From: a virus
Reading direction: 5' to 3' (one strand)
IMG/VR virus record: IMGVR_UViG_3300043438_001221
DNA length: 64,000 nt
Shown: piece after piece, positions 1 through 64,000 of the stretch
Layout of the letters: every line of letters begins with the position of its first letter
How positions within the stretch are numbered: position 1 is the stretch's first letter
Position numbers and translations under genes: made by a program
The notes under the pieces: generated by a model
What the model was told of the DNA's origin: nothing
What the model saw: the letters and a program-made list of their open reading frames with translations, nothing else
Databases searched by the model: none

Positions 1-1
1 G

Positions 2-925
2 GGGATCACCGATTATTTTGATGTATATCCCAAAAATTATATTTCCATTGAAAAGAGAAATGAGGATTTTGATGCCCAAGAGACATTCAAGGGTCTTCGT
101 TTTCAGGAATTCCTTCTGGATAAGACTATATTGTTCGATGATTTCATGGGATCGGTGTTTGGAACCCTGAGTTCTTCCTATGACACTCTTGGTAAGAAAA
201 TCTATGAAAAGATCACCAATTTCGTGGAGAATACCCAAGATGTGGACAGGGGGGAGATTTTTTCCCTGATTTCCCAAATGAAAATGACGGGAGTTGACAA
301 TGATGTGTTTGAGTCCAACCTTTTTACATATCCAGAGAAAATCAAGCGTATTCTAGATTTGGGATCAATCAGTAAAAACAAGTTGATTGGATATAATAAC
401 AAATTTAAGGAAAATTTTGATATCAAGGGATTTTCTTCCAAGGAAATCTTTGGAACCAATCTGGGAAATGAGATCAATACCAACACCTATATCATATCAG
501 CGGGAACTCCCATTGTCGCTCTGGAAAAGTTCTCTAACCGTTATGTGTTGCTAAACACCGAACAACCCACAGAATCAACTGGTTTGAGTGCTTATATGTT
601 ATCGGGATACAACACAAATTGGGGTTGGCCTTTGGTTCTTCCCGATACCTACCAATATTCCGATCTGGAGAAGTATTATCTGTTCTTTGAATATCAAGCA
701 GGGTATGAAAACACCCTTGTTGATAATACAATTGTGTATGATTACACCCTTTATGATAATCTCTCTTCCAAACATGTGTTGAGGGATGAGAATGGTGATC
801 CAATACTCACTGAGACATCCCAACCGATCTTTGAAGAGTTCGATTTTGATTATAATTCGGAAATGATGAACATTTCTCTAAGGGATACCCTATATCAGAG
901 CTTGTCATTGTATCATTCGCCTTAA
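2..925 (+). CDS. Putative virion structural (baseplate-region) protein, 5'-truncated by window edge
   Basis: Frame of ORF 131..925 is open back to position 2; leads a run of late-promoter structural genes. Confidence 0.55.
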   Translation, partial: GITDYFDVYPKNYISIEKRNEDFDAQETFKGLRFQEFLLDKTILFDDFMGSVFGTLSSSYDTLGKKIYEKITNFVENTQDVDRGEIFSLISQMKMTGVDNDVFESNLFTYPEKIKRILDLGSISKNKLIGYNNKFKENFDIKGFSSKEIFGTNLGNEINTNTYIISAGTPIVALEKFSNRYVLLNTEQPTESTGLSAYMLSGYNTNWGWPLVLPDTYQYSDLEKYYLFFEYQAGYENTLVDNTIVYDYTLYDNLSSKHVLRDENGDPILTETSQPIFEEFDFDYNSEMMNISLRDTLYQSLSLYHSP

Positions 926-934
926 ATAATACCA

Positions 935-3499
935 ATGACTCTAGCATCATTAGGTTATCCAAACATTCCCAAGTCCATCACCAATCCAAATGTGGTGGTT
1001 CGTGATGCTCTGGATGTGAATACCCCCCTTTCTTTCTTACAATTCATCAAAACGATGGATGTGTCTTTCAATCCATCCAAAAATCAAGATTATTACACCG
1101 CATATCTCAAGGCATGGAATTTCGTAAAGAATACCAAGACAGTGGACGATAATTCGGTGATTATTGAGCGTTATCGGGAATTCATTCAGGATGTCAATCT
1201 GGAATACACCACTTTGGAGGAGCAAAAGTTCCTTTCCAAGTTGGATTTCAACGATCCCCTCGACCTTGACATCGCAATTCCGTTTTATTCCAGAAAATTG
1301 ATTGAAATTTCGGAATATTACAATAAAAAACGGGATGAGTCCAAATTCCAAATCACCAAAAAGAGAATTTCGGGAACAAATTTTGGCTTGACCAAGGATA
1401 TCAAAGATATTACCATCAATTATCTAGAAAATCTTGATAATAGTAAGATTAATTATGACTTTTCCAATCTGAAAAACAATTTGGAAGTTGAAATTGAAGA
1501 ATTGTATGAAACATATCCTGAATACTTCAATCAGACTCCCAATGATCAGATATATGACAACAAGGATTTGGATTATGGGTTGGATATTTTCCTCAAAACC
1601 AATGCGGAACTCATTCCTGAAATCTTCGCGGGTGTATCCGCTCCCCTGATAGAACTGAAAGAAGGGGATTCCTTATTGGATAATAAAAGAAAATTGACGG
1701 AAAAATATATTTCCTCCAATTATTATTATCTTTCCACGGGTTCCACTGTATATGATTTTATTTCTGGTAAGATGTTGGACGCTGATAATCCGGCAGCTTC
1801 TTTTTTCAATACCAAATACCCCACAACAGCCTCCACGCAGAGAAAAGAGTTCAAAACACCCATGGAAATGGGGTTCTTTCGCCCCCACAAGCTTTCCATC
1901 CTCTTGATTGATGGTGAAAGACCTTCATATTCTTTCAATTTTGACAATTTAGAACCCAATACCATCTACTATTTCCCTGATCCTGATATCAGAGGTAATA
2001 ATGATGGTGTTCTTACGTTTGTGAACAACGATTTGTTCCTGAAACGCAACGATTCATCGGGAAAGGCCAAGAATCAACCGATCAGCGATAAAAGCGATTC
2101 CCAATATTATGGATATATCTCACAAACGGAGACTACACCATCAAAATATCTGGACAAGGTGTTTGAATCCGGTTATATTCAGGATGCCAAGGAGGACATA
2201 TATAACAATCTCTATGGGCTGTTCAAGAATGATGGAAGTTTCAAACAAACAATCAAAGTTGTGTCGGAAACTGAAAAACAATATTACATTCTGGATGGAC
2301 ACACATTCTATGATTTCAAATATGGGGAGGGATATTCATTCGATTATTCAACGGTTGATGATTCGACCTTCCAATACACAACCAGATCGGGATTATCCTC
2401 ATACACAGGAGGTTTCACCACTGATTTCTCCCGACATTACATCCTATTCGGAGGAAAATTCACGGACGAGTTCGTGTATCCTCCCGATTATTATCCAAAT
2501 TGCCAAATTCTGGAGGGTTACAGCGTTTTCCGAAATGGTATTCCAACAACAGACACCATATCATCTGATTTGAGTGGATATCCTCTTAGTGGCACTTACT
2601 ATTACTCCCGACTGATTGAAGGAGGTATTCATGATTCGTCACCCCTTCAAAGAGCCTTGGTCGATCCATCATATCCAACTCTGACTGCAAATGCAACTCA
2701 AGAAATCGTTCCGAATGAAACAACAACTTTCATGATTGATGGTGGCAAGGCAACCAATTCGTTGTGTGACACACCTTTCCAATTCCCATCCATCTATTAC
2801 GATCCCACGGTATTGCAATCCAGTGTTTACAATCTCTCATCTTCCCCGACTGAGAATTACTTCACAAGGTTGTCGTCCCATGGCACACTTTACGTTAGAA
2901 ACGCATACACCAAAGAGGTTAAACCACTTCAAACAACCTTCAGTTACCTCTCAACAACCCTGTTGAGTTCTGTTTATAACGAATTATCGGGTGTTTCCTC
3001 GTTCGAAGTGGTGGGAGACACCATGTTCATCCAAACCGATAACAATCTAATCGTTCAAAAAATCCTTTTTGATAATGGAGCTTTTGTAAATCCCAAGGAA
3101 TCCACATATGTTACATCGTTCAACGATAATCCTTACCAAAAGGTGTCCAAACGATTCAAGAAAAAGGATAAGGTGTATTACGCAAGATTGGATGTTGAGA
3201 CTTATCCAGTGGTGGGCAACAATTTCAAAATATATCCAACAATTTATGAGATTGATACCACCAAACATATTAGAAAAATCCATTCTGTTGGTAATTTAAC
3301 TAATTTCTATACAATATCGGGAGGGTTGAACACATACATCAATGCTGAAGAACCCGTATTCGCATACGACAATCGTTCTGATCAATATAACATATCATTC
3401 CTGATGAAAACAGTTGATAATCAATTTATCATCCAAGAATTTGATTTCAAATTGAATCCGTTCTCCATGATTAACCATAAGCAAATCAAACAACGATGA
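935..3499 (+). CDS. Large putative baseplate/tail structural protein (854 aa)
   Basis: Long ORF, TAAATA late promoter at 923-928, structural gene context. Confidence 0.55.
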   Translation: MTLASLGYPNIPKSITNPNVVVRDALDVNTPLSFLQFIKTMDVSFNPSKNQDYYTAYLKAWNFVKNTKTVDDNSVIIERYREFIQDVNLEYTTLEEQKFLSKLDFNDPLDLDIAIPFYSRKLIEISEYYNKKRDESKFQITKKRISGTNFGLTKDIKDITINYLENLDNSKINYDFSNLKNNLEVEIEELYETYPEYFNQTPNDQIYDNKDLDYGLDIFLKTNAELIPEIFAGVSAPLIELKEGDSLLDNKRKLTEKYISSNYYYLSTGSTVYDFISGKMLDADNPAASFFNTKYPTTASTQRKEFKTPMEMGFFRPHKLSILLIDGERPSYSFNFDNLEPNTIYYFPDPDIRGNNDGVLTFVNNDLFLKRNDSSGKAKNQPISDKSDSQYYGYISQTETTPSKYLDKVFESGYIQDAKEDIYNNLYGLFKNDGSFKQTIKVVSETEKQYYILDGHTFYDFKYGEGYSFDYSTVDDSTFQYTTRSGLSSYTGGFTTDFSRHYILFGGKFTDEFVYPPDYYPNCQILEGYSVFRNGIPTTDTISSDLSGYPLSGTYYYSRLIEGGIHDSSPLQRALVDPSYPTLTANATQEIVPNETTTFMIDGGKATNSLCDTPFQFPSIYYDPTVLQSSVYNLSSSPTENYFTRLSSHGTLYVRNAYTKEVKPLQTTFSYLSTTLLSSVYNELSGVSSFEVVGDTMFIQTDNNLIVQKILFDNGAFVNPKESTYVTSFNDNPYQKVSKRFKKKDKVYYARLDVETYPVVGNNFKIYPTIYEIDTTKHIRKIHSVGNLTNFYTISGGLNTYINAEEPVFAYDNRSDQYNISFLMKTVDNQFIIQEFDFKLNPFSMINHKQIKQR

Positions 3500-3978
3500 A
3501 CACCAAATTCCTATCATTGTCTTCAACAAACACCAATCAAACCATGACTTATTCGACAATCATGGTGGTTGATCATACCTTGTTGACATTATCGCTATCG
3601 GGAGCCACTGAACGGATTCTGCCAACACACCTAACCATTGATTGGGGAGATGATGTGGAGGATTTCTTCGAGAATGATATTTTACAAAACCAAAACATTG
3701 CATCGAACGTGTTTTCATCCCTTCTGATAAACACCTACACACACGAATACTTCCCATCTGCCATCTCCACAAGCCAAACACTGACAGCGACGGTTTCCCT
3801 TTATTATACCAATTCCGATATATCAACTTTTACCTTACCTTTATCAATAACCAATTATGATTATGCAACATCAGTTGGAGATGTTAGGCTTGTAAATACC
3901 GATTATTTGCAGAGTGGTTCCAAGATTCATCAGTTGGTGACGAATGAGGGTGGTTATCTATTGGAGCTTCGCTGTTAA
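3496..3978 (+). CDS. Putative structural protein, beta-rich (PKD/Ig-like)
   Basis: ATGA overlap with upstream gene; IDWGD...YTHEY pattern resembles PKD/Ig-like domains. Confidence 0.45.
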   Translation: MNTKFLSLSSTNTNQTMTYSTIMVVDHTLLTLSLSGATERILPTHLTIDWGDDVEDFFENDILQNQNIASNVFSSLLINTYTHEYFPSAISTSQTLTATVSLYYTNSDISTFTLPLSITNYDYATSVGDVRLVNTDYLQSGSKIHQLVTNEGGYLLELRC

Positions 3979-3986
3979 ATAATCTT

Positions 3987-6212
3987 GTGGCTATTTTGTT
4001 TGATAAATTATCCTCCTGCGAATCCGTTACACTTTCCTCAAATTTGGAGGATGTGAGGTTTCAGAATTTTTCAAGATATTACAACGGAGATTATACGTTG
4101 ACGTTTTACAAAGCTCTTTCGGGTATCGTTGATGTCAAAAACAAAAATTATACCAATTTCTTACTGACTAGAAACACCAAAATATCAACTATTCTGGAAG
4201 AAGAAAATCAAATTTTAAAATCCGATTCGTTGTTAACCAATCTTAATTTTGGGGGAAATTTCTTAGCATTCCAAAGAGCGGATACCAGAAGATTGGGATT
4301 GTCGGGCATCTACAACGAAAGTGAATACTACGGGAATTATAATTTCTCGACAAACGGTGATACTTTGTCCACAAATTTTATCATTACACTAAAACCCAAC
4401 AATGTTTGCAACATTTATCAATATTATGACTATAAGAAGTATTATTTGACTAGAGATGTTAATAATGAATTAAATTTCTATACCCAAAATTTGGGATTAA
4501 CTGCATATGATTTCAAATACATCTATTCCCGCCCAAACAAAGCGATATTCCTATTCCAAACCTTATCGGGAGTCCCCCACTTTGTCAGAAAATCGGGTAA
4601 TTTGCTGACATTATCACCATCCACATCGGCAAATAAAGCGAGTGTATATACAAACCCGATTTATCTAAGCAAAGATATCTATTCCAATTTTAATATCAAT
4701 TCCAACACATCTTATGTAGAATATGGAGATGATAATATTATACCAGAAAATGGAATACTGAAAGATTTGGAAAATAATTATCTTTTACATAGGGAAAATG
4801 ATTCAACTGATATAATCATTCTAAAGAACCAACTTACCCAAGATAACACATTCACATCGGGAAATACATTACTATCTTCTCAAGACCTGAAATTTTTCGT
4901 TGATGGTATGCGAAATTATACATCCATTTTCAATGATGTTGATACTGAAAAAGATGAGACTTTAGCTTTAAATTATGTCCTTTACAACAAATCATACAAA
5001 ATCCTTCCCGGATTGAATCGTTTTACATCACCTGATGATATGTCCCCATTCAGCAGGATCAACATTCACGACACGAAATTCGTAGAATCGGGAGCGTTTG
5101 GATATCCCACTCCTGAATATGCTGATAAGGTGTATCGTTCTGATATTTCAGTGGATTATGATGATGGGCAAACCTATCTATGCACTTGGTTATCGGGTTC
5201 CCCTCTTGGTAGTGATAAAGTGTGGGTTGATCGTTACTATTATCCCGATTTGATTGAAAAATCCTTGGCACTGGTGGGAGATAATTCATTCAATCCCACA
5301 TATGATGATGTTGTAGAGGAATTGGTAGCTGGAAATACATCAATACAGGACAGTATCTCATCTTTCACGGTGTTTGATAAAAAAAGTGATATGTTATTTG
5401 TCCCAAATGGAAAATATGCATATGAAAGGATTCAAGCAAAAGAGCCTGTAACCGATCCGGTAGTGATAACTCCATGTCAGTCTCTTCAAACAACAGGAAA
5501 CAATATCAATTATTTCAAACAATTGAATGATGCTGGAAAATTCACAGTCAAATTCTATTTTGAAGGTGATAGTCAAAATTGGAAATTCAAAAGCAAGCGA
5601 AATAATACTGATGGGGGACTCACGATTGACAAGAAAGGAAGTAATCTAATTTTTACGATGAGCCTTTACAATCCCGGATACCTTGAAACCATCAATTTCA
5701 CGGAAACCGTTAAATATAAACCATCCCAACGTAATTTTGTATGTGTTTCCATTGATGCTATTACAGGAAAATTATATTTCTTCCTAAACAACCAAATTGT
5801 GGGATATTACACTTTCGATATCTACCAATTTTATGGGAAAAGGTTGGTGTTTGGAGATTTTGTGTTAAATGATGTAGATATTTTCACCCAAAACACCTTA
5901 TCCAAAATTGGTATAACACCGGAATATATTTCAGAAAACCTCGCGTTCATAACTCCAATGCTCGATGGGGAATCTAAAATAGACCCAATTACAATTACTT
6001 TACCTTGTGGTATGAGAAACAGCACTGACACGATAGAATATCTTCAGAGTGTATGTAGTGATCAAGCATATAAATCAAATTTCGTCAACATATTCGTCAA
6101 GAACGTTGAATTGGAAGATTCTGATATGGATGGACTTCGTAATCGTATATCTTCGGAGATTGTTGATCGTTCCCCGATTACAACAGAGATAAATAATCTA
6201 ACTATACCATGA
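3987..6212 (+). CDS. Putative structural protein with possible LamG/ConA-like C-terminal domain
   Basis: GTG start 5 nt after TAAATA (3976-3981); NFVCVSIDAITGKLYFFLNNQIVG resembles LamG strands. Confidence 0.5.
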   Translation: MAILFDKLSSCESVTLSSNLEDVRFQNFSRYYNGDYTLTFYKALSGIVDVKNKNYTNFLLTRNTKISTILEEENQILKSDSLLTNLNFGGNFLAFQRADTRRLGLSGIYNESEYYGNYNFSTNGDTLSTNFIITLKPNNVCNIYQYYDYKKYYLTRDVNNELNFYTQNLGLTAYDFKYIYSRPNKAIFLFQTLSGVPHFVRKSGNLLTLSPSTSANKASVYTNPIYLSKDIYSNFNINSNTSYVEYGDDNIIPENGILKDLENNYLLHRENDSTDIIILKNQLTQDNTFTSGNTLLSSQDLKFFVDGMRNYTSIFNDVDTEKDETLALNYVLYNKSYKILPGLNRFTSPDDMSPFSRINIHDTKFVESGAFGYPTPEYADKVYRSDISVDYDDGQTYLCTWLSGSPLGSDKVWVDRYYYPDLIEKSLALVGDNSFNPTYDDVVEELVAGNTSIQDSISSFTVFDKKSDMLFVPNGKYAYERIQAKEPVTDPVVITPCQSLQTTGNNINYFKQLNDAGKFTVKFYFEGDSQNWKFKSKRNNTDGGLTIDKKGSNLIFTMSLYNPGYLETINFTETVKYKPSQRNFVCVSIDAITGKLYFFLNNQIVGYYTFDIYQFYGKRLVFGDFVLNDVDIFTQNTLSKIGITPEYISENLAFITPMLDGESKIDPITITLPCGMRNSTDTIEYLQSVCSDQAYKSNFVNIFVKNVELEDSDMDGLRNRISSEIVDRSPITTEINNLTIP

Positions 6213-7987
6213 CATCCTATTTTAAATTTACATCCGGTGAAGCATTTACCTTAAATGGTGTCGATTACTCTGGATTCTTTCACGTTGAAGATGGTGTTGC
6301 ATATACGGAACGAAATAAAAGTGTAACTTCTGAACAGCTTACACCAAAGAACACTTTCATTTCAGATTTCTATCTCAATAAGATGGAATTTGATAATCAA
6401 TTTGATTCTATCACAGAAGCATCTGATATAACAGCTAATGTTTTCGATGTTCTCAACAAGGTTGAGATGGAAAGATTATTATCCATCATCAACCAGAATA
6501 ATCTAATTGTTTTCAAATCTCTTGTAGTTAATAATCCACAAATCATCGATTTTACGGAAAATGATTCCCATTATTACGGATTGTCGTCAACGCCAATTGA
6601 CATGAGAGCAGACGATCTCATGCTTGGGAAGAAAAACATTTCCCATATTGACCCATTTAGGTATTCCCCTGAATGGTCTTTTTTAGAAAAAATCAAATAT
6701 GGCGCATTGTTTGTAAAATCCGATCAAACCTTCAAATATTTATGTTCGACGGGGTTTGAACTCTACACGCTCAAAGGATCATTCACCGATGAAGGTTATA
6801 TTGAGTATTCCGTGCAGGAATTGGAAATGCCCCAAGAAATTTATGGGATTGATTACGACGAATTTGAAAACAAAATAACAATCATTACTCTCGGAGAATT
6901 AATGATATATGATTCCATCAATTTCATCGAATGTGATACTTTAGTATTGGTGGATTCCATCAAATTGGGGGATGTTGATTCTGAGGTATTTAAATGGAAC
7001 ACCGAGAAAAAATTCAAGGACTTGATTGGGAAATGGGGTCGTAAATTTTATAATATACCTAAATTTTCAACAAAATTCATCCGATTTGGTAATAATTACA
7101 GAACATCTATTGAAAATGATGTTCTGATTCTTACAAATAAATATTCAACGGAAAAAGTTATTGAATGTAATTTACCATCAATTGGTATAGACACATTATT
7201 GGATGTAAATATCAGAGTCATTGATGATTATGTTATAATTTTACATCAAAAATCCAACAATTTTCACATCACATTTTTTGATCCCTTGGATATTGCGGGG
7301 AGCTTAAAAGATTTTCAAATATTTGAATTCAAACCCAGCGATAATTACCGAGTATTGTTCTCCAACCACGATTCCAATTTATTTTATTTGAATAGTGTAG
7401 CGCAATGTCAGACGCGCACAATCTCAAATCCCACTTATCCAACGGGACAAATGCGAGAAAGTAATCTGAAATATGTGAAAAAGGAAACATTCAGAAATTA
7501 TATACAAAAATTTGGAAATGGTAATTTGAAATGGAATACATTATCTCTGGATTCAAATTATTTCACAAATTATATGTTTGATAGTATCACCAAAGCCGAT
7601 AAAAATTATATATTTTTGCTAAATTCCGGTAGAATATATCCACTTCATCAAAAAATTCAAAATGCTTATTCACCAGCAATATCCTTAGATTTGATAAAAA
7701 ATTATAATGGTATTCGTTGTTCTGATACTTCCTTTGGGTTATTTTTCAATAAAACCATATCATATATATTAAAAGACATATTAACTCTTTATACAAACGC
7801 TACCAACTCCTATTCAATCGGGAAAAATGACATATTTCTCACAAAAATTCAAGAAATCACCTACGACACCAATAATCTATACATGAATGGCAATGAAAGC
7901 GTCAACGTGTTGGCAATACAGCGGATTCTAACATTATTGACAGACCTTCAGAAACAATTGGTAGTTAATTTAACATCCACTGAATAA
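6209..7987 (+). CDS. Putative structural protein (592 aa)
   Basis: Overlaps upstream stop; structural operon context. Confidence 0.5.
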   Translation: MTSYFKFTSGEAFTLNGVDYSGFFHVEDGVAYTERNKSVTSEQLTPKNTFISDFYLNKMEFDNQFDSITEASDITANVFDVLNKVEMERLLSIINQNNLIVFKSLVVNNPQIIDFTENDSHYYGLSSTPIDMRADDLMLGKKNISHIDPFRYSPEWSFLEKIKYGALFVKSDQTFKYLCSTGFELYTLKGSFTDEGYIEYSVQELEMPQEIYGIDYDEFENKITIITLGELMIYDSINFIECDTLVLVDSIKLGDVDSEVFKWNTEKKFKDLIGKWGRKFYNIPKFSTKFIRFGNNYRTSIENDVLILTNKYSTEKVIECNLPSIGIDTLLDVNIRVIDDYVIILHQKSNNFHITFFDPLDIAGSLKDFQIFEFKPSDNYRVLFSNHDSNLFYLNSVAQCQTRTISNPTYPTGQMRESNLKYVKKETFRNYIQKFGNGNLKWNTLSLDSNYFTNYMFDSITKADKNYIFLLNSGRIYPLHQKIQNAYSPAISLDLIKNYNGIRCSDTSFGLFFNKTISYILKDILTLYTNATNSYSIGKNDIFLTKIQEITYDTNNLYMNGNESVNVLAIQRILTLLTDLQKQLVVNLTSTE

Positions 7988-7995
7988 ATAACATT

Positions 7996-8601
7996 ATGGC
8001 ATTACCAAATTTAACCGACGAATTTGTAGCAGACAGCTTTTTTGGGGTATTACACACTTCAAATGTGCCTGTTTCTGGAGCAAACTTACCCCCTGTATAT
8101 GATGGGTTGGGTAATAAGACATCCCTTATTTTGGGATCAAATGGTAATGGTGCTTCAATTACAGGAACTCTCTCTGCTGATGGGTTGACATTGAAAGGTT
8201 TCACATCAATTATTGATTATATATATCCCATTGGATCGGTTCTATTTACCAACACCAGCACCAACCCGTCGGTAAGATTCACTGATACTACATGGGAGCA
8301 AACCGCAGAAGGTCGGTTTATAGTTGGAGTTGGTGTTGGAAATGATGGAATTGAATCTAAAATATTCGGGACTGGTAATACAGAAGGAACTTACAGCCAT
8401 ACTTTATCTGTCACTGAAATACCGCCCCACACTCATAGTATAACAGCGCGACCAGATCAATCATCCGTGGATTTTGATAATTCTGTTCAAGGGGGGTCTA
8501 ATGGCGATTGGACAGCAACCACAACCTCGACTGGTGGTGGTCAACCACACCAGAATACACCACCCGGTTTCGGTATGTATATTTGGCAAAGAACATCTTA
8601 A
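7996..8601 (+). CDS. Baseplate/short tail fibre protein (gp10 C-terminal/collar-like)
   Basis: YPIGS...WEQ..GRFIVG...HTLSVTEIPPHTH...GGGQPHQNTPP..YIWQRT motif set; late promoter 7985-7990. Confidence 0.75.
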   Translation: MALPNLTDEFVADSFFGVLHTSNVPVSGANLPPVYDGLGNKTSLILGSNGNGASITGTLSADGLTLKGFTSIIDYIYPIGSVLFTNTSTNPSVRFTDTTWEQTAEGRFIVGVGVGNDGIESKIFGTGNTEGTYSHTLSVTEIPPHTHSITARPDQSSVDFDNSVQGGSNGDWTATTTSTGGGQPHQNTPPGFGMYIWQRTS

Positions 8602-8607
8602 TATAAT

Positions 8608-9666
8608 ATGCCTGACATCTATATATCGAAAATTAAAGTTCGTAGAGGAACAAATGCAGAGATCAATTCAACACGTTTTGATCAGGGAGAACTTGTCCAT
8701 GCAACGGATTCCAAACGCCTGTTTATTGGTAACGGTGTATTGAGTGGAGGTAATCCGGTTTCCAGTAAAATTCATCCCCCTCTCAATAATTATTATAGTC
8801 TTAGCACCACGTTGGCGGAAGTTGGTGATCTAGTGTCCGTCAATTCCATATGGTATCAACTCACAGCAGCCCCTCATAGCAATGCTTCCAATTGGGGCAA
8901 TATGCGGACAAAATTCTCTTCCGAATTTGTATATGACACCACATCAACCGTCAATATGGCAGTTAGTGGGTTATCGGCATCCAAACTCAATGCCAACACC
9001 ATCACCAACGGTATTAAAATAGCGGGAGATAAACTTCAACTGGATTATAAAACCAATTTCTTCGAAATATCTTCAAATCAGCTTTCCATTAAAACCGGAG
9101 GTATTACAACGCGGGAAATTCTTTCGTCATCTTTTGCAAATGGATTGAGTGGTGGTAATGGAAGACCAATATCACTAACGGTGTCCCCGACAGATTTCAG
9201 TTTTAGTTCGGGTATTCTTTCCGCAAATTATAGTCGCATTTCAGCTTACGGTTTGAACACACAATCACATCTTCCGGTATCCGCCTATAATGCCCTCAGT
9301 GGACTTCCGGCTAAAGTTGGAAACATATCATCGGTTGACAGGGTGATCTATCAATTACAATCACTACCATCCACATCGTTATCCAACTGGGAAGCCATTT
9401 CCAAAGACGGATTGACCATTTATGATACCTTAACAGGTAATTCCACAAATAATTCCTTATCAGCACTCTTCAATGGTAGTCCATCCCAACTCACGGATGG
9501 TGTGGTTCCCGGCATACGACTAACAAGTTTCACAGCGTTGTCTTCCAACGGACTTTCCTCAGTATCTATCACATTATCTTCTGCTGGTTTTATCACATTT
9601 GCAAATGATATAACCGAAACCGGAAAAACCGTAAACAGATTCGCAATCCCAATCTTCACTTACTAA
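8608..9666 (+). CDS. Tail fibre-like protein with Mtd N-terminal-like domain
   Basis: KIKVRRGT...GELVHATDSKRLFIGNG N-terminal motif. Confidence 0.65.
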   Translation: MPDIYISKIKVRRGTNAEINSTRFDQGELVHATDSKRLFIGNGVLSGGNPVSSKIHPPLNNYYSLSTTLAEVGDLVSVNSIWYQLTAAPHSNASNWGNMRTKFSSEFVYDTTSTVNMAVSGLSASKLNANTITNGIKIAGDKLQLDYKTNFFEISSNQLSIKTGGITTREILSSSFANGLSGGNGRPISLTVSPTDFSFSSGILSANYSRISAYGLNTQSHLPVSAYNALSGLPAKVGNISSVDRVIYQLQSLPSTSLSNWEAISKDGLTIYDTLTGNSTNNSLSALFNGSPSQLTDGVVPGIRLTSFTALSSNGLSSVSITLSSAGFITFANDITETGKTVNRFAIPIFTY

Positions 9667-9667
9667 T

Positions 9668-10135
9668 ATGCACATTTCAATTACAAATGACACTCTTCTA
9701 AAGTTGCTTGCTCGACAAGGAACTGATGCAGAACGTTTAAATGTCCTTTTAAACTCTGGAGAATTCGCATTCACCACCGATACCGAACGTCTTTTTATAG
9801 GTAATGGTGCTGATAATGGTGGCGTTCTAGTTGGTAATAAATTCAAGGGATCAAATCCTGATATAACAATATTCTCTCCTTCTGAAATTGGAGATTTGGC
9901 ATATAATAGTGATTCAAATGTGCTGTATCGTTTAAAAGAGAATGAAGGTTCGTTGTTATCCGATTGGGAGAAAATCGGGGGTTCTGGTGTGACTAGCGAT
10001 ACCAATCAGGCTCTTGGGGGTGTTAAAATTGATAATTTAGTTCGTGTGACTTCTGCCGCATGGTCAACTTTGTCAGCTTCCAATGATCCAAATACTTTTT
10101 ACATTGTTTCCAATGTGAATTATATAATCACCTAA
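9668..10135 (+). CDS. Tail fibre-like protein, paralogous N-terminus to 8608..9666
   Basis: RQGT...GEFAFTTDTERLFIGNG motif; C-terminal DPNTFYIV fibre motif. Confidence 0.65.
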   Translation: MHISITNDTLLKLLARQGTDAERLNVLLNSGEFAFTTDTERLFIGNGADNGGVLVGNKFKGSNPDITIFSPSEIGDLAYNSDSNVLYRLKENEGSLLSDWEKIGGSGVTSDTNQALGGVKIDNLVRVTSAAWSTLSASNDPNTFYIVSNVNYIIT

Positions 10136-10145
10136 TCCATAACAA

Positions 10146-11099
10146 ATGATAACGTGGAGCCAAACTAATTCTGGGGGGGCGTGGCAAACCCTAAACAGCG
10201 GATACACCGTTGATTATAGGGTGGATGCTTCCGTGGAATGTGGAGGTGTTGCAGATACATACCAATGGGGTAGCTCCAATGGATATGTCACACTCGCCCC
10301 CGGAGACACCCTAACATTTGATTATTCAGTATCGGCTACTTTTGAAACCGCAAGAATCGGGATGGAGATTGCTGAAGTATATTTAGATGGTATTCCCGCT
10401 GATTATTTGTATAATAATGAAACTCTTCCTGAAACTTGCACAACTGAATTACAAACATCTTCCAACACCGTTTCATTCTATAATTCTTACGGTGTTGATT
10501 ACGATTATTATATAGATTTATCTTTCACCACTAGCGACGGTTTGTGGCACTCTTCTGATGTTGGGGTGATATTGGAAATAACAAATTTCACGATCACTCC
10601 AGAATCGACCACCTCTACCACACCATTCCCAACTACCACCTCTACCACACCATTCCCAACTACCACCTCTACCACACCATTCCCAACTACCACCTCTACC
10701 ACGACTACATTATCTGGGACTACAAGCACTACTACAACGTTGTCTGGGACTACAAGCACTACTACAACGTTGTCTGGGACTACAAGCACTACTCCCGATC
10801 CAAATACAAGCACTACTCCATCTGGATCGACTACCACAGAATCTCCAAGTGGATGTTGTGCGCCACCCCCAAATGATCCGATCATCAATCCTCCGATCAT
10901 CCCAAATTTCACAACCCTCACAATACCACCATTAGTGATTGGATTGATACCGCCAACATCATTGAATCCATTCACACTTCAAATCACGACAACCACCACT
11001 ACAATACCAAATACCACAACCACGACGACGATTGTTCCAAATACTGGAACAATCGCGCCTATTGAATGTGTGGGCTATTGTAAAAAGCTGGGATTCTGA
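10146..11099 (+). CDS. Thr/Pro/Ser-rich mucin-like putative virion protein
   Basis: Beta-rich N-domain, then (TTSTTPFPT)n and (TTSTTTTLSG)n repeats and a Cys-containing C-terminus; end of tail operon. Confidence 0.7.
   Translation: MITWSQTNSGGAWQTLNSGYTVDYRVDASVECGGVADTYQWGSSNGYVTLAPGDTLTFDYSVSATFETARIGMEIAEVYLDGIPADYLYNNETLPETCTTELQTSSNTVSFYNSYGVDYDYYIDLSFTTSDGLWHSSDVGVILEITNFTITPESTTSTTPFPTTTSTTPFPTTTSTTPFPTTTSTTTTLSGTTSTTTTLSGTTSTTTTLSGTTSTTPDPNTSTTPSGSTTTESPSGCCAPPPNDPIINPPIIPNFTTLTIPPLVIGLIPPTSLNPFTLQITTTTTTIPNTTTTTTIVPNTGTIAPIECVGYCKKLGF
10608..10793 (+). repeat. In-frame coding tandem repeats: 27-nt x3.4 and 30-nt x2.7
   Basis: accacctctaccacaccattcccaact at 10608/10635/10662; tctgggactacaagcactactacaacgttg at 10713/10743, partial at 10773. 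Confidence 0.95.
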
Positions 11100-11110
11100 T
11101 AATTATTGAC

Positions 11111-11950
11111 ATGCGAAAACTTACGATTGGTATTCCCACCTACAATGATTACGATGGTTTATATTTCAGCATTCAAGCCATCCGCACATATCATCGGGAA
11201 GTCCTAAATGATATTGAATTTGTTATTATTGATAATAATCCTGATTCAGCACACGGACAATCCAATAGAAATCTCACGAATTGGATCAAGGAACCGTTTC
11301 AATACCTCCCATTCACCAAATACAACGCATCCACCGTTAAAAACAAGGTGTTTTCGTTGTCTGACTGTCCATACACCCTCTGCATGGACAGTCATGTGAT
11401 GATCGTCCCCGGTGCCTTGAAAAAATTGATCCATTTATATGATTGTGGGGGGGATGCTGGTAATCTTTTACAAGGTCCATTGCTTTATGATGATTTTCAT
11501 CATTATTCCACCCATTTCGATGACACTTGGAGTTCCCATATGTGGGGAACTTGGCAAACGGATGAAAGAGCCAAAGAAACGGATGCGCCCCCCTTTGAAA
11601 TACCAGCCCAAGGCATGGGATTGTTCTCCTGTAGAACAGATTCGTGGTTGGGCTTCAATAAGGCGTTTCGGGGCTTTGGAGGCGAGGAGAAGTATATCCA
11701 TGAGAAGTATCGCCAACACGGTAAGAAGACGCTCTGCTTGCCCTTCCTGCGCTGGCTACACCGCTTTGAACGTCCCGCTGGCATTCCATACAAGAACGAC
11801 CTAAAGGATCGCTTCCGTAATTACATGATTGGACACCACGAATTGGGACAGGATACCAAAGTTCTTCGGGAACAGTTCAAGGGTGTGGTATCCTTGGAGG
11901 ATATGGATAAGATTGAGAAGGAAGCTGTGATATTAGCCAGCATTAAATGA
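11111..11950 (+). CDS. GT-A glycosyltransferase with polypeptide-GalNAc-transferase-like motifs
   Basis: LTIGIPTYN, IIDNN, DSH (DxH), GMGLFS, GFGGEE, RWLHRF..PY; TAATTA 5 nt before ATG. Confidence 0.8.
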   Translation: MRKLTIGIPTYNDYDGLYFSIQAIRTYHREVLNDIEFVIIDNNPDSAHGQSNRNLTNWIKEPFQYLPFTKYNASTVKNKVFSLSDCPYTLCMDSHVMIVPGALKKLIHLYDCGGDAGNLLQGPLLYDDFHHYSTHFDDTWSSHMWGTWQTDERAKETDAPPFEIPAQGMGLFSCRTDSWLGFNKAFRGFGGEEKYIHEKYRQHGKKTLCLPFLRWLHRFERPAGIPYKNDLKDRFRNYMIGHHELGQDTKVLREQFKGVVSLEDMDKIEKEAVILASIK

Positions 11951-12154
11951 CGAACAAATCACACCCATTTCCATATCTTCTTTGGCTTCTCCAAGATATT
12001 CAACTTCAACATACTCGGGATAACACCACGACGAATACGAATTACCATTGGGGTTAATATTTCGAGCAGTAGTCTCATCGGGAGCGCATACTACAGCAGA
12101 GTCGAAGGTACCATATCCACGATTTTTTGTTTGTGATATATAGTATAATTTCAT
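11933..12154 (-). CDS. Small phage hypothetical protein
   Basis: ORF track; end of minus-strand operon. Confidence 0.6.
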   Translation of the reverse strand: MKLYYISQTKNRGYGTFDSAVVCAPDETTARNINPNGNSYSSWCYPEYVEVEYLGEAKEDMEMGVICSSFNAG

Positions 12155-12155
12155 T

Positions 12156-12386
12156 TCAAATATTTCCTAATTGATGTTCAATCCGAGTGTCCCAAAGCAT
12201 TGCCTCAAATCTTTCCTCAATATACTTTTCGATTGCTGCTGGTTTGATCATGTTGATTGGATTCACTTCAAGCTCTTCCGCCCTCTGTTGAATGAAATGG
12301 AATGCTTCCACCAAGCAAGCCCATTTTGCGAATTCCTCCATGGTCATTTTGACCAACCCCTTTTTATTTGTTTTTATTGTTATCAT
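12156..12386 (-). CDS. Hypothetical protein
   Basis: ORF track; tight packing. Confidence 0.6.
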   Translation of the reverse strand: MITIKTNKKGLVKMTMEEFAKWACLVEAFHFIQQRAEELEVNPINMIKPAAIEKYIEERFEAMLWDTRIEHQLGNI

Positions 12387-12897
12387 TCAGTTTTGTTTTA
12401 ATTAGATTATCTATGTTCAAGTCTTCGATTGGTTCGGTAATTAGTATGCTATCAATCTTTAGAGTGACGGAATACGTATTATTACAGGCATCACATTTCA
12501 CTTCATATTCCTCCTCCGGTTTGAATATCCCCTCAAACATGTTCTGTCCACAATTGCAGGGAAATCTAACAGTCGCTTCGTCCAACATACTCTCGTAGTT
12601 TTTAATCACATCCTCCTGTTCAACCATCACGCCATCCGCTTCCTGAAGCATCTTTTCCAGAACAATCACACGCTCATCAGTCTGCTTTTTCTCAAGCTGG
12701 TTCTCTAAATCGGCAACCCTGTCATCCTTTTGCTTGCGGTTGTCCCACCAGAACATTCCCATTGCACATCCAATCATGGACAATACAAAATACCGTAGGA
12801 AATCCATCTCATTTGTAGTCAACCCGAAAGCCAGTCCAAGGGAAATGCCAATTCCTCCCAATATTTGCAATCCTATTCTTTTTGTTTTTTCGTTCAT
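12364..12897 (-). CDS. Membrane-anchored coiled-coil protein with Zn-ribbon
   Basis: Two hydrophobic N-terminal segments, coiled coil, CNC...CDAC; start taken at MNEK. Confidence 0.6.
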   Translation of the reverse strand: MNEKTKRIGLQILGGIGISLGLAFGLTTNEMDFLRYFVLSMIGCAMGMFWWDNRKQKDDRVADLENQLEKKQTDERVIVLEKMLQEADGVMVEQEDVIKNYESMLDEATVRFPCNCGQNMFEGIFKPEEEYEVKCDACNNTYSVTLKIDSILITEPIEDLNIDNLIKTKLNDNNKNK

Positions 12898-12902
12898 AAT
12901 TT

Positions 12903-13283
12903 TCATGTCCACATGTAACCGCGCTGTTCGATGATGATTCGCATCACTTCTGAATCCTCGCCATAAAGTTCATTCTCAATCCGCGTATATTCTTTCCAAT
13001 CCTCAATGGAGTCAAGCAATTTTTGGATTTCAACCCTTCCCACTTTGATCCAGTCATAACAATGTTTGATCAAAGCGTCCCTAGCTTTGATTTCATCCAC
13101 GTATATCTGATCAACATGACCATCCGCGATTTCTTTATCCCAATTCGCACCCCAATGGTCCAACCCTTTCTCTTTCTCCACATAATGAACCAGAGATTCA
13201 AATAAACAGATTTCCAGCAGTGCGTCTTTGTCCATCCAAGTTCCTTTGAGCTTGTCTGTAAGCCATTTTTGTTGATTTTTCAT
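12903..13283 (-). CDS. Hypothetical protein
   Basis: Start MKNQQ overlaps upstream stop (TAATG). Confidence 0.6.
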   Translation of the reverse strand: MKNQQKWLTDKLKGTWMDKDALLEICLFESLVHYVEKEKGLDHWGANWDKEIADGHVDQIYVDEIKARDALIKHCYDWIKVGRVEIQKLLDSIEDWKEYTRIENELYGEDSEVMRIIIEQRGYMWT

Positions 13284-13432
13284 TACTTCACCTTTACTAC
13301 GTGCCACTTATCACCATCAATACCACAAATTTTTGCAAATTCAAGAACCAATTTAGCAATAAACCGAAATGGGTAAGATTTTGTGGATTGAAGGCGTTGC
13401 TTTGTCTTTTTATGCTGGATTTCGTATTTCAC
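13283..13432 (-). CDS. Small hypothetical protein (49 aa, not in ORF track)
   Basis: GTG AAA TAC... VKYEIQHKK...WHVVKVK*, downstream of motif promoter, stop coupled to next gene. Confidence 0.55.
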   Translation of the reverse strand: MKYEIQHKKTKQRLQSTKSYPFRFIAKLVLEFAKICGIDGDKWHVVKVK

Positions 13433-13442
13433 ATCGCTCACT

Positions 13443-13461
13443 ATTGTATTCTAGTTTTTAA
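13443..13461 (-). promoter_or_regulatory. TTAAAAACTAG-nn-TAYAAT promoter (copy 1)
   Basis: Minus strand TTAAAAACTAGaaTACAAT; repeated motif. Confidence 0.65.
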
Positions 13462-13508
13462 CCGATTACTCACTACATTCTACTTATCCAATACCACAGA
13501 GTATTATT

Positions 13509-13537
13509 CAACTTAACAAATTCTTGTGAAAAGTCTA
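13509..13537 (-). promoter_or_regulatory. Sigma70-like promoter facing away from tnpB
   Basis: TAGACT...TG-t-TAAGTT; TGTTAAGTTGAA is identical to the promoter near 29219. Confidence 0.5.
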
Positions 13538-13597
13538 TAAAAATTGTGAATTGATTGCCTGATATAAACATCTTTAAAAAAAGTTTCACCGAAAGAC

Positions 13598-13603
13598 TAA
13601 ATA
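13598..13603 (+). promoter_or_regulatory. T4-like late promoter upstream of tnpB
   Basis: gacTAAATA, same context as late promoter at 15435. Confidence 0.55.
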
Positions 13604-13624
13604 AGTATATACACACTATACTAA

Positions 13625-14788
13625 ATGTTGAAGGCAATTAAAATCAGACTCTATCCAACTCAAGAACAGGAGAATTACATCTCCCAATTATTGGGTTCCT
13701 GTAGGTTTGTCTATAATAATTGTTTGGCATTGAAAATTAAAAATTATAACGACGATAAGAAATCAACATCTTTTAAAGAGCTTGGTAAGCATCTTACGGG
13801 CTTGAAAAGCCAAGAGGAAACAATATGGTTAAAGGATGTTCATTCCAAAGTTCTACAACAGTCTCTTATCAATCTGGAAGCTGCATATAAATCATTTTTC
13901 AAAAATGGCGCAGGATTTCCAAAATTTAAATCCAAGAGAAATAAACAATCTTGTAGGTTTCCAGTGGACGCAATTGGAAAAATAAATGGTAATAGAATCA
14001 ACATTATAAAACCTCTAAGAAATATTCATTTCAAATGCTCCAAACGAGACGAAACACATCTTAATAATTTTCAAGATGATATAAAATCAGCAACATTATC
14101 CAAAAATGGGTATGGTCAATATTATTTCAGTGTTCTGGTTGAGATACCAATTCAAAAGGAATTACCATTGTCTAATAAATCGATTGGCTTGGATGTTGGT
14201 ATCAAGACTTTTATCGTTGATTCCAATGGACATGAGTGGGAAAATATCAAGATAAAAAGAAACAATCAAAAGAAACTTGCCAGACTCCACAGACGGCATT
14301 CTAAAAAATTAAAAGGGTCTAAGAACAAAGAGAAATCAAGAATCAAATTAGCAAAATACCATGATAAATTATCAAACATAAAAAACCATTATCTTCATCA
14401 GGTGTCCAATAAGATTATAGAGGAAAACCAACTCATAATCATTGAAGACTTGAACGTTTCAGGAATGATGAAGAACCATAAATTGGCAAAGTCGATCCAA
14501 GAATTATCTATTTTCAGATTCAAAGAAATCCTTACTTACAAATGTAATTGGTATGGAAGGGATTTGATACAGATAGATAGATTCTTTCCAAGTTCTAAAT
14601 TATGTGGGAATTGTGGTTATAAAAATGACAACTTAACCTTAAAAGATAGAACTTGGAAATGTGGGGAGTGTAATACGATCCACTCAAGGGATTTAAATGC
14701 CGCTAAAAACATCCTCAAGGAAGGATTAAGAATTTCAAATATAGGGCTGAGTTCGCCCGAATTTACGCTTCAGGAGATTTGTCAATAG
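13625..14788 (+). CDS. tnpB: RNA-guided endonuclease TnpB (IS200/IS605 family, solo)
   Basis: N-terminal KIRLYPT HTH, GFPKFK, RuvC D (GLDVG), E (IEDLN), D (RDLNAA), Zn finger CGNC..CGEC. Confidence 0.95.
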   Translation: MLKAIKIRLYPTQEQENYISQLLGSCRFVYNNCLALKIKNYNDDKKSTSFKELGKHLTGLKSQEETIWLKDVHSKVLQQSLINLEAAYKSFFKNGAGFPKFKSKRNKQSCRFPVDAIGKINGNRINIIKPLRNIHFKCSKRDETHLNNFQDDIKSATLSKNGYGQYYFSVLVEIPIQKELPLSNKSIGLDVGIKTFIVDSNGHEWENIKIKRNNQKKLARLHRRHSKKLKGSKNKEKSRIKLAKYHDKLSNIKNHYLHQVSNKIIEENQLIIIEDLNVSGMMKNHKLAKSIQELSIFRFKEILTYKCNWYGRDLIQIDRFFPSSKLCGNCGYKNDNLTLKDRTWKCGECNTIHSRDLNAAKNILKEGLRISNIGLSSPEFTLQEICQ

Positions 14789-14865
14789 ACGGGTCGTTGA
14801 ATGAAGAACAAAATGTTATTTCATGACTTTTCATAAGATAACGGAACTATTTCACATCAGTTAAA
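14700..14865 (+). ncRNA. Predicted TnpB omega/reRNA (boundaries approximate)
   Basis: TnpB RNAs overlap the gene 3' end and right end; hairpins gggc..gccc (14744-14758) and gttat..ataac (14815-14842); guide predicted from ~14848. Confidence 0.55.
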
Positions 14866-15039
14866 ATTATCTTTATCTCTGAAAATATTGTCAATTTCCT
14901 TCAAACACTTTTCAACCCCTTCACTAGATAATGCGATATTTCGAGCAATATAGAGTCTATTGCAGATATCCTGCAATTCCCCAGCTTGATCGATAAAATC
15001 CATCACCATTTCCAATTCAAGTGTATTGTCGTCTTCCAT
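14857..15039 (-). CDS. Small hypothetical protein
   Basis: ORF begins 7 nt after motif promoter. Confidence 0.6.
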   Translation of the reverse strand: MEDDNTLELEMVMDFIDQAGELQDICNRLYIARNIALSSEGVEKCLKEIDNIFRDKDNFN

Positions 15040-15046
15040 GTTTAGG

Positions 15047-15065
15047 ATTGTAGTCTAGTTTTTAA
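15047..15065 (-). promoter_or_regulatory. TTAAAAACTAG-nn-TAYAAT promoter (copy 2)
   Basis: TTAAAAACTAGacTACAAT-N7-ATG. Confidence 0.7.
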
Positions 15066-15412
15066 AACCCGATGGTGAATTTCTCAAGCGTCTTATCCCC
15101 ATTTTGCATCAAATACATAATCATTTTCTCCAGATTACCCTTGAGCTTGATAAGTTCCCCGTTTTTCTGGAATTCCTCCATTTTCAGGAGATTTTCCAGA
15201 TTTTTAGATGCGGCAAACGCATTATCCACAATATTTGCCATTTGTTGGGGTAATTCCCCAAATTCAAACGGTAAAGTATGGGGAGCCTTGGCTTCTTTCT
15301 CATCCGTCTTGTATTTTCGCATCTGTTCCGAAGGATTTAACGAACTTTCAAAGTCGAAATCGATGGCTCCAGAGGCGATTGCTGTGGAATAAGGAGAATT
15401 TGAAGCAGACAT
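15062..15412 (-). CDS. Hypothetical late protein
   Basis: Start MSASNSP 5 nt after minus-strand TAAATA (15418-15423). Confidence 0.6.
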   Translation of the reverse strand: MSASNSPYSTAIASGAIDFDFESSLNPSEQMRKYKTDEKEAKAPHTLPFEFGELPQQMANIVDNAFAASKNLENLLKMEEFQKNGELIKLKGNLEKMIMYLMQNGDKTLEKFTIGF

Positions 15413-15417
15413 ATAGA

Positions 15418-15440
15418 TATTTAACACTTTTGACTAAATA
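15418..15440. promoter_or_regulatory. Back-to-back divergent late promoters
   Basis: TAAATA on - (15418-23) and + (15435-40), each 5 nt from an ATG. Confidence 0.7.
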
Positions 15441-15445
15441 AAGGT

Positions 15446-15862
15446 ATGACTACCAAGTTTCACAACAAATTCCTCCGTATGCTCCAAGAAGCTCCCCAAC
15501 TTGACATTGATCCTGATTTGGAGCGTGGTGCTGCTGAAATGTCCTTAGACGATGATGTTGCCATGGATGATTATGACGTTGATATGGAAGTTGATCCATC
15601 CGCTGTTGATGAGATTGGGGATGCCATGGCTCGACAAAATGAACAGATGATTAGTGTTGTTGATAAGTGGACGGGTAATATTGACAAATTTATTAATTAT
15701 CTCAATGGTGATCAGCCAAATAGCATCCAAAGCGTTCTGGGAACTGCGAATCCCGAGTCTGTTCTGGGAGCCATTAAGAACCAACAGGTGAAGATTGGGC
15801 GGATTGCTTCCGATCTTGCTGCTTTGAAACAGGCGTTTCTCACTGCGAAGAAGTCTCAGTAA
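15446..15862 (+). CDS. Acidic late protein, candidate prohead core/internal protein
   Basis: Late promoter; N-terminal ...MLQE; Asp-rich. Confidence 0.55.
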   Translation: MTTKFHNKFLRMLQEAPQLDIDPDLERGAAEMSLDDDVAMDDYDVDMEVDPSAVDEIGDAMARQNEQMISVVDKWTGNIDKFINYLNGDQPNSIQSVLGTANPESVLGAIKNQQVKIGRIASDLAALKQAFLTAKKSQ

Positions 15863-16015
15863 TTATTTGGCTGTTTTTTCTCTTTTGAGAATATCCTTAG
15901 CCACTTCAGTAGGATTTTTTCCAAACCTACCATCCCATTCACAGTCCCAATCTCTACTCAAAAGAGCTTGGATACACGCTATCAATTCTTTTCTTGTCAC
16001 TCTCTTTTTGGTCAT
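15863..16015 (-). CDS. Small hypothetical protein (50 aa, not in ORF track)
   Basis: MTKKRVTRKELIACIQALL...EKTAK* fills the gap exactly. Confidence 0.5.
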   Translation of the reverse strand: MTKKRVTRKELIACIQALLSRDWDCEWDGRFGKNPTEVAKDILKREKTAK

Positions 16016-16018
16016 AAT

Positions 16019-16264
16019 TTAACGATATTCCGGTGGGATATAATTAAATTTGGTTTCATCTTCAGAGTCTTTCATCGCATCTTGAATGGCTTTATCAGGT
16101 GTTGATCCCCATCCGATAGCTTTTCTATGTGGTTTACCCATTAGATGTTCATAAACAACCCAATTTCCGTCATAATCTCCGGTATCAGCGATTGGATATG
16201 ATTCATATACGATTTCTCCAGCATTTTCATCCAACCAATCAAATAATTCTTTATAATCGATCAT
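16019..16264 (-). CDS. Hypothetical protein
   Basis: ORF 7 nt after motif promoter. Confidence 0.65.
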   Translation of the reverse strand: MIDYKELFDWLDENAGEIVYESYPIADTGDYDGNWVVYEHLMGKPHRKAIGWGSTPDKAIQDAMKDSEDETKFNYIPPEYR

Positions 16265-16271
16265 ATTTCGT

Positions 16272-16290
16272 ATTATATTCTAGTTTTTAA
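16272..16290 (-). promoter_or_regulatory. TTAAAAACTAG-nn-TAYAAT promoter (copy 3), overlaps primase stop
   Basis: TTAAAAACTAGaaTATAAT-N7-ATG. Confidence 0.7.
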
Positions 16291-17305
16291 CGATCAATTT
16301 CATTTTTACCGTTGCCGCCAAACCTTTGCAACTATTCTTTACAATCAAATCAACTGGATATTCATCGTGTTCGTAAGCCATACATAGAGCATTCAAGTCT
16401 TTAAACCTCTTTCCATCGTATTCTGGCCAAATAAACACCTTTTCCCCCATTTCTATGAGCTTTAGGGTCTTTTCCCTCGCTGTTTTATCGATCCATTGGC
16501 TATCCAACACCCAAATCCTCTCAAAGAACTTCAGACCATCCATCTGTTCCTGTTGGTATGCGGTGAAAAGCTGATCTCCCTTGGTAATACCCCCCAGACC
16601 AAGCCCATTTCTCACGAAACAGGCATCCAATGGACCTTCGATAATGAAAACCTTATCCAGATCGGATGAAATGCGCTCAATACCAAAGATACTCTTATCT
16701 CCCCCATCTTTTGACAGATATGATGGAGACTCATCATCCATCAATCGTCTGCTTTGGTAATAAACAATCTTACCCGTCTCGTCCTTGAATGGGATCACCA
16801 GACGCTTATCATGCTTTTCATCCTTCAAAGAGATATAAAAGGCATCTGGACGATTTACAGCGGTATCCAGTCGCCTTTCCTTGATGTAAGCCAGAGCTTT
16901 TTGGACGATCTTGTTGGTCTTGTAGTAATCCGTCTGATTTTTATCAGATAAATTGATGCTATCTATCGGCAGGGATGATGATTTGGGTTTGTCGGGCTTA
17001 TCTTCCATGTCCATGACATTGATCATCCCATAATTACCCTTCTCAATCTCATCCACCATCTGATTGAATGATAATCCCGACACTTCCTTGATCCACTTAT
17101 AAGGTTTGGATGACCATCCGCAATTATGGCAGAAAATATTGTCGTTTTCGGGAATGTAGAAGCATCTTTTCTTTCTCCCCCAGCTTTTTCCCTCGCGGCA
17201 TATGGGACAGCAACATTGATACGTGTTTTGTCCGGTGTTATGTTGGGGACGATACCCAAACTCGTAGAATTTGGACACCACATAGTCAGACGGAATCTCA
17301 ACCAT
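16280..17305 (-). CDS. gp61: DNA primase (T4 gp61-like)
   Basis: Zn finger CPIC..CHNC, RLVIPF, YQSR, TOPRIM IEGPLDA; start taken at MVEIP (341 aa). Confidence 0.92.
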   Translation of the reverse strand: MVEIPSDYVVSKFYEFGYRPQHNTGQNTYQCCCPICREGKSWGRKKRCFYIPENDNIFCHNCGWSSKPYKWIKEVSGLSFNQMVDEIEKGNYGMINVMDMEDKPDKPKSSSLPIDSINLSDKNQTDYYKTNKIVQKALAYIKERRLDTAVNRPDAFYISLKDEKHDKRLVIPFKDETGKIVYYQSRRLMDDESPSYLSKDGGDKSIFGIERISSDLDKVFIIEGPLDACFVRNGLGLGGITKGDQLFTAYQQEQMDGLKFFERIWVLDSQWIDKTAREKTLKLIEMGEKVFIWPEYDGKRFKDLNALCMAYEHDEYPVDLIVKNSCKGLAATVKMKLIVKN

Positions 17306-17573
17306 CCTCTTTTGCAAGGACTTCGTATTGGGCTTCGATAACGCGGCGGATATTTTTTGGGAGATGTTCAACGAATTCGATAATCTCATGTTCTTTGGCA
17401 AAGTCAAATTTTTCCATCGGAACTCTTTGGATTTTTATATCTGGAACGGAGAGAAACACGTAATCATCCCCATCTTTTTTAATGAAATTGAATAATTGCC
17501 CGACAAAATCTCCTGTTTGGACTGCATAAACATCGCCTTTTTCGATTTTTGGTTTTTTAAAGATGTTTATCAT
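17298..17573 (-). CDS. Hypothetical protein
   Basis: ORF overlapping primase start. Confidence 0.6.
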   Translation of the reverse strand: MINIFKKPKIEKGDVYAVQTGDFVGQLFNFIKKDGDDYVFLSVPDIKIQRVPMEKFDFAKEHEIIEFVEHLPKNIRRVIEAQYEVLAKEDG

Positions 17574-17715
17574 ATTTTTCAAGTTCTCTATCTAAACAAT
17601 CAACGCAAAACGTCCTACCCCACTCTTCAACGTGTAATAATTGGTATATATCCACCCCACAATTCGGACACTTATCGTCAAATGTTTCAATTTCGTATAT
17701 GGTGTAATTTTCCAT
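17557..17715 (-). CDS. Small Zn-finger protein (52 aa, not in ORF track)
   Basis: MENYTIYE...CPNC...FCVDC...KHL*; ATG 6 nt after motif promoter. Confidence 0.6.
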   Translation of the reverse strand: MENYTIYEIETFDDKCPNCGVDIYQLLHVEEWGRTFCVDCLDRELEKYDKHL

Positions 17716-17721
17716 ATGTAA

Positions 17722-17740
17722 ATTGTAATCTAGTTTTTAA
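17722..17740 (-). promoter_or_regulatory. TTAAAAACTAG-nn-TAYAAT promoter (copy 4)
   Basis: TTAAAAACTAGatTACAAT-N6-ATG. Confidence 0.7.
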
Positions 17741-18045
17741 AAATCGTCGGCAATATTCATCCTACCAGCCATGAATTCCCCAAATTTCTGAATGAATAGG
17801 TTCTGCATGGCATTATCCTCCATCTTATTGGCGTGAAATGCGATTTCCACAACATTTCCATCCAGATCGTATCCGAAAAGTTTACCACAAGTCATAAATT
17901 CCTGTAAAGTGGCTTTCAGGGCAGCGTTGGATTGATTCTTACCCCCCTTACGATCTTTTTTAATCTTTTGTTTCAGAGAATCCCGAAGAATTTCCAAAAC
18001 CTGATCATCCACGAAGATTTCCTCCGGTTCTTCATCCTTCTTCAT
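17737..18045 (-). CDS. Hypothetical protein
   Basis: Start taken at MKKDEE. Confidence 0.6.
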   Translation of the reverse strand: MKKDEEPEEIFVDDQVLEILRDSLKQKIKKDRKGGKNQSNAALKATLQEFMTCGKLFGYDLDGNVVEIAFHANKMEDNAMQNLFIQKFGEFMAGRMNIADDF

Positions 18046-18373
18046 GATTATACTTAACATAATTTGAGTTAGGATACATTTGCTCCACCCCCTTTTCAAT
18101 CAGAGTAGTGACCACGATTTCCATGCTCTGTGTCTTGAGATTGAAGTTCTTGATGAAGCGATTACCCCCATCATTAAATTCAAACATCACATCCCCCAAA
18201 GCTTCCTTGTTCTGGTAACATGTGATGATCACCGAAGTATTGCTGGGATCAACCATGATCGACCATTTGCGGGGATCGTGTTGGGCATACTTGTCAAACA
18301 GCTTGATGGTGGCGAATCCCGAATCCCTAAGTCTCTTGATGAAATACCCCTGTGTGCTTACGTTGTTCTTCAT
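18032..18373 (-). CDS. Hypothetical late protein
   Basis: TAAATA (18379-84, minus) 5 nt before ATG. Confidence 0.65.
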   Translation of the reverse strand: MKNNVSTQGYFIKRLRDSGFATIKLFDKYAQHDPRKWSIMVDPSNTSVIITCYQNKEALGDVMFEFNDGGNRFIKNFNLKTQSMEIVVTTLIEKGVEQMYPNSNYVKYNHEEG

Positions 18374-18401
18374 GTTATTATTTAACGAAAAATTTTGGAT
18401 G

Positions 18402-18551
18402 TCAAGCTAAGAAATCTTTCATGATTTCGCGGATAATGCGTCTCCCCTCTTCATTTGCAGAATGCACATAGACTTTGATATCACTATCGGGCGACATCTT
18501 TTCCTTCAGATACTTGGCACAGTGGATGCCACACTTGGTTTGGAAATTCTC
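18402..18551 (-). pseudogene. C-terminal remnant of a cyclic-phosphate-processing receiver-domain protein
   Basis: ENFQTKCGIHCAKYL...VYVHSANEEGRRII; upstream in-frame TGA; N-terminal LDD/DHDLG part absent. Confidence 0.5.
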
Positions 18552-18552
18552 C

Positions 18553-18804
18553 CTACACCAGAACACTACCACAGATTGTTGAATGGTTCAAACGATTGTT
18601 AAAATCCGACCATTTGATGGGAGTATCCAATGTCACCCCATCATTCCATCTCCATCCATCAGGATCAAGCAGCCGAATATCCGGCATTGTTTCAAGCCAT
18701 TCGTGAGCGGTCTTCTTGGCGAAGATGCGCTCCCAACCCTCATCATAGGCTTTATTCTGGATGCCAGTCTTTATTGCTTTTCCCGTAATGTCGTTATAGC
18801 TCAC
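18553..18804 (-). CDS. Hypothetical protein
   Basis: GTG start (SYNDITGK) overlapping upstream gene end. Confidence 0.6.
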   Translation of the reverse strand: MSYNDITGKAIKTGIQNKAYDEGWERIFAKKTAHEWLETMPDIRLLDPDGWRWNDGVTLDTPIKWSDFNNRLNHSTICGSVLV

Positions 18805-19036
18805 CGTAAATTCCCCTTTCCACCATTTTAGAATATTCCGAAGAATCACAGGGATAGCTATTGAAACAATGATCCCATAACCAAGGCTCCTGTTCTTCCG
18901 ATGGGTTGATTTCCACAATCAGCTTATCATATAGATCATTCTGTTGTTGTTGAAGCTGTTCAATAGCCGCTCGTGTTCCTTCAATCTTGCTCCGATGCTT
19001 TTCCATACCATCTATCGTATTTTGCTCTGTATTCAT
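18794..19036 (-). CDS. Hypothetical protein
   Basis: ORF track. Confidence 0.55.
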   Translation of the reverse strand: MNTEQNTIDGMEKHRSKIEGTRAAIEQLQQQQNDLYDKLIVEINPSEEQEPWLWDHCFNSYPCDSSEYSKMVERGIYGEL

Positions 19037-19667
19037 TTATTTTTTCCTTAATTTCTTCCAAATCGGTGCAATAATCCTCCATCTCAGGTATGATATAATA
19101 CCGTTGCGTAACTTCTTGAATAAAGTCAATCAGCTTTTGTTCAGGTGTTGGTCTTTCCGACCGATTCTTCCGCATATTGTCATCCATTTCCTTCCGGCTC
19201 TGTTTAACTTCTTTCAAATAAGCTTCCAATTCCTCGTCCGTTCTCTTGTAAGGAATATCGTGTTTCTCCAATGAGATATCAACAAATTCCCCACCCAAAA
19301 ATCCAACGACCCACTCAATACACCCACAGATAAACCTATGAGCTTCCGGTGTTCCACACTTCACATCATTATCTTCGGGGTGTCGATATGTTTCGTAAAT
19401 ACCGACAACTCCGGTGAAATCATGGGGTTCCCACCATTCCCTTTCAACCACAAATTCCATACCAAAGAATGGAATATTTTGATTTTCCACATAATGTCCT
19501 TCTTCTCTGAAGATTTCCAGCTTCTCTTCAGAATTCACCCTGAAATTCAGCATCAGATTTTCTCCCAAATCCTTGGTTTGAAATATCAGATTCTTCCGAT
19601 CAATCTCTGGTGGAAGATCGGGCAGATCGATGCTCTCGTCTATTGTTAAGCTGTTATACATTCCCAT
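18981..19667 (-). CDS. Hypothetical protein
   Basis: ORF 6 nt after motif promoter; MGMY...FQTKDL N-terminus. Confidence 0.7.
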   Translation of the reverse strand: MGMYNSLTIDESIDLPDLPPEIDRKNLIFQTKDLGENLMLNFRVNSEEKLEIFREEGHYVENQNIPFFGMEFVVEREWWEPHDFTGVVGIYETYRHPEDNDVKCGTPEAHRFICGCIEWVVGFLGGEFVDISLEKHDIPYKRTDEELEAYLKEVKQSRKEMDDNMRKNRSERPTPEQKLIDFIQEVTQRYYIIPEMEDYCTDLEEIKEKINEYRAKYDRWYGKASEQD

Positions 19668-19673
19668 ATTTTT

Positions 19674-19692
19674 ATTATATTCTAGTTTTTAA
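19674..19692 (-). promoter_or_regulatory. TTAAAAACTAG-nn-TAYAAT promoter (copy 5), overlaps clamp stop
   Basis: TTAAAAACTAGaaTATAAT-N6-ATG. Confidence 0.7.
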
Positions 19693-20389
19693 GACTCGAT
19701 AGGATGTATTCCATCTCAAAATCCCCACTTTTAGTGATGATGCAGCCGACTCCAAGCTTGGAATTGATCTTGAAAATGTTTCCGGTCTTGGATACCTTGG
19801 ACAACAGCTTGAGATTGTCGATCTTCAGAATGAACGATTCCAATTCAAAATCCACTTCATCTCCCACGATGCTCAGAGTATCACTGTTGGGAACAGTCTC
19901 ATCCCCCAGCTTCCACACCAGAGAATCATTCTCCGTGAAGAGATAGAGCTTGTTGGTGTTTGTAATGGATGATTTCTGAAGAACATTGGAAAGAAACTCG
20001 AAATCCAGATCAAATTGGAGATTGTATTCAAAATTACGAATTTTTTCCAGAGACAGCTTCGGTTTGGTGATCACCCCATCCTCATGGAGATGATATTTGA
20101 ACTTCAGGGTCTTGTCCTTATATTCCAGATGATTATTGTTCAGCTTGAGCTTGATATCATCGGAGGAAACCATATCCAAAGCTTTCCAAAGCTTCTTCAA
20201 AGACGGTAGATTGAGATTCTGCTCCTCATACTCTCCTGACAGGTAAGCATGGGCAAACATGGAATTGTCCTCACTGGAGGCAATCCCATGAATACCATCT
20301 TCCCTCAGTTCCAGAACACAAGTGTCATGGATTTGACCGAGGCTTTGGAGTAAGAACTGGAACTCTTTCTTTTTCAGGTTTAGCTGCAT
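19682..20389 (-). CDS. gp45: Sliding clamp (gp45/PCNA-like)
   Basis: 235 aa, two-domain beta/alpha pattern, KIDNLKLL and C-terminal MEYIL; replication context. Confidence 0.7.
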   Translation of the reverse strand: MQLNLKKKEFQFLLQSLGQIHDTCVLELREDGIHGIASSEDNSMFAHAYLSGEYEEQNLNLPSLKKLWKALDMVSSDDIKLKLNNNHLEYKDKTLKFKYHLHEDGVITKPKLSLEKIRNFEYNLQFDLDFEFLSNVLQKSSITNTNKLYLFTENDSLVWKLGDETVPNSDTLSIVGDEVDFELESFILKIDNLKLLSKVSKTGNIFKINSKLGVGCIITKSGDFEMEYILSSLKN

Positions 20390-20792
20390 ATTGCTTTTCT
20401 AACATACTATTCTGTTTTGTCAACTTTACAGAAATTTCTTTCAGTAAATTGATGATGATATCCACCTTGGATGGTTCCAGATTCAATTCCAATTGCCCAT
20501 CATCCACTTTTTGGGGCATGGGAGCATATTGGGGAACTTGTGGAAGTGGTTGGGGTGGGATATAAACGGGAACCGCTGTTGATCCCGTTTCACCATAATA
20601 ATGGGTTGGTTGTGCTTGTGGTTGAATACGTTCCCGCTTCTGTTGCTCTTGGTATTCCACAATACCTCGTTTGAGTGTGTTGGTGTTAGTAGCCAATTGT
20701 CCGGGATTTTGAATCATTAATGAATCAATGTTAGAACTCTCCCCCAACAGAGCAGCCATAGTTAAAAATTCTTCTGGTATTTCTGGATTCAT
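20325..20792 (-). CDS. Hypothetical Pro/Gln-rich protein
   Basis: ORF between gp32 and clamp. Confidence 0.6.
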   Translation of the reverse strand: MNPEIPEEFLTMAALLGESSNIDSLMIQNPGQLATNTNTLKRGIVEYQEQQKRERIQPQAQPTHYYGETGSTAVPVYIPPQPLPQVPQYAPMPQKVDDGQLELNLEPSKVDIIINLLKEISVKLTKQNSMLEKQYAAKPEKERVPVLTPKPRSNP

Positions 20793-20796
20793 ATTT

Positions 20797-20837
20797 TTAA
20801 AAAGGAAACCCTCCCCACCGACTTGATGGGGAGGGAA
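20797..20837 (-). terminator. Rho-independent terminator after gp32
   Basis: ccctcccca-9 nt-tggggaggg stem followed by tttcctttt on minus strand. Confidence 0.8.
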
Positions 20838-20842
20838 TCAGG

Positions 20843-21754
20843 TTAATCATCAAGTCCGGCAAGGAGTTCGTCAATGTCGTCGTCCTGCTTTTCCACTTTC
20901 TTGGATTTTGCCGCTGGTTTCTTTTCTTCGTGAACCATCGGAATATCATCATCGTCGTCTTCAACCTTAGCCGCTTCCTGCTTGGCTTTAGCAAGGGGCT
21001 TGCGTTCTTCCTTTTCCTCCCCAACAAAGAAGTGTTCATTGAGAACGTCCTGAAGCTCATCATAAGTCTTCACGGAATAAACCGCTTCCAGATCATGGAT
21101 TTCCGAACAAATCTTTTCGATCTCTTCTTCATCCAGAGTAGTCTTGGACTTGGTGGTGATAAGCGAAGATTCAAACGTGGTATATTCCCCCTTCTTCTCT
21201 GCCACAATCTTGAAATCATGTCCCTTGGTAGGATCAAAGATGTCCCAACCAAGTTCATCGGCACGATTACCTTCCGTAGCTTCGTCAATGATCTTCTTGA
21301 GTTGTGGCCCCATGCGAAGAATCTTCACAGTGCCGTTGTTCTCTGGCTTTGCAGGATCGTTGATCACATAGACATTCACAAGCCATTGCTCCTTTTGGGA
21401 GATTTCCGCACTATAGTCCTTGTTCTCAGCCTTGGGATTTTGTTCCTTCCAGCTTTTGAAAAGCTTCCACCGAAGCTCCGAAATCGGATCACGATCTCCC
21501 ATGGTTTGAAGACCAAGAAAGCTCATGTATTTACCGCTTGCCTTGCTGGTGAATCCATGCACCCAATGATGGAACAGACTCTTCTCAGGGTCTTCCACGT
21601 TGGGGATCAACCTAAGCGTGTAGGTGTTTCCTGCGGGAAAGCTCATGATATTGGAGAATTGACCTCCCGATGAATCGTTGCTCTTGTTTAATGCCGCTTT
21701 GATCGAATCGAACATAGCTGCTCCGAATTTTGTTTTTTGTTTTGTTGTACTCAT
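20843..21754 (-). CDS. gp32: Single-stranded DNA-binding protein (gp32-like)
   Basis: LRLIP, HWVHGF, NVYVINDPAKPENNGTVKI, FDPTKGHDF, acidic tail DDIDELLAGLDD. Confidence 0.92.
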   Translation of the reverse strand: MSTTKQKTKFGAAMFDSIKAALNKSNDSSGGQFSNIMSFPAGNTYTLRLIPNVEDPEKSLFHHWVHGFTSKASGKYMSFLGLQTMGDRDPISELRWKLFKSWKEQNPKAENKDYSAEISQKEQWLVNVYVINDPAKPENNGTVKILRMGPQLKKIIDEATEGNRADELGWDIFDPTKGHDFKIVAEKKGEYTTFESSLITTKSKTTLDEEEIEKICSEIHDLEAVYSVKTYDELQDVLNEHFFVGEEKEERKPLAKAKQEAAKVEDDDDDIPMVHEEKKPAAKSKKVEKQDDDIDELLAGLDD

Positions 21755-21757
21755 ATT

Positions 21758-22144
21758 TTAGTTATTTTGTTTGTTTTGTTGAGAATTAATTTTAATTTCG
21801 ATTGGTTTAAGAGAATGTCCAACAATATCAACCATGATTCTGTTGAATGTGTCTTCACTGTATTTCCCATCATATAGATCACTACCTCTTGTCCATGTCT
21901 CACCAACGAGAGGTTTTCTAGCTGAAGATGTGCAGCCTAAATAACTATCACCGTTTTCTTTCAACATTTTGGCATTGATAGAAAATTCAGTTTCATCTGT
22001 AAATAATTTTAACGTTACCGACTCTTCATTTACCAAAGCAAAAATGTTTTCATATCCAAATTTCATTTGGGAAAACCACTTTTTCAAGTCGGTGTATTCA
22101 TTCGGAAGGTCGTCTAATAATAATTTTTGTCTATCGTCTTTCAT
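21758..22144 (-). CDS. Hypothetical protein
   Basis: ORF track; ATGA coupling. Confidence 0.65.
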   Translation of the reverse strand: MKDDRQKLLLDDLPNEYTDLKKWFSQMKFGYENIFALVNEESVTLKLFTDETEFSINAKMLKENGDSYLGCTSSARKPLVGETWTRGSDLYDGKYSEDTFNRIMVDIVGHSLKPIEIKINSQQNKQNN

Positions 22145-22770
22145 GTTAATCGTGTTTGTATTTTTGTTATCGCAAGTTTTCCAAAATCCTTCATTTTTTT
22201 ACTGAGAAAGTATTTATTCCTTGTCTTCTGGAATGTAATCCAAAAATCAGAGAATATAAAATCCAGAATCCGATTCTCTACCTCGATTTTTGAAACACCC
22301 AATGCGTGAAGACAATACATGTTAATGTGATGGTTCTTTAAATGGTCAATCATGCAAGGTAGCGACTCCTCAGTATATAAGGGATATTCTTCCAAAGTCA
22401 AGCCCTTTTCTTTGCAGAAATTTTTAACAAATTTGAGACTATCCGCCAAACGCTTGAGAGAGCTTTCGGAATCGGGATCATCCATCTCAATCTTCTTCAT
22501 GTATTGGCTATAAGCTTTTTTAGCCTTGGATGTGAGAAAGAATTCCAGATCGAAGTAATCATCATCTTCAAAAATTGCGTAAGGGGCAGTGAAGTAATCA
22601 TCAATTCTAATATTTTGATAGCTGTTGAAGAATCTTTCCAAAGATGTAAGACGATCTAACTTGGTTTGATCCATATTGGAGAAATCCTTGCGGATACGAA
22701 ATGGTTTATCGCGCATCTTACGAGAGATGGCGAGATGGGAGTTATATATTCTTTTTTGAAAGTCGGTCAT
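22141..22770 (-). CDS. Hypothetical protein, possible gp59-like helicase loader
   Basis: 209 aa, basic/aromatic, upstream of gp32 as gene 59 is in T4; positional evidence only. Confidence 0.35.
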   Translation of the reverse strand: MTDFQKRIYNSHLAISRKMRDKPFRIRKDFSNMDQTKLDRLTSLERFFNSYQNIRIDDYFTAPYAIFEDDDYFDLEFFLTSKAKKAYSQYMKKIEMDDPDSESSLKRLADSLKFVKNFCKEKGLTLEEYPLYTEESLPCMIDHLKNHHINMYCLHALGVSKIEVENRILDFIFSDFWITFQKTRNKYFLSKKMKDFGKLAITKIQTRLT

Positions 22771-22898
22771 CAGTCTAATATACTACTAACCATAAATTGT
22801 TTCAATCCTCTCGGTAATCCGACAATCAACCAAAATGGCCAAGTTATGATAAACACCACCCAACAAACAATACCCAACATTTTTATACAGATATTCAT
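22770..22898 (-). CDS. Small membrane peptide (42 aa, not in ORF track)
   Basis: MNICIKMLGIVCWVVFIITWPFWLIVG...; overlaps both neighbours. Confidence 0.5.
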   Translation of the reverse strand: MNICIKMLGIVCWVVFIITWPFWLIVGLPRGLKQFMVSSILD

Positions 22899-23194
22899 CG
22901 CCTGTTCTTCTCTTGATTCTCCCTAATCTTCCTAGCTCTCTCCAATGCCCTCTCAGCAGCCCGTTCGTATTGTTCCGCTGTGGGAAATCCAGCTATTTGT
23001 CCAATGCCAACATCTTCGTATTCTGTCAATTCTCTAATAATTTTACCATCCGATCTCACCATTCTCAGATGTGGTCGTGGTAAATCCTCTTTCCTCCCAT
23101 CCATGTAACCGTCACAATACGATTTGATTTCATTTTTGATGAAAGAGTTCCAATCATTTAGACATGGACATTGTATTGAGTAGGTGTATTTCAC
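22895..23194 (-). CDS. Hypothetical protein
   Basis: ORF track; ATGA coupling. Confidence 0.6.
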   Translation of the reverse strand: MKYTYSIQCPCLNDWNSFIKNEIKSYCDGYMDGRKEDLPRPHLRMVRSDGKIIRELTEYEDVGIGQIAGFPTAEQYERAAERALERARKIRENQEKNRR

Positions 23195-23475
23195 TTCTTT
23201 TTCTTTTTTTGTTCTTCCCTCACGTAACGTGTAACAAATTTTGATTTACAAAGCGTGTTGTCTTGCTCTAGGAAAACCTTAACAAGTTCCTGATCAGAGT
23301 CAAGAGACAATATCGTTTTCAGGATCGTTTTCAGCTTCTCCTCTTGGAGAGTGGTCACGAAAACGTTCTGGATGGACAATTTCTTACCCTTGAGATGGTT
23401 CACGAAGGAACAGTAGCAAAGGAATAGGTGGTCACTCTCGCTGGAAATTATTTCTGAAGAAGGATCAAAATTCAT
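23191..23475 (-). CDS. Hypothetical protein
   Basis: ORF track. Confidence 0.6.
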   Translation of the reverse strand: MNFDPSSEIISSESDHLFLCYCSFVNHLKGKKLSIQNVFVTTLQEEKLKTILKTILSLDSDQELVKVFLEQDNTLCKSKFVTRYVREEQKKKKK

Positions 23476-23477
23476 AA

Positions 23478-24182
23478 TTAAAATGTGTTGATGGAATATT
23501 CCTTAAAATTGGGAATCTGTTTTGTATCGTGTTCATATTTGAACCATTGTTCATCAAATCTTGCAGGGTTCATCTTTCCAAACATCCAAAAGTTATCAAG
23601 AATTACAGCTACATTGGAATGTCCTCTAGAAATACTCATATCTATATTTGCTGATTTAAATACAATATTTGTCGGGCTTTCGAAAAGCGAATTCCACTTG
23701 TTCATAAATTCTCGCTCATATAATTTGGATATATTTGAGTTATGGGCGAAATATACCACAAATTTATCATTGAAGGCGGTTTCATATGCAGCAATTGTTA
23801 AAAGTAATACGGTTGCGCCGAATTGTCTTTCACCATCTATATGTCCCCCATTTTTAATCATGGAATACGTCCGTTTTTGATTATCGTTGATAGAGAATTT
23901 ATTGAATTGTTTAAAGAATTTATAGAATTTATCATCTTCCGATTCTTCGGGGGCGTAGAACTCCCCAAGATACACCGATCCTTCCAAGGGATAATCATCG
24001 TTCCACGCCAAAAACAGCATACCAACCAACCTTCGCACATTATCCCAATCCTTTGGCTGTTTTTCGGTAGATTGTAGATTACCATTAACATTGGATACAT
24101 ATGAGACGAATCGCAATTCCTCTCCCATAACCTTGTTCTTATTATATTTCTCGTTTATGTGTTGAATTTCGTATAATTTCAT
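23478..24182 (-). CDS. Hypothetical protein with degenerate P-loop
   Basis: GERQFGAT and VILDN resemble Walker A/B lacking the catalytic K and E. Confidence 0.5.
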   Translation of the reverse strand: MKLYEIQHINEKYNKNKVMGEELRFVSYVSNVNGNLQSTEKQPKDWDNVRRLVGMLFLAWNDDYPLEGSVYLGEFYAPEESEDDKFYKFFKQFNKFSINDNQKRTYSMIKNGGHIDGERQFGATVLLLTIAAYETAFNDKFVVYFAHNSNISKLYEREFMNKWNSLFESPTNIVFKSANIDMSISRGHSNVAVILDNFWMFGKMNPARFDEQWFKYEHDTKQIPNFKEYSINTF

Positions 24183-24183
24183 A

Positions 24184-24666
24184 TTATTCTGGATTTCCAA
24201 AGTTGATTTCTCGTTTCTCCCCGCACTCATCAAACCAATGAAGATTTTCGAGTTTTAGATATTTATAAAATGCTCCTTGGGGACGCATCTTCCGCTTTCT
24301 GGCGCAATACAGCAGACAACCATCGTCTCCCGCATCAATCAGCGATTGTTCCAGCAGATTCCAATCATCAAGCTCCTCGCAATCACCGCAAGCCCACCAG
24401 AAAAAGTCATTACAATTGATAAAGCATGTCACCTTATCGTCTTCCAAGGTAAGATAACGATAATCTTCCACTTTCTCCAATAGAGTTCTCTGATTATCTT
24501 CCAGAGAGTAGAACCATTTTTCAAAAGCCACTACGTTGTCTAGAATTTTGGAGAAACATGCATTCCACCCCTCCTGCCACTCTGTTCGTTCAGTGGTGAC
24601 ACCATCTTTTGTGATGGATTGGGGGTAGATGCCGATGCTATCCAGTGCTATTTCGTAAAAGTTCAT
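24184..24666 (-). CDS. Hypothetical protein
   Basis: ORF track; NCNDFFWWAC..RKMRPQ. Confidence 0.65.
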   Translation of the reverse strand: MNFYEIALDSIGIYPQSITKDGVTTERTEWQEGWNACFSKILDNVVAFEKWFYSLEDNQRTLLEKVEDYRYLTLEDDKVTCFINCNDFFWWACGDCEELDDWNLLEQSLIDAGDDGCLLYCARKRKMRPQGAFYKYLKLENLHWFDECGEKREINFGNPE

Positions 24667-25010
24667 CCTGTTATTTTTCTAATGTTTTGACAAACAATCC
24701 TTAAAAAACTTTTAATTGGTTTGTTTTTAAATGTTTCAATTGGCCATCCAAGCCTATCTTTCTTCCACCAACTCAAATGATCAAAATTTAATGTTACTGG
24801 TTCAGAAATACTTTCAGCATAATATTTATTTTCTGGAAATTCTGGGCGTTTTAACAATTTGTCTTCACTTTCATAGAAGTATCCATGTTTTCTCAATAAT
24901 TTCTCCAACTCCCGCTCGTTATATGTTTCAGCTTTAAAATTACCATAATAAAATATTTTACCTATCAAGGAAGCAATCTCCTCAAAATCTTTTTGTTCTT
25001 CTGTATTCAT
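24663..25010 (-). CDS. Hypothetical protein
   Basis: ORF track; ATGA coupling. Confidence 0.6.
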   Translation of the reverse strand: MNTEEQKDFEEIASLIGKIFYYGNFKAETYNERELEKLLRKHGYFYESEDKLLKRPEFPENKYYAESISEPVTLNFDHLSWWKKDRLGWPIETFKNKPIKSFLRIVCQNIRKITG

Positions 25011-25315
25011 AATTTTATCATTACTTGTTGCCAAGACGGTGCATCATTCCAATGCTGCTCATTGTTGGTGATGGTAATACCTTCCTGATCTTTCCACCAA
25101 AAAATACGATCAGGATGCTTTTCAATTTTCCATTCATATTTGTTACACTCTTCCACAATCGGAAAAATCTCATCAATATTATAAAATCGGGAATACCACA
25201 AAGCATACCCATCTCCTCCCGCAGAAATAACCTCATTTAGAATCCAATTCAACAGATTCTTGAGGTGTTCTTTGTTTTGATCATCTATGTTACTATAATC
25301 ACTCATGTTTTTCAA
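25007..25315 (-). CDS. Hypothetical protein
   Basis: ORF track. Confidence 0.6.
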   Translation of the reverse strand: MKNMSDYSNIDDQNKEHLKNLLNWILNEVISAGGDGYALWYSRFYNIDEIFPIVEECNKYEWKIEKHPDRIFWWKDQEGITITNNEQHWNDAPSWQQVMIKL

Positions 25316-25734
25316 CTCATCACCATCAAATGATGGTATTTTATTTTATCTTCGGAATTTAAAATAATCAATCCGGCTCGTCCTGACATTATAGGTAGAT
25401 ATGGAAACATATCATAGTAAAATAATCGATCACCATCTTGATATGATTCAACCATTTTGATGTATGGTGTGGTGTAACAATCAACCAAATCCGGTCTATC
25501 CACCCAATCTGATCTTTTATTTTCAGATAGGATAATACTTTTCATAGTCTCTTCTAAATTTTCAGATTTGGGAAATTCAAACTCTGTTCTGAGAGATTTC
25601 TTCAAAATATAACTTTTTTCACCTTTGGTGTTTTCATAAACATCATCGTAAATGGTTTCCATTTCATGATTGGGGAAATCATGAACGTAATTGTGATAAT
25701 CTGCTTTTAAAAATTCTATTAAGTCTTTTTTCAT
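25312..25734 (-). CDS. Hypothetical protein
   Basis: ORF track. Confidence 0.6.
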   Translation of the reverse strand: MKKDLIEFLKADYHNYVHDFPNHEMETIYDDVYENTKGEKSYILKKSLRTEFEFPKSENLEETMKSIILSENKRSDWVDRPDLVDCYTTPYIKMVESYQDGDRLFYYDMFPYLPIMSGRAGLIILNSEDKIKYHHLMVMS

Positions 25735-26585
25735 ATCTCCGTAAGTGTTTCGCTAAATTTCAAAAATTCTTTGGTGATTTTTCCACCAGCAGCCCATTCG
25801 CCGCCACCACCGTCACATAGATTAGCAGCCATTTTCGCAATGTCAACCTCCGATTCTTTGTATTTGCGAAAAGATACGAATTGTGTATCAGCATTCATGA
25901 CGATCACAGCGTCTCCTTGGTAATTTTCCATGATGGCATGGGATAATTCGTTCACCGAGAACTTGGAAATGGTGGAAATGACCTTGAATCCTTCCCATTC
26001 TCCCGAATATAGGGTGATTTCTTCCAATTCCTTCTCCAATTCCTCAAAAAAGCTATCAGCAAGCTTAATTTCCGTGATTGTGAATCCATCCACTCCGTTC
26101 CAAAAACGATTTACGAAGTTAATGAAGCGATTTCCTCCTGATTTACGATAAAGAGCATTGAGATACTTGGTTTCTTCGTGTTTCAGATCATAAGAATTGT
26201 AATCATCCACATAAAGGAAGAATTTCTTCAAATCCTTAGTAAATTCCACCTTTTCCTTGAATTTTTTGTATAACATCTTGGTGCAAGATGAACATTCTTC
26301 CTGAATCTTGGTGGAGTCCCACACTTTGAAGTCGTCAGGACGATCTGAAACGAACACAACACGATGGTCATCAATCTTTTTGATTAGATTTTGATCAAGA
26401 ACCATGCCAACAATGAAGATTTTATCGTAATCCTCTGCGTTTTCCTTAGCCCAAGGTAGATATTGCTCCTCAAATTTGCCGAAGAAACAGTGACGATACT
26501 CAAAATTCTTAAATAAATTGCCTAAAAGGACGGTAGAACCTATACCATCCAAATCTGAGTTGACCCAAGCGAAAATTTTCGACAT
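25731..26585 (-). CDS. DHH/DHHA1 family protein, degenerate active site
   Basis: SDLDG motif I, VDDYNSY, VSFR..GGGGEWAAG DHHA1; DHH motif not evident. Confidence 0.75.
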   Translation of the reverse strand: MSKIFAWVNSDLDGIGSTVLLGNLFKNFEYRHCFFGKFEEQYLPWAKENAEDYDKIFIVGMVLDQNLIKKIDDHRVVFVSDRPDDFKVWDSTKIQEECSSCTKMLYKKFKEKVEFTKDLKKFFLYVDDYNSYDLKHEETKYLNALYRKSGGNRFINFVNRFWNGVDGFTITEIKLADSFFEELEKELEEITLYSGEWEGFKVISTISKFSVNELSHAIMENYQGDAVIVMNADTQFVSFRKYKESEVDIAKMAANLCDGGGGEWAAGGKITKEFLKFSETLTEI

Positions 26586-26661
26586 ACTATAATTAGTATT
26601 ATCGAAAGATTTGTCAAGTTTTGATCCCATATAGGAATCTTAACATAAAATCAGATAATAT

Positions 26662-26883
26662 CTATCCAATATATTGAACTTCATGAATTAGATATGTGGT
26701 TCCTCTATATTTTTGTTCAGCCCATGTTACCCATTGTTCTGCCTTTTCTTCCGTATCCGATATAACATGAATATCATGGGAACCATCGATTACTACAAAT
26801 TTAGTAGGCACTTTTTTTACTCCAAATTCTTCACGATTTTCCATTAGAATTTTACCTATTTCAAGTTGATCTTTTTTAGTCAT
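26662..26883 (-). CDS. Hypothetical protein
   Basis: ORF track. Confidence 0.55.
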   Translation of the reverse strand: MTKKDQLEIGKILMENREEFGVKKVPTKFVVIDGSHDIHVISDTEEKAEQWVTWAEQKYRGTTYLIHEVQYIG

Positions 26884-26912
26884 ACCATTTTTTAGTAAAA
26901 AAATATTTTTTT

Positions 26913-28229
26913 TCAGCTTGAAAGCTTTTGCAACAAGTCCAATTCGTCATCGTCCATAATTTCTTCCTCATCATCTTCCGATTGGTAAATGGAGAGCGTG
27001 GAGTAATCAATTCTCATGGCTTGAACCATACCACGGGGACCAAACCTATTTTTCATCATTCCCAATCGAATTACTGCCATTTCCTGATCCTCTTCGTTTT
27101 GGAAGATGGAAACGATGCAATCCGCAGTCATAACAATTGCCAAAGACTCCGCAATTCCAGACATATCAGGGTTATTTTGGCCAACGGCAGACCTGTTCAA
27201 TTGGGCAGCACTGATAAAGGGGCATTTGAACACGTAAGATAGCGCACGGACTTGTTCGCATATCTTTTTACCCTGTTCATAGCTATTACTACCCGCAGCG
27301 GTGAGCAAAGTGAGATAATCTATCACCACAGCATCGATTCTGATACCCGAATCCTTCAATTTCTTGATGAATGCTCCCAATTGCTTGGGGGTGATCGTAG
27401 ATGGGGGAAATTCCTTGATATAAATCCTACCATCAGTGTTCTTATGCTCCTCTTCCAGAGCATGTCTAAGCGTAGGAACACAATTACGGAACTCCTTCAT
27501 GGGAATCTTCGTCACATTGGACGCAATTCTCTTGGCATAGAGCGTTTCAGACATCTCCAGAGTCACGACAAGCACATGCTTACCTTGGGATGCCATGTTT
27601 GCCGCCACATTACCAAGGAAAATGCTCTTCCCAATGTTGGATTGTCCTGCAAACACATATAAAGCCTTACCAGCTTCTTGAAATCCACCCCCAAGAGCTT
27701 CATCCAACCATGGCCATTTGGATGAAATGGTCGCTTCATCACTCAAAATGTCATCAATGACCTTCTCAACGTCCCCATAAAGCTCAATTCCCTTATCAAC
27801 ATTGAGATTAATACCCGCAATCTTCTCAAATTTCTCCACGATCTTGGCAGTATCGGCTTCTCCTTCCGATATTTCTTCCGCTGACTCCAAAATGGAGTGA
27901 TACATTCCCCGTTCTTTGAGGAATCTTTCAGTGTTCTCGTAGAGTTCGTCTTCATTGTGATTACTGTCAATCTCCTTGAAGGACTCAATCAGCTTTTTGA
28001 AGTTGGTCTTGAGTTCATCTGTGGTGAGATAGGTTTTTACTTCGGAAAATGTGGGGAGAGATTGTCGTTTCTCATAGAAATCTGCGACAATCTCAAAATA
28101 TTTTGCAATGTTTTTGTCTGTGAAGTATTTTGGTTGAACGTAATCTGCGATGGATGCCAGATAAGCACCATTCGTGATCGCGTTCTTTACCAGAACCTTT
28201 TCAAAATAGTCGAAATCAATTTCACTCAT
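26913..28229 (-). CDS. gp41: Replicative DNA helicase (gp41/DnaB-like)
   Basis: AGQSNIGKS, TLEMSE, IKEFP, IDYL, AQLNR, KNRFG. Confidence 0.95.
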   Translation of the reverse strand: MSEIDFDYFEKVLVKNAITNGAYLASIADYVQPKYFTDKNIAKYFEIVADFYEKRQSLPTFSEVKTYLTTDELKTNFKKLIESFKEIDSNHNEDELYENTERFLKERGMYHSILESAEEISEGEADTAKIVEKFEKIAGINLNVDKGIELYGDVEKVIDDILSDEATISSKWPWLDEALGGGFQEAGKALYVFAGQSNIGKSIFLGNVAANMASQGKHVLVVTLEMSETLYAKRIASNVTKIPMKEFRNCVPTLRHALEEEHKNTDGRIYIKEFPPSTITPKQLGAFIKKLKDSGIRIDAVVIDYLTLLTAAGSNSYEQGKKICEQVRALSYVFKCPFISAAQLNRSAVGQNNPDMSGIAESLAIVMTADCIVSIFQNEEDQEMAVIRLGMMKNRFGPRGMVQAMRIDYSTLSIYQSEDDEEEIMDDDELDLLQKLSS

Positions 28230-28233
28230 TCAA

Positions 28234-28554
28234 TTAATTCAATACAGCAACGTCATCTTTAGTTAAAACCACCCACTTACCATCTGGTTTAATGATTCCA
28301 CATGGTTCCGTCTGTCCTTTGAATTTACCATCAACCATAAACCAATTAGCTTTCACACCAGCATGATAAGCCAAAGAGAATCTTTCATCTTCTGTTAATT
28401 CTTCGGGGTTTTCTTTTGTATATAGTGTCTTTAAATTTTCTAAAATCCATTCGTCAAATGCCTTAATATGTTTTTGGAAATCAATTTCGTTTTCCAACTG
28501 CCATTTTTTACAAAAATCTGGAGTTTCTACATTAAATTTTATTTTATTTTCCAT
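28234..28554 (-). CDS. Hypothetical protein
   Basis: ORF track. Confidence 0.6.
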   Translation of the reverse strand: MENKIKFNVETPDFCKKWQLENEIDFQKHIKAFDEWILENLKTLYTKENPEELTEDERFSLAYHAGVKANWFMVDGKFKGQTEPCGIIKPDGKWVVLTKDDVAVLN

Positions 28555-29212
28555 ATTTCTGAATTACATAATCATTTCCAGCTTTCCAATCATCCGTGAA
28601 CTCTTGCAGTCCGGGAGACTCGTGAGTTATCATAACATCCCCAACGCCAATTTTCAAGCCTTTATTACACGCATCTAAGCTCATCAAAATGTCGTATCCA
28701 TGGAAATTTGATGGACAATCCTCATCAAATCTCACCGTCTCTATCGCTTTCCGATTAAATGCCATGAAAACACCATCAATCATCACCACGCGATGGGGAT
28801 ACACACCAAAGCTCGTCATATGCTTCCTATTAGCGTTACCATGCGCCACCGCACCGTGTAGATGTCCTTGCCCCATGAGATGCCAGAGCGCGGGAGACTT
28901 GATTTCGGCTTGAGAACATCCCGCCACACCAACGATATCAAATTCCTGAAATAGCTTCTCCAGCTTTGGACGGGGATCGTGTTCCAGATGAACGTCATCG
29001 TGAATGAACATAACGTATTCAAATTTCTCCTTGATGGCTAGGTCTAGGAATTCGTTGTAAACCTTGGCAAGTCCTTGGCGATTATTAAACTTTGGATGAA
29101 TAAAGTTATCCAAATCCAATTCCAATGCTGTTCTGGATAAAGGGAAGTGCCAATTATTGCCTTTGGTTGCTGTGAAAATGGCGATATTGGAGGAGACGTT
29201 AGGATTTTCCAT
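28544..29212 (-). CDS. GT-A fold glycosyltransferase
   Basis: GLAKVYN, FIHDDV, GVAG, IDGVFMA, FDE..FHGYD, HESPG. Confidence 0.85.
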   Translation of the reverse strand: MENPNVSSNIAIFTATKGNNWHFPLSRTALELDLDNFIHPKFNNRQGLAKVYNEFLDLAIKEKFEYVMFIHDDVHLEHDPRPKLEKLFQEFDIVGVAGCSQAEIKSPALWHLMGQGHLHGAVAHGNANRKHMTSFGVYPHRVVMIDGVFMAFNRKAIETVRFDEDCPSNFHGYDILMSLDACNKGLKIGVGDVMITHESPGLQEFTDDWKAGNDYVIQKYGK

Positions 29213-29218
29213 GAGTTC

Positions 29219-29246
29219 AACTTAACACATGGGAGGATAATGTCAA
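29219..29246 (-). promoter_or_regulatory. Sigma70-like early promoter, leaderless
   Basis: TTGACA-N16-TAAGTT, 6 nt before ATG 29212. Confidence 0.7.
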
Positions 29247-29265
29247 ATTTTCATTAAATAATATC

Positions 29266-29697
29266 ATGCTTGAGGATTTACAAAAATTATATGAGGAGAT
29301 TTTGCTGGAATACAGAACATCCCCCCATCAACTTTCCGATATGAGTCTCAAACAGGCTTACAACGAATGTTATGAGATTTTCAAGGATTTGGGATTCACC
29401 ACGGCATCCACTTTTGCCATTTGGGATTATATCTATCGAAACTTACCAGATAAAATCAAAACGCCGGAAGTCCAACAATCCAAGAAAAAACATTATGGGA
29501 CGAATCTTCGCCCATTCATCGTCAATCTAATCAACTCAAACATGGCAAAAATAAATCTAAAAGACCTGAAATCCAAGATGTTAAACCGCGATCTAATCAA
29601 ACAATATCTTGATCGAAATGAGTATGGCAACAGACGAACAGGACTTTTGAAAAAATTATCCGCCGAATCGGAGAGAGATATTGTAAGAGATTACTAA
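29266..29697 (+). CDS. Late protein, candidate internal head protein
   Basis: TAAATA 29255-60, 5 nt to ATG; N-terminus MLEDLQKLYEEILLE. Confidence 0.6.
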   Translation: MLEDLQKLYEEILLEYRTSPHQLSDMSLKQAYNECYEIFKDLGFTTASTFAIWDYIYRNLPDKIKTPEVQQSKKKHYGTNLRPFIVNLINSNMAKINLKDLKSKMLNRDLIKQYLDRNEYGNRRTGLLKKLSAESERDIVRDY

Positions 29698-29705
29698 ATA
29701 GTATT

Positions 29706-31232
29706 ATGAGAAATTACGGATTTGATTATTTGGTGGAAAAGGTTCAGGTTTTGTCTGAGATGTCCAAATTGGGGGGCGACAGAGCTTGGATGACTGTTCA
29801 AAAATTTTATGATATCTACTTAGAAACACAATCTGCTATGAATGAAACCAGATTGTTTCCAAAATCAGCAGTGCGTGAAAATGCACAGATGGTGTTTATG
29901 GCAGAAACGCTTATGAAATTTTTAAAAATGGGGGGTGGGTTCTCGACACTTCGGCAAGCATCAACTGTAGAAAAAATTCCACCAGAAGAAAGAGAAAATC
30001 CTAAAGTATCGACCAGACTTACGCAGGGATACGCAAATTTTTGGAAAGCTTTTAGAGGTGGCGAACCTAAAAAAGATGGTCCAATGCAACAAAAATATAC
30101 TTTATATAAACTCGTAAAGGATAACTATGAAGTTGCCACTTCCGATAAATTTAAACAATTTGTCACCAATCCTGAAAATATTAAACAATGGGTTGAGGCG
30201 GGTAGAGAAGGTAGCTTAGATGCGTTGGACAAATCAGGAACTTCGAATGTTGCTGCAAAAATGAAACGAACCAAGGAAGGTATTTATGAAAGACCGCTTG
30301 AAGATATTTACAGAATCCAAGCTCAAGCAGCACCTTTGGTAAAAATGATTAACCGTTTGATGAGAAAAAAACGGAGTAAAAAAGGAGAGGTGTGGTCAAT
30401 TGATGATGAAAAGGCTACCCCCGAAGTTCATTTGGCTAAGGAGCTTGCCGAAGAATTATCATACATTCTTCCCTTCACAAATAAAGGATTTCAAGACTCA
30501 TCAAGTGATACCGAAAATCAAGGAGGATCGCTTTTTGCCAAGCGGGAAATGAGTAATGAAAAATCTTCCAATCCCAGAAAATATTTCGGTAAAAAATTTA
30601 CACAATCAGAAATAGAACAATTAATCGGATTTCTTGAGAGCAGGGAAGAAAGTGGACTTGGTATTACCGAAACTCAATGGACAAACTTGATAAGTAAAAT
30701 GAAAACATCCAACCCCATCATCTCCGAGTTGGGGGAATATCTATTAAGTGTTACACAACGCGAAAAAGAGGAAAATATTGATGAAAGTGGAGAGTTTGAG
30801 GGATATGATAAAGAATCCCTAGCTCAAGTTTTGGATACTCCTGAAAAAGAAGATATCTTTCGATCATTTTACGAATTGAAACAAGCTGAAGCTGATAAAC
30901 AATCGGAAATTGATGAAAAAAGATTCGCCGCTGGTCTTAAAAAACATGAAAGATATCAACAATCAGCTTCAGGAACAGGAATTGAAGCTCAAATTGAAAA
31001 ATTAATGCTCAGAGCCGAAGAATCTGATAATCCATCTGAAATAAAGCAGATAAAGAGAAAAATTGAAGCTCTTCTGAAAAAGAGAGATGAGCCGGAAGAT
31101 GAAGAAGGTGTCATGGGCTATATGACTGAACAAGTCAATAAAGACAGACACCTCAACAACATCGGGGAATACAAGGATCGTGGATTTAAGAAACCAGTAA
31201 ACTATAATCACTGGATGATGTTGAACTCCTAA
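29706..31232 (+). CDS. Late protein (508 aa), candidate internal head protein
   Basis: TAAATA 29695-700, 5 nt to ATG; charged helical sequence. Confidence 0.6.
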   Translation: MRNYGFDYLVEKVQVLSEMSKLGGDRAWMTVQKFYDIYLETQSAMNETRLFPKSAVRENAQMVFMAETLMKFLKMGGGFSTLRQASTVEKIPPEERENPKVSTRLTQGYANFWKAFRGGEPKKDGPMQQKYTLYKLVKDNYEVATSDKFKQFVTNPENIKQWVEAGREGSLDALDKSGTSNVAAKMKRTKEGIYERPLEDIYRIQAQAAPLVKMINRLMRKKRSKKGEVWSIDDEKATPEVHLAKELAEELSYILPFTNKGFQDSSSDTENQGGSLFAKREMSNEKSSNPRKYFGKKFTQSEIEQLIGFLESREESGLGITETQWTNLISKMKTSNPIISELGEYLLSVTQREKEENIDESGEFEGYDKESLAQVLDTPEKEDIFRSFYELKQAEADKQSEIDEKRFAAGLKKHERYQQSASGTGIEAQIEKLMLRAEESDNPSEIKQIKRKIEALLKKRDEPEDEEGVMGYMTEQVNKDRHLNNIGEYKDRGFKKPVNYNHWMMLNS

Positions 31233-31804
31233 ACCTCATTACCCCACGCATCCCACCCCTCAAATTTGTCTCTAGCAAAGAGTTCAATCTTGTTTAGATC
31301 ATCTTTAACCATTTCCTCAATCCTTCGTCTCACTTCGTCGGGTTTCTTGGAATGATGTTCTCGTTTGGAGCTTAGGAATGATCGGACTTTACGACTCTTT
31401 ATCAATTTGCGGGGAGTTCCTTTGGAAGCCAATAAGCATAACTCAATACCGCTTTTCATGGTGTATTGTCCACCTTTCATTTCAACTGGTTCACCTTGCT
31501 TAGTCAATTTTTGCCACGCAAATCCTACGGTTCGATAAGTGAACCCCCAATCCTCAATCACCCTCATACATTTTTCCATGTGGTAATCACTCGTCCATAT
31601 CAATAATATGGCGGTATCGTCTGTAATATCCTTGACTGGTATCTTCCTAATATCTTTTGACGATAAGACTGGATATGGGGGATTTATGTGAACATTGTGA
31701 CCACATTTATCTGGAGTGGTTGATGAGTCATTGTAATACGACCATGGAGGATCAGCATAAATGACTTGATATTTCTTACCAGTATTGACAATATCTTCAA
31801 TCAT
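31229..31804 (-). CDS. MT-A70 family N6-adenine methyltransferase
   Basis: IYADPPW, WGF, ELCLLA, REHHSKKP, IELFAR, GWDAWGNE. Confidence 0.9.
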   Translation of the reverse strand: MIEDIVNTGKKYQVIYADPPWSYYNDSSTTPDKCGHNVHINPPYPVLSSKDIRKIPVKDITDDTAILLIWTSDYHMEKCMRVIEDWGFTYRTVGFAWQKLTKQGEPVEMKGGQYTMKSGIELCLLASKGTPRKLIKSRKVRSFLSSKREHHSKKPDEVRRRIEEMVKDDLNKIELFARDKFEGWDAWGNEV

Positions 31805-32925
31805 TCGTCAGTATCCACATCATCCTCTTCCAATGCCACCAGATCATCGTCTTCAGGAGAAGAACCATATGCCCAATGGATTTTGATACGCTTCTCAAGT
31901 TCGGGGAGCAATTTGGTTTCCCATAGATCAATATTACGACTGAAGCTCTTGTAATAACCCAACTTATTTCCTTCCCAATCGGTGTAGGATGAGCCAGAAT
32001 TTCTAACAACTCCCATACCCTTCATGATTTCCAGAAGACCGTAATATTTATCAATACCCTTGCTGAATGAGAGATAGAATTCTCCTTCCAAATATTGTTT
32101 GATGAAGCGATTCTTGACAGTAAGAGCGCGAATGACAACACCCGAATAATTCTTCTGGGAAGCAGATAGCTTATCATTGATCTGTTTATTTTCCGAATCC
32201 TTGACAAGCTTTCTTGCAAGCTGAACTGTTACGGATGGGAGATATACAGCAGCCTTACCTCCCGGCATGTTCTTCTCCAGAGATGGATACATTGCGCTTG
32301 GATCGTCATATACATGGTTGGTGACAACAATCGAAGTCTTTGTCAGCGTTGAAAGATTGGTGATGCGCTTCAAAAGGCTTTTGATAGCCTTGGCAAATGT
32401 TCCCATATCAGCAGAGGTGGAATCCTTATCCATTCTTGATAGTTCCATCTCAGAGTTCAGGTTTGCGAGGGAATCAATTACAATAATAAATTTACCAAAT
32501 TGTTTCTTTTCTCTCACATTCGTAAGAAACTTGTGTATGGCGTTGCGCGTTTGTTCAACAGATTCGCATCCCACATACTTGACTTTATTTGTGTCCATCC
32601 CGAACTTAGCACACGCTTCAGGATCAATGGCACCCTCTGTGTCGAAAATCACGGGAATCATCCCTTTCTTTTGAGCATTTGCCATAATATTCATCACAAC
32701 CCCTGTTTTGAACGCACCCGATGGTCCGGCAAATTGGGTGATTCTCCCATTTGGGATGCCCCCATACAACGAACCGGAAATCAGGGCATTTAACACCATG
32801 CTTCCCGTATCAATATGATCATCCACAGATGACAGGGTGGATTCGCTTAGGAACGCCGAATACGGCACCACATCATCCAATGATTTCAGGGAAGCAAATA
32901 ATTCTTTATCAATTTCTTTTGACAT
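31801..32925 (-). CDS. uvsX: RecA-like recombinase UvsX
   Basis: DTGS..LN..ISGSLYGG, AGPSGAFKT, FDTE, IDSL, NHVY, PGG. Confidence 0.95.
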   Translation of the reverse strand: MSKEIDKELFASLKSLDDVVPYSAFLSESTLSSVDDHIDTGSMVLNALISGSLYGGIPNGRITQFAGPSGAFKTGVVMNIMANAQKKGMIPVIFDTEGAIDPEACAKFGMDTNKVKYVGCESVEQTRNAIHKFLTNVREKKQFGKFIIVIDSLANLNSEMELSRMDKDSTSADMGTFAKAIKSLLKRITNLSTLTKTSIVVTNHVYDDPSAMYPSLEKNMPGGKAAVYLPSVTVQLARKLVKDSENKQINDKLSASQKNYSGVVIRALTVKNRFIKQYLEGEFYLSFSKGIDKYYGLLEIMKGMGVVRNSGSSYTDWEGNKLGYYKSFSRNIDLWETKLLPELEKRIKIHWAYGSSPEDDDLVALEEDDVDTDE

Positions 32926-32928
32926 GTT

Positions 32929-33291
32929 TTAAAGAGAGTCGATGGATACGATTTTAGGTGAGGATGATGGAACTGCTTGTGGCTCCGCTTGAACACGGGG
33001 AGCATTAATCTTATCAACCAGATCAGCCATCCGTGGATCAAGAACCACATCACTGATTGCGATGGATGATTTATGATATGTCCAATTATTTTGTTCCCTA
33101 TCAGAAGGATTGATGAATTCAAACAATAGAAGGGGGACTGGTTGGAACTTGTAAGCCCCATTCTGCTCCATTTCCACAAAGAGAATTACCGGATTGTGTA
33201 AGGTGATGGTAGTATCCGTTTCAGATACCAGTCTTCCGGTGATTGTTTGTCCAACTTGGTTTACGATTACTGTGTGTCTCTTTTCTTTCAT
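32929..33291 (-). CDS. Hypothetical protein, possible Sm-like fold
   Basis: GQTITGRL..ITLHNP beta pattern. Confidence 0.45.
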   Translation of the reverse strand: MKEKRHTVIVNQVGQTITGRLVSETDTTITLHNPVILFVEMEQNGAYKFQPVPLLLFEFINPSDREQNNWTYHKSSIAISDVVLDPRMADLVDKINAPRVQAEPQAVPSSSPKIVSIDSL

Positions 33292-33309
33292 ATGTGTAGA
33301 TTTAGTCGT

Positions 33310-33561
33310 TTATCTGGCGTTGTCCAGCGTTTCTTTTTGTTCTTTCAATTTTTTTCTAAATGAGTATCCCATATTATTCATTCTCTTGGCAAGATTGTGA
33401 TAATAATCCGAACGATCCTTGATGATATGTCTCACGATTTCCAGCTTGGGGTTGGGGAACGGAACGTCATGAGTGGGATCATTCAGGAGATTGATCAGGT
33501 TGTCGATGATTCGGTCTTCGGCATCCGTCAGACCCTTACAGTAAGCTTCGTTAAGGTTCAT
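33310..33561 (-). CDS. Hypothetical protein
   Basis: ORF track. Confidence 0.6.
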   Translation of the reverse strand: MNLNEAYCKGLTDAEDRIIDNLINLLNDPTHDVPFPNPKLEIVRHIIKDRSDYYHNLAKRMNNMGYSFRKKLKEQKETLDNAR

Positions 33562-33719
33562 AATTTTATTATTTCCATTTTTTTAGTATCAATTCCAATG
33601 ATATTACAACAACATATCACACCATTCATTATGAATGTATTTTTACATGTAGGTTCCAATATGAATATTTTACCACAATTTGTGTAATATCTACATGGCT
33701 TGTTATAAAACTCTTCCAT
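33558..33719 (-). CDS. Small Cys-rich protein (53 aa, not in ORF track)
   Basis: MEEFYNKPCRYYTNC...ICCCN...IIKL*; starts 1 nt after pol stop, ATGA coupling downstream. Confidence 0.45.
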   Translation of the reverse strand: MEEFYNKPCRYYTNCGKIFILEPTCKNTFIMNGVICCCNIIGIDTKKMEIIKL

Positions 33720-33720
33720 A

Positions 33721-36228
33721 TCATTCTCCAAACAAGTCGTCCAATTCTACTGTCAGATTTTCCGATGGTTTTCTCAATTTCCAACCCACTGCTTCATAAA
33801 ATCTCTCAATCGCAGCATAAAACACTTTAGCAAACATTTTCTCATAGTCAACCGTGAAAATGTTATCAAATTCTTCTGGCCAATCACCCTTGAATCCGAT
33901 CATATCCAAATTGTATTTGTTGGGCTTCTTAACATACACCATGCGAACCTTATCCCCTGATTTGAATTTCTCGTATTTGGAACCCCATCCATTCTGTTCC
34001 ATGATCATGTCATGAAAATAAGCAGCTTTCAGATGAGATGGCATACCTTTCACAGTGTTCATACCGTTACATCTAGCCGAATATTCGGAAAAATTATTCA
34101 TACCCGAAATCTTGGAAATCTCAGCAATGGATAGGTTCTTGAATTCCTCATAAGCCTCGTTGAACATGTCGTTGGTTTCCTTCAGCGATTGGGAAATGAT
34201 CATATGTTCAATAACTTTCTTAACATATGGCTTTACCTTCTTGGGCATCGTGGTTTTCACCACATCAACTCCCCGATACTTGAACTTATCCACCTTGGTT
34301 CCCTCATCATCCAGAACATGGAGGACATAATATTTCTTACCAATGAAGATTCCGCTATCACAGATGGTTTCCCGCTTGAACACGAAACGGGGATCAGTGC
34401 TTCTCAGGGCTTTTCCAGCCCAATCGGTAATCCGTTTATTAATATAATCCTCAATATCCTCACACAATTCATAAAATTCATCCGATTTTGAATCCAAACC
34501 AAACATTTTAAGGGAAACAAAAAAGCTATCAGTATCCCCGTAAACACAACTTTGTTGCAAAATTGATTCCGATATATTGGGAAATTTTTCCCGCACGTAA
34601 TCCTGAAACAAATCATTGCTCTTCTTGATTACCGCTTGTCCTGTCAATGTCACCGATGTTCCAATATCCTCATCCCCAAGGGGTGCATATTTGTTGAGCA
34701 TATAACCATAGAGGGAATTGAGATGGATTTTATAAGCGTATTGGATGCTATCAAATTTCTGTTCTCCCTCTTTATCTCCATTCTTACGACATTCCATCAT
34801 CTTGTTTTTCATCTCCTTCCGCTTGGTGTAAAGATTGTCTAGGAATTCGGGAACCAGACCACGTTTCTTCTGAGAGAAGAGAAATCCTGCTTTAGTTAAT
34901 GCCGCTTGCTCCTCATCAATAAATTTCTTGAAGTTCTCAGGAGTCATCTCAAACAACCTACCCGATACATGATGGATTTTCACCTTATCTCCATCCTTCT
35001 CAACCCTTCCGATTTTCGTTTCGGGGGAGAGATTTAAAGAAATCATCACAGATGGGTATAGGGAGTTGGCATCAAAGGATACGATGTTCTCCGCAAAGCC
35101 TATTTTTGGCTCTGCTACATATCCACCGGGAGCGCGGTAGTCCGTCACAGGACGAATGAACGTAGGAATGTATTCCCCCCGCATACGGGCGCGTATGGCG
35201 ATTGCGCCATTCATTGCTGGGAGTGTTCTGATCGCGCTTTCCAGATCACACAATCCGGTATATGCGAGGAATCTGATAAGATTGATATATCCTTTTTTCT
35301 GATCAAGCCCTACCACGATTTCCACATCCCGTATGCAATAATCGGTGAAAGTGTGCCAATCATTTTTCGCCAGTTCCCATAGATTACCATCATGTGCAAC
35401 CTTATTGATTCCCAATTCAACCTCCCCAATATTATCCAATTTATACGATTCCTGTTTCTCCAGATTGAACTTCTGATAAATCACATAATAATCAAGAATT
35501 GATAGCCCTTCAATCACATACTCCTTGGAAGGCATCCCAAATTTACCATTTGGATTGGTCTTTTCATAAATCCTACCCGTTGGGGACAGCTTATCAGCCC
35601 ATTCCTTTCCCAATTGGAAAGTGATTCGATTCACGAGATAAGGAACGTCAAATGCTGCTATATTCCACCCACTCAACACATCAAAACTTTCCTTTTGGAA
35701 GTATTTGATGAATGTTTTGAGCAAATCTTCTTCGGATTTACACCATGTATATTTCACATCATCTCTAATGGTGTGGAAGTTCTTCAACCCAAAGACATGA
35801 TACATCTTGGATTCAGAATTATAAATTGTAATCAAATTAATCACCGATTCCGCCAATTCTGGTTCTGGAAATTTATCAGAAGATGGACATTCCAAATCCA
35901 GATATGCCACTTTTAAAGGATGTTGGGAGAAATTAACATCCTCGCAAACCGACCAGTAATTATCAATCAGGAATTGCTGATATGGTGGCAGGTTTTCATA
36001 AATCCGCTTGATATTACTATCCTTGACAAAATTATTCCTGTCGTATGAACTGTTGAAACATTTCTTCTCTAATAAAGTTCCGTATATAGACTTTTTATCC
36101 CCTTTTTTATTCTCCAATAAAATATAAGGTTTAAAATCGTGTTCTTCCCGAATACGTTCCCCATTTTTATCCCACGAGAATAAATGGATTTTACGTGATT
36201 TGTTATCATATACACAATTTCTATACAT
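33721..36228 (-). CDS. gp43: Family B DNA polymerase (gp43-like)
   Basis: Exo DLE, GWNIAAFD, YCIRD; pol SFDANSLYPS, KIHLNSLYG, YGDTDS, KKYY. Confidence 0.97.
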   Translation of the reverse strand: MYRNCVYDNKSRKIHLFSWDKNGERIREEHDFKPYILLENKKGDKKSIYGTLLEKKCFNSSYDRNNFVKDSNIKRIYENLPPYQQFLIDNYWSVCEDVNFSQHPLKVAYLDLECPSSDKFPEPELAESVINLITIYNSESKMYHVFGLKNFHTIRDDVKYTWCKSEEDLLKTFIKYFQKESFDVLSGWNIAAFDVPYLVNRITFQLGKEWADKLSPTGRIYEKTNPNGKFGMPSKEYVIEGLSILDYYVIYQKFNLEKQESYKLDNIGEVELGINKVAHDGNLWELAKNDWHTFTDYCIRDVEIVVGLDQKKGYINLIRFLAYTGLCDLESAIRTLPAMNGAIAIRARMRGEYIPTFIRPVTDYRAPGGYVAEPKIGFAENIVSFDANSLYPSVMISLNLSPETKIGRVEKDGDKVKIHHVSGRLFEMTPENFKKFIDEEQAALTKAGFLFSQKKRGLVPEFLDNLYTKRKEMKNKMMECRKNGDKEGEQKFDSIQYAYKIHLNSLYGYMLNKYAPLGDEDIGTSVTLTGQAVIKKSNDLFQDYVREKFPNISESILQQSCVYGDTDSFFVSLKMFGLDSKSDEFYELCEDIEDYINKRITDWAGKALRSTDPRFVFKRETICDSGIFIGKKYYVLHVLDDEGTKVDKFKYRGVDVVKTTMPKKVKPYVKKVIEHMIISQSLKETNDMFNEAYEEFKNLSIAEISKISGMNNFSEYSARCNGMNTVKGMPSHLKAAYFHDMIMEQNGWGSKYEKFKSGDKVRMVYVKKPNKYNLDMIGFKGDWPEEFDNIFTVDYEKMFAKVFYAAIERFYEAVGWKLRKPSENLTVELDDLFGE

Positions 36229-36244
36229 TTTATTAAATATTGTT

Positions 36245-36526
36245 ATGGATAATTATTTCAAAGACTTGGGCATAATTTACGAAAATCTTGATATGGAATC
36301 GTCATACGATGATTATGACCCACAAACAGAAAAAGTCAAGGCAGAGGCGCATGAACTTTGTTCATATATTGAAAAATATCTAAAGGGGACTATCAATTTT
36401 TACCAAAACAATAAAAAAGCCTTTTTCGATAATCCTTCGGATATGAACAGCTTTGAAGAATTGAAAGGCATGTTTGAAAGACTTCGCCCAACGCTCGCTC
36501 AATATTCCCAATTTGGGAAGAATTAA
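36245..36526 (+). CDS. Late protein, candidate internal head protein
   Basis: TAAATA 36234-39, 5 nt to ATG; MDNYFKDLGIIYE. Confidence 0.6.
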   Translation: MDNYFKDLGIIYENLDMESSYDDYDPQTEKVKAEAHELCSYIEKYLKGTINFYQNNKKAFFDNPSDMNSFEELKGMFERLRPTLAQYSQFGKN

Positions 36527-37719
36527 TCGTTCCAATATCTCATAAATCTACGAGATGGATCACCATGATTCGTATTCAACGCTTCCATGAAAGTTCCAAT
36601 ATTCTCCGGTCTTTCAAGGAATCTGCTTTCTCCAAGCTTTCTAAGCTCTGGAACCAACTTGTAATACTTGGAACGGTTCTTCCAATTCAGAATTGCCTCC
36701 ACTTTCTGTTCCAAATCGAGAGAATCCGTGAATTTTAGGAAATCAGGAGCATCCTGATATGTCACCATATCCTGAACCATGCAGGGAATACCCAAGCAAG
36801 CTCCCTCAATGTATTTGATATCTGATTTTGACCTGTTGAATGGGATATCCTTCAAGGGCGCAAGAAGTAATTGGGGATTCAAAGAAGCAATGAATTTGGG
36901 GTAATCCATCAGAGATTGCCAAGGATGGAATTCGATTTCCTTACTTTCAATATATGGATGCAGGGGAGGAGGATAAGCACCAATGAAAATGAACTGATAC
37001 TTGGAGCGGTTATCAATGATGAATTTCAACACATGGGAAAAATCATCCTGTTGTCCCGTGACATTCTTTACATCAAAGTGCGCTCCCGATCCTGAATAGA
37101 GGATGCGTGGTTTCTTCTTATTCCTATCAAAGTTCTGGATAACCTTACCATAATTATAGTGATGACCAATCCACCATTCGGGAGGGAAGTTGGGAATCAC
37201 GGAAGTCTTTTGTTGTCCCGTCTTCTCAATGAAGAGATCGCGCATGTATTTACATGTCACTGTCACCTCATCCGCCATGTTCATCATATCCACGCAGTTC
37301 TGACGAATCTCATCGGAAGCAAATGCGTGTTTATAGGAATTGTAATCGGGAATCTCTTCATGGAAGACCACATCATCCACCTCATAGATGATCTTAAACC
37401 CGCATTCGGGTTGGATACTCTTGAGGAATTTAAAGAATTCTTTCTGTTGAGTCGAACATTGGCGTTGGAGCTTGATGGTTTTCACATCCCGATACCAATC
37501 CTTGTTGAGAACCATTTTACGAATGGTCGTGGAATCCCCATGACCCCCCAAATTAACCTGCATTTCGGGCCATAAGATACGCCACGCAGCGCAGCCACTA
37601 ATATCCGCTGAAAAGTTTAGATATGTATTACCCTTTTTCGGAGGCTCTTGGGTGGTATTTTTTACCGCATAGGGGTTCTTAGCAAAAGGAGATGATGGGA
37701 AGGGCGACTTTTGAAACAT
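36523..37719 (-). CDS. GT-B fold glycosyltransferase
   Basis: GCAAWRI, YEVDD, ADEVTVT, VIPN, LAPL..PFNRSKSDIKYIE. Confidence 0.85.
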   Translation of the reverse strand: MFQKSPFPSSPFAKNPYAVKNTTQEPPKKGNTYLNFSADISGCAAWRILWPEMQVNLGGHGDSTTIRKMVLNKDWYRDVKTIKLQRQCSTQQKEFFKFLKSIQPECGFKIIYEVDDVVFHEEIPDYNSYKHAFASDEIRQNCVDMMNMADEVTVTCKYMRDLFIEKTGQQKTSVIPNFPPEWWIGHHYNYGKVIQNFDRNKKKPRILYSGSGAHFDVKNVTGQQDDFSHVLKFIIDNRSKYQFIFIGAYPPPLHPYIESKEIEFHPWQSLMDYPKFIASLNPQLLLAPLKDIPFNRSKSDIKYIEGACLGIPCMVQDMVTYQDAPDFLKFTDSLDLEQKVEAILNWKNRSKYYKLVPELRKLGESRFLERPENIGTFMEALNTNHGDPSRRFMRYWND

Positions 37720-37741
37720 GAAGAGATTTATCCATGTTTTT

Positions 37742-38620
37742 TCATTTGTCAATTGTTATTCTTCTAGTCACTCCACCCTCTTTCTCCAAGAACACCGTCT
37801 CACCGTTGATATGTTTTTCAATCTCTTTTCTGTGGGAAATCGCATAAAATGAAAGATTGTGTTTATCGATCCGTTGTTTTACAAGTTGAACCAGAAGATC
37901 AAATCCATGACCATCAAATGCTGAATCGAAAAATTCGTCCCCGAATTCCACATTGGATGATACTCCAGAAATCTTCCGTTTCAAATCCTTGAATGCCCAC
38001 GCACACGCAAGATCAACAGTCCTACGCTCCCCACCACTCAGATTCCAGTAAGAAATCTCCTTACCTTTGTCATTGGAAAGCTGCTCATCAAAATATTCAT
38101 CAAATTTACAACGAATGGACATGCCAAGATCGTTGATGTATTGCTGGATGCTTGCGTTCATCATGGAAAGGAGTCTCTTCACCACAAAGCTACGGACACC
38201 TTCTTCCCCAAGAACGAATTTACAGATTTCATAATCTTCCGATTTCTGTTTGAGTAATAGGAAATTGTTGCGTTCCGTATCATGTCTCTCTTGAGTCTTG
38301 ATGATGTTTTCTTCAAATGCTGGTTTCGGTAATTCATCCAACTTTAAATTATCCAGAGAGTCCTTGTATTGCTTGAGACTGTTTTCCAGACCTTCTAATT
38401 TTTGTTTGGTGACTTTCGCTTCATTAATTTGATCTTGAAATTCTGATACCTTTCGCTGAACCTTTTCTTTTTTAGATTGAAGTTGAGATTTTTGTTCCTT
38501 CAATTCATCAATTTCCTCGACAATATCATCCAATTCGGATTGATATTGTTCCTTCATTTTCTCCAAATGTTCCACATGGGTATGGGGAATATCTTGGAGG
38601 CATTTGTCACATTTAATCAT
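37742..38620 (-). CDS. gp46: gp46/SbcC/Rad50 ATPase, C-terminal half
   Basis: Starts MIKCDKC (Zn hook), coiled coil, LSGGE, DEFFDSAFD, ISH. Confidence 0.9.
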   Translation of the reverse strand: MIKCDKCLQDIPHTHVEHLEKMKEQYQSELDDIVEEIDELKEQKSQLQSKKEKVQRKVSEFQDQINEAKVTKQKLEGLENSLKQYKDSLDNLKLDELPKPAFEENIIKTQERHDTERNNFLLLKQKSEDYEICKFVLGEEGVRSFVVKRLLSMMNASIQQYINDLGMSIRCKFDEYFDEQLSNDKGKEISYWNLSGGERRTVDLACAWAFKDLKRKISGVSSNVEFGDEFFDSAFDGHGFDLLVQLVKQRIDKHNLSFYAISHRKEIEKHINGETVFLEKEGGVTRRITIDK

Positions 38621-38921
38621 TTTTCAAAATTTCATTTAAATCTTTTCTTTCGGTTTTACAAATAGCGAAAACACGATCAAGCATTCTATTAGCACCGCGT
38701 AGCAATTTAGGCGTTCTAAAATCTTCAATTATGTTAGATAATTTAGACATTCGGACATAATCACCGTCTTTTGTTTGGCGATTTAAAACATTTAGAAAAT
38801 CTTCAATAGATGTCAACTTACCCCAATCCAACGAATAAGGAATTTGTGTAAAATGAGATTGATGGTTTATCCAGTGTTCGACCCTACTTTTTTCAATAAC
38901 GAATATTGGTTGTTTTTTCAT
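38613..38921 (-). CDS. Hypothetical protein inserted within gp46
   Basis: ATGA overlap with N-half stop; ATGATTAA overlap with C-half start. Confidence 0.65.
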   Translation of the reverse strand: MKKQPIFVIEKSRVEHWINHQSHFTQIPYSLDWGKLTSIEDFLNVLNRQTKDGDYVRMSKLSNIIEDFRTPKLLRGANRMLDRVFAICKTERKDLNEILKND

Positions 38922-39835
38922 ATAACTTTCTCAATTTGTTCGATTTCTTTCGCCTTCAACTTTTTCAAAGTTTCCTTGGATGAAATCGCATCATTGATAT
39001 GACCAATTTTACCATCCAGCTTTCGGCAAGCATCGTCCCACTTCTCTTTCTCCAATTGTATCGCTAAAACATCCGTTATGGATGTTTTAGCGATCTTTTC
39101 CTCTGTTTCATCAATCTTTTCTTGAATATCCTTGCGCTTTTGTTCAAGAATAGCATCCCTCTCTTGGACTTTCTTCAGATAATCCGCTTGCTGATCATTC
39201 AGCGTTTCCAGAGTGTGATTAAGTTCTTCCAATCTTGCAGTGGAAATGTTCATCTCTCCCTTATTATCACGAATAAGAGTCTTCAATTCGCTGCTCATCT
39301 TACCAAAGACTTCCAGAGAGAAAATATCGTTGATGAATTTACGCTTCTCCTCTGGTTTCTTCGCCATGAAGGGGATGTTATCCGAAAGAGATAGAATGTC
39401 ACAGCTACGGCAGATGACGGGATTGGAACCAATCAGATCACAGATGAATTTATCAGTGTTGGCGATGGAATCCTTAGTGATGTCTTCTTCGCCTCTCAGA
39501 AGAGTCACAGTGCTTGGTTTGACTTGCCGTTTGATCGTGTAAGTCTGAACGTCTTGCTCCGTCTCCACATCAAACGTCAGTTCAATGGCACCCTTTCCCT
39601 TGGTGATGTTGTTGATGATGAAATCCTTTTTGATTTCACGGATGGTTTTACCAAATAATGCGTAATAGAAAAGTTCCGCCATTACGGATTTTCCAATTCC
39701 GTTCACACGATCAGGATTATCAATATTCTTACCAGTGATCAAATTGAAACCGGATTGGAAATCTACGGAAATCTGATCATTTCCAACACTGAGGAAATTC
39801 TGACCTTTAAGAGTGAGATATTTTATACGTCTCAC
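38918..39835 (-). CDS. gp46: gp46/SbcC/Rad50 ATPase, N-terminal half
   Basis: QNFLSVGN, GKN...NGIGKS, YALFGK, PFM..RKFI, then coiled coil. Confidence 0.9.
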   Translation of the reverse strand: MRRIKYLTLKGQNFLSVGNDQISVDFQSGFNLITGKNIDNPDRVNGIGKSVMAELFYYALFGKTIREIKKDFIINNITKGKGAIELTFDVETEQDVQTYTIKRQVKPSTVTLLRGEEDITKDSIANTDKFICDLIGSNPVICRSCDILSLSDNIPFMAKKPEEKRKFINDIFSLEVFGKMSSELKTLIRDNKGEMNISTARLEELNHTLETLNDQQADYLKKVQERDAILEQKRKDIQEKIDETEEKIAKTSITDVLAIQLEKEKWDDACRKLDGKIGHINDAISSKETLKKLKAKEIEQIEKVI

Positions 39836-40281
39836 AGATTTTCGTAAGGTTTTAAAGATTTAATTTCCACCACTTCCTTCATACGATTGAGAGAATCAAC
39901 TTTCATTCGATGAAGATTACAATTCCAAGCAGAGTCTTGACCAGCAGTATAAAGAACATTGCGAACAGACCATTCCAAATCCTGTCCAAGATGAAGGGAA
40001 TAATCCCTATCACATTTTTCCTTAGTTGGTTCTTCGGAATAAAGAGCTACCGTTTCCCCTGTTTGAGAATTGGTGAGAACGTAAATCCATCGATTCTCAT
40101 CTTCTTTCGCTTGTCTCCAAGACTTTTCATCCCACCCTCGCATCAAAGCATTGGCGAACCAACTCATCATTGTTTCCACATCATGGGGAATCGTCGGATT
40201 CTTGTCAACGGTTTCACAAAAGTCCCTAGCCCAATCCCAAGCATCAAATGAATGGGGTAATTTAGATTTATTTTCTTTCAT
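39832..40281 (-). CDS. Hypothetical protein
   Basis: ORF track. Confidence 0.6.
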   Translation of the reverse strand: MKENKSKLPHSFDAWDWARDFCETVDKNPTIPHDVETMMSWFANALMRGWDEKSWRQAKEDENRWIYVLTNSQTGETVALYSEEPTKEKCDRDYSLHLGQDLEWSVRNVLYTAGQDSAWNCNLHRMKVDSLNRMKEVVEIKSLKPYENL

Positions 40282-40282
40282 A

Positions 40283-40546
40283 TTATTTTATCAATTCGTC
40301 ATGTGGCCAATATCTTACACTTGTTCCCGTGAAATTACAAGGGGGAATCCTGAATAAAAATTTCAGAATCTTCGCTCTCCATCCGCTTGCCGTGATACAG
40401 ACTTGTAGAGGATGGTGTCCCAACATATAACCAAAGTGTTCAGGATCAATCGTTCTTGATTCAAGATGAGACTTACGATGTTTGTGGAATTCCTTTACCC
40501 GTTCGGATTCAATCATCTCTCGTTGATGTTCTTCAATTGTTTTCAT
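40283..40546 (-). CDS. Hypothetical protein
   Basis: Start MKTIEE, coupled to upstream stop. Confidence 0.55.
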   Translation of the reverse strand: MKTIEEHQREMIESERVKEFHKHRKSHLESRTIDPEHFGYMLGHHPLQVCITASGWRAKILKFLFRIPPCNFTGTSVRYWPHDELIK

Positions 40547-40791
40547 ACCGTTCCAAGTCCCTGTCCACAAATAGCACATCCTCTAAAATCATACAACCAC
40601 CCATATGCGTCTTCAACAATAGAATGTCCACATTTACCATTTTTATGATTTTCCAATTCTTTTTCAATATCTTCTATCGTAGCATCTCTGATCTTACTTG
40701 CCAAAACACATTGACCAATACGCTCAGTCACCTCTTCGACAAAAACCTTTTTCAAATCAAAATCACTTACACTTCTCATATAATTCATCAT
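40543..40791 (-). CDS. Small Cys/His-containing protein
   Basis: CGH...CAIC. Confidence 0.55.
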   Translation of the reverse strand: MMNYMRSVSDFDLKKVFVEEVTERIGQCVLASKIRDATIEDIEKELENHKNGKCGHSIVEDAYGWLYDFRGCAICGQGLGTV

Positions 40792-41782
40792 TGATTTTCT
40801 TCACTCTTACCAATTGCTCATCATCCAGCTTGAGTTGTTCGTAGAACTCATCAAACATTCCAACAATATCAATCGAATCGACTTGTTCAACATCTCCGAT
40901 TGTCTTTGTCGCCACGTTGTATTCCGTGGCGAGACGGAAAGGAGCAAAGTTGGACAGGTAAATCTTGAACTTCTCCACCTTATCATCTTCCACATCTTTG
41001 TCAATGATCAGCTTGATGATGTTTCCTTCCACATCCTCCTTGGAATAATCCTTGATCTTGGATAAGGGTATCTTGATGAATTCTGGAGACACCGTATTTT
41101 TCACAAATTCCACAGAATCGTCTTCCAGATTCAGGATGTGATACCCCTTGTCATCTCCACAATCATTGAAATCGTGATGAAAGGTATTACCGATGTATCG
41201 GATCGTTCCTTCGTTGTATTTCTTGATACTCTTGGTGTGAAAATGACCAGACCAAACATTGGTGGTTCGGGACGCTAGGAAATCCATGACTTGGAATCCA
41301 TGATCACAGACCTTGTAATTGTTCATCTGAAATGTCTGGATTTCAAAATGACCGAAGATGTGGTCAAATTTACCATTCGGTAATTCGTGATTCCATGGAA
41401 CGAATAATAATTTCTTACCAAACGCATCCAATTCTAAATTCTGATCAATGATGGTGATGTTATCATGTCCCTTGAGAAATCCCAAACTATGGACATCAGA
41501 ACGGTTCTTGTAGAACGCATCGTGATTACCTATCAGCATCAGGAGGTTGAAGTCCTTGAACTTGGCGATCAATTCTGATGCAACGTGGATTGTCTGAACG
41601 GAGATTTCCGAACGGTTATGGAAGAAATCACCAAGGAAAAAGATATCGGAAATCTTCTTCTTTTTCAGATCAGCGACAATCCAATCCGCCCATTTCAAGG
41701 CGATTTCATGCCACTCTGTTGAATTTCCGTAAAGACCCAAGTGAAGGTCTGAGAATAAGGCCACTTTTGGTTTTTTAATCAT
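40763..41782 (-). CDS. gp47: Recombination nuclease gp47/SbcD/Mre11
   Basis: SDLHLG, GDFFH, GNHD, GHFE, SGHFH; 339 aa from MIKKP. Confidence 0.95.
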   Translation of the reverse strand: MIKKPKVALFSDLHLGLYGNSTEWHEIALKWADWIVADLKKKKISDIFFLGDFFHNRSEISVQTIHVASELIAKFKDFNLLMLIGNHDAFYKNRSDVHSLGFLKGHDNITIIDQNLELDAFGKKLLFVPWNHELPNGKFDHIFGHFEIQTFQMNNYKVCDHGFQVMDFLASRTTNVWSGHFHTKSIKKYNEGTIRYIGNTFHHDFNDCGDDKGYHILNLEDDSVEFVKNTVSPEFIKIPLSKIKDYSKEDVEGNIIKLIIDKDVEDDKVEKFKIYLSNFAPFRLATEYNVATKTIGDVEQVDSIDIVGMFDEFYEQLKLDDEQLVRVKKINDELYEKCK

Positions 41783-42224
41783 CGTCGTATTCATCTCCCT
41801 CCAAATTGGGCTTAACATATACATGTCCCATGGAATCTGGTCCACTCATGCTTTCCATATATACCATCTCCTTGTAATCCTCCAGACCCTTGTGTTGTCC
41901 GTTTTCCTTCTTGATGCGGTTGCAGAAAGCGTTCCAAGCAATGCGGTTGAAATATGAGAACGGGTTGAAGTCCGATTCAATGTTATATAGCTTCTTCTCC
42001 AAAGCTGCATACATTTTCAGAACTGCGTCCCCGACCATCTCATCTTTCCAAGAGCGGGAATATCGAATGAAATTAATCTTGTATGACAATCCCTCTGCAA
42101 TGTTCATTAGATGAACCCCCAATTCGTTCAGATTCGCCCCCGTCTCATAGTATTCCACCAATTGCTGTTTGAACAGCTTGGAATTGACATAATGGGGTTT
42201 CTTGGCATTTTTTTCGTTAATCAT
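41775..42224 (-). CDS. gp55: Late transcription sigma factor (gp55-like)
   Basis: HYVN, IAEGLSYKINF..Y, DEMVGDA, NPFSYF..IAWNAF..RIKKE. Confidence 0.92.
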   Translation of the reverse strand: MINEKNAKKPHYVNSKLFKQQLVEYYETGANLNELGVHLMNIAEGLSYKINFIRYSRSWKDEMVGDAVLKMYAALEKKLYNIESDFNPFSYFNRIAWNAFCNRIKKENGQHKGLEDYKEMVYMESMSGPDSMGHVYVKPNLEGDEYDDD

Positions 42225-42229
42225 AATTT

Positions 42230-42484
42230 TCATGGATAATTTGTATATTCCCACCATTCTTCCTTTGGGTATTCTTTTTTAGGTGCTTCTACAATTTTTC
42301 CAGTATAAGATTTATCATAAATTATATCGACATGTTTTTGATCAAATGATACATGTCGTCCGTAAATTTTTCCACTATAAAAAGGATTTAAAGACCAAAA
42401 TCCATCATCCTCATTAATGATTTCAAATTCCGTTCCCGCCAAATAATAATCGGTATCCTTTTTTAGTCTCCCGTATTTACTCAC
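42230..42484 (-). CDS. Hypothetical protein
   Basis: ORF track. Confidence 0.55.
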   Translation of the reverse strand: MSKYGRLKKDTDYYLAGTEFEIINEDDGFWSLNPFYSGKIYGRHVSFDQKHVDIIYDKSYTGKIVEAPKKEYPKEEWWEYTNYP

Positions 42485-43899
42485 AGCGACACCTCCTTAA
42501 ATTTATATACGATCTGTTCCTTATCATAAATCTCCTGTCTGTGTAACGCATGGGACATGGAATACTTCAAATTATCCGAAACATCAATGATGCGTAGCTT
42601 GGATTTGTTATCATGCAACCGGAGTCCCCGACCAATGGATTGTACAACCCGAATGAATGACTTCCCAAGTCCCGCAAATATGATATTGGGGAGATTCTTG
42701 ATATTGATACCAGTTGAAAAGATGGATGCCATTGCAATACAAATGATATTATCATTCTTTTCCATCATGTCAATTATTTTTTTGCGTTCTTCGACTTCCA
42801 TTTCGCCCTTAACAAAGAACACTCTCTTATCAGATCGGGAAGACATAAGAGATAATAACATATCTCCGTGATCAAGATGATTAACCATGACAAGGACATT
42901 ACCACTGATTGAATCAGCCAATTTAGCGATGATTTGATTTCTTTTTTCGTGTTTGTATAGATATTCCAGTTCATCTTTATATTTTAATTTTTTACCTTTA
43001 ATTGGGGGGTGATTGAGTTGCAGGGCGGTGATTTCCACATCAGAAATATATCCCTCATCCCTAAGTTCCTTGGATTTCTTTTCATATATGACGGAGCCAA
43101 ATGTTCCGATTGTTTTCCATTGGTCAATGGATTTATCGGAAAGCGTCCCCGTGAATCCGAATTTGTTGGGGGTGTGGATTTTGTTTATAATCTTGGATAT
43201 GCCAGCGGTATTATTAATTTTATGCGCTTCATCACATATGAGAAGATTCACGCTCAAAATCCAAGGATTATTGGTGAATTGAGCAAGAAGGTTCTCGGAA
43301 TTGCATATCACAACTTGGGTATCTTGTGGTTCGTTACCTCCAGTCCATCCTGAATACGTGAATGTCACACCATAATCCTCGAAATCACCCTGTAATTGGT
43401 TCACAAGAGACAATCCGGGAACTACTATGAGACATTTGAAAGTATCATTTGATACGTTTCTCATATAATTTTCAACGAGTAGAGCTTGAGCTAACGATTT
43501 CCCGGCAGATGTCGCCAATAGAAATGTCCCGAATCCTTTTTTTAGTCCAGCAATTACCGAATCCTTCTGATAATAACGAGCATCATATTTCAGTTCATTC
43601 CAAAATTCTCCAATTTCCACCCCACATTTCAATCTCTTTTTAAAAGCATCTGTTAGGGAAATGTCGGTGATCTGGTTATCGCGGAGATATTTCAGAATCT
43701 CCCCATGAAAACCAAAATCAAACAATCCGGTGGGGGTAATGGCATACTTACGATCCTTCACGAAACGGTTGCCTTTCTTTTTGGCGAAGAATGCCCCATC
43801 GTTCTTGACTGAAAAATGACTACGAATCATCCCAAGGGTGTCAGAATCAGTGATGATCTGTCCTTGTCGCTTGGATGATTTGTAGTCAAAAGTTATCAT
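42481..43899 (-). CDS. uvsW: SF2 DNA helicase UvsW
   Basis: RYYQ, ATSAGKS, DEAH, GFTGT, FSTGINI, QSIGRGLR. Confidence 0.95.
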   Translation of the reverse strand: MITFDYKSSKRQGQIITDSDTLGMIRSHFSVKNDGAFFAKKKGNRFVKDRKYAITPTGLFDFGFHGEILKYLRDNQITDISLTDAFKKRLKCGVEIGEFWNELKYDARYYQKDSVIAGLKKGFGTFLLATSAGKSLAQALLVENYMRNVSNDTFKCLIVVPGLSLVNQLQGDFEDYGVTFTYSGWTGGNEPQDTQVVICNSENLLAQFTNNPWILSVNLLICDEAHKINNTAGISKIINKIHTPNKFGFTGTLSDKSIDQWKTIGTFGSVIYEKKSKELRDEGYISDVEITALQLNHPPIKGKKLKYKDELEYLYKHEKRNQIIAKLADSISGNVLVMVNHLDHGDMLLSLMSSRSDKRVFFVKGEMEVEERKKIIDMMEKNDNIICIAMASIFSTGINIKNLPNIIFAGLGKSFIRVVQSIGRGLRLHDNKSKLRIIDVSDNLKYSMSHALHRQEIYDKEQIVYKFKEVSL

Positions 43900-44111
43900 T
43901 TATTTTCCAATGTTTCCCACCGAAATTCCAACATATCGGCCAAATATCTTAATGAATCCGCCAATTTGATATGATCATTATCATCATGATTCATTCTAAT
44001 ATGTGCGACGAATTGTTGTCCCTTGGAATTTTGTGTTGTTGGATTATCAGTTTCTATCCAAATTCTATACAACCCAATATCCACTTCGTATGAATTAATA
44101 TTAAATATCAT
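43896..44111 (-). CDS. Hypothetical protein
   Basis: ORF track. Confidence 0.55.
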   Translation of the reverse strand: MIFNINSYEVDIGLYRIWIETDNPTTQNSKGQQFVAHIRMNHDDNDHIKLADSLRYLADMLEFRWETLENK

Positions 44112-44114
44112 AAT

Positions 44115-44513
44115 CTAGGATTCTTGCATTTGTTTCAATAATAAAATATTTTTTATATCTTGGGATATAAAAGTAATCACGCTTACTACCCTATCGAGGT
44201 ATTCAACCATATACTCGATTTCCTTGATCTTCTGGTTGATGTTCTCCAGCGATGGAGTCTTGTCCAGATCGTCCATCACTTGCTTGTTGAGAGCCACAGG
44301 AGACTCTTCCATCAGCTTCTTCTGTAGGGTGTGTTTGGTAGCTGCCTTGAGCTTGTAGAGCTTGTCCTTCTCGATCTTCGCATCAATCAGACGGCATACC
44401 CAGAAATGCTTCTCTGCGGGAACACGCTTAATCACGGATTCGAGTGAAAAGTCGTCAATGTGAACGAACTCTTCAAATTGTGCTTGGTATTTTTTAATTA
44501 ATTCTAAACTCAT
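44115..44513 (-). CDS. uvsY: Recombination mediator UvsY-like
   Basis: 132 aa helical from MSLEL; IDDFSLE..P..KH, YL..V...DIKNI pattern; near uvsW. Confidence 0.65.
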   Translation of the reverse strand: MSLELIKKYQAQFEEFVHIDDFSLESVIKRVPAEKHFWVCRLIDAKIEKDKLYKLKAATKHTLQKKLMEESPVALNKQVMDDLDKTPSLENINQKIKEIEYMVEYLDRVVSVITFISQDIKNILLLKQMQES

Positions 44514-44517
44514 AATT

Positions 44518-44868
44518 TTACATGAAAGCTCCCCACTTGATTTGGCTTGCGGCATCTTCCACAAATTTTTTAATAACATCTCCATGACATTTATTAGGAG
44601 CGCAATAACAGACAAGATTTGTATCCTTATCATCCAATTCCCTATCAACCAATTCTTTAATAACTTTGTTAATCGCAGCATCGTTGAAATAAGAATACTC
44701 CAAATATTTATTATATCCTTCAATCGCTTCTTCCACTGTGTCCACCTTATACAGAGCTTGGGGATGATTGGATTCCTTGTGGTGATAAGGATTGCCCATG
44801 ACGCTACCGCGCCCAATGTAGAAATCATCGGGAGTTGGTTTATGTGTCTTTTTGTCCACCACTCGTAT
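44518..44868 (-). CDS. DUF4326-like protein
   Basis: YIGRGSVMGNPY...LVCYCAP..CHGDVI. Confidence 0.8.
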   Translation of the reverse strand: MRVVDKKTHKPTPDDFYIGRGSVMGNPYHHKESNHPQALYKVDTVEEAIEGYNKYLEYSYFNDAAINKVIKELVDRELDDKDTNLVCYCAPNKCHGDVIKKFVEDAASQIKWGAFM

Positions 44869-44886
44869 CATTTACTAAATAATAAC

Positions 44887-45132
44887 ATGAACCAACCTTT
44901 TGTCAATGATAAGTTTGAAATTGCCAACATTTATCAACAGATGTTGAACGAAGACATGACAAGCGGAGGTGCGTTTGGGGGTGATATTGCTGGTCATGCG
45001 GGAATGGAGAACACGGATTGGTTTGCTCCGGGAGATGCCAGAAATCCTTATTCATTGGGAATCACTACGAGAAATGGTGCTTTGAAAAAGAAAAAGGGTA
45101 AAAAACGTGTGAAGAAAAAAGCTAGAGTTTGA
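44887..45132 (+). CDS. Late protein with basic tail, candidate internal head protein
   Basis: TAAATA 44876-81, 5 nt to ATG; ...MLNE; DWFAPGDAR; Lys-rich end. Confidence 0.6.
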   Translation: MNQPFVNDKFEIANIYQQMLNEDMTSGGAFGGDIAGHAGMENTDWFAPGDARNPYSLGITTRNGALKKKKGKKRVKKKARV

Positions 45133-45138
45133 AAATAA

Positions 45139-46068
45139 TCAAGATTCTTTAATTCTTTTTCTAGCAATTTCACAATATTCAGGATTTAAATCAAATCCAA
45201 TATAATTCATACCAAGTCTTTTCGCCACTATACCTGTGGTTCCCGATCCCATGAAAAAATCAAGGACAACGCCCTTTTCTGGACATCCACTTTTCAACAT
45301 TCTCTCCACCAATTCTTCGGGAAACGTTGCGGTGTGAACCGATTTATTGGGTTTGGTGTTGATTTTCCACACTGCTCTCATGGATCGTCCTCCTCTTTTC
45401 TTCATGGATTCTAAAATCCTTCGTTTGGTGTCACTTGGATTTTGAGCATTTGATGATTCATAATCTTTGGTTGCTTCTCCCGTGTAAATCTCATCGGGAT
45501 TGGAAGCGTTTGCAAATGGTTCAATTTGTTGATTGAAGAAATATTTTTTATTTTTCGTAAACATGAAGATCGTTTCAAAATCAACTGTAAATCGATCTGT
45601 GACACTTTGGGGGAGCGCATTCCCTTTATGCCAAACGATATTATTTCTCAATAACCATCCTCTGTTCTGCATCTCAATGGCAAAACGAAATGGTATCAAA
45701 GCCAATTGTTTTTGTTTTCTCCAACCTCCTAATTTTTCCTTTGGTTTTTCTGCGAACTTAAATGATTCCTTTTTGGTGTTTTCCTTTCCTTTCCACACAC
45801 CTTTACCACTTCCAAGGTAAGTGTCTCCAAGATTTACGAACACGACACCATCATCTTTCAAAACACGATAGACTTCATCATAGTAATCACATAATTGATT
45901 TACAAATTCTTCTGGTGTCTCCGCACATCCAAATTCTTTAGGGTCATCTTCTGTGTATTTTCTCGTGTTTAGGTAGGGTGGAGACGAAACACAACAATTG
46001 ATAGATTTTGACGGAAGATTCTTCAATCCTTTCAAAGAATCAACATTTTCGATATAATTTACGTTCAT
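45139..46068 (-). CDS. DNA methyltransferase, beta class (N4-C/N6-A)
   Basis: SSPPY before DFFMGSGTTG; HTATFP. Confidence 0.92.
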   Translation of the reverse strand: MNVNYIENVDSLKGLKNLPSKSINCCVSSPPYLNTRKYTEDDPKEFGCAETPEEFVNQLCDYYDEVYRVLKDDGVVFVNLGDTYLGSGKGVWKGKENTKKESFKFAEKPKEKLGGWRKQKQLALIPFRFAIEMQNRGWLLRNNIVWHKGNALPQSVTDRFTVDFETIFMFTKNKKYFFNQQIEPFANASNPDEIYTGEATKDYESSNAQNPSDTKRRILESMKKRGGRSMRAVWKINTKPNKSVHTATFPEELVERMLKSGCPEKGVVLDFFMGSGTTGIVAKRLGMNYIGFDLNPEYCEIARKRIKES

Positions 46069-46074
46069 GAAATG

Positions 46075-46102
46075 ACATTATCACGCCAAAAATGGAAATC
46101 AA
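46075..46102 (-). promoter_or_regulatory. Sigma70-like promoter for the methyltransferase, leaderless
   Basis: TTGATT-N16-TAATGT, 6 nt before ATG. Confidence 0.55.
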
Positions 46103-46137
46103 GTAGATAAATTATCTGATAAAATTGTACATCTATT

Positions 46138-46278
46138 CCCGCCCACCACCCCTAATTATATTCACCATATTCGTTTGTCAATAGTCTAATATGAATTATT
46201 TTTAAAGTTATGATTTATGTACATAAGACCATGCCCACCCTCCTCCCTATACCTTAACATGACTATTTTGATTGTCAA
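46138..46278 (-). promoter_or_regulatory. Two tandem sigma70-like promoters each followed by a G-rich tract
   Basis: TTGACA (46273-78)-N16-TAAGGT then GGGAGGAGGGTGGGC; TTGACA (46176-81)-N15-TATAAT then GGGGTGGTGGGCGGG. Confidence 0.6.
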
Positions 46279-46460
46279 TAGCGTAATAATTAATTATCTT
46301 ATTATTAGTTTTTGATTAGATATTAACTATGATTAAAGATAACTAAAGAAAGAAAACAAAGAAAAAAAATTAATTCTAATAAATACAATCAATCAGCTTA
46401 CTAAAGCGTACCAACGCTTATCATTAGATATTGATTCAGATTAATTATAATTAAATATAA

Positions 46461-46925
46461 ATGGAAAAAAATTCAGAAATCCCCCAAACCACATGGAAAA
46501 ATTTCCCAACCGATACGGAAGGTGTTATGGGATTTGTTTATCTCATTCGCAACAATCATCCAGATGCCACTCGGAAATACTACATTGGTAAGAAACAGCT
46601 TCTCAAGCGTGTGAAGCGCAAACCATTGAAAGGTAAGACACGCAATCGCATTTCATTTGTGGACAACGATGTGGAGAAGTATTGGGGATCGTCCAAGGAA
46701 TTGCTATCAGATATTGAGAAATACGGGATTGAGCATTTTTCAAGGGAAGTGATAGAGGTATGCCACTCAAAATTTCATATGACATACAGTGAGCTTCTTT
46801 GGCAGATCAAATGTAATGCTTTATTGGATCAAAGATTCTACAATGGCATTCTAAATTGTCGCATTGGGGTAATTCCGAAAGGATTTGTTGACATTGAGCG
46901 TGATCCTGATACACTTGGGTTATGA
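46461..46925 (+). CDS. GIY-YIG family endonuclease (EndoII/Seg-like)
   Basis: GFVYLI..YYIGKK, YWGSS, FSREVI, E..Q, FYN. Confidence 0.85.
   Translation: MEKNSEIPQTTWKNFPTDTEGVMGFVYLIRNNHPDATRKYYIGKKQLLKRVKRKPLKGKTRNRISFVDNDVEKYWGSSKELLSDIEKYGIEHFSREVIEVCHSKFHMTYSELLWQIKCNALLDQRFYNGILNCRIGVIPKGFVDIERDPDTLGL
46888..46915 (+). promoter_or_regulatory. Sigma70-like promoter, leaderless
   Basis: TTGACA-N16-TACACT, 6 nt before ATG 46922. Confidence 0.6.
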
Positions 46926-47146
46926 CTAATGAAATCAGACCATTAATACTTGATCCTGAAAATTATCCAGAAGATCGAATCTCAAATAAGAACAAATTGG
47001 ATGACATAAAATATTCATATCTTGATATGCTTGATGCGTGGATAGCTGGAAAGAAAAATGAACAACAATATAAATCTGGAGATGATAATGCTCCTGATTT
47101 TATCACATGTTTGAAGCAACACGTAAATGACAAGAATTCAATTTGA
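46922..47146 (+). CDS. Hypothetical protein
   Basis: ORF track. Confidence 0.55.
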   Translation: MTNEIRPLILDPENYPEDRISNKNKLDDIKYSYLDMLDAWIAGKKNEQQYKSGDDNAPDFITCLKQHVNDKNSI

Positions 47147-47627
47147 AAATAGAAAGATCATCGACATTGATGAGATATTTCGGGATACGAATGGAAATTT
47201 CGCAATCCTTTTGGAATCCCTTGGATTGACCACCACCTTTGATTTCTCCAAGCGCAATAACAAAAAGTTATACACACATGAGTTCATCAAGACCACGACA
47301 CAATTCCTGAAATACAACACCCACACGGATTTCATTTTCTTTTCCAATGCGCTCACCAAGGATAAGTTCCGCAACCAGCTTTTGGCTAAAATCCGGCGAA
47401 TCTTCAAGATAAGGATATGGGATGCCAATTATGATTTGGAACATTTGGAATACCTGATTGATATTCGGGATTGCTCCACAATCTCTGGATTGGAAATGGC
47501 ATTCCTCAATCACAAACCCCCATCATTCCGCAAGATTTACAAATATCTGGAAAAGGAAGGACTAACATTCCTAAATGAGAAATACTTTCAGGATGTGGTG
47601 AATAAGATGATCATATTTACTAAATAA
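47127..47627 (+). CDS. Hypothetical protein
   Basis: ORF track. Confidence 0.65.
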   Translation: MTRIQFENRKIIDIDEIFRDTNGNFAILLESLGLTTTFDFSKRNNKKLYTHEFIKTTTQFLKYNTHTDFIFFSNALTKDKFRNQLLAKIRRIFKIRIWDANYDLEHLEYLIDIRDCSTISGLEMAFLNHKPPSFRKIYKYLEKEGLTFLNEKYFQDVVNKMIIFTK

Positions 47628-47631
47628 TGTC

Positions 47632-48069
47632 ATGAGCAAATTTCTTGAGATTCTTGAACAACACGATCCTTCCAACCAATCCAAGATGGATGCAGCATTT
47701 CAGGCGAAATTCTTCCTATATGAACAGGAAGTCCCATTCAGTTCAAAGGGTTCCCAAATTATCCTTCATGCTGAACGGGGTGATATCATTTTAGAAGCTG
47801 TGGGTATGCAAGCCCGACAAGTGGCGGATGCTGAAGAGGACGAGTCTTCTTATGACATTGATTCCGAAGTTGAAAAGCTTGGTGCCAAAGCGATGAAAGG
47901 GATACCGGGGTGGTTGGGTAAGCACACCACTAGCGCACAAAAAGCGAAAGCAGCAGCACGAAAACGTGAAAAGGTTGCTGGAAAAGCAGTGGACGCTTAT
48001 ATGAAAAATACTAAAAGTTTGGAAGATTCCATTAAAAATGCTGAAACTAGAACATATAATGTCCATTAA
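47632..48069 (+). CDS. Late protein, candidate head core protein
   Basis: TAAATA 47621-26, 5 nt to ATG; MSKFLEILE. Confidence 0.6.
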   Translation: MSKFLEILEQHDPSNQSKMDAAFQAKFFLYEQEVPFSSKGSQIILHAERGDIILEAVGMQARQVADAEEDESSYDIDSEVEKLGAKAMKGIPGWLGKHTTSAQKAKAAARKREKVAGKAVDAYMKNTKSLEDSIKNAETRTYNVH

Positions 48070-48070
48070 C

Positions 48071-48466
48071 ATGAAATCAAAAACTTTACAACTTATTGAA
48101 AGATACCAACGTCTTTTTGAACAGGATAACCAAAATCCTGAAGCTGGTATGGAACAACCACAAGGTGGTGAACAAGCCCCGGAAATGGCTCCAGAAGAGC
48201 CAGCAGAGACGATTCCTCTGAGTTCTCCCGCCGAAATCCGTTATATGGAGGATGTGGTTCTGGCGGCTCTCATGGAACCTCCCAGCGGCACTGATCGAAT
48301 TGCTTTGGAAAACATTTTGGATTTGCTACGCAGACCCGATAATATCAAGAAAATCCAAGCATCAGGACAAACCGCCAAGGATTTATATCAATCAAAAGTC
48401 CTCCCAATTATCCGTCCCGCACAACAAGGACAGGACATTCGGGATATTTCTGACCAAATGAGCTAA
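48071..48466 (+). CDS. Late protein, candidate head core protein
   Basis: MKSKTLQLIERYQRLFE then acidic linker. Confidence 0.55.
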   Translation: MKSKTLQLIERYQRLFEQDNQNPEAGMEQPQGGEQAPEMAPEEPAETIPLSSPAEIRYMEDVVLAALMEPPSGTDRIALENILDLLRRPDNIKKIQASGQTAKDLYQSKVLPIIRPAQQGQDIRDISDQMS

Positions 48467-48474
48467 ATACTATT

Positions 48475-48933
48475 ATGAAATTCAAAGGAGAAGAAAATGC
48501 CGTGCTTTGGGAGTCCTATACTGGAAGAAGATTCCGACAGGAGGATGCAGAAGAAGACTTCATGGGTGATGATCTTGGAGATGACTTTTCCGATGATGAG
48601 ATGGACGATTTTGACGACGACATGGATTTTGGCGATGATATGAGCGATGATCTTGGGGGCGGTCAAGCGCAGGGAATGGTCATGGAAATTGATCCCATTG
48701 CTCCCGTGGAAGCCCATGAGGTGAATGAGGTTCTGGTATCGGAACTCAAGAAGCTCTCGGAATATGGCAAGCGTCTCTATGATATGAAGGATTCCGCTGA
48801 ATTTGAGGATTGGATGGTTTCCGCCATCACCATTGCCTCCACATATGTTTCCGATGTTTGGCACCGTCTGGATGCCAAGGCTGATTTTGCCAACACTGGC
48901 TTTGAGCAAGCTGACGATTTCGAACAATTTTAA
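48475..48933 (+). CDS. Acidic late protein
   Basis: TAAATA 48464-69, 5 nt to ATG; Asp/Met/Phe-rich low-complexity stretch. Confidence 0.6.
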   Translation: MKFKGEENAVLWESYTGRRFRQEDAEEDFMGDDLGDDFSDDEMDDFDDDMDFGDDMSDDLGGGQAQGMVMEIDPIAPVEAHEVNEVLVSELKKLSEYGKRLYDMKDSAEFEDWMVSAITIASTYVSDVWHRLDAKADFANTGFEQADDFEQF

Positions 48934-48942
48934 TATAAATGA

Positions 48943-49401
48943 ATGAGAAGTTTCAAGCAATTCTTTGTGGAAAAAAACATCCTCGGTTTGGAAGAGGACA
49001 TCGTAGTTGATGGTGTTGGAACCATATCCGCCAAATTGGATACGGGTAATGGTGCTTACAATGTTTTACACGGGGAAGACCTTGAGTTCGGTAAAGACAG
49101 ACAAAGCAACCAACCCATAGTAAGATTTACAACCATGAATTCCATACGCCTAGAGAAACCAGTCAAAGATACCATCACCATCAATTTGGGGGCTGGTAAT
49201 ACGGAGGAACGTCCAATCTGTTTGTTTGATTGTGTGATCGGTGGTAAGAAATTTCCCAACACCCCATTTTCAATTGGTAATAGAGCGGACAACGATCATA
49301 AGGTTTTAATTGGCAAGGGATTCATAAAAAATGAGCTTGATGCTCTTATAGATGTCGCATTGAGAAATGTGGCAGATCAAAATTTAACAGCAGATGTCTA
49401 A
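48943..49401 (+). CDS. Retropepsin-like (RimK-associated type) putative protease
   Basis: AKLDTGNG, ERP, FSIGNR, VLIG; T4 CTS-like N-terminus MRSFKQFFVE. Confidence 0.8.
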   Translation: MRSFKQFFVEKNILGLEEDIVVDGVGTISAKLDTGNGAYNVLHGEDLEFGKDRQSNQPIVRFTTMNSIRLEKPVKDTITINLGAGNTEERPICLFDCVIGGKKFPNTPFSIGNRADNDHKVLIGKGFIKNELDALIDVALRNVADQNLTADV

Positions 49402-49972
49402 AATCACACAGAAAGATTTGCTTCAGGAAGGTTTTTGGGATAATTTTTCAAAAACTAGCGTGGGTAGAAATGTTAATAAAGCGATTGAGGCTGGTAAACA
49501 AATTTCCAGTATTGTCGCCCCCGAAATACACGATCCGATTAAAAAAGGTGTTGATAAATTTAGAGATGTCAGAGCTTCTATCGCGGAAGCTGGTAAAACA
49601 ATTGAGGAAAAAATAGAAAGATGGGTTAAGGAACAAGGAAATTTCGCAATTTCTGAACCTAAGAAAATTGCTACGTATCCTGATGGTAAAATTCATTATT
49701 CGGTTAGGATAGCCGAAAAAGGTGTTAGCGTATTGGATAATTCAGAAGTAGCTGGTCGAATTTATCGAAATCCAAGTGCTGTCGTAGGATACAATCCCCG
49801 CGATAAGCAATTTAGCTGGGTCAACAAACCGAGAACCGATAGTTACGTCAAATATAAAGGAACTGATGGACATATGTATTATAAATATCACGATCCAAAT
49901 GCTGACGGAGTAGATGAGCGAGTTGATCCTGTGCAACAAGCACCCACCGCTCCAGCATCATCAAAACCATAA
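49394..49972 (+). CDS. Hypothetical protein, candidate head protein
   Basis: MSKITQKDLLQEGFWD. Confidence 0.55.
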   Translation: MSKITQKDLLQEGFWDNFSKTSVGRNVNKAIEAGKQISSIVAPEIHDPIKKGVDKFRDVRASIAEAGKTIEEKIERWVKEQGNFAISEPKKIATYPDGKIHYSVRIAEKGVSVLDNSEVAGRIYRNPSAVVGYNPRDKQFSWVNKPRTDSYVKYKGTDGHMYYKYHDPNADGVDERVDPVQQAPTAPASSKP

Positions 49973-50011
49973 TAACTCTTGACATTTTCAAACGTTCTTA
50001 TAAATCCTCTC

Positions 50012-50230
50012 ATGCAAGTTGAAATTAAAGCACAGGAGGATGAGAATTTTAAATTCACAACAACAGACGAAACGGATGATCTGAAAGATGATTCCCATGT
50101 CAGTTCAGCAACGCCAGAACAAATTGCGGAACAACCTGTTCAACCGGAACCTCCGAAACGTAGGGAAGCAACGCTGAACAACCCATCGGGACACGAATGG
50201 TTTAATGGAACATCTTGGGGATTGAAATGA
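50012..50230 (+). CDS. Hypothetical protein
   Basis: Start MQVEI; TTGACA at 49979. Confidence 0.5.
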   Translation: MQVEIKAQEDENFKFTTTDETDDLKDDSHVSSATPEQIAEQPVQPEPPKRREATLNNPSGHEWFNGTSWGLK

Positions 50231-51018
50231 TAACGAATATCAAAATTCTAAATGGGTTTGCTACGGAGCTTCCTAATTTTCACAAGGGAATTGAATTCCA
50301 ATTCTCGGAAGGACTGAATATATTTTCAGGTTCCAATGGTTGCGGCAAGACCAGTATCCTAAAAATGCTCAAAGCATATTGTGGCATTCCCAATGGATAT
50401 GCGGGATGGTCTAGGATTTCCTCGGAACTTGCTTTGGGAGCGCAACAGAGAAGTCACTTTCCTTATGTGTATCGCGCCTATTCTCCGGGTCAATCCGATT
50501 GTATAGTGGGATGGGATGGGACTGCCACCTTCTATAATGAGGGGGATGTGAAGATTGACCAATGGGCATGGTTCACCCACAAGGAAATCTCCTCGGAAGA
50601 TGGTATGACCACGGAAGAGGAACACATGGATGCCATGATTGAAAAGCCATCATCCGGTCAATATCGCATGAAAAAGCTCAACAAGCTCTTCAACATGCTC
50701 AAGAGTCCTCCCGATCTTACCAAGTATGTTTCATCTCATCCCGCTCAAGTCGGAGAAGTTGATTATATTCGTTCTCTACCACGCATGGGGAGGGTGACAT
50801 TGCTTCTAGATGAGCCTGAGAGGGCATTGTCGTTGCCCAAGCAGATGGAACTGTTCGCTCTTCTGAAACGCATGTCCAAGGACTACCAGATCATCGTTGC
50901 AACCCATTCCCCTTTTGTTTGTCTCATGGATTTGGATGCTAAGATATACGATATTGAAGCGGGGTATTCGGCGGAATGTAAAAATATCATTGAAAATTTG
51001 GTGAATAATAGTAAATAG
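50227..51018 (+). CDS. Solo ABC-type ATPase
   Basis: GSNGCGKTS, SSGQ, LLLDEPE, VATHSP. Confidence 0.85.
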   Translation: MITNIKILNGFATELPNFHKGIEFQFSEGLNIFSGSNGCGKTSILKMLKAYCGIPNGYAGWSRISSELALGAQQRSHFPYVYRAYSPGQSDCIVGWDGTATFYNEGDVKIDQWAWFTHKEISSEDGMTTEEEHMDAMIEKPSSGQYRMKKLNKLFNMLKSPPDLTKYVSSHPAQVGEVDYIRSLPRMGRVTLLLDEPERALSLPKQMELFALLKRMSKDYQIIVATHSPFVCLMDLDAKIYDIEAGYSAECKNIIENLVNNSK

Positions 51019-51028
51019 GGGAGAAATC

Positions 51029-51373
51029 ATGGGTGAAAATGATATAATTAAAAAATGGAAACCTCTTTTAGAATGGTCTTCACGAAAAGTTCCACCACTA
51101 TCAATTGAAAAATATTTAGAGGTTGCCTTGATTTTGGAAAAATGTGAATCGGATTTTATAGAAAATGCTCTTATCTCGAAAAGATTAATCCCCCAAATAC
51201 GAAAAAATGAAGGGGAGTTGGAAACGGTTATTATAAATGATGTAGAACATTACGTTATTGACTGTTTTGAAGAAAAATATGCTATAAGTCCAGAAAATTA
51301 TATGGAAATACACTCTTTTACAACTGGATATGATCTGAAGGGGTATAAGTTTGTAAATGGCGAATGGATTTAA
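51029..51373 (+). CDS. Hypothetical protein
   Basis: ORF track; IIKKWKPLLE resembles T4-like capsid propeptide start. Confidence 0.5.
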   Translation: MGENDIIKKWKPLLEWSSRKVPPLSIEKYLEVALILEKCESDFIENALISKRLIPQIRKNEGELETVIINDVEHYVIDCFEEKYAISPENYMEIHSFTTGYDLKGYKFVNGEWI

Positions 51374-51385
51374 TTAAATAAAAAT

Positions 51386-51616
51386 ATGAGTGGTCACTTT
51401 TCACAAAAATACGGGGGTTCTGCTGGTGCCATTTTGGACGCTTGGGGTCAGGATCGAATTAATGCAGAGATTGGGGAGCTTTATGAGCAACATGTATTCG
51501 GTAAGAAGAGCATTGACATGAACGAACTCCTGAACGAATTTCATGGACAGAAAACTGGCGGTGCTGTGAGGCATTCCGCCGATTTGAAGACTGCTCCTAA
51601 AGGGGGCTTACTGTAA
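51386..51616 (+). CDS. Hypothetical late protein
   Basis: TAAATA 51375-80, 5 nt to ATG. Confidence 0.6.
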   Translation: MSGHFSQKYGGSAGAILDAWGQDRINAEIGELYEQHVFGKKSIDMNELLNEFHGQKTGGAVRHSADLKTAPKGGLL

Positions 51617-51626
51617 GGATAATATT

Positions 51627-52010
51627 ATGAAAAAAGAAATATACGAAAGACAATATCCCATGACGGAAGATGAGAAAAAGGAAGCTACCGAAATTGCTGG
51701 GCATTTGGCAACACATTATCTAAACGCTGTTTGGAATACAATACATGGTCAAGCATCTCCAAAAGATGTGGTAAATATCCAAGATAAATATGATCAGGTC
51801 AAACATCAAGTTGTAAAAGATTATGAGAAATCCCTGAATGAAAAGGTTCTCAAGTTCTTCATGTTGAAGCGTAAGAAGAAAAATGAAAAGATTTCCATTG
51901 ATGATGTTGTAAGCATTATCAAATATAAGTTAGTATCCAAACCAAAGAGGAAATTGGCATGTTTCATGTGGGATAAAGAATATAATATCTATCCGTTGGT
52001 GAGACGATAA
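51627..52010 (+). CDS. Hypothetical protein
   Basis: ORF track. Confidence 0.55.
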   Translation: MKKEIYERQYPMTEDEKKEATEIAGHLATHYLNAVWNTIHGQASPKDVVNIQDKYDQVKHQVVKDYEKSLNEKVLKFFMLKRKKKNEKISIDDVVSIIKYKLVSKPKRKLACFMWDKEYNIYPLVRR

Positions 52011-52748
52011 TCACACGCCGAGAATTTGTGTAATATGACGCAAGATCGGTGATCTGACAATATCAGCATTATCAAATTTCAAGCAATGAATTTCATTCTT
52101 TCTTGAGAACTCTTGATCGAATTTATCAAAAACTTCTTTAAATCCTGAGTCGTTAATGTCATTCTGCTTGGTATCTCCGATTACAAAGTAGTGGGAACCC
52201 CTACCAAATCTGGATAAGCAACTGGAAAGTTCTTTTTTTGTCGCATTTTGGCTTTCGTCTATAATAACAGCACTATTATGGAATGTTAATCCGCGAATAA
52301 AGTTGACTGGCATAGCTTTAATGTATTCTTGTTCCATCAATGCTTTATATGTGGAAATGCTTGTCATCTCGTTCAGCTTATCAATAAGTGGCATTGAGAA
52401 GTATAAAAATTTGTCGTCTAGTTCTCCGGGTAACGCGCCCAAAGAACGAGAAGCACTTTCCACTATTGTCCTGACATAGATGATTCTATCAACTTGTCTG
52501 TTTTTCAACAATTCCAATGCTCCGTAAACAGCTACTTGCGTTTTCGCACTACCTGCTGGACCATCTACAAAGACCATATTAGTCTTCGGGTTTTGTGTTA
52601 ATTGATAAAATTTGATTTGATTATCAGTTAAATGTGGCAACTTTTTGAGGTCTATATTAGACAGATCAAAGTTCTTTTTGTAATGATCGGTGATTTCATC
52701 TGTGATATCCAACTCTTTCCTCCTGCGAGGTGCTTTTTTGGTAGCCAT
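52011..52748 (-). CDS. phoH: PhoH-like ATPase
   Basis: GPAGSAKT, LGALPG, RGLTF, IDESQN, GDTKQND, DIVRS. Confidence 0.93.
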   Translation of the reverse strand: MATKKAPRRRKELDITDEITDHYKKNFDLSNIDLKKLPHLTDNQIKFYQLTQNPKTNMVFVDGPAGSAKTQVAVYGALELLKNRQVDRIIYVRTIVESASRSLGALPGELDDKFLYFSMPLIDKLNEMTSISTYKALMEQEYIKAMPVNFIRGLTFHNSAVIIDESQNATKKELSSCLSRFGRGSHYFVIGDTKQNDINDSGFKEVFDKFDQEFSRKNEIHCLKFDNADIVRSPILRHITQILGV

Positions 52749-52772
52749 GTATTATTACTTAGCCAAAATCGC

Positions 52773-52800
52773 TTGCAATTTGATAATACTCTGTTAAGTT
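52773..52800 (+). promoter_or_regulatory. Sigma70-like promoter for the kinase/glycan operon
   Basis: TTGCAA-N16-TAAGTT, 9 nt before ATG. Confidence 0.55.
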
Positions 52801-52809
52801 AATATCATT

Positions 52810-53544
52810 ATGAGACTAGCAATTAGCGGCACACAAAATTCTGGAAAATCCACGTTAGTAAAAGCATTCCTCCAGAAATGGCCCATGTATGCCACACCAG
52901 CCAAAACATACAGGGATGTAATCAAGGAAAACAATCTTTCCCATTCTTCCAATACCACGGAAGAAACCCAATTATTGATTCTTGATCATCTCACACAATC
53001 TTTGGATACACATAAGGATATAAAACACATCATCTATGACCGCTGCCCCCTTGATTGTCTTGCTTACACATTACATGCCGCTGAAAAAGATTTGGTATCC
53101 GAAGATGTTTTGGGCGTGACGGTGGATATTGTTCGTCGTTCTCTGAAAAATCTTGATATCATCTTCTGGCTGAAATACGATCCAGCTATCAAGATCGTTG
53201 ATGATGGGACACGTGACACCAACCTTAATTACATTCGGGAAATTGATGATATCTTCGCGGGACTTTTCGAGCAATATTCCGATCATTTGGGCAATACACC
53301 GTTCTTCATTGCGGAAGATTGTCCCGCCATCATCCCCGTTGACATGACAAATCTCGATGATAGGATTGCATGGATTGGAGAGTTCCTTGACCAGAAAGGC
53401 GATCTGATTGAGACGGGAGAAAGCGTTCTTGATCCCAAGAATCTGGAGATGATGGAACAAATGCTGAAAGACCAAGGACTTTGGATTGAGAAGGATCAGC
53501 AATACAAGAATCTGAAGGATCAGATCAAGAATTTTAAAATATGA
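52810..53544 (+). CDS. P-loop NMP/dNMP kinase-like protein
   Basis: ISGTQNSGKSTL, YDRCPLD.LAY, DDGTR. Confidence 0.75.
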   Translation: MRLAISGTQNSGKSTLVKAFLQKWPMYATPAKTYRDVIKENNLSHSSNTTEETQLLILDHLTQSLDTHKDIKHIIYDRCPLDCLAYTLHAAEKDLVSEDVLGVTVDIVRRSLKNLDIIFWLKYDPAIKIVDDGTRDTNLNYIREIDDIFAGLFEQYSDHLGNTPFFIAEDCPAIIPVDMTNLDDRIAWIGEFLDQKGDLIETGESVLDPKNLEMMEQMLKDQGLWIEKDQQYKNLKDQIKNFKI

Positions 53545-54383
53545 GTGAAAAAATCGGATTAGCAATCATAACCAAACAACCACGGGACACGTTTCCAGAG
53601 GCTTTTGATTTTTGGCATCACATGGTAGATCATGTTGTTGTTGTGAACGATGGGGATGAATTTACATACGATTGGAGTGCAGGATTTAGAAATAAATATG
53701 TTGGTAGATTTCCTGAAACCACTTTAACATATCTCAAAAATCCTGAGAACTTGGGAGTCGCCACCTCAAAAAACAACGCGATGCGACATCTTTTGAATCA
53801 AGGATGTGATCATATCTTTATCATGGAAGATGATATGCGAATAATTGATAATGGGATTTTTGATGCTTATATCAATGCTTCCAAGAAGAGTGGCATCCAA
53901 CATCTGATGTTTGGCTACCATGGACCAGCCAACAAAAACGGCATCTCCCACGGTAAACCATGTCCCCGATTGGTGGTGGATTATGGGGATTTCTCCCTAG
54001 CATTCAACCAACATTGTGTGGGAGCGTTTTGTTATTATTCCCGCAAATGTCTGGAAGATGTTGGTCTAATTGACGAGAAATTTCGAAACGCTTTTGATCA
54101 TGTTTCCCATAGCTACGAGCTTGCCCTGAAAGGATATTCCACTCCTTATTGGTGGTGGGCAGACTTGGCAAATTCCTTGGATTATATTGAAGAGCAAGCG
54201 TGTTCGGAGGAAAATTCGTCCATCAAGACCCCAGAATCCATGCAGAAATGGGAGAGTAATATTCGTGGTTCCATGGATTATTTCAAGGAGAAATTCGGTG
54301 TTTATCCTTTTGGAAGTGATGGTGTTCGGGATACGGATGAAAAAGATGTATTGACTTTCTTAAAAACTAAGCGACAATCCTGA
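53541..54383 (+). CDS. GT2-like glycosyltransferase
   Basis: VVVNDG, NLGVATSKN, FIMEDD, VGLIDEKF. Confidence 0.85.
   Translation: MSEKIGLAIITKQPRDTFPEAFDFWHHMVDHVVVVNDGDEFTYDWSAGFRNKYVGRFPETTLTYLKNPENLGVATSKNNAMRHLLNQGCDHIFIMEDDMRIIDNGIFDAYINASKKSGIQHLMFGYHGPANKNGISHGKPCPRLVVDYGDFSLAFNQHCVGAFCYYSRKCLEDVGLIDEKFRNAFDHVSHSYELALKGYSTPYWWWADLANSLDYIEEQACSEENSSIKTPESMQKWESNIRGSMDYFKEKFGVYPFGSDGVRDTDEKDVLTFLKTKRQS
54360..54378 (+). promoter_or_regulatory. Degenerate copy 6 of TTAAAAACTAG promoter
   Basis: TTAAAAACTAAgcGACAAT-N7-ATG (54386). Confidence 0.5.
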
Positions 54384-54385
54384 AT

Positions 54386-54598
54386 ATGAAAGAAAAAATC
54401 TATCCGATCAGAACGGTCGAAGAATTTAAAGAATCAGCAGCGAATTGGGAATTTGCCACGATGGTATCAACAAGCTCTGACAACAGAGAAGAAATTGAAA
54501 AGGCTGATGTTATTTGTAGTATTGAAGAAAAAAGGTGGGATGAGTGTAGGCATCTTTTTGAATTTAGTGAAGATGGTGATTTAGTAGGATTAAAATGA
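54386..54598 (+). CDS. Hypothetical protein
   Basis: ORF after motif promoter. Confidence 0.55.
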   Translation: MKEKIYPIRTVEEFKESAANWEFATMVSTSSDNREEIEKADVICSIEEKRWDECRHLFEFSEDGDLVGLK

Positions 54599-55404
54599 AA
54601 ACAGATTTAAGTAACATTGGCTTAATGATCCACTTCCGTAGGGATGTGGATGACCGCTTTCGCAATCTGGAAATGGTTGTGAAATTTTATAGAGAAAATT
54701 CTGACAATCTCCAGATCGCCATTCTGAATGACGATAAGGAATTGGATAAGGACTTCAAGAGACTCTGCAAGCAATACGATTGTAAGGGTCTGTTCATGGA
54801 AAATTCTGATGTCTATTGGAGAACCAAGGCATTCAATGAGATGTCCAAGATTCTGGATGTGGATTATCTGATTGCAGGAGATACCGATGTGATCGTTGAT
54901 CCGAAATTTATTTTGGAATCGAAACAATTGTTTGATAGTAATGTCGGGATTGTATATCCTTACAACGGAATGTTCATCCATTTGAAGCAACCAATGTTTG
55001 AAATGTTCGCCGTAGATCAATCCTTAGTTGACCTATTGGACAAATCTCAAACACTCAAACCAATTCCTTATGATCAGGATGAGAACTTTTTAGTCGCCCA
55101 TCCGCAAAGCAAGGGGGGAATGGTGATGTTCAAAAAGGATGTATTTGTTGAATGCAATGGATACAATCCCAATTTCAAAGGATGGGGGTATGAGGATGAC
55201 GAGATTCTGGCTAGATTTCAGAAGATGGGTTGGGGTATTCTACGGGTTAATAATGCGGAAGCGATTGCATGGCATTTGCCACATGAGAATACCGTGAGAG
55301 AGAAGCATCCATATTACGATAACAATCGGAGACATTCTGATTTTGTTTGTGGGGATACGAAGTGGGAGGATTTGGAACGATATATTTGGAGTTGGACGAT
55401 ATAA
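54595..55404 (+). CDS. Galactosyltransferase-like (GT7 C-terminal motif) glycosyltransferase
   Basis: DTD, KGGMV, NGYNPNFKGWGYEDDE, WHLPH. Confidence 0.85.
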   Translation: MKTDLSNIGLMIHFRRDVDDRFRNLEMVVKFYRENSDNLQIAILNDDKELDKDFKRLCKQYDCKGLFMENSDVYWRTKAFNEMSKILDVDYLIAGDTDVIVDPKFILESKQLFDSNVGIVYPYNGMFIHLKQPMFEMFAVDQSLVDLLDKSQTLKPIPYDQDENFLVAHPQSKGGMVMFKKDVFVECNGYNPNFKGWGYEDDEILARFQKMGWGILRVNNAEAIAWHLPHENTVREKHPYYDNNRRHSDFVCGDTKWEDLERYIWSWTI

Positions 55405-55413
55405 TTAAATAAT

Positions 55414-56190
55414 ATGGAAGATGAATTAATCATTAGCCACAATGCTGGTTTTTTTTCGTGTAGTTCAGTGGCGTTGAATCAAATAGTTGATTATGTGAAT
55501 ATTCACAATCGCTTACCGAGTAATATAAATAGATCATGCCAATACAGTGAATATAAAATAAACATGAATGATAATTTAATTCAATTATTATTTGATGACG
55601 AAAACACTGAATATAATTTTGAATCAATTATTGATTATCAGCATAATCGACAGTTTACTCCGTATAAAAATTTGGAATATGAGAAAATTTTTCCATTGGT
55701 TGCTAAGTATTTCACCCCATCCAAATCAATTTATAATATTATTGATAAAATTGAAAATTCTCTCAATATAAATTATGATGATACTATCGCGGTTTGTTAT
55801 AGGGGAAATGATAAATGGACGGAAACTTCCATTGCAACATATGAAGAATTTATTGATAAATGTGAAAGCCTGAACGCTGAAAATAAAACATTTTGTTTAC
55901 AAACAGATGTGAAAGAATTTTTTGATTTATTTGTGAGTCGGTTTCCAAATACCATATATAATCCTAATTTGGATATGATTAACCACAATCCATCCACCAG
56001 CATTCATTACACATATCCCAAAAATTCCGAAGAAAGATTGAATCACGGTATGAATTTATTTGCAAATGTATATGTATTATCTAAGTGTTCGCAGATCGTA
56101 ACTTACAGTGGCAATGTTGGAATCTGGATATGTTTATATAGAAATAAATCAAAGGGTATTCATCAGTATTTAAACGGGGAGTGGGTGTAA
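55414..56190 (+). CDS. NodZ/FUT8 (GT23)-like fucosyltransferase
   Basis: AGFFS, VCYRGNDKWTE, LQTD, LSKC...SGNVG. Confidence 0.65.
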   Translation: MEDELIISHNAGFFSCSSVALNQIVDYVNIHNRLPSNINRSCQYSEYKINMNDNLIQLLFDDENTEYNFESIIDYQHNRQFTPYKNLEYEKIFPLVAKYFTPSKSIYNIIDKIENSLNINYDDTIAVCYRGNDKWTETSIATYEEFIDKCESLNAENKTFCLQTDVKEFFDLFVSRFPNTIYNPNLDMINHNPSTSIHYTYPKNSEERLNHGMNLFANVYVLSKCSQIVTYSGNVGIWICLYRNKSKGIHQYLNGEWV

Positions 56191-56198
56191 TTTTGTAT

Positions 56199-56885
56199 AT
56201 GAAACCTAAATTTTCAATATGTATCCCCGTGTGGGAACAGCACGGATTCGGTCTTCAATATTTAAAATACCTTATTCATTCCATACAAATTCAGTCGTTT
56301 CAAGATTATGAATTGGTTATTTCGGATCATAGTCAAAACAGAGAAATTTTTGAATATTTAGACTCAGAGACATTTGATTTAATATATTTAAAATATGATG
56401 AAAATTATGGAAATGGTGTAGCCAATCTCAACAATGCGCTAAAAATGGTGAATGGGAAAATCATTAAGATCATGTTTCAAGATGACTTCATGTTTGACCG
56501 TAGATGTCTGGAAAAATTTGATAAAACATTTCAGGATGAAAATACCAAATGGGCTGTTTGTGGATGTAATCATACCAGAGATGGTGTGAATTTTGAAAGA
56601 CCCATGGTTCCGTCTTGGAATGACAAATTGTTGGAAGGTGTGAACACGATCAGTTCACCATCCGTTCTGGCGTTTCGTAATGAAAACGTGGAATTGTTTG
56701 ATGAGAACTTGACAATGCTCATGGATACGGCATACTACTACCGATTGGGAGAACGATACGGATTACCTACAGTAATTGATGATTGCTTGGTGTCGAATCG
56801 TTGTCATGAGAATCAGATCAGCAGTAGGTATAGTGGAAATTTGGAAGAAGAGATCAAATATTGTAAAGAAAAATATGGAAAATGA
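56199..56885 (+). CDS. GT2 glycosyltransferase
   Basis: FSICIP, ISDHS, NLNNAL, FQDD, ISSPS, FDENL. Confidence 0.85.
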   Translation: MKPKFSICIPVWEQHGFGLQYLKYLIHSIQIQSFQDYELVISDHSQNREIFEYLDSETFDLIYLKYDENYGNGVANLNNALKMVNGKIIKIMFQDDFMFDRRCLEKFDKTFQDENTKWAVCGCNHTRDGVNFERPMVPSWNDKLLEGVNTISSPSVLAFRNENVELFDENLTMLMDTAYYYRLGERYGLPTVIDDCLVSNRCHENQISSRYSGNLEEEIKYCKEKYGK

Positions 56886-57117
56886 TTTAAATATTAGTGA
56901 TTGTAGGGAATACCTTGCAATGAATTTAATACACTTGGAAAATTTGGTAGTGGAAATGAACCACTTAACCAGTAAAATCGAAAATGATGACTTAAAAAGT
57001 GTGTGTGAAGAATTGAAGAGAAGATTGAAAATTGTTCGCAAAAATAGCGTTCAAGCGTTGAACGCATCATTGGGTTACACATATACAGTGCCACATTATC
57101 GTTATGATAGTAACTGA
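56875..57117 (+). CDS. Small helical hypothetical protein
   Basis: Start MENDL; overlaps both neighbours. Confidence 0.5.
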   Translation: MENDLNISDCREYLAMNLIHLENLVVEMNHLTSKIENDDLKSVCEELKRRLKIVRKNSVQALNASLGYTYTVPHYRYDSN

Positions 57118-58006
57118 AATCTACAACGGCCAAGGGCTAGGCAATCAGCTTGCTTGTTACGTAACAACGCGAGTGGTTGCCAAGGATAAGGGATTTGATT
57201 TTGGTATTATGAATCCCCACAAGTTCAAGTGTTTGGACTTCATGGATTTGGATTTCGGATTGCCCGTCACGGGTGGTTCGGGAGGAGAGGGGGGACCACC
57301 CGATACGCTTCCAGATGGTATTCAATATTACTTTAAGGAGAAATGGTTATATCTTCCCAACGGTTCCAATGTGACGATTGATGATCCCAATCTGGAACTG
57401 ATTCAAGACAACACCAAAATTGATGGTATCTTCCAATCAGAAGATCGAATCATTCATCGCAAGGACGAGATTCGTCAATGGTTGAAAATCAAACCAGAAA
57501 AAGATTGTTGGGATTATTCCGATCCGAATATTTGCATTATCAATTATCGGGGAGGGGAATACGCAAGCGTTCGTGATTTCCATCTTCATGATCAATATTG
57601 GAAAGATGCTGTTCAGGACATGTTGGCGATAAATCCTAATTTTAGATTTGTGGTGATCACTGATGATGTGGAACGAGCGTCCAAACAATTTCCTTTTTAT
57701 GAGGTGAAACATTTTGATATTGCAAAGGATTTTACCATCATCAAGAATGCTCATTATCTGATCCTATCCAATTCCAGCTTCCCATATTTCGCTACTCTGT
57801 TGAGCGATACAGTGAAATATATTTTAGCTCCCAAGTATTGGGGGCGATACAATATTTCAGATGGTTATTGGTCGTGTGGTTATAACATTTTTAGAAATCA
57901 TAATTATATAGATCGGGGAGGAAATCTATTTACATGGGAAGAATGTGTGGTAGAATATGAGGGATACAAAAAACGAACGGGGATTTATGACAATACAAGA
58001 AATTAA
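57104..58006 (+). CDS. Alpha-1,2-fucosyltransferase-like (GT11)
   Basis: GLGNQL, GIFQSE, NYRGGEY, VITDD, ILSNSSF, APKYW. Confidence 0.85.
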   Translation: MIVTEIYNGQGLGNQLACYVTTRVVAKDKGFDFGIMNPHKFKCLDFMDLDFGLPVTGGSGGEGGPPDTLPDGIQYYFKEKWLYLPNGSNVTIDDPNLELIQDNTKIDGIFQSEDRIIHRKDEIRQWLKIKPEKDCWDYSDPNICIINYRGGEYASVRDFHLHDQYWKDAVQDMLAINPNFRFVVITDDVERASKQFPFYEVKHFDIAKDFTIIKNAHYLILSNSSFPYFATLLSDTVKYILAPKYWGRYNISDGYWSCGYNIFRNHNYIDRGGNLFTWEECVVEYEGYKKRTGIYDNTRN

Positions 58007-58652
58007 GGATAGGATATTAAGTTTGGATAATACTAATGTTAGATTAACAATGGTTCCACCCAAAGTTTTAGATAACGTCGAAAACGCGATTTTGGATTGT
58101 GTTGAAAACAATGTAGATGGTGATTTTGTAGAGACTGGTGTATGGAAAGGGGGTTGTTCTATACTTGCATACAACATGTATAAACAATTAAATTTAAATA
58201 AAAAAGTTTATTTATATGATTCTTTTGAAGGGCTTCCAAAACCAGACCCGACAAAATATCCAGTAGATAAAGGAGATGATCATTGGACACTTCCAGAGCT
58301 TTCAATTTCTTTGGAAGATGTTAAAGAGAATTTTAAAAAATTCGGAGAATTGGATGAAAATGTAATTTTTATTAAAGGATGGTTTAGAGATACAATACCT
58401 TTAAATGAAATTGACAAAATTTCAATATTGAGGCTTGATGGTGATATGTATGAGAGTACTATCGATCCATTACAATATCTATATCCAAAATTAGCTATTG
58501 GTGGTTATTGCATTGTTGATGATTATGGACACGCTGGAGCTAAAGCAGCGGTAGAAGATTATAGAAAGTTGTACAATATCACAGAAGATATCATTATTAT
58601 TGATGAATCGATTGGTGCATATCCATCCGCTTATTGGAAAAAAGAACGATGA
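57987..58652 (+). CDS. TylF/MycF/NovP family sugar O-methyltransferase
   Basis: GDFVETGVWKGG, DSFEGLP, KGWFRDT, LRLDGDMYEST, VDDY. Confidence 0.92.
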   Translation: MTIQEIKDRILSLDNTNVRLTMVPPKVLDNVENAILDCVENNVDGDFVETGVWKGGCSILAYNMYKQLNLNKKVYLYDSFEGLPKPDPTKYPVDKGDDHWTLPELSISLEDVKENFKKFGELDENVIFIKGWFRDTIPLNEIDKISILRLDGDMYESTIDPLQYLYPKLAIGGYCIVDDYGHAGAKAAVEDYRKLYNITEDIIIIDESIGAYPSAYWKKER

Positions 58653-59425
58653 AAAAGGTATTTGATGTATTCTCATTTTTCAATGAGTTGGATTTGTTGG
58701 AAGTTCGTCTGAACATTCTGGACAAATATGTGGATTATTTTGTGATTGTGGAATCGCGGCAGACCTTCACAGGAGTTGATAAGCCGTTGTATTACGAAGA
58801 AAATAAGGAGCGTTTCAAACAATGGCATTCCAAAATTATCCACCATGTGATGCATGATTTTCCTCAAGACGAAGATCACTATCAGCGAGCATTGAGAAGC
58901 CCAAATGTTGGAGATGGTGCTGAAAATTGGTTGAGAGAATTCTATCAAAAGGAAGCTCCAATCCGCGCACTGGAAAATATTTGTGTCGATGATGACATCA
59001 TTTTTCTTTCTGATTTGGACGAGATTTGGAATCCTGAAAATCCAGATATTTGCTACAATTTACAACATGGGCAAGTATATCGCCCAATTCAAACAGCTTA
59101 TCCATATTATCTAAATAACCGTTCCAATCAGGATATTGGGCATTGGACAGGAACAAGAGTTGGGACATACAAGACTCTGAAACATTATGGATGTAATCAT
59201 TTTAGAACGGAGCGAGAAGCTGAGAGTATTCCCATCTCAAACGGGGGGTGGCATTTCTCTTGGACAAATAAAGATGCAAAATATGAAGCATTTAAATACA
59301 ATGATGTTCAAGCTCGCTATGAAATCGTTTCCAGAGAAAAGACTTGGAAGGACGAATCGGAATTACCAAAATATATTATGAAAAACAAAGAAGAATTAGT
59401 GAAGAAAGGGTTGATGTTACCATGA
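58649..59425 (+). CDS. GT17 (beta-1,4-GlcNAc-transferase-like)
   Basis: FFNELDLLEVRL, VDYFVIVES..TFTG..KPL, SDLDEI, GGWHFS. Confidence 0.9.
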   Translation: MKKVFDVFSFFNELDLLEVRLNILDKYVDYFVIVESRQTFTGVDKPLYYEENKERFKQWHSKIIHHVMHDFPQDEDHYQRALRSPNVGDGAENWLREFYQKEAPIRALENICVDDDIIFLSDLDEIWNPENPDICYNLQHGQVYRPIQTAYPYYLNNRSNQDIGHWTGTRVGTYKTLKHYGCNHFRTEREAESIPISNGGWHFSWTNKDAKYEAFKYNDVQARYEIVSREKTWKDESELPKYIMKNKEELVKKGLMLP

Positions 59426-60021
59426 CACGGACGGAAATTATTAATGCGCTTATTGATAAGCATGGATACGAAGATTATCTGGAGATTGGCGTGAATACTC
59501 CATCACAACCGGGATATAATTGGGTCGGAGTAAAAGCACAAACGAAAACGGGAGTTGATCCCAATGTTGATACCACATTTAAGATGACATCCGATGAATT
59601 CTTTGAAAAGATGTCGCAACATTACTATGACATTGTGTTTGTGGATGGGCTACATATCTTTGAACAGGCTTATCGTGATATCGTAAATTCTTTGAAATGG
59701 TTATCTCCCAACGGAACCATTGTGGTTCATGATTGTAATCCTGTTACGGAAATCACACAACGTCGGGAACGGGCTTCCGATGCGTGGCATGGTGATGTCT
59801 GGAAGGCTATTGTGAAGCTTCGTATGGAGGAAATCGGACTCACTATTCACACGGTTGATACGGATGAAGGATGTGCTATTATTCGTCGTGGAAGTCAAAT
59901 TCTACTCCCCGTTTCTACTGATGAAGACCCCTATGATTATTCATTTTTGGAAAGACGCAGAGTGGAAGCTTTGAATTTGATCAGTGTTGAGGAATTTAAA
60001 AGAATTTATCTTGATTTATGA
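59422..60021 (+). CDS. Class I SAM-dependent methyltransferase
   Basis: YLEIGV, GVDP, TSDEFF, FVDGLH, VVHDC, GDVWK. Confidence 0.88.
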   Translation: MTRTEIINALIDKHGYEDYLEIGVNTPSQPGYNWVGVKAQTKTGVDPNVDTTFKMTSDEFFEKMSQHYYDIVFVDGLHIFEQAYRDIVNSLKWLSPNGTIVVHDCNPVTEITQRRERASDAWHGDVWKAIVKLRMEEIGLTIHTVDTDEGCAIIRRGSQILLPVSTDEDPYDYSFLERRRVEALNLISVEEFKRIYLDL

Positions 60022-60043
60022 TTTTGGTCGCTAAATAATCATA

Positions 60044-63000
60044 ATGAGATTGTTTAGCGAAGAGGTGAAAACCACCTCGTCTAATTCACCTCTGAATATC
60101 ATCCAAGTTGCAAATTTCTCAGAAATTTTCTTCGGTGTTCTAGAGATTGAAATAAACGAGAAAAAATATCCGGTTGAAGAAGTTGTGAAGCACGGGGGAA
60201 ATCCCGTGGTGTTGCTTCCTATCGTGATTGAGGGGGTTGAAAAAGAATATCCATTCCTTCTGTTGAAAGGCAAGCAGGAGATTTTCTTCAACGAAAATAA
60301 TACGGAGATTCCTGTTTCCGATGAGGAAATTCTTGAGGAATCCACGGAAATCGATAGGGAGCAGATTCTCCTTGATATTGAAAAATTGAAAAAGGATTCC
60401 GTTAGAAAGGCACAGGAAGAGCTTTCTCGTCATTTGGAAATCGTCAAGGAAAAAACCAAACGGGAAAAACAAAAGAAAGAAAAAGCTCTCAGGTTGTATC
60501 TGGAGTCCGCAAGGGAAAATCTTGTTGATGAATTTACAACAATCTCCCAGCGGATCAAAAAAGAGGTTTTCGATAAGAATGATGAGAAATATTCGGAAAT
60601 TCGGGAAACGATTGATAACAGGATTGAGGAGATACGCAATTCCCTTGGGGAATCCTTGAGCAAGAATTTCCAGAAATCTTCCCAAATAATTGATAAGTCC
60701 ATCAAGCAATTGGTCAAGGAATTATGGGAAAAGAATATCAATCCAAGGGTTGATAAAGAACTTCATAATATTGCAACCGAAATCCATGAGAAGGTTTCGG
60801 AGATCGACAAGAATCTCAATTCCAAGCTGGATAAAAAAGCTGATCGTTCTTTGGTTGAAGGTGTTAGCAAGGAAATCGATATCATTCGGGATGCCAACAT
60901 TGAGCTTAACAATTCCCTGAACAAAGGCGTTCAGAAAGCATTGTCCCGCGTGGGGAACGTTGATAAGAAGATCGTGGAAATTTCCGAGAAATTTGATAGG
61001 AAAATCTCGGAAACGGAACAAGAAGTCACAGAATATTTCAATGAAAAGTTGACCTTGATTAAGGAAGAAACCATTGATATCACAGATGAAGCTAGAAAAT
61101 ATTTCCAAAATCTGATTCAAGAAAGCAGGGATGGATTGCTTTCTGAAATCCGCACGATCAAGAATGAGAAACCCGTTGAATACATTCTGGAAACCAAAAA
61201 ATCCGGCAAGGTTGTCAAGGATTGGGATTCGATTGAGAAAGAATGGAACACCAAAATCCACGACAAGATTGAAAATGTAAAGACCGATCTTAGGAAATAT
61301 GTGACGGTCTATGCCTCTGGTGGTGGAACCAATGCCACTCAATACCAAGATGGGGGAACGATGAATGGCGACCTGAACGTGACGGGTGCGTATCTTTCCG
61401 CTGGTGTCAATTTATTGGATATCTTTGGTGGTGGAGGTGGTGGATTGACAAATCCTGTGGAAGTGTTGGAATTTGACACCGCCTATGTATCAACTGGTAG
61501 CGAACCCGCTGGTAGCATGTATTGGAACCCAACGGATGAAACGGTTGATTTGGTTCATGATGGGGCTGTCCAACAAATAGGGCAGGAAATGTTCATCAAA
61601 GTCCGCAATGCTTCGGGATCAACTATTCAAAATGGAACGCCCGTTTATTTTGATGGGAGGCAAGGGAACCGCCCCAAAATCTATCCCGCGCAATCCGATT
61701 TGCATTCGACTTCTGCCGTAATGGGGATAACCACCCAAGACATATCCGATGGAGACGATGGATTTATCACCTCTTTTGGTTATGTGCGCCAAATCAAAAC
61801 CAATTATTCGGGGGCTGGAGATTGGGGAACCACTTGGAATGAAGGGGACAACCTTTATGTATCAAAAACCATTACTGGCCAATTAACGAATGTTGAGCCT
61901 TCCGCCCCCCATCATTCAGATGTGGTTGGCCAAGTTGGGATCGTTGGAGCTTTGGGGGTTGGTTCTATTTTCGTAAGCATTCGTCACCATCAAGCTCTGG
62001 AAGATTTATCCGATGTTAATGGCACAGCTTTAACAACAACGGGACAAGTCCCAACATGGAACAATTCGTTAAGTGCTTTTGATTTCAATTACAATATCAC
62101 GGATTATCTCCCTTTAAGTGGTGGCACATTATCTGGTAATCTTTCAGCAAATTCCGTTACGGTTACGGCGGCAGAGATTGGGCGCGATTTGGTTGATGCT
62201 GATGCCGTGGTATTGAATGGTGGTAGAAGCCTTTTATCAAGATTCTGGACTTATGTAAAATCCAAACTTGATCTTGGACAAACAGTTGGCGGCTCGTGGG
62301 CGTTTAGTTCCACCACCAGACCTACAAGCAGCGGGACAGGAACACCCGACGCCAATAGCTTGATTACTTTTGCGGATGCTTTAACTCAACTTGATAGTGT
62401 TATTGGATGGAATCTTATACCATTTATCAACTCTATACAGTCCACTTTCAACGTCGGTGGTTCAAATTCTCTTACACTAAATGCTGTCCATATCCAACTT
62501 ACATCTGGTGGGACTTCTGTAAGTGCTACTGCTGGATATTCATTCAACAGCGCAAATGCTCAAGGTATTTTACCATATAAAGGTAGTGAAACATTGATTC
62601 ATTGGTCAAAAAGATTAAAAGTTCGACTCGGTATTGCAATGGCTTCTTTTGATGGTGATGCAATTGGATGGTTTTGGGTTGGTTGTGATTCTACCGCTCC
62701 TGTTGGTAATGCACCCCCAAATACTTTGCGAGGTTATGGATTAAGGTTTGATAACAGCGGCGGAACGGTTCGTATCACCCCTGTTACCCATGATGGAACA
62801 AATTACATTTACGGAACCCCTGTTACCCATACTCAAACCGTATATACGATGGATATGTATAATGGCACAATGAATGTTTTTAATGCTGATAATACATTGG
62901 TGGCTACTGTTTCTGGTGGTAGGTCAATTGATTCCGCAACCAATAGATCGGTTCAACTTCATTGCCAAACCACATTAAATAATGGTGTTGGCAACAACTA

Positions 63001-63049
63001 TTTCCGTTTTCGAGTAAACCGTATGGAATTTAAATTCCTAGAATCTTAA
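60044..63049 (+). CDS. Long fibre protein: coiled-coil N-half, beta-rich receptor-binding C-half
   Basis: TAAATA 60032-37; ~400 aa coiled coil, SGGGT hinge, LEDLSDV and LPLSGGTLSG fibre repeats. Confidence 0.7.
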   Translation: MRLFSEEVKTTSSNSPLNIIQVANFSEIFFGVLEIEINEKKYPVEEVVKHGGNPVVLLPIVIEGVEKEYPFLLLKGKQEIFFNENNTEIPVSDEEILEESTEIDREQILLDIEKLKKDSVRKAQEELSRHLEIVKEKTKREKQKKEKALRLYLESARENLVDEFTTISQRIKKEVFDKNDEKYSEIRETIDNRIEEIRNSLGESLSKNFQKSSQIIDKSIKQLVKELWEKNINPRVDKELHNIATEIHEKVSEIDKNLNSKLDKKADRSLVEGVSKEIDIIRDANIELNNSLNKGVQKALSRVGNVDKKIVEISEKFDRKISETEQEVTEYFNEKLTLIKEETIDITDEARKYFQNLIQESRDGLLSEIRTIKNEKPVEYILETKKSGKVVKDWDSIEKEWNTKIHDKIENVKTDLRKYVTVYASGGGTNATQYQDGGTMNGDLNVTGAYLSAGVNLLDIFGGGGGGLTNPVEVLEFDTAYVSTGSEPAGSMYWNPTDETVDLVHDGAVQQIGQEMFIKVRNASGSTIQNGTPVYFDGRQGNRPKIYPAQSDLHSTSAVMGITTQDISDGDDGFITSFGYVRQIKTNYSGAGDWGTTWNEGDNLYVSKTITGQLTNVEPSAPHHSDVVGQVGIVGALGVGSIFVSIRHHQALEDLSDVNGTALTTTGQVPTWNNSLSAFDFNYNITDYLPLSGGTLSGNLSANSVTVTAAEIGRDLVDADAVVLNGGRSLLSRFWTYVKSKLDLGQTVGGSWAFSSTTRPTSSGTGTPDANSLITFADALTQLDSVIGWNLIPFINSIQSTFNVGGSNSLTLNAVHIQLTSGGTSVSATAGYSFNSANAQGILPYKGSETLIHWSKRLKVRLGIAMASFDGDAIGWFWVGCDSTAPVGNAPPNTLRGYGLRFDNSGGTVRITPVTHDGTNYIYGTPVTHTQTVYTMDMYNGTMNVFNADNTLVATVSGGRSIDSATNRSVQLHCQTTLNNGVGNNYFRFRVNRMEFKFLES

Positions 63050-63061
63050 ATATTATAAAAT

Positions 63062-63442
63062 ATGGCACTAATCACACCAAAAACACAAGTAGAAGAGGAT
63101 GTATCTGAAAAGGATGCTGGTGTTCTTCGTTCCGCAGAGGCATTACATCATGCCGCAACTGTCATAAAGCATGAAAATATGCGTTTCTGGTCGTTGCCCA
63201 CTGATCGTTTATTAGCAGTTCTTAACTATAATATCCCCCAAACCTTATCGGTTTTCGCCGCCAATGCGCAAGCTGCTGTAGCGATCAATGCCCTATTGGA
63301 TGCAGTTGATTCACCGCGCTTTTCCAATCGTTTGCCTACAGAAATGGGTAGGAGCGATGTGATGTTTGATGGGAATCAATTTGTGGTAATCCCTCCAGAA
63401 CCACCAGAGGAACAGGAACCAGAAGAAGAATTACCCGAATAA
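63062..63442 (+). CDS. Hypothetical protein, possible fibre chaperone
   Basis: Directly after the fibre gene; TAAATA at 63047. Confidence 0.45.
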   Translation: MALITPKTQVEEDVSEKDAGVLRSAEALHHAATVIKHENMRFWSLPTDRLLAVLNYNIPQTLSVFAANAQAAVAINALLDAVDSPRFSNRLPTEMGRSDVMFDGNQFVVIPPEPPEEQEPEEELPE

Positions 63443-63444
63443 TC

Positions 63445-63909
63445 ATGGGTTCTTTGGGATTATCAAAACGGAACAAGAAGTTCCACCAAGGATTTTATGT
63501 TCCAAAAAATATTCAAAAATATGTCGGTAAAATTGATAACATCATATACCGATCTGGTTTGGAATTGAAGTTCTTCCGCTTCTGTGATAATAATCCAAAT
63601 GTGGTGGAGTGGGGAAGTGAGGAAATCGCCGTGCCTTATTTTGACACGTTGCAGCGCAAGCAGCGTAAATATTTTATTGATGCTTATGTGAAGATACAGG
63701 AGGGCGATATTATAAAAAAATATCTGGTGGAAGTCAAGCCTTGGAAGCAGACGCAAGAGCCGAAAGCTGGAAAGGGTAAGAAGAAAGCCAATCTGTTGTA
63801 TGAACAGGTCGCTTTCCAGAACTTACAAGACAAGATAAAATTTGCAAAAGAATTTGCAAAAAAACATAATATGGATTTTATTATAATCACTGAAAAAGAA
63901 TTAAATTAA
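63445..63909 (+). CDS. gp4: Head completion nuclease (gp4-like, TnsA fold)
   Basis: P.N..KY.G, YRSGLE, CDNNPNV..WGSE, YFID, EVKP..QT, IITEKEL. Confidence 0.9.
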   Translation: MGSLGLSKRNKKFHQGFYVPKNIQKYVGKIDNIIYRSGLELKFFRFCDNNPNVVEWGSEEIAVPYFDTLQRKQRKYFIDAYVKIQEGDIIKKYLVEVKPWKQTQEPKAGKGKKKANLLYEQVAFQNLQDKIKFAKEFAKKHNMDFIIITEKELN

Positions 63910-63942
63910 TGTATTTATGAGGATGTGGCATTAAGTAATAAT

Positions 63943-64000
63943 ATGCCGAACAAAATAAATACCGAAATTTTCATAGAAAGGTCGAAAAATATACACGGCG
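63943..64000 (+). CDS. Start of a putative homing endonuclease-like gene (truncated by window)
   Basis: MPNKINTEIFIERSKNIHG resembles the T.EFI.....HG repeat of phage homing endonucleases; TAAGTA 5 nt upstream. Confidence 0.5.
   Translation, partial: MPNKINTEIFIERSKNIHG

Follow-up and report, generated by a model that had tools for sequence, protein, structure and literature searches.

An uncultured T4-like water phage carries a gene for a threonine-rich, mucin-like protein that is followed directly by the gene of an enzyme whose predicted fold best matches the animal enzymes that start mucin glycosylation, and this pair is conserved across related phages; the phage therefore probably glycosylates the threonine-rich protein, although no experiment has shown this. 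Protein glycosylation of phage particles has so far been shown only in mycobacteriophages, and the many glycosyltransferases (GTs) of large aquatic phages are usually assigned, without evidence, to host-surface or DNA modification (PMC12801897, PMC12619734). We define here a specific enzyme and proposed acceptor in a widespread uncultured lineage with more than 1500 homologues in metagenomes. An earlier note, made from the sequence alone, had noted that a tail operon ends with a mucin-like protein, followed by a ppGalNAc-T-like enzyme, and had inferred that the phage O-glycosylates this protein; the observation is confirmed and the interpretation is supported, although the designation as a tail protein rests only on gene position.

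Features of the locus and of its surroundings in the 64-kb window (the whole stretch of viral DNA that was analysed, 64,000 nucleotides)
Position	Strand	Feature
7996..10135	+	Three baseplate or fibre genes of the same + strand block, upstream of the pair
7996-8601		Gene of this block with a Gp10_C baseplate hit (E 3.4e-17)
8608-9666 and 9668-10135		Genes of this block with Mtd_N hits (E 5e-8 and 4e-7)
10146..11099	+	Mucin-like protein, 317 aa, proposed glycan acceptor
10146..10601	+	N-terminal domain of about 152 aa, predicted all-beta, no detectable relatives
10608..10793	+	Perfect tandem repeats encoding TTSTTPFPT x3 and TTSTTTTLSG x3
10842..11096	+	Conserved C-terminal module of about 85 aa: CC-PPPN...PP.IP.FTT...NP[LF]T, a polyT run, then C-x3-C-[KN]-K-L-G-F at the C-terminus
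11100..11110	+	Intergenic 11 nt after the TGA stop: TAATTA box (11100-11105), then 5 nt before the ATG
11111..11950	+	Stand-alone GT-A glycosyltransferase, 279 aa, predicted ppGalNAc-T-like catalytic domain; proposed metal ligands D93, H95 and H217
53541..60021	+	Second cluster of sugar-handling enzymes, possibly glycan-elongating and capping
53541-54383		ORF with a sub-threshold TAGT hit (E 0.0022)
60044-63049		Gene of the 1001-aa protein, just after the second cluster

We first examined the anatomy of the two genes. The mucin-like protein is the only Thr/Ser-rich ORF in the window: its richest 30-aa segment contains 83% Ser+Thr, whereas the next highest value in all six frames is 50%, in a spurious frame, and it is the only ORF with T5 or longer runs. 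After about 150 non-repetitive residues come the tandem repeats, which TRF resolved at the DNA level as a 27-nt unit x3.5 and a 30-nt unit x2.7, both 100% identical, and these are followed by a Pro-rich stretch (CCAPPPNDPIINPPIIPNFTT...), two T6 runs and the ending ECVGYCKKLGF. An antisense ORF at 10508-10975 was considered as a gene and rejected as a by-product of the repeats. The N-terminal domain is an orphan, as it gave only a self-hit among 5.8 billion proteins and nothing below E 0.28 in local tblastn searches of all fetched loci, and its single-sequence AlphaFold model (pLDDT 45.6) is unusable. The protein has no Pfam, PHROG or NCBIfam hit. The enzyme contains CMDSHV (91-96), QGMGLFS (167-173), GFGGEE (188-193) and LPFLRWLHRF...PY (210-227), as the earlier note had described, and likewise has no PHROG hit. 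The TAATTA box between the two genes is a one-base variant of the TAAATA box that marks gene starts here; TAAATA-N5-ATG opens ORFs of 60 codons or more in 16 of 22 matches, against an 18% background, and 'TGATAATTA-N4/5-ATG' is conserved upstream of the GT in most diverged loci, although the box can be regarded only as a putative promoter. The pair closes the baseplate/fibre block, whose upstream genes also hit tail-fibre PHROGs, and the same gene order is seen in related loci.

The predicted structure of the enzyme (pLDDT 94.8) matches the catalytic domains of ppGalNAc-Ts (GT27) best. The top ~44 Foldseek PDB hits are all ppGalNAc-Ts (E 7.5e-14 to 1.5e-11), and VIA-align against 48,161 chains gave Z 22.7 for GalNAc-T1 (258 aa, 3.0 A) and Z 22.1 for TgGalNAc-T3, compared with 18.6 for the next family, K4CP. 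In addition, D93-S-H95, G188-F-G-G-E-E193 and W215-x-H217-R-F are invariant or nearly so in 33 and in 70 homologues, D93 and H95 being invariant in both alignments. The correspondence of these motifs to those of ppGalNAc-Ts, proposed in the earlier note, was reproduced by a HMMER alignment to GalNAc-T7 (local E-value only 0.16), in which GFGGEE aligns with IWGGEN, with Trp replaced by Phe, and the H217 segment aligns with SRVGH. However, by sequence the enzyme scores only as generic GT2: Pfam gave PF00535 only (E 2.5e-8; 34.5 bits against a cut-off of 23.3, residues 5-165), with no Glyco_transf_7C hit, NCBIfam gave only a far sub-threshold PglI hit, the best PDB sequence hit was TarP, a teichoic-acid GT, and GT27 appeared only at E 0.16 in phmmer and profile searches of PDB sequences. 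The enzyme is GT27-like in predicted fold but is not shown to be a GT27 member. Moreover, a shared fold does not fix the acceptor, as polysaccharide- and teichoic-acid-acting GT-A enzymes follow at Z 16-19. Among viral structures in BFVD, only one close match was found, an unnamed GT-A of an uncultured freshwater phage (TM 0.86, 29% identity).

The pairing of the two genes is conserved across diverged relatives. In 44 of 54 phage loci the ORF ending 10-13 nt before the GT is Thr/Ser-rich. Counted by 90% GT clusters, of which 25 were evaluable (59-95% identity), the gene just upstream is Thr/Ser-rich in 18 and ends in a conserved polyT...C-x3-C-N-K-L-G-F tail in 19, whereas only 5 of 382 control ORFs are Thr/Ser-rich. 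An alignment of the C-terminal module from 26 distinct phage sequences showed C76, C80 and L83 to be invariant, and the N-terminal domains differ completely while the stalk and the C-terminal module persist. In contrast, four diverged clusters (L049-L052) lack the adjacent Thr-rich gene, and two of them, L051 and L052, have a radical-SAM/SPASM gene there instead. Interestingly, the proposed acceptor genes are systematically missed by gene callers, as minus-strand ORFs were called over them in JGI records and no gene at all in ENA records, and two of the four assemblies carry gaps inside the repeats; this may explain why the pairing has not been described. DNA and protein searches of 50,697 deposited phage genomes with the pair and with the GT found nothing, and the DNA polymerase is only about 30% identical to those of T4-like cyano-, pelagi- and rhizobiophages.

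Bacterial relatives of the enzyme provide independent support. These proteins are about 50% identical and come from many phyla, and of 70 representatives, 19 are fused to PqqD and 22 to HprK-related kinase A. In 40 of 80 loci they lie beside small genes with the leader W.KPVV..V.VPAHA followed mostly by poly-Thr; NCBIfam gave nothing for these precursors apart from a Tat signal, and Pfam searches of the precursors and of the larger phage acceptors gave nothing meaningful. In a quick, midpoint-rooted tree the phage GTs form one group (SH-aLRT 98), whose sister is a pair of Verrucomicrobia GTs that also have poly-Thr ORFs upstream. We found no relevant paper on the leader motif, poly-threonine precursors or GT27 in phages or bacteria. 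Regarding sugar supply, close relatives encode an RmlA-type nucleotidyltransferase (E 5.5e-55), and the window holds more GTs and sugar O-methyltransferases, with Pfam hits in the second cluster to Glyco_transf_7C (E 7.6e-14), GT2 (E 5e-9), GT17 (E 3e-26), TylF O-methyltransferase (E 6.5e-69) and Methyltransf_24, and a GT11 hit below cut-off; the link of this cluster to the pair is inferred only.

Together, our data suggest a model whereby the enzyme is a cytoplasmic, minimal counterpart of the ppGalNAc-T catalytic domain that, during late infection, transfers a sugar from a nucleotide-sugar onto Thr/Ser hydroxyls of the protein encoded just upstream. We propose that this protein consists of a variable N-terminal head, a poly-Thr/Ser/Pro stalk and a constant C-terminal module used for attachment to the virion and/or recognition by the enzyme, and that the glycosylated stalk, possibly elongated further by the enzymes of the second cluster, would be stiff, hydrated and protease-resistant and would hold the exchangeable head away from the particle as a shield or adhesin. 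In the absence of biochemical or proteomic evidence of any kind, the acceptor, the sugar and the location in the virion remain inferences, and we assign this model a probability of roughly 0.58. If it is confirmed, a glycosylated modular surface protein could affect adsorption, particle stability and grazing or decay of phages in water, the soluble, lectin-free enzyme would be an attractive minimal tool for peptide O-glycosylation, and the bacterial relatives would define an undescribed class of glycosylated secreted peptides and bear on the origin of GT27. More speculatively, and on balance doubtful at present, the phage enzymes and their bacterial relatives may form a prokaryotic sister clade of the eukaryotic ppGalNAc-Ts that also glycosylates poly-Thr polypeptides; mucin-type O-glycosylation (an initiating GT-A with DxH...H acting on Thr-rich tracts) would then exist in bacteria and their viruses, may predate or have seeded the eukaryotic system, and would be used by T4-like aquatic phages to build a glycosylated, modular surface stalk.

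Other explanations appear unlikely but are not excluded. The pair might be a non-structural, RiPP-like module, in which the enzyme glycosylates the Thr-rich product but this product is released or acts inside or on the host cell, for example as a decoy or a surface or matrix modifier. The resemblance of the bacterial relatives to peptide-maturation systems, with their domain fusions and leader-bearing precursors with Tat-like signals, the radical-SAM/SPASM enzyme next to the GT in L051 and L052, the lack of any virion-family hit for the Thr-rich protein and the existence of minimal versions of 115-177 aa that are only stalk plus C-terminal module are in accordance with this view; however, the phage proteins have no signal or leader motif (the leader pattern has zero matches in phage loci), the gene is always the last + strand gene of the baseplate/fibre block, with 10-13-nt spacing, and large versions of 706-814 aa with Cys-rich globular parts look like structural proteins. 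Somewhat less likely still, the enzyme may glycosylate other virion proteins, such as the fibres or the 1001-aa protein, or several targets, the Thr-rich protein being merely a neighbouring flexible structural protein. The second GT and methyltransferase cluster does sit beside the gene of the 1001-aa protein, mycobacteriophage GTs modify capsid and tail-tube subunits (PMC12619734), and upstream fibre proteins reach about 40% Ser/Thr in places, but no other ORF in the window has mucin-like tracts, and the tight, conserved adjacency and the parallel poly-Thr pairing in bacteria point to the neighbour as the acceptor.

A non-protein acceptor is about as improbable. On this view the enzyme acts on a lipid-linked or cell-wall glycan such as teichoic acid, LPS or capsule and alters the host surface, and its adjacency to the Thr-rich gene is only operon packing. 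The N-terminal half indeed aligns best by sequence with TarP (E 5e-8), there are weak PglI, EpsD and PgaC-type hits, and GTs of large cyanophages are usually read as cell-surface modifiers (PMC12801897); in contrast, the GT27 matches stand about 4 Z units above those enzymes and cover the whole domain, including the C-terminal half, there is no membrane segment, and PqqD and HprK-like fusions and precursor-peptide neighbours are not features of polysaccharide GTs. Glycosylation of phage DNA as a form of base hypermodification is very unlikely: although phage GTs often do this (PMC12619734) and another ORF in the window has a sub-threshold TAGT hit, no DNA GT appears among the best VIA-align and Foldseek matches, the gene lies in the structural block and not with replication or nucleotide genes, and the bacterial relatives are in peptide-type contexts. 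We also rejected S-glycosylation of the conserved Cys residues, because SunS-type enzymes appear distant and nothing else supports it.

Among known systems, the eukaryotic ppGalNAc-Ts, such as GalNAc-T1 (8v9q), GalNAc-T2, GalNAc-T10 and T. gondii GalNAc-T3, are among the closest; the whole phage protein superposes, as a predicted structure, on their catalytic domain, with D-S-H in place of DxD, a GGE motif and a late His in the same order, and is paired with a Thr/Ser/Pro-rich acceptor-like protein. The phage enzyme is nevertheless only 13-17% identical to them, has FGGEE where GT27 has WGGEN, and would work in a bacterial cytoplasm rather than the Golgi; it ends directly after the catalytic domain with no ricin-type lectin hit, and it has no stem or membrane anchor, as its beginning, MRKLTIGIPTY, already forms the first beta strand of the predicted fold (residues 4-10) and no N-terminal hydrophobic segment is present. 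In mycobacteriophages (Freeman et al. 2023, Cell Host Microbe 31:1216, as summarised in PMC12619734), phage-encoded GTs similarly modify the phage's own structural proteins, but there the glycans sit on C-terminal ends of the capsid and tail-tube subunits of actinobacteriophages, whereas the acceptor proposed here is a dedicated mucin-like protein with a conserved C-terminal module, in T4-like aquatic myoviruses, with a GT27-like enzyme. The glycosylated fibrils and capsids of giant viruses (Mimivirus, chloroviruses) also depend on virus-encoded GTs that decorate surface proteins independently of the host (PMC9614988), with several GTs and sugar methyltransferases in one genome, but those are eukaryotic viruses and their GTs match the predicted enzyme structure only weakly (Mimivirus R699, Z 13.3; giant-virus hits in BFVD, E about 1e-8 or weaker). 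Finally, the bacterial members of this GT clade, with their PqqD and HprK-like domains and adjacent leader-bearing precursor genes, are reminiscent of RiPP-type peptide glycosyltransferases (glycocin SunS/ThuS-type GT2) and of PqqD/RRE-guided peptide maturases; SunS (7msp), however, appears to be a distant structural match (Z 12.1 over 171 aa), the phage enzyme has no PqqD domain, and the proposed phage acceptor is conserved at its C-terminus and has no N-terminal leader.

The window (38.6% G+C) comes from an uncultured, distant T4-like myovirus that encodes a family-B DNA polymerase, a DnaB-type helicase, a RecA/UvsX-like protein and baseplate/fibre proteins, and its polymerase is only about 30% identical to those of T4-like cyano-, pelagi- and rhizobiophages. 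A structural block on the + strand is closed by the two genes of interest, a Thr-rich ORF and, after an 11-nt spacer containing TAATTA, a glycosyltransferase (GT) gene; the last recognisable members of the block before this pair are a baseplate protein and two fibre-type proteins. The coordinates of these and the other features discussed here are collected in the table.

Features of the window and of related loci (L001, L002, L004, L005, L051 and L052, related phage loci; L075, L086 and L087, bacterial genome loci; L138 and L139, loci in close relatives G001 and G002)
Sequence	Coordinates	Strand	Feature
Window	window start to 11950	+	Structural block
Window	7996-8601	+	Gp10_C baseplate protein
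Window	8608-9666	+	Mtd_N-domain fibre-type protein
Window	9668-10135	+	Mtd_N-domain fibre-type protein
Window	10146-11099	+	Thr-rich, mucin-like protein, 317 aa
Window	11100-11113		TAATTA variant of the start-proximal box, before the GT gene
Window	11111-11950	+	ppGalNAc-T-like GT (predicted fold), 279 aa
Window	7982-7998, 29252-29268, 47618-47634		Examples of the TAAATA-N5-ATG box
Window	13625-14788	+	387-aa ORF resembling, by eye, an IS200/IS605-type TnpB
Window	53541-60021		Run of sugar-handling genes
Window	60044-63049		1001-aa protein gene
L001	4738-6034		Thr-rich genes missed or mis-called; two tandem genes (339 aa and 90 aa)
L002	4600-6034		Thr-rich genes missed or mis-called
L004	4657-6034		Thr-rich genes missed or mis-called
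L005	4014-5989		Three copies, each with a different N-terminal part
L051	4949-6004		Radical-SAM/SPASM gene directly upstream of the GT, Pfam E 4e-10
L052	4944-5999		Radical-SAM/SPASM gene directly upstream of the GT, Pfam E 1.5e-6
L086	3579-3998		Example of small precursor genes beside the GT gene
L075	1786-3896		Example of small precursor genes beside the GT gene
L087	2159-7231		Example of small precursor genes beside the GT gene
L138	G001:C1:185237-188914		RmlA-type sugar-phosphate nucleotidyltransferase, PF00483, E about 5e-55
L139	G002:C1:114725-118402		RmlA-type sugar-phosphate nucleotidyltransferase, PF00483, E about 5e-55

The Thr-rich protein consists of a non-repetitive N-terminal part of about 150 aa, three perfect TTSTTPFPT and three perfect TTSTTTTLSG repeats (27- and 30-nt units at 100% identity at the DNA level), a Pro-rich stretch beginning CCAPPPN, two T6 runs and the C-terminus ECVGYCKKLGF. 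It is the only ORF of this kind in 64 kb: its richest 30-aa window is 83% Ser+Thr, whereas nothing else exceeds 50% and the runners-up are spurious frames. The earlier note had claimed a Thr/Ser/Pro-rich protein followed after 11 nt by a GT-A enzyme with the motifs CMDSHV, QGMGLFS, GFGGEE and LPFLRWLHRF..PY, and every one of these motifs is present; thus, the observation is confirmed and is not a chance feature.

We then characterized the enzyme. Pfam places it in Glycos_transf_2 (E 2.5e-8), and sequence searches of the PDB reach only TarP, for the N-terminal nucleotide-binding half. It belongs to a large and strongly conserved family, with 1542 hits in a 90%-clustered protein collection, many at 60-95% identity and on contigs up to about 215 kb, and 1699 hits among 50%-identity representatives. 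An alignment of 33 members showed that D41-N42, D93-x-H95, G122-P123, W140, F189-G190 and E193 (within the nearly invariant GFGGEE stretch, 188-193) and W215-x-H217-R-F are invariant, and with that alignment AlphaFold2 gave a confident model (pLDDT 94.8, pTM 0.92). A Foldseek search of the PDB with this model returned ppGalNAc-Ts (GT27) for the top ~44 ranks, with E 7.5e-14 to about 1e-11 and TM 0.64-0.75 normalised to the query, and the first non-GT27 hit was TarP at rank 45. In accordance with this, an independent all-against-all structural search gave Z 22.7 for GalNAc-T1 (8v9q; 258 of 279 residues, rmsd 3.0 A) and 22.1 for T. gondii GalNAc-T3, followed by the chondroitin polymerase K4CP as the next family (18.6), WrtF (17.3) and TarS (17.2). 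A profile search also aligned the C-terminal half with GalNAc-T7, pairing PFEIPaQGlGLFac with PYRSPAMAGGLFAI, GFGGEE with IWGGEN and CLPfLRWvH with FVPCSRVGH; the local E-value is only 0.16, so this alignment is weak on its own, but it places the invariant residues exactly where the earlier note had placed them in its comparison with ppGalNAc-Ts. In GT27 enzymes, D-x-H and that later His typically act as the Mn2+ ligands. The enzyme lacks the GT27 lectin domain, stem and membrane anchor and starts directly with the first strand of the fold, and it is best described as a minimal, soluble enzyme that is ppGalNAc-T-like in its predicted fold, not as a demonstrated GT27 member.

To determine whether the pair is conserved, we compared related phage loci. 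The closest relatives (94% GT identity) keep the arrangement, although gene callers missed or inverted the Thr-rich genes there: JGI calls place minus-strand ORFs over them, ENA records have no call at all, and two of the four assemblies have runs of N inside the repeats. This acceptor family, as we propose it to be, is therefore under-represented in protein databases. A scan of IMG/VR gave 53 further loci at 59-95% GT identity, and in 44 of 54 loci with enough upstream sequence, the + strand ORF ending 10-13 nt before the GT is Thr/Ser-rich. Collapsing to 26 GT clusters at 90% identity left 25 evaluable, of which the upstream ORF is Thr/Ser-rich in 18 and ends in C-x(2-5)-C-x2-L-x-[FYW] in 19; in contrast, only 5 of 382 other ORFs of 100 aa or more are Thr/Ser-rich. 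What is conserved is the stalk plus a C-terminal module of about 85 aa, comprising CC-PPP..., PP.IP.FTT, NP[LF]T, a polyT run of 12-18 and then C-x3-C-N/K-K-L-G-F. The N-terminal parts range from nothing, in 115-177-aa proteins that start directly with the Thr tract, to about 650 aa and are unrelated between lineages, and our homologue search found no relative of the window's own N-domain anywhere. Some genomes carry two or three tandem copies of the C-terminal-module proteins, which suggests cassette-like exchange. In addition, four diverged clusters (L049-L052) lack the adjacent Thr-rich gene; L051 and L052, the most diverged phage loci, have a radical-SAM/SPASM gene there and large Thr/Ser-rich proteins of 401-1043 aa nearby, which hints at further peptide modification.

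The short spacer 'TGATAATTA-N4/5-ATG' is also conserved. In the window, the related box TAAATA-N5-ATG marks real gene starts, as 16 of 22 matches open ORFs of 60 codons or more, against 18% for all ATGs, and its position directly before the start codon leaves almost no leader or Shine-Dalgarno space. The description of TAATTA as late-promoter-like in the earlier note therefore refers to a real, conserved element, although its function can only be presumed.

Interestingly, bacterial relatives provide independent evidence. The same GT domain occurs at 43-55% identity in bacteria of many phyla (421 confirmed hits in one genome per species), usually inside multidomain proteins. Among 70 representatives, the fusion partners include a PqqD peptide-chaperone domain in 19, an HprK-related kinase A domain in 22, GT25 in 13, methyltransferases in several, and a sulfotransferase and a peptide beta-hydroxylase in one each. 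In 40 of 80 fetched loci, one to five small genes lie beside the GT gene and encode an RR-type signal and the highly conserved leader W-x-[KR]-P-V-V-x2-V-x-V-P-A-H-A, followed in most cases by poly-Thr tracts; these precursors match no Pfam or NCBIfam family apart from a Tat signal and look like an undescribed glycosylated-peptide or secreted mucin-like system. Because PqqD domains generally serve as the leader-peptide recognition elements of RiPP pathways, the bacterial branch of this clade looks like a polypeptide-modifying system acting on Thr-rich substrates. In a quick maximum-likelihood tree, obtained without a completed thorough search and midpoint-rooted for drawing only, the phage enzymes form one group (SH-aLRT 98), and their sister is a pair of stand-alone GTs from Verrucomicrobia that also have poly-Thr ORFs just upstream. 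This is consistent with a single acquisition of the pair, in a direction that the tree does not establish. A GT 69% identical to that of the window, on a 3.6-kb contig (L058) binned in a Flavobacterium MAG, falls inside the phage clade, and this may be either a weak host hint or a binning artefact.

Our data suggest a model, to which we assign a probability of about 0.58, whereby late in infection, in the host cytoplasm, the enzyme uses Mn2+ (D93, H95, H217) and a nucleotide sugar to O-glycosylate the Thr/Ser tracts of the neighbouring protein. We propose that the conserved C-terminal module would be the constant part, for attachment to the particle and/or docking of the enzyme, and that the four Cys residues could cross-link after lysis, while the glycosylated stalk would display an exchangeable N-terminal head or by itself form a hydrated brush. 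We speculate that further sugars and O-methyl caps could come from the second enzyme cluster, which lies immediately before the gene for the 1001-aa protein and encodes a GT2-like ORF with a weak TAGT hit, Glyco_transf_7C, GT2, a GT11-like ORF, a TylF O-methyltransferase, GT17 and Methyltransf_24. Close relatives also encode an RmlA-type nucleotidyltransferase (E 5.5e-55), roughly 20 kb from the pair in G001, a 207-kb genome with terminal repeats, and the lineage may therefore make its own donor sugar; the link between these enzymes and the pair is inference only. The 387-aa ORF that resembles TnpB by eye, with a Zn-finger CxxC...CxxC near the C-terminus, was also noticed in the phage genome.

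Other explanations appear less likely. The Thr-rich protein could instead be a non-virion, RiPP-like product, which is the least improbable of the alternatives but still unlikely in our view. It is somewhat more doubtful, and about equally so, that other virion proteins are the acceptors or that the enzyme acts on non-protein acceptors on the host surface, and modification of DNA is very improbable.

Although the enzyme resembles a ppGalNAc-T, it fails three of the usual features of that family, namely the lectin domain, the membrane anchor and detectable sequence similarity, and we do not assign it to GT27. No deposited phage genome was found to have this GT, BFVD has one unnamed relative, and our literature searches found no description of such a system; papers on large aquatic phages attribute their GTs to host-surface or DNA modification. 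Everything beyond anatomy, fold and synteny remains inference. Virion glycosylation is known from mycobacteriophages, where glycans sit on capsid and tail-tube C-termini (Freeman et al. 2023, as summarised in PMC12619734), and from giant viruses (PMC9614988). What is new here is a GT27-like, putatively initiating enzyme in a tailed phage, a dedicated mucin-like family of proposed acceptors with a conserved C-terminal module and swappable heads, its spread through an abundant uncultured aquatic lineage, and the parallel bacterial system.

Follow-up and report, generated by a model that had tools for sequence, protein, structure and literature searches.

How does a tnpB gene without a nearby transposase persist between two adjoining genes of a phage, and is its guide directed against alleles of the same junction that lack it? 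We approached this question in a window of 64,000 nt, the whole stretch of DNA analysed here, which represents part of the genome of an uncultured T4-like water phage; statements of absence hold within this window. From Pfam matches of its ORFs, the phage encodes RecA/UvsX, gp32 and a SegE-type homing endonuclease (GIY-YIG). The insert sits antisense between two small early-region genes, both of which are left intact by the whole unit of 1423 bp:

13283–13432, minus strand: gene B, 50 aa, with its GTG start at 13432–13430 (ORF list)
14857–15039, minus strand: gene A, 60 aa, with its TGA stop at 14859–14857 (ORF list)

Anatomy of the insert and its patch

In the relative L043, the stop codon of gene A is separated by one base from the start of gene B, which is the architecture that a sequence-only reading of the window had obtained by collapsing the insert between the two adjoining genes. 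The flanking proteins are 82–98% identical between both phages. Gene B shares 86% amino acid identity with its L043 counterpart, whose ATG aligns with the GTG of the window, while gene A is 87–88% identical in L043–L047. The window and L043 thus display a filled and an empty allele of the same junction, with the window as the sole known filled allele. Relative to L043, the insert consists of an element of about 1346 bp (13505–14850) and a phage-derived patch of 77 nt (13428–13504), in which the following features could be distinguished:

13425–13435, plus strand: left copy of an 11-bp direct repeat, holding the gene B start codon on the minus strand
13428–13504, minus strand: phage-derived patch of 77 nt, lacking in L043, L049 and L129
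13443–13461, minus strand: copy of a promoter-like 19-mer, 10 nt upstream of the gene B GTG
13472–13498, minus strand: degenerate gene B 3' end, matching 13296–13327 (24 of 27 aligned bases identical, 5-nt gap)
13501–13504, plus strand: GTAT directly 5' of the inferred left end, in register in a three-way alignment
13505–13624, plus strand: left end of the element as inferred (L129 shares DNA homology from 13566 on and L049 from 13594; boundary uncertain)
14847–14850, plus strand: CTAT, final bases of the right end, where homology with L049 and L129 stops
14848–14858, plus strand: right copy of the 11-bp repeat, made of 3 nt of the right end and 8 nt of flank

Homology breakpoints with L049 and L129, the closest elements used for comparison, and with about 15 further relatives, which share a ...GAACTAT terminus in unrelated flanks, place the right end firmly at 14850. 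On the left side, the interior of the left end could not be aligned significantly with the left ends or flanking sequences of L049 and L129, which makes this boundary uncertain. By chance, the GTAT pattern preceding the inferred left end would occur 0.12 times per window; among the loci it is shared by the left edges of L049 and L129 and has five matches elsewhere.

The exact 11-mer TATTTCACATC is indeed found at 13425–13435 and 14848–14858, as had been noticed from the sequence alone. Given how often exact 11-mers pair up in the window as a whole, a repeat that has one copy next to the right end and its partner at most 300 nt upstream of tnpB would be expected about 0.003 times by chance. A third exact copy at 35750, with GTAT one base out of register, is unrelated and was discarded as a target. 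The repeat marks the edge of the 77-nt patch; it is not made by the element and is neither a footprint nor a duplication left by transposition.

Within the patch we observed a recurrent promoter-like motif, a degenerate fragment of the gene B 3' end and a duplicated gene B start. The 19-mer occurs in five near-exact copies in the window, compared to 0.25 expected; four of these lie 6–7 nt upstream of a minus-strand ATG, and for the patch copy the distance is 8 nt to an ATG and 10 nt to the gene B GTG. The gene B fragment, first seen as repeats D10 and D11, is aligned with a score that only 4 of 5000 shuffles reach in local alignment. Local alignment of the patch with L049 and L129 gave no significant match, either in their flanks or in their left ends. 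The patch re-equips gene B with a promoter-like signal and a start codon. The proposal that the element itself restores the disrupted gene start consequently holds in one part, since the start is resupplied and the left repeat copy does provide the GTG of gene B, but this is achieved by the phage patch and not by the element. We also considered that the promoter motif places the left boundary to the right of 13461, rendering the collapse wrong, and rejected this idea because L043 shows A and B directly joined. Exact-pattern scans of IMG/VR returned no match for the promoter-plus-start junction and a single, unrelated match for the arrangement expected of the patch source (gene B 3' end followed by the motif). 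The PeSL cassettes of T4-type phages, which Arbiol et al. reportedly described in 2010 as short, recurring units with promoters that sit where genes adjoin in hyperplastic regions and for which they are said to have proposed recombination and module shuffling, differ in motif sequence; by analogy, PeSL-like cassettes are a plausible source of the patch.

TnpB, its guide RNA and the candidate TAM

The remaining features belong to the nuclease gene, its RNA and the predicted target:

13597–13605, plus strand: box CTAAATAAG resembling a late promoter, 20 nt 5' of tnpB and conserved in both L049 and L129
13625–14788, plus strand: tnpB, 387 aa, with RuvC residues D190/E274/D356 and zinc finger C327/C330/C346/C349
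14701–14850, plus strand: 3' part of the omega-RNA scaffold, with terminal hairpin 14815–14842 and conserved 3' end ACGGAACTAT
14851–14866, plus strand: predicted 16-nt guide, the first bases 3' of the right end, spanning the gene A stop and last codons
13424–13427, plus strand: GTAT, candidate TAM of the ancestral (collapsed) target, directly 5' of the guide-matching bases in the collapsed allele

The protein matches the Pfam families HTH_OrfB_IS605, OrfB_IS605 and Cas12f1-like_TNB with E-values of 8.8e-25, 2.7e-21 and 2.6e-17, all above the cut-offs. It aligns along its length with ISDra2 TnpB (8EXA/8H1J; E 1.6e-63, residues 3–373). The catalytic motifs of the solved ISDra2-like chain 9yyg line up with D190, E274 and D356, and the natural ISDra2 chains cover the same residues, which bears out the earlier observation of an intact D-E-D RuvC site and adds a zinc finger. 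The claim of a solo TnpB without tnpA could likewise be upheld within the window: neither a Y1 (HUH) transposase nor a resolvase family was present among the top 25 of 32 Pfam families from its 88 ORFs, and a tblastn search with the IS607 serine TnpA of L075 returned nothing in the window. Comparison of tnpB with its copies in L049 and L129, each of the three in a context of its own, gave a dN/dS of 0.064, which indicates strong purifying selection. The late-promoter-like box is typical of the plus-strand genes of this phage: the hexamer TAAATA is found at most 45 nt from 15 of the 38 plus-strand starts in the window, compared to about 0.9 expected.

ISDra2 TnpB with its right-end (omega) RNA, from the IS200/IS605 family (PDB 8EXA, 8H1J; PMC8612924), is the closest natural solved structure by sequence, sharing domains, RuvC triad and zinc finger, and in both systems the 3' end of the gene overlaps with the RNA scaffold, which continues into the flanking DNA that supplies the guide. 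In contrast to ISDra2, the window element has no Y1 transposase nearby and no recognisable left-end hairpin, ends with CTAT, has a predicted TAM of GTAT rather than TTGAT, and resides in a lytic-type T4-like phage with a late-type promoter box. The right-end hairpin 14815–14842 is clear in the single-sequence fold as well as in a 13-sequence alignment, in which the scaffold has 15 pairs and covaries, 7 of the pairs displaying compensatory changes. Rfam contained no family for the omega-RNA. A left-end hairpin matching the right one was not found, the search yielding only a 14-nt imperfect inverted match (I7).

With the right end at 14850, the guide is predicted to start at 14851 and not, as previously assumed, at 14848. 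A guide of 16 nt corresponds to the length used by ISDra2 TnpB. That this guide matches the empty allele, as had been proposed, follows necessarily, the guide region being the right flank itself. The TAM had been expected within GGATTTCG (13417–13424); the best candidate is instead GTAT at 13424–13427, which overlaps the repeat and which we propose with moderate confidence. The left edges of the window element, L049 and L129 all carry it in register, and 16 of 26 relatives have it within a 43-nt zone upstream of tnpB, compared to about 6 expected by a rough estimate. Removal of the L129 element at GTAT on the left and after CTAT on the right fuses two ORFs in frame. As a motif of 4 nt, GTAT fits both sites of the window, L049, L129 and L075, while the subgroup L001/L011/L057 gave no consistent motif and did not recover GTAT.

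At the right junction of the filled allele, the target is preceded by CTAT and not GTAT, while the left junction offers the TAM-like GTAT followed by only 8 contiguous guide bases, with 11 of 16 positions matching overall. This self-match is too short for cutting, in agreement with the earlier reading. No other TAM-plus-guide site with up to three mismatches was present in the window.

Empty alleles and relatives

The earlier reading proposed to look for the collapsed junction in related phages. Its architecture is found in L043, but its target is not: there the candidate TAM reads GTAG and three mismatches fall into guide positions 5–8 (seed), while L044–L047, also without the insert, carry a 7-nt tandem duplication and several mismatches at the junction. 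All empty alleles found have diverged targets, and there was no susceptible allele in the databases searched. Exact-pattern scans of IMG/VR for the collapsed junction and for an alternative empty junction gave no matches; a match to the bare target in one unrelated phage is consistent with chance and was set aside. Ten more distant relatives lack gene B and yielded no further junctions.

TnpB proteins of at least 90% identity were found on five contigs (P0121), with further relatives at 85% and 79%. The clade of at least 55% identity is common on viral contigs, with 14 of 42 IMG/VR loci, and nearly absent from 185,579 species genomes, where it is represented by one full-length locus, the phage-like L129, and the disrupted copy L178. 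Judging from L129, the host is probably a Flavobacterium-like bacterium. In INPHARED, DNA matches of tnpB (about 67%) were restricted to Lak megaphages and the flanks had no match. L075, at 62% identity, adjoins an IS607 serine transposase (Resolvase, E 1.5e-17), and the canonical GGG and ACGG ends appear only in the group of 41–56% identity, which comprises more distant, transposase-linked relatives.

The IS607 TnpB of the Clostridium botulinum IStron, for which cut-and-copy retention was shown experimentally (PMC10690162), resembles the window element in that one base tells self from the empty site, TGGG versus TCGG there and GTAT versus CTAT here, if the TAM is right. It differs in that the window group adds AACTAT after ACGG and ends with TAT (right end ...ACGGAACTAT), in that the window junctions carry TAT and no GG at either side, and in the lack of a transposase and an intron.

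Proposed homing, its alternatives and their meaning

We propose, at slightly better than even confidence, that the insert is a phage-resident TnpB/omega-RNA element of about 1346 bp, without a nearby transposase gene, which homes via RNA-guided cut-and-copy. In this model, TnpB would be made late in infection from the phage late-type promoter and would load its own 3' RNA, with the end of gene A as guide. Insert-free A/B junctions in co-infecting or sister genomes would be cut, and repair of the break from the filled allele by phage recombination (UvsX-like RecA, gp46/47-type nuclease) would copy the element in, resulting in RNA-guided 'intronless' homing or in retention. The filled allele would be immune through CTAT instead of GTAT at its right junction and through the mere 8 matching bases after GTAT at its left. 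The comparisons above show the anatomy and boundaries of the unit, the empty allele, the selection on tnpB and the RNA structure; TAM identity, timing of expression, cleavage and homing, as well as the order of patch and insertion, are what we infer here from sequence.

TnpB cut-and-copy homing is established for bacterial chromosomes and plasmids (10.1101/2023.03.14.532601; PMC10690162; 10.1101/2025.02.20.638934). The logic of the plasmid gene drive is the same as that proposed here, with element-free copies of a multicopy replicon being cut and the element copied in, but for plasmids it was shown experimentally (10.1101/2025.02.20.638934), whereas the phage version exists as a concept only, termed 'transposon non-restorative homing' (PMC13565253, Table 1). 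The free-standing homing endonucleases of T-even phages (SegB, SegF, Mob; PMC13565253) are similar in that a nuclease gene lies between conserved neighbours with presence/absence polymorphism at the junction, expression is likely late, co-conversion of the flanks is expected, and a SegE-type GIY-YIG enzyme also occurs in the window. In contrast to these, the target would be read by a flank-derived RNA and not by protein, and self-immunity would arise from the split of TAM and target rather than from sequence differences. Homing of this kind would not account for how a lineage devoid of a transposase gets to new sites.

An unlikely alternative, though the best of those considered, is a passive passenger: an insertion mobilised once by a transposase in trans, from the host or another element, that became harmless after the patch, with TnpB serving retention after excision or nothing at all and without homing from phage to phage. 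It would account for the missing transposase in the window and for relatives sampled without a cleavable allele. L075 still stands beside an IS607 serine transposase and the lineage can therefore transpose conventionally, and phage tnpB copies identical to host copies have been reported for cyanophage A-1(L) (10.64898/2026.02.14.705889). However, selection at the measured dN/dS over three transposase-less copies in different contexts, conservation of the late-type promoter box, the conserved and covarying guide-RNA scaffold and the near absence of the clade from bacterial genomes all argue against an idle passenger.

We consider it less likely still that the 11-bp repeat is a true target-site duplication made by insertion, for instance by capture of a segment at a staggered break with subsequent fill-in, so that 13436–14847 including the promoter motif entered as one piece. 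In favour of this, the two copies of the repeat exactly bound the insert and are no chance match, and the 7-nt tandem duplication of L044–L047 at the same junction could be a footprint. But the conserved right end accounts for three bases of the right copy, and the insert consists, in its left part, of phage sequence that related elements do not share. ISDra2 TnpB cuts far from its TAM, and a TnpB cut would not fall at the repeat. Additionally, IS200/IS605 and IS607 elements make no such duplications (PMC10690162, PMC13565253).

We likewise give little credence to a weapon or regulator, in which the nuclease mainly destroys competitors with an uninterrupted junction (marker exclusion without copying, a use that T4-type phages make of free-standing endonucleases; PMC13565253) or dampens gene B by binding the partial target (GTAT + 8 nt) with its perfect TAM candidate exactly on the gene B start, since cutting together with strong phage recombination normally gives copying too and so overlaps with homing, while eight matching bases are few for stable binding and nothing points to gene B needing regulation.

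Returning to RNA-guided homing, a broader view is possible but more doubtful, namely that the TnpB lineage resides in T4-like phages as a transposase-independent, RNA-guided free-standing homing cassette, which uses a phage late-type promoter, has changed its end and TAM (GTAT/CTAT compared to the G-rich motifs of IS607), travels with a damage-cancelling promoter and start-codon patch and spreads by cut-and-copy between co-infecting phages. Among natural loci, this one is well suited as a candidate for RNA-guided homing from phage to phage. As such homing between viruses has so far been a concept only, it offers a concrete natural test case with a defined filled allele, a relative of empty architecture, a precise guide, a TAM prediction of 4 nt and a predicted built-in self-immunity. 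In a clade that has IS607-linked relatives, the altered right end (ACGG + AACTAT) may reflect a switch of TAM, which could be of interest for genome editing. The patch illustrates how a small piece built from the phage's own regulatory repeat can neutralise a selfish insertion in a tightly packed operon, which bears on the evolution of hyperplastic regions in T4-type genomes.

A transposase-less TnpB gene between two phage genes

The 88 larger ORFs of the window include the T4-like phage genes gp32, a RecA/UvsX-type recombinase, a family-B DNA polymerase, a DnaB-like helicase, baseplate Gp10 and PhoH, and judged by this gene content the window (38.6% GC) is part of a T4-like phage genome. A SegE-type GIY-YIG endonuclease and a protein with a TnsA-like endonuclease domain are also encoded among these ORFs, so that the phage hosts several selfish-nuclease genes. 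Small minus-strand genes are packed between 11.9 and 28 kb, and the plus-strand tnpB sits within this block, between gene A (14857..15039, minus strand) and gene B (13283..13432, minus strand, GTG start).

Features of the TnpB element
13625-14788, plus strand: tnpB, 387 aa, matching three Pfam TnpB domains
20 nt upstream of tnpB, plus strand: late-promoter-like box CTAAATAAG, kept in the window, L049 and L129 elements
14815-14842, plus strand: terminal hairpin, part of a 13-sequence consensus structure

The protein aligns with ISDra2 TnpB end to end (E 1.6e-63) and retains D190, E274, D356 and the zinc finger, in line with the intact D-E-D RuvC domain of the sequence-only reading. As that reading had also stated for tnpA, a transposase of either kind (tnpA or serine) was not detected in the 64-kb window, considering the best 25 of 32 Pfam families and tblastn with IS607 TnpA. 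For tnpB, dN/dS was 0.064 against L049 and L129, the closest elements compared at the DNA level, and 0.09 for L049 against L129, in three different contexts. TAAATA lies at most 45 nt from 15 of the 38 plus-strand starts in the window, versus about 0.9 expected, and is probably the late promoter core of the phage, T4 late promoters being the established comparison. Many plus-strand starts, e.g. 935, 3987, 7996, 15446, 29266, 47632, 55414 and 60044, have a (T/C)TAAATAA box 4-10 nt upstream.

Viral contigs and freshwater metagenomes often carry TnpB relatives of at least 55% identity. In a set of 185,579 species genomes a full-length copy at this level was found only in L129, a contig that is itself phage-like and had been binned with a Flavobacterium genome, while L178 is a disrupted copy. 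In the latter (L178:1501-3127, Saccharibacteria-labelled contig) a 283-aa cysteine-rich ORF separates the N- and C-terminal parts of TnpB. Phage-borne tnpB also occurs in Lak phages (INPHARED match) and is known in cyanophage A-1(L) (10.64898/2026.02.14.705889).

The neighbouring genes were found on six IMG/VR contigs. In L043, whose flanking proteins are 82-98% identical to those of the window, tnpB is absent and the gene A stop is followed by one base and the gene B ATG. The window carries an exact 11-mer at 13425-13435 and 14848-14858, as proposed, a geometry expected about 0.003 times by chance, and merging both copies gives the L043 layout: the stop, a single base, GTG, and identical codons from there on. 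The earlier reconstruction of an intact junction is thus right as far as architecture goes. A third exact copy at 35750 (35747-35760 with the GTA before it) has GTAT one base out of register with the guide match and is not among the predicted targets. In L044-L047 gene A is kept and gene B is reduced to 11 codons. ATGAAAT stands twice in tandem exactly at their gene A/B junction, a 7-nt duplication that, speculatively, could be an escape allele or a footprint. In these contigs (L044:5575-6010, same in L045-L047) an internal deletion has shortened gene B, which is followed by a further small ORF for a membrane protein that the window lacks. Gene B is wholly missing in L048 and ten more distant relatives. 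The gene A/B junction is a hyperplastic spot.

Element ends, guide and candidate TAM

DNA homology with both L049 (79% aa identity) and L129 (78%) ends at 14850. About 15 more relatives, with unrelated flanks beyond, end in ...GAACTAT or in a variant differing by one or two bases, and a 13-sequence alignment of the last 150 nt gives a consensus structure of 15 pairs, 7 with compensatory changes. Together, these observations place the scaffold end at 14850 and the guide start at 14851. The predicted guide (14851-14866) thus lies directly after the right end, as had been claimed, but three bases to the right of the claimed start at 14848; it spans the gene A stop codon and last codons. More distant, serine-transposase-linked relatives have canonical IS607 ends, with a G-rich left target and a right end ...ACGG, to which the window's group has added AACTAT. 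Clean IS607 ends are seen in L079-L098 (e.g. L083:2040-2110, L083:4230-4290), where the left flank ends in GGG ahead of GTTAACCAACAG and the right end ...TTGAACGG has T next in every case.

On the left, homology begins at 13566 (L129) and 13594 (L049), with no significant alignment of the window to either further left. Starting about 125 nt upstream of tnpB, L049 and L129 share 86% identity with each other; both have GTAT just outside this block in the same register, where the window has GTAT at 13501-13504 and the same short motif 7 nt later. The combined pattern was in part fitted post hoc, and 0.12 occurrences per window are expected. Among 189 loci it marks the left edge of both L049 and L129 and occurs elsewhere in five others. 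In 16 of 26 relatives, versus a roughly estimated 6, GTAT is found 96-138 nt upstream of tnpB; in L075 (62% identical, with a serine transposase) it stands between the element and the start codon of the neighbouring gene. Removing the L129 element from GTAT to right end fuses two ORFs in frame, a one-in-three chance event, and about 400 nt downstream there is a GIY-YIG/NUMOD3 homing-endonuclease-like gene (L129:1187-2923 and L129:3111-4046). In the collapsed allele GTAT (13424-13427) directly precedes the guide match, with CTAT in its place at the right end; this parallels the discrimination of TGGG from TCGG shown for an IS607 element (PMC10690162). We give about even odds to GTAT as the TAM; the motif expected within 13417-13424 found no support and is the less probable candidate. 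An 18-nt stretch of the left-end region (13564-13581), partly kept in the left end of L129, has an exact inverted match at 17553-17570, within the 5' part of the coding sequence of the minus-strand gene 17298-17582 (E 0.002 for about 1 Mb); the match is possibly due to chance.

The 77-nt patch

The patch is the 77 nt (13428-13504) that separate the old target from the inferred left end.

Parts of the patch, in order
8 nt: repeats the first guide bases; opposite strand is the gene B start
7 nt: spacer
13443-13461, minus strand: promoter-like motif copy within the insert, 10 nt upstream of the gene B GTG
Next part: best nearby match is the gene B 3' end, 24 of 27 aligned bases identical, 5-nt gap
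13501-13504: GTAT

The 19-nt motif occurs five times in the window (13443, 15047, 16272, 17722, 19674) versus 0.25 expected. The other four copies are placed 6-7 nt ahead of a minus-strand ATG and overlap the stop of the previous gene, and the patch copy lies 8 nt before an ATG; the motif is the phage's own promoter-like signal. The gene B 3' match was equalled by 4 of 5000 shuffles. Local alignment revealed nothing shared with L049 or L129, and an exact-pattern scan of IMG/VR (gene B 3' end, then motif) found no source.

From this arrangement, the 11-bp repeat reads as the edge of the patch, not as a transposition footprint; removing the element alone turns it into a 12-bp repeat, the gene B start written twice. 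Two histories fit. Canonical insertion after GTAT may have cut off the gene B start, later restored by a promoter-bearing fragment, or a decayed second gene B copy with the motif was already present and the element inserted at its GTAT. Both obey the IS200/IS605 and IS607 rules of no duplication, and either way a 1423-bp unit differing from L043 leaves genes A and B whole.

Proposed homing at the gene A/B junction

In the proposed mechanism, the RNA would bring TnpB to the site GTAT plus 14851-14866 on a genome that lacks the insert, and recombinational repair from the filled genome would copy element and patch. Such cut-and-copy by TnpB is an established model (10.1101/2023.03.14.532601; PMC10690162), also on plasmids (10.1101/2025.02.20.638934). 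The left junction of the filled allele offers GTAT with only 8 contiguous guide matches (11 of 16 overall), and no other TAM-plus-guide site within three mismatches was found in the window scan. ISDra2 TnpB needs a seed of roughly 12 nt (PMC8612924); applied to the window TnpB, this requirement would make the self-match too short to cut, as predicted. Counting against homing, the sampled empty alleles have diverged targets (L043: GTAG, three mismatches; L044-L047: duplication, mismatches), and exact-pattern scans of IMG/VR turned up no related phage with a perfect target.

The initial observation holds, and the interpretation placed on it has partial support. What the locus presents is a TnpB cassette that is intact, under selection and without a transposase. 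It sits in a T4-like phage, has a clear empty allele in a relative and a non-canonical end, and is accompanied by a compensating patch. A 2026 review lists homing of transposons into co-infecting phages as a category but gives no example (PMC13565253), and TnpB-driven homing at the gene A/B junction is a well-posed hypothesis.

Follow-up and report, generated by a model that had tools for sequence, protein, structure and literature searches.

Gene 46 of an uncultured T4-like phage was found as two separate genes in the 64-kb stretch of DNA analysed here (hereafter the window), and their products most likely, with a probability that we put at roughly 85%, constitute a working two-chain Rad50 whose gap serves as a slot for cargo genes. 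An earlier note, made from the letters of this DNA, had proposed a functional two-chain Rad50. This proposal is now supported by purifying selection on both halves, by an apparently old and widespread split with varied inserts or none, and by a complete relative in which no spare copy was found.

Table 1 Features of the gp47–gp46 locus in the 64-kb window
Feature	Position	Strand	Description	Basis
gp47, Mre11/SbcD-like nuclease subunit, partner of gp46	40763..41845	-	360 aa	PHROG 100 'SbcD-like subunit', E 4e-67
Three small accessory ORFs between gp47 and gp46	39832..40791	-	82, 98 and 149 aa	ORF list
gp46 N-half	38918..39835	-	305 aa, GTG start, ends ...KEIEQIEKVI-TGA; ATPase lobe I, outgoing coiled-coil strand	ORF list, sequence
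Walker A of the N-half	39686-39703		NGIGKS	
Derived tail of the N-half	38921-38941	-	EQIEKVI, then TGA	
102-aa ORF (cargo gene)	38613..38921	-	small protein, predicted helical	ORF list
gp46 C-half	37742..38620	-	292 aa, N-terminus MIKCDKC; returning coiled-coil strand	ORF list, sequence
Hook of the C-half	38600-38611		CDKC, C-half residues 4-7	
Histidines after the hook	38576-38584		HTH	
Signature of the C-half	38027-38038		SGGE	
Walker B of the C-half	37934-37945		FGDE	
H-loop of the C-half	37829-37840		ISHR	
Glycosyltransferase-like gene	36523..37752	-	409 aa, overlaps the end of the C-half	PHROG 7162, E 3e-20

The anatomy of the locus (Table 1) bore out what the earlier note had read from it. 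One half carries Walker A and ends at a TGA, while the other starts at the CXXC hook and contains the signature, Walker B and H-loop, all of which could be located. The 102-aa ORF overlaps both halves, by ATGA at the N-half stop (38921-38918) and by ATGATTAA at the C-half start (38620-38613). The halves also share a reading frame, with 297 nt from stop codon to ATG, and readthrough is blocked by 8 in-frame stops. The N-half matched Pfam AAA_23 (E 1e-11) and positions 293-562 of PHROG 77 ('SbcC-like'), and the C-half matched positions 629-950 of PHROG 77 (E 2e-38), the matches thus spanning both halves in the correct order. A profile of intact relatives matched the solved Rad50/SbcC chains 3qf7, 3aux and 6s6v. 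Walker A in the N-terminal part, the remaining head motifs in the C-terminal part and an Mre11/SbcD-type partner in the neighbourhood agree with Rad50/SbcC; the point of departure is that the protein is not a single polypeptide. gp47 lay upstream of gp46 in all relatives compared and directly adjoined it in most; the three accessory ORFs found between them here had no match in Pfam and PHROG searches, and the stop of the 149-aa ORF overlaps the N-half start as GTGA. The glycosyltransferase-like gene was a conserved neighbour, located 3′ of gp46 in relatives too. A DNA search of GenBank phages with the region returned no match, and no cultured close relative was found, the best gp46 matches showing <30% identity.

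The source is an uncultured-virus contig, and the junctions might in principle be artefacts of metagenome assembly. However, eight IMG/VR contigs, each with its own name and drawn from different samples, showed the three-ORF layout at 88-90% identity, and 8 contigs, some as long as 143 kb, are recorded as encoding an identical 102-aa protein. Junctions and cargo recurred, at 83-90% identity and hence non-identical, in many independent samples and assemblers. We thus consider the probability of an assembly chimera negligible.

Comparison with relatives placed the break precisely. The fetched loci comprised 10 non-redundant split junctions (gaps of 45-635 nt) versus 45 intact ones, and a metagenome scan contributed few additional loci. 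Close relatives with an intact gp46 read ...KEIDKFSSVEDGIQCDKC... at this site. In all split forms the N-half ended in ...KEIEQI(E/N/D)K(V/A)(I/TK/VK/II)-stop and the C-half started with M(I/SV/SVI/NI)(K/H)CDKC, and split and intact junctions could be aligned codon by codon, the split forms having lost 1-2 residues net. Gene 46 is therefore contiguous in close relatives and divided here into two cistrons, both kept by selection (see below), the chain being interrupted three residues ahead of the first cysteine of the hook. Over 7 residues the N-half tail no longer matched intact gp46, and the conserved S-V-D-G motif preceding the hook was missing, so that the hook geometry may be altered. In an AlphaFold2 (AF2) model of an intact relative, C310 and C313, which were invariant in 23 intact relatives, lay in a loop (303-319) flanked by two helices (257-302 and 320-396); in the window, the corresponding CDKC belongs to the C-half. 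The break fell at residues 305-307 of this model, within the only low-pLDDT stretch of the arm. The suggestion of the earlier note that the gene is broken where a break is best tolerated is thus consistent with the predicted apex loop.

If the split gp46 were a broken and decaying gene, its halves should have lost constraint, and recombination-dependent replication would have to be supplied by another gene or the host. A low-GC foreign ORF does interrupt an essential gene, and for the window phage itself the spare-copy search covered 64 kb. Nevertheless, dN/dS among split forms amounted to 0.056-0.099 for the N-half and 0.053-0.131 for the C-half, values that are rough, as dS was near saturation (0.8-2, except for the near-identical L019/L022 C-halves with dS 0.19). 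They did not depart from the range obtained against intact relatives and gave no sign of relaxed selection at a dS of about 1, indicating that both halves are under strong purifying selection. Moreover, every catalytic motif was intact, and no fewer than 10 types of junction and 40 protein clusters retain the split. No second gp46 was found within the window, and a 207-kb relative that carries the split and is complete (terminal repeats, CheckV 100%) yielded a single N-half match only. Decay is accordingly a very improbable explanation.

Just as improbable, in our judgement, is that one full-length gp46 is still made, be it by ribosomal bypass or readthrough, by RNA splicing of a group I intron, or by protein splicing of an intein or split intein. 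The shared frame of the halves at a distance of 297 nt and the bypass precedent of T4 gene 60 in this phage group would fit such a scheme, and an intein is indeed present in gp46 of relative L084 (Intein_splicing match), but at the Walker A site. Against readthrough stand the eight in-frame stops. Bypass, which the earlier note had raised as a less likely option together with splicing, found no support: ATA at the take-off site and ATT at the landing site require different tRNAs, the gap, 50 nt long in gene 60, measures about 300 nt in the window and between 45 and 635 nt in its relatives, and the only ATA near the landing site of L021 leads into a stop. Each C-half possesses its own ATG, and the database calls the C-half as a separate protein. 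Splicing fared no better. Rfam gave no match at E<=1 except a chance thermometer match, the 45-nt gap of L021 is too small for an intron core, and the gap of the window is filled by an ORF under selection. As to inteins, the alignment with intact gp46 extended over the N-half up to its final residues and over the C-half from residue 2 onwards, which leaves no room for Hint-domain blocks, and Pfam detected no intein at the junction or on the window ORFs.

The contents of the gap proved to be variable. Besides the 102-aa gene, we observed a 156-aa GNAT and ORFs of 108, 89, 78, 69 and at least 200 aa, unrelated between split forms, as well as a 68-aa in-frame extension and a 13-codon mini-ORF alone; the shortest gap (L021) was a mere 45-nt spacer. 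The title claim of the earlier note, that an inserted gene had split gp46, was hence not upheld: since the same break and derived tail occurred with at least eight unrelated inserts or a 45-nt spacer, the 102-aa gene is exchangeable cargo in a pre-existing gap and not the cause of the split. Its base composition (GC 0.31, GC3 0.235) stood apart from that of the gp46 halves (0.40/0.45 and 0.38/0.39). Searches for named families covered the 102-aa gene and six other cargo types, all seven with Pfam and, except for the 102-aa relatives L077/L078, with PHROGs; the 78-aa (L106) and ≥200-aa (L109) cargos were left out. Within this scope, the GNAT was the only named-family match and no homing endonuclease of the mobE/mobA/seg type was detected in the gap. 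Endonuclease-like DUF7487 genes occurred downstream of gp46 in some relatives and were absent from the gap and from the window.

The 102-aa protein was modelled by AF2 (pLDDT 86) as mostly helical, with five helices and two short strands. It had no match in Pfam, PHROGs or GenBank phages (tblastn), and comparisons with the ESM Atlas, by Foldseek (PDB, BFVD) and by VIA-align (wide PDB set) gave nothing above background; the best structural matches were one with Z 5.8 and, in Foldseek, a 'NUDIX domain protein' (E 0.016, target TM 0.31). Its profile retrieved only 32 small unnamed relatives from 1.8 billion representatives. The longer of these contained no Pfam domain, except for one SIR2-STAND protein, a link that was based on 12 weak repeat matches and that we took as a helical-repeat artefact. 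Four distant members were located on short contigs or in runs of small ORFs. Conceivably, the enzyme includes the 102-aa protein as a functional component, for instance as a cap or bridge for the open hook or as a regulator of the gp46/gp47 complex. The ORF of this protein would be translationally chained between the halves and is under purifying selection (dN/dS 0.07-0.38), and homologues with 66-72% identity adjoin gp46/gp47: L031 has one between gp47 and gp46, and L076 has one upstream of gp47. Yet other split forms have unrelated cargo or none, further family members occupy other sites in other phages, including tRNA arrays and small-ORF runs with no gp46/47 nearby, and no fold or family points to a function. 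We therefore regard a structural or regulatory role in the enzyme as unlikely, if less so than decay or a full-length chain, and retain the reading of the 102-aa gene as cargo.

Stand-alone C-halves of 288-292 aa starting at the hook, with M-I-K-C-D-K-C, formed at least 40 clusters (90% identity), one of which was seen on 59 contigs. Annotations of the type 'x2' or 'subunit 1/2' in Ochrobactrum phage OC and Acidovorax phage ACP17 turned out to denote gp47 plus an intact gp46 and were dismissed as splits. Split and intact forms were interleaved on the trees of both halves, and individual genes were mosaics. L081 and L082 shared 40-60% identity with the window in the N-terminal ATPase head and 32-60% in the C-terminal head, but 80-92% beside the junction; for intact relatives of equal distance, the values were 0-32% where the N-half adjoins the junction and 52% in the first block of the C-half. 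The interleaved trees and the occurrence of window-like sequence only near the junction in two divergent backbones suggest that the split allele spreads by recombination. As recombination interleaves the forms, trees of the gene bodies could not tell one origin from several; the shared derived junction, however, argues for an old break that probably arose once.

Regarding expression, the N-half stop and the next start overlapped as ATGA in every split form read at base level (window, L003, L017, L019, L021, L022, L081, L082 and L084), and these overlaps suggest translational coupling. Shine-Dalgarno sites preceded only 4 of the 72 long ORFs of the phage; with this signal hardly used, the bare start of the C-half is normal for the phage. 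The T4 late-promoter motif TATAAATA was not found near the locus nor enriched in the window, and scans for sigma-70 promoters and terminators remained at background level.

Taken together, gp46 would be made as two polypeptides from one message: gp46N, with lobe I and the outgoing strand, and gp46C, with the CxxC hook at its N-terminus, the returning strand and lobe II, translation of the two chains being coupled, stop to start, via the 102-aa cargo ORF. gp46N and gp46C would then pair through the two lobes of the head and along the antiparallel coiled coil and thereby reassemble into an active enzyme, yielding a Rad50 arm whose sole missing bond lies in the apex loop. The C-halves would dimerise through zinc, and the complex would act with gp47 (Mre11). 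The gap, in turn, would behave as an intergenic-like slot that takes up, exchanges and loses small accessory genes, while the split allele would move among related phages by homologous recombination. A more far-reaching version, which we put forward tentatively and consider possible rather than probable, treats the split as a self-propagating 'gene-splitting slot'. Here, a single-origin junction allele at the one cuttable place of Rad50 would give inserted small genes guaranteed coupled early expression and would spread to divergent backbones by gene conversion of its flanks, perhaps aided by the endonuclease-like genes near gp46 in some relatives. In a still bolder form, the open apex may change the action of the Rad50 arm, for example as an openable gate or through a hook borne by the C-half only (CxxC plus His).

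The split gp46 resembles T4 gp46/gp47, SbcCD and Rad50-Mre11 in its family membership, head motifs, long antiparallel coiled coil, apex CxxC and adjacent Mre11-type nuclease gene. Unlike the described Rad50, SbcC and gp46 proteins, which are single chains folding back at the hook, it is encoded by two separate genes, and in place of the S-V-D-G lead-in of intact gp46 it has a new tail, with the hook followed by H-x-H. In work reportedly published by Hopfner et al. in 2000, N- and C-terminal segments of the Rad50 catalytic domain were co-expressed for crystallography, and the separately made segments are said to assemble into the ATPase head; Barfoot et al. reportedly studied the coiled coil and hook of T4 gp46 in 2015. 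Such engineered two-chain proteins are laboratory constructs, mostly without arm and hook, whereas the split described here is natural, full-length and kept by evolution. If our reading holds, covalent continuity through the hook would be dispensable in Rad50, which bears on how force or conformational change travels along the arm in the Mre11-Rad50 and SMC field, and the locus would provide a ready two-chain system for labelling, cross-linking and exchanging the arm strands separately.

T4-type phages harbour other genes in pieces, namely nrdA of Aeh1, split by mobE, T4 gene 39/60 with mobA, and gene 43A/43B in Aeromonas phages 25 and 44RR (PMC2988022). In these cases, as at the locus described here, a gene essential for replication or recombination and unbroken in relatives is divided between two cistrons at a place that tolerates the cut, and its products have to come together again. 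As in gene 43, the gap consists of an ORF in some phages and of a short untranslated spacer in others. Unlike the mobE and mobA splits, the gp46 gaps hold a changing set of small accessory genes, with no homing endonuclease among the seven cargo types searched. gp46 is absent from the split genes named in PMC2988022 and from the 'fractured genes' paper, and we found no paper on a two-piece phage gp46. The gene would join the short list of T4-type genes in pieces, its split site serving repeatedly as an entry point for accessory genes and passing from genome to genome by recombination. An ATPase divided between genes also appears to occur in Bacillus phage 0305phi8-36, where gp8 combines Metallophos and AAA_23, and gp5, an 'ATPase' of 236 aa encoded three genes downstream, shows on superficial comparison SGG, LDE and a late His in the order of an ABC lobe II. 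By the same superficial comparison, that phage differs from the window in belonging to another lineage, in being cut after the hook, in having the two genes apart and in the fusion of Mre11 to the N-half.

ORF listing together with Pfam and PHROG matches placed the split gp46 gene among T4-type genes for replication and recombination that form a block entirely on the minus strand, and its coordinates and details, as reported in the earlier note, proved exact against the ORF list and the sequence as read. The N-half (gp46N) matched Pfam AAA_23 and positions 293–562 of PHROG 77 ("SbcC-like"), and the C-half (gp46C) matched positions 629–950 of the same PHROG. A motif scan found Walker A, the CxxC hook, the signature, Walker B and the H-loop as a complete, undamaged set on the two halves. 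Motifs, architecture, the partner gene and profile hits on solved Rad50/SbcC structures identify the split gp46 proteins as members of the Rad50/SbcC family; however, the single folded-back chain that is its textbook feature is missing here, where gp46 forms two separate cistrons.

Layout of the gp46 region in the window, with genes in block order
Feature	Location	Strand	Remarks
UvsW-like helicase		minus	
gp55-like late sigma factor		minus	
gp47, Mre11/SbcD-like	41845..40763	minus	
Three small ORFs (82, 98, 149 aa)	39832-40791	minus	between gp47 and gp46
gp46 N-half, 305 aa	39835..38918	minus	GTG start coupled to previous ORF as GTGA; end ...KEIEQIEKVI-TGA
Perfect palindrome	39060-39094		16-bp stem, 3-nt loop; within N-half coding sequence (...IAKTSITDVLAI...)
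102-aa ORF	38921..38613	minus	overlaps N-half as ATGA, C-half as ATGATTAA
gp46 C-half, 292 aa	38620..37742	minus	first residues MIKCDKC
Zinc hook	38576-38611		C-D-K-C-L-Q-x-I-P-H-T-H
Glycosyltransferase-like gene		minus	
DNA polymerase		minus	

In most relatives gp47 and gp46 abut, whereas three small ORFs separate them in the window; in a related contig (L062:7014-7445), an ORF homologous to the 149-aa one at 53% identity is located downstream of gp46. As a whole, the gp47–gp46 neighbourhood looks like a hot spot where small mobile genes settle. Of the palindrome within gp46N, relatives keep just the central arms of ~6 bp (5–10 mismatches), so that the full palindrome is specific to this phage.

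None of the GenBank phages is close, DNA matches being absent and gp46 identity below 30%; IMG/VR and metagenome contigs provided densely spaced relatives whose identity ranged from 90% to about 45%. Mapping gp47, both gp46 halves, the cargo (the ORF filling the gap) and the glycosyltransferase across all fetched loci (designated by L numbers) yielded 45 intact and 10 split non-redundant junctions. Intact close relatives read ...KLKVKEIDKFSSVEDGIQCDKCLQ... at the junction, and the motif S-V-D-G-x-x-C-D-K-C is kept in intact relatives as far as about 50% identity. The N-side of every split form ended in KEIEQI(E/N/D)K(V/A)(I, TK, VK or II)-stop, while the C-side began with M-I-K-C-D-K-C, rarely with M-S-V-K-C, M-S-V-I-K-C or M-N-I-H-C. 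Nucleotide alignment of the split tail with the intact sequence ran codon for codon with a net loss of one or two residues, and positioned the cut three residues ahead of the first hook cysteine. Since all split forms have this derived tail in common, we read the break as one ancestral event. The tail EQIEKVI stands where intact proteins have DKFSSVEDG, a Ser/Gly-containing loop thus being replaced by a heptad-like hydrophobic pattern; speculatively, this pattern may extend the coil and offset the lost bond.

The intact relative L013 (596 aa) was modelled from an alignment of 23 intact sequences. The model exhibited two long helices (257–302 and 320–396) joined by a loop (303–319) with the invariant residues C310 and C313, and low confidence in the arm was restricted to residues 305–310. 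The split maps to residues 305–307 of this model, i.e., to the predicted end of the outgoing helix at the apex loop, directly ahead of the zinc ligands. The predicted zinc-binding residues, CxxC and the following H-x-H, lie wholly on the C-half. Across the 23 intact relatives, Q315 was invariant as well, and I317 and H321 were nearly so. The conserved histidine eight residues past CxxC could be an additional zinc ligand, and hook chemistry may therefore differ from that of the four-Cys Rad50 hook.

Among split forms, dN/dS amounted to 0.056–0.099 for the N-half and 0.053–0.131 for the C-half (dS 0.8–2, except for one near-identical pair, the L019 and L022 C-halves, with dS 0.19), the same range as in comparisons with intact relatives. 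The dN/dS comparison proposed in the earlier note hence gave no sign of relaxed selection on either half, and such low values at this dS indicate that split lineages about one synonymous change per site apart have kept both pieces. A decaying gene is contradicted by this purifying selection and by the intact motifs. An assembly artefact, the chimera considered in the earlier note, is contradicted by recurrence of the split at 83–90% identity across many samples. A large protein collection contained at least 40 clusters (90% identity) whose members, 288–292 aa long, start at the hook; one cluster was represented on 59 contigs, which measured up to 203 kb. An intact gp46 elsewhere in the genome, another objection foreseen, was not encountered: the split-form record L019 (207,489 bp, direct terminal repeats, 100% complete by CheckV) and two relatives 87–89% complete each held exactly one N-half match, and no second copy was present within the window.

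The remaining alternatives concern the passage from one half to the other. The halves are in frame, 297 nt apart, but readthrough to a single chain is excluded by eight stops in that frame, which bears out the earlier argument from in-frame stops. Gene-60-style bypass or splicing, previously regarded as a less likely option, gained no support. The ATA and ATT codons proposed for take-off and landing need different tRNAs, the gap measures 300 nt here and 45 to 635 nt among split relatives, and the sole ATA near the landing site of the 45-nt form (L021) leads to a stop. An intron is not supported either, as Rfam gave no match, the gap is occupied by an ORF under selection, and L021 manages with 45 nt. 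Nor is an intein at this junction: the alignment of each half with intact gp46 extends to the cut, and the Pfam search detected no intein. The split is real, and selection on both halves, wide occurrence and the lack of a spare copy in a complete relative support the main interpretation of the earlier note, a functional two-chain Rad50. The sequence comparisons speak for a naturally occurring Rad50 in two chains, separated at the apex of the hook and carrying an exchangeable cargo gene, for which we infer physical reassembly.

The gap contents differed between split forms: the 102-aa gene in a 300-nt gap (window and L003 group), a 156-aa GNAT acetyltransferase (L017; Pfam E 6e-9), ORFs of 108 aa (L018/L019), 69 aa (L081 and L084), 89 aa (L082), 78 aa (L106) and at least 200 aa (L109), and a 68-aa stretch fused in frame to the C-half (L022). 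In L021, the 45 nt hold only a 13-codon mini-ORF; its start likewise falls in the ATGA overlap, and 6 nt separate its end from the C-half ATG. The 102-aa family also occurs between gp47 and intact gp46 (L031/L080, 72% identity), upstream of gp47 (L076, 66%) and within tRNA gene arrays (L077–L079, about 50%). Because gap contents vary and the family is found at other sites, the 102-aa gene sits in a pre-existing gap, and the assumption that an inserted gene had split gp46 was not borne out. From these comparisons, the gap is best described as a slot for exchangeable cargo.

A dN/dS of 0.07–0.38 marks the 102-aa ORF as a real gene. It is the third most AT-rich among 58 minus-strand ORFs of 80 aa or more (GC 0.31 versus a median of 0.40), with a GC3 of 0.235 versus 0.45 and 0.39 for the gp46 halves. 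In the comparison of the window with the L003 group, the ORF had a dS of 0.41, half the level of the gp46 halves on either side (0.81 and 1.04), which fits a cargo swapped more recently than its surroundings. Two homologues (L077:1734-2024 and L078:5998-6345, about 50% identity), on contigs of other phages, have tRNA genes as their immediate neighbours, with tRNA-like sequence abutting both ends. The C-terminal part of P0081, a 1400-aa database protein of STAND-like, defence-type architecture (SIR2_2 + AAA_16), matched the central part of the cargo-family profile 12 times (summed E 4e-11). These hits are probably an artefact of helical repeats, although a small phage protein that resembled a repeat of a defence sensor would merit attention.

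The N-half stop overlapped the next start as ATGA in all split forms read at base level (window, L003, L017, L019, L021, L022, L081, L082, L084), and stop/start overlaps are frequent in the window. An AGGA/GGAG/GAGG core no more than 20 nt from the start was present in only 4 of its 72 long ORFs. Shine–Dalgarno initiation seems to play little part in this phage, and presumably in its host, and the missing site at this locus would be normal for the phage. Ribosomes finishing gp46N could re-initiate on the cargo ORF and then on gp46C, a chain that would hold the levels of both halves in step. Contacts along the antiparallel coiled coil and between head lobes I and II would hold the halves together, zinc would join two C-halves, and the complex would work with gp47, by analogy to T4.

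In trees built for each half with junction residues removed, split and intact forms interleaved, with weak support, and the split/intact label needed 4–5 changes, no better than shuffled labels. Compared with the window, L081 and L082, whose backbones are divergent, were 40–60% identical in the N-terminal ATPase head and 32–60% in the C-terminal head, versus 80–84% in the last 30 N-half residues and 92% in the first 25 C-half residues. For intact relatives of similar overall distance, the values were 72–92% in the heads, 0–32% next to the junction in the N-half and 52% in the block with which the C-half opens. Such a pattern would be expected if recombination had copied the junction and its flanks into another backbone. 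Named-family searches on seven cargo types detected no endonuclease in the gaps of the split forms. Directly downstream of the C-half, L022:6893-8408 and L082:3902-5050 carry endonuclease-like genes (337–382 aa) with several HTH motifs or repeats, DUF7487, the motif ...YYPDIYIPKDNR-V-EVKS... and PHROG matches to "endonuclease"/"HNH endonuclease"; a gene of this type is absent from the window. L022 also exhibited a duplicated gp46 3′ end (8289-8408, 75% to residues 251–290) about 0.4 kb further downstream, past the next ORF. These genes resemble free-standing homing endonucleases, and conversion tracts running through gp46 could be their work.

Among described phenomena, the T4-type "genes in pieces" come closest: Aeh1 nrdA/mobE, T4 39/60 and gene 43A/43B, the pieces of the last being separated by a seg gene in one phage and by an untranslated spacer in a second (PMC2988022). 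Neither that review nor the "fractured genes" paper names gp46 among split genes, and full-text searches yielded no relevant description of a split or interrupted phage gp46, Rad50 or SbcC. In the relative L084:320-2789 (Logan SRR22752015 contig), the N-half has a further cut at the Walker A site: a 77-aa ORF with the first ~37 gp46 residues is followed by a 362-aa ORF of no assigned family and a 380-aa ORF. The latter begins with an Intein_splicing domain, which scored 36.7 bits in Pfam against a cut-off of 35.8 and ends ...SHN|SCIAE, and continues with the remaining N-half. This cut looks like a split-intein "fractured gene" beside the non-intein hook split; if so, gp46 would be in three coding pieces. 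In Bacillus phage 0305phi8-36 (L112, NC_009760 146905-150941), the gp8 "exonuclease" is a Metallophos + AAA_23 fusion, i.e., an Mre11-type phosphoesterase with a Rad50 N-lobe. Encoded three genes downstream, the gp5 "ATPase" (236 aa) shows SGG, LDE and a late His, ordered as in an ABC lobe II. Together, the two resemble a further split Rad50, cut at a different place, from a cultured phage.
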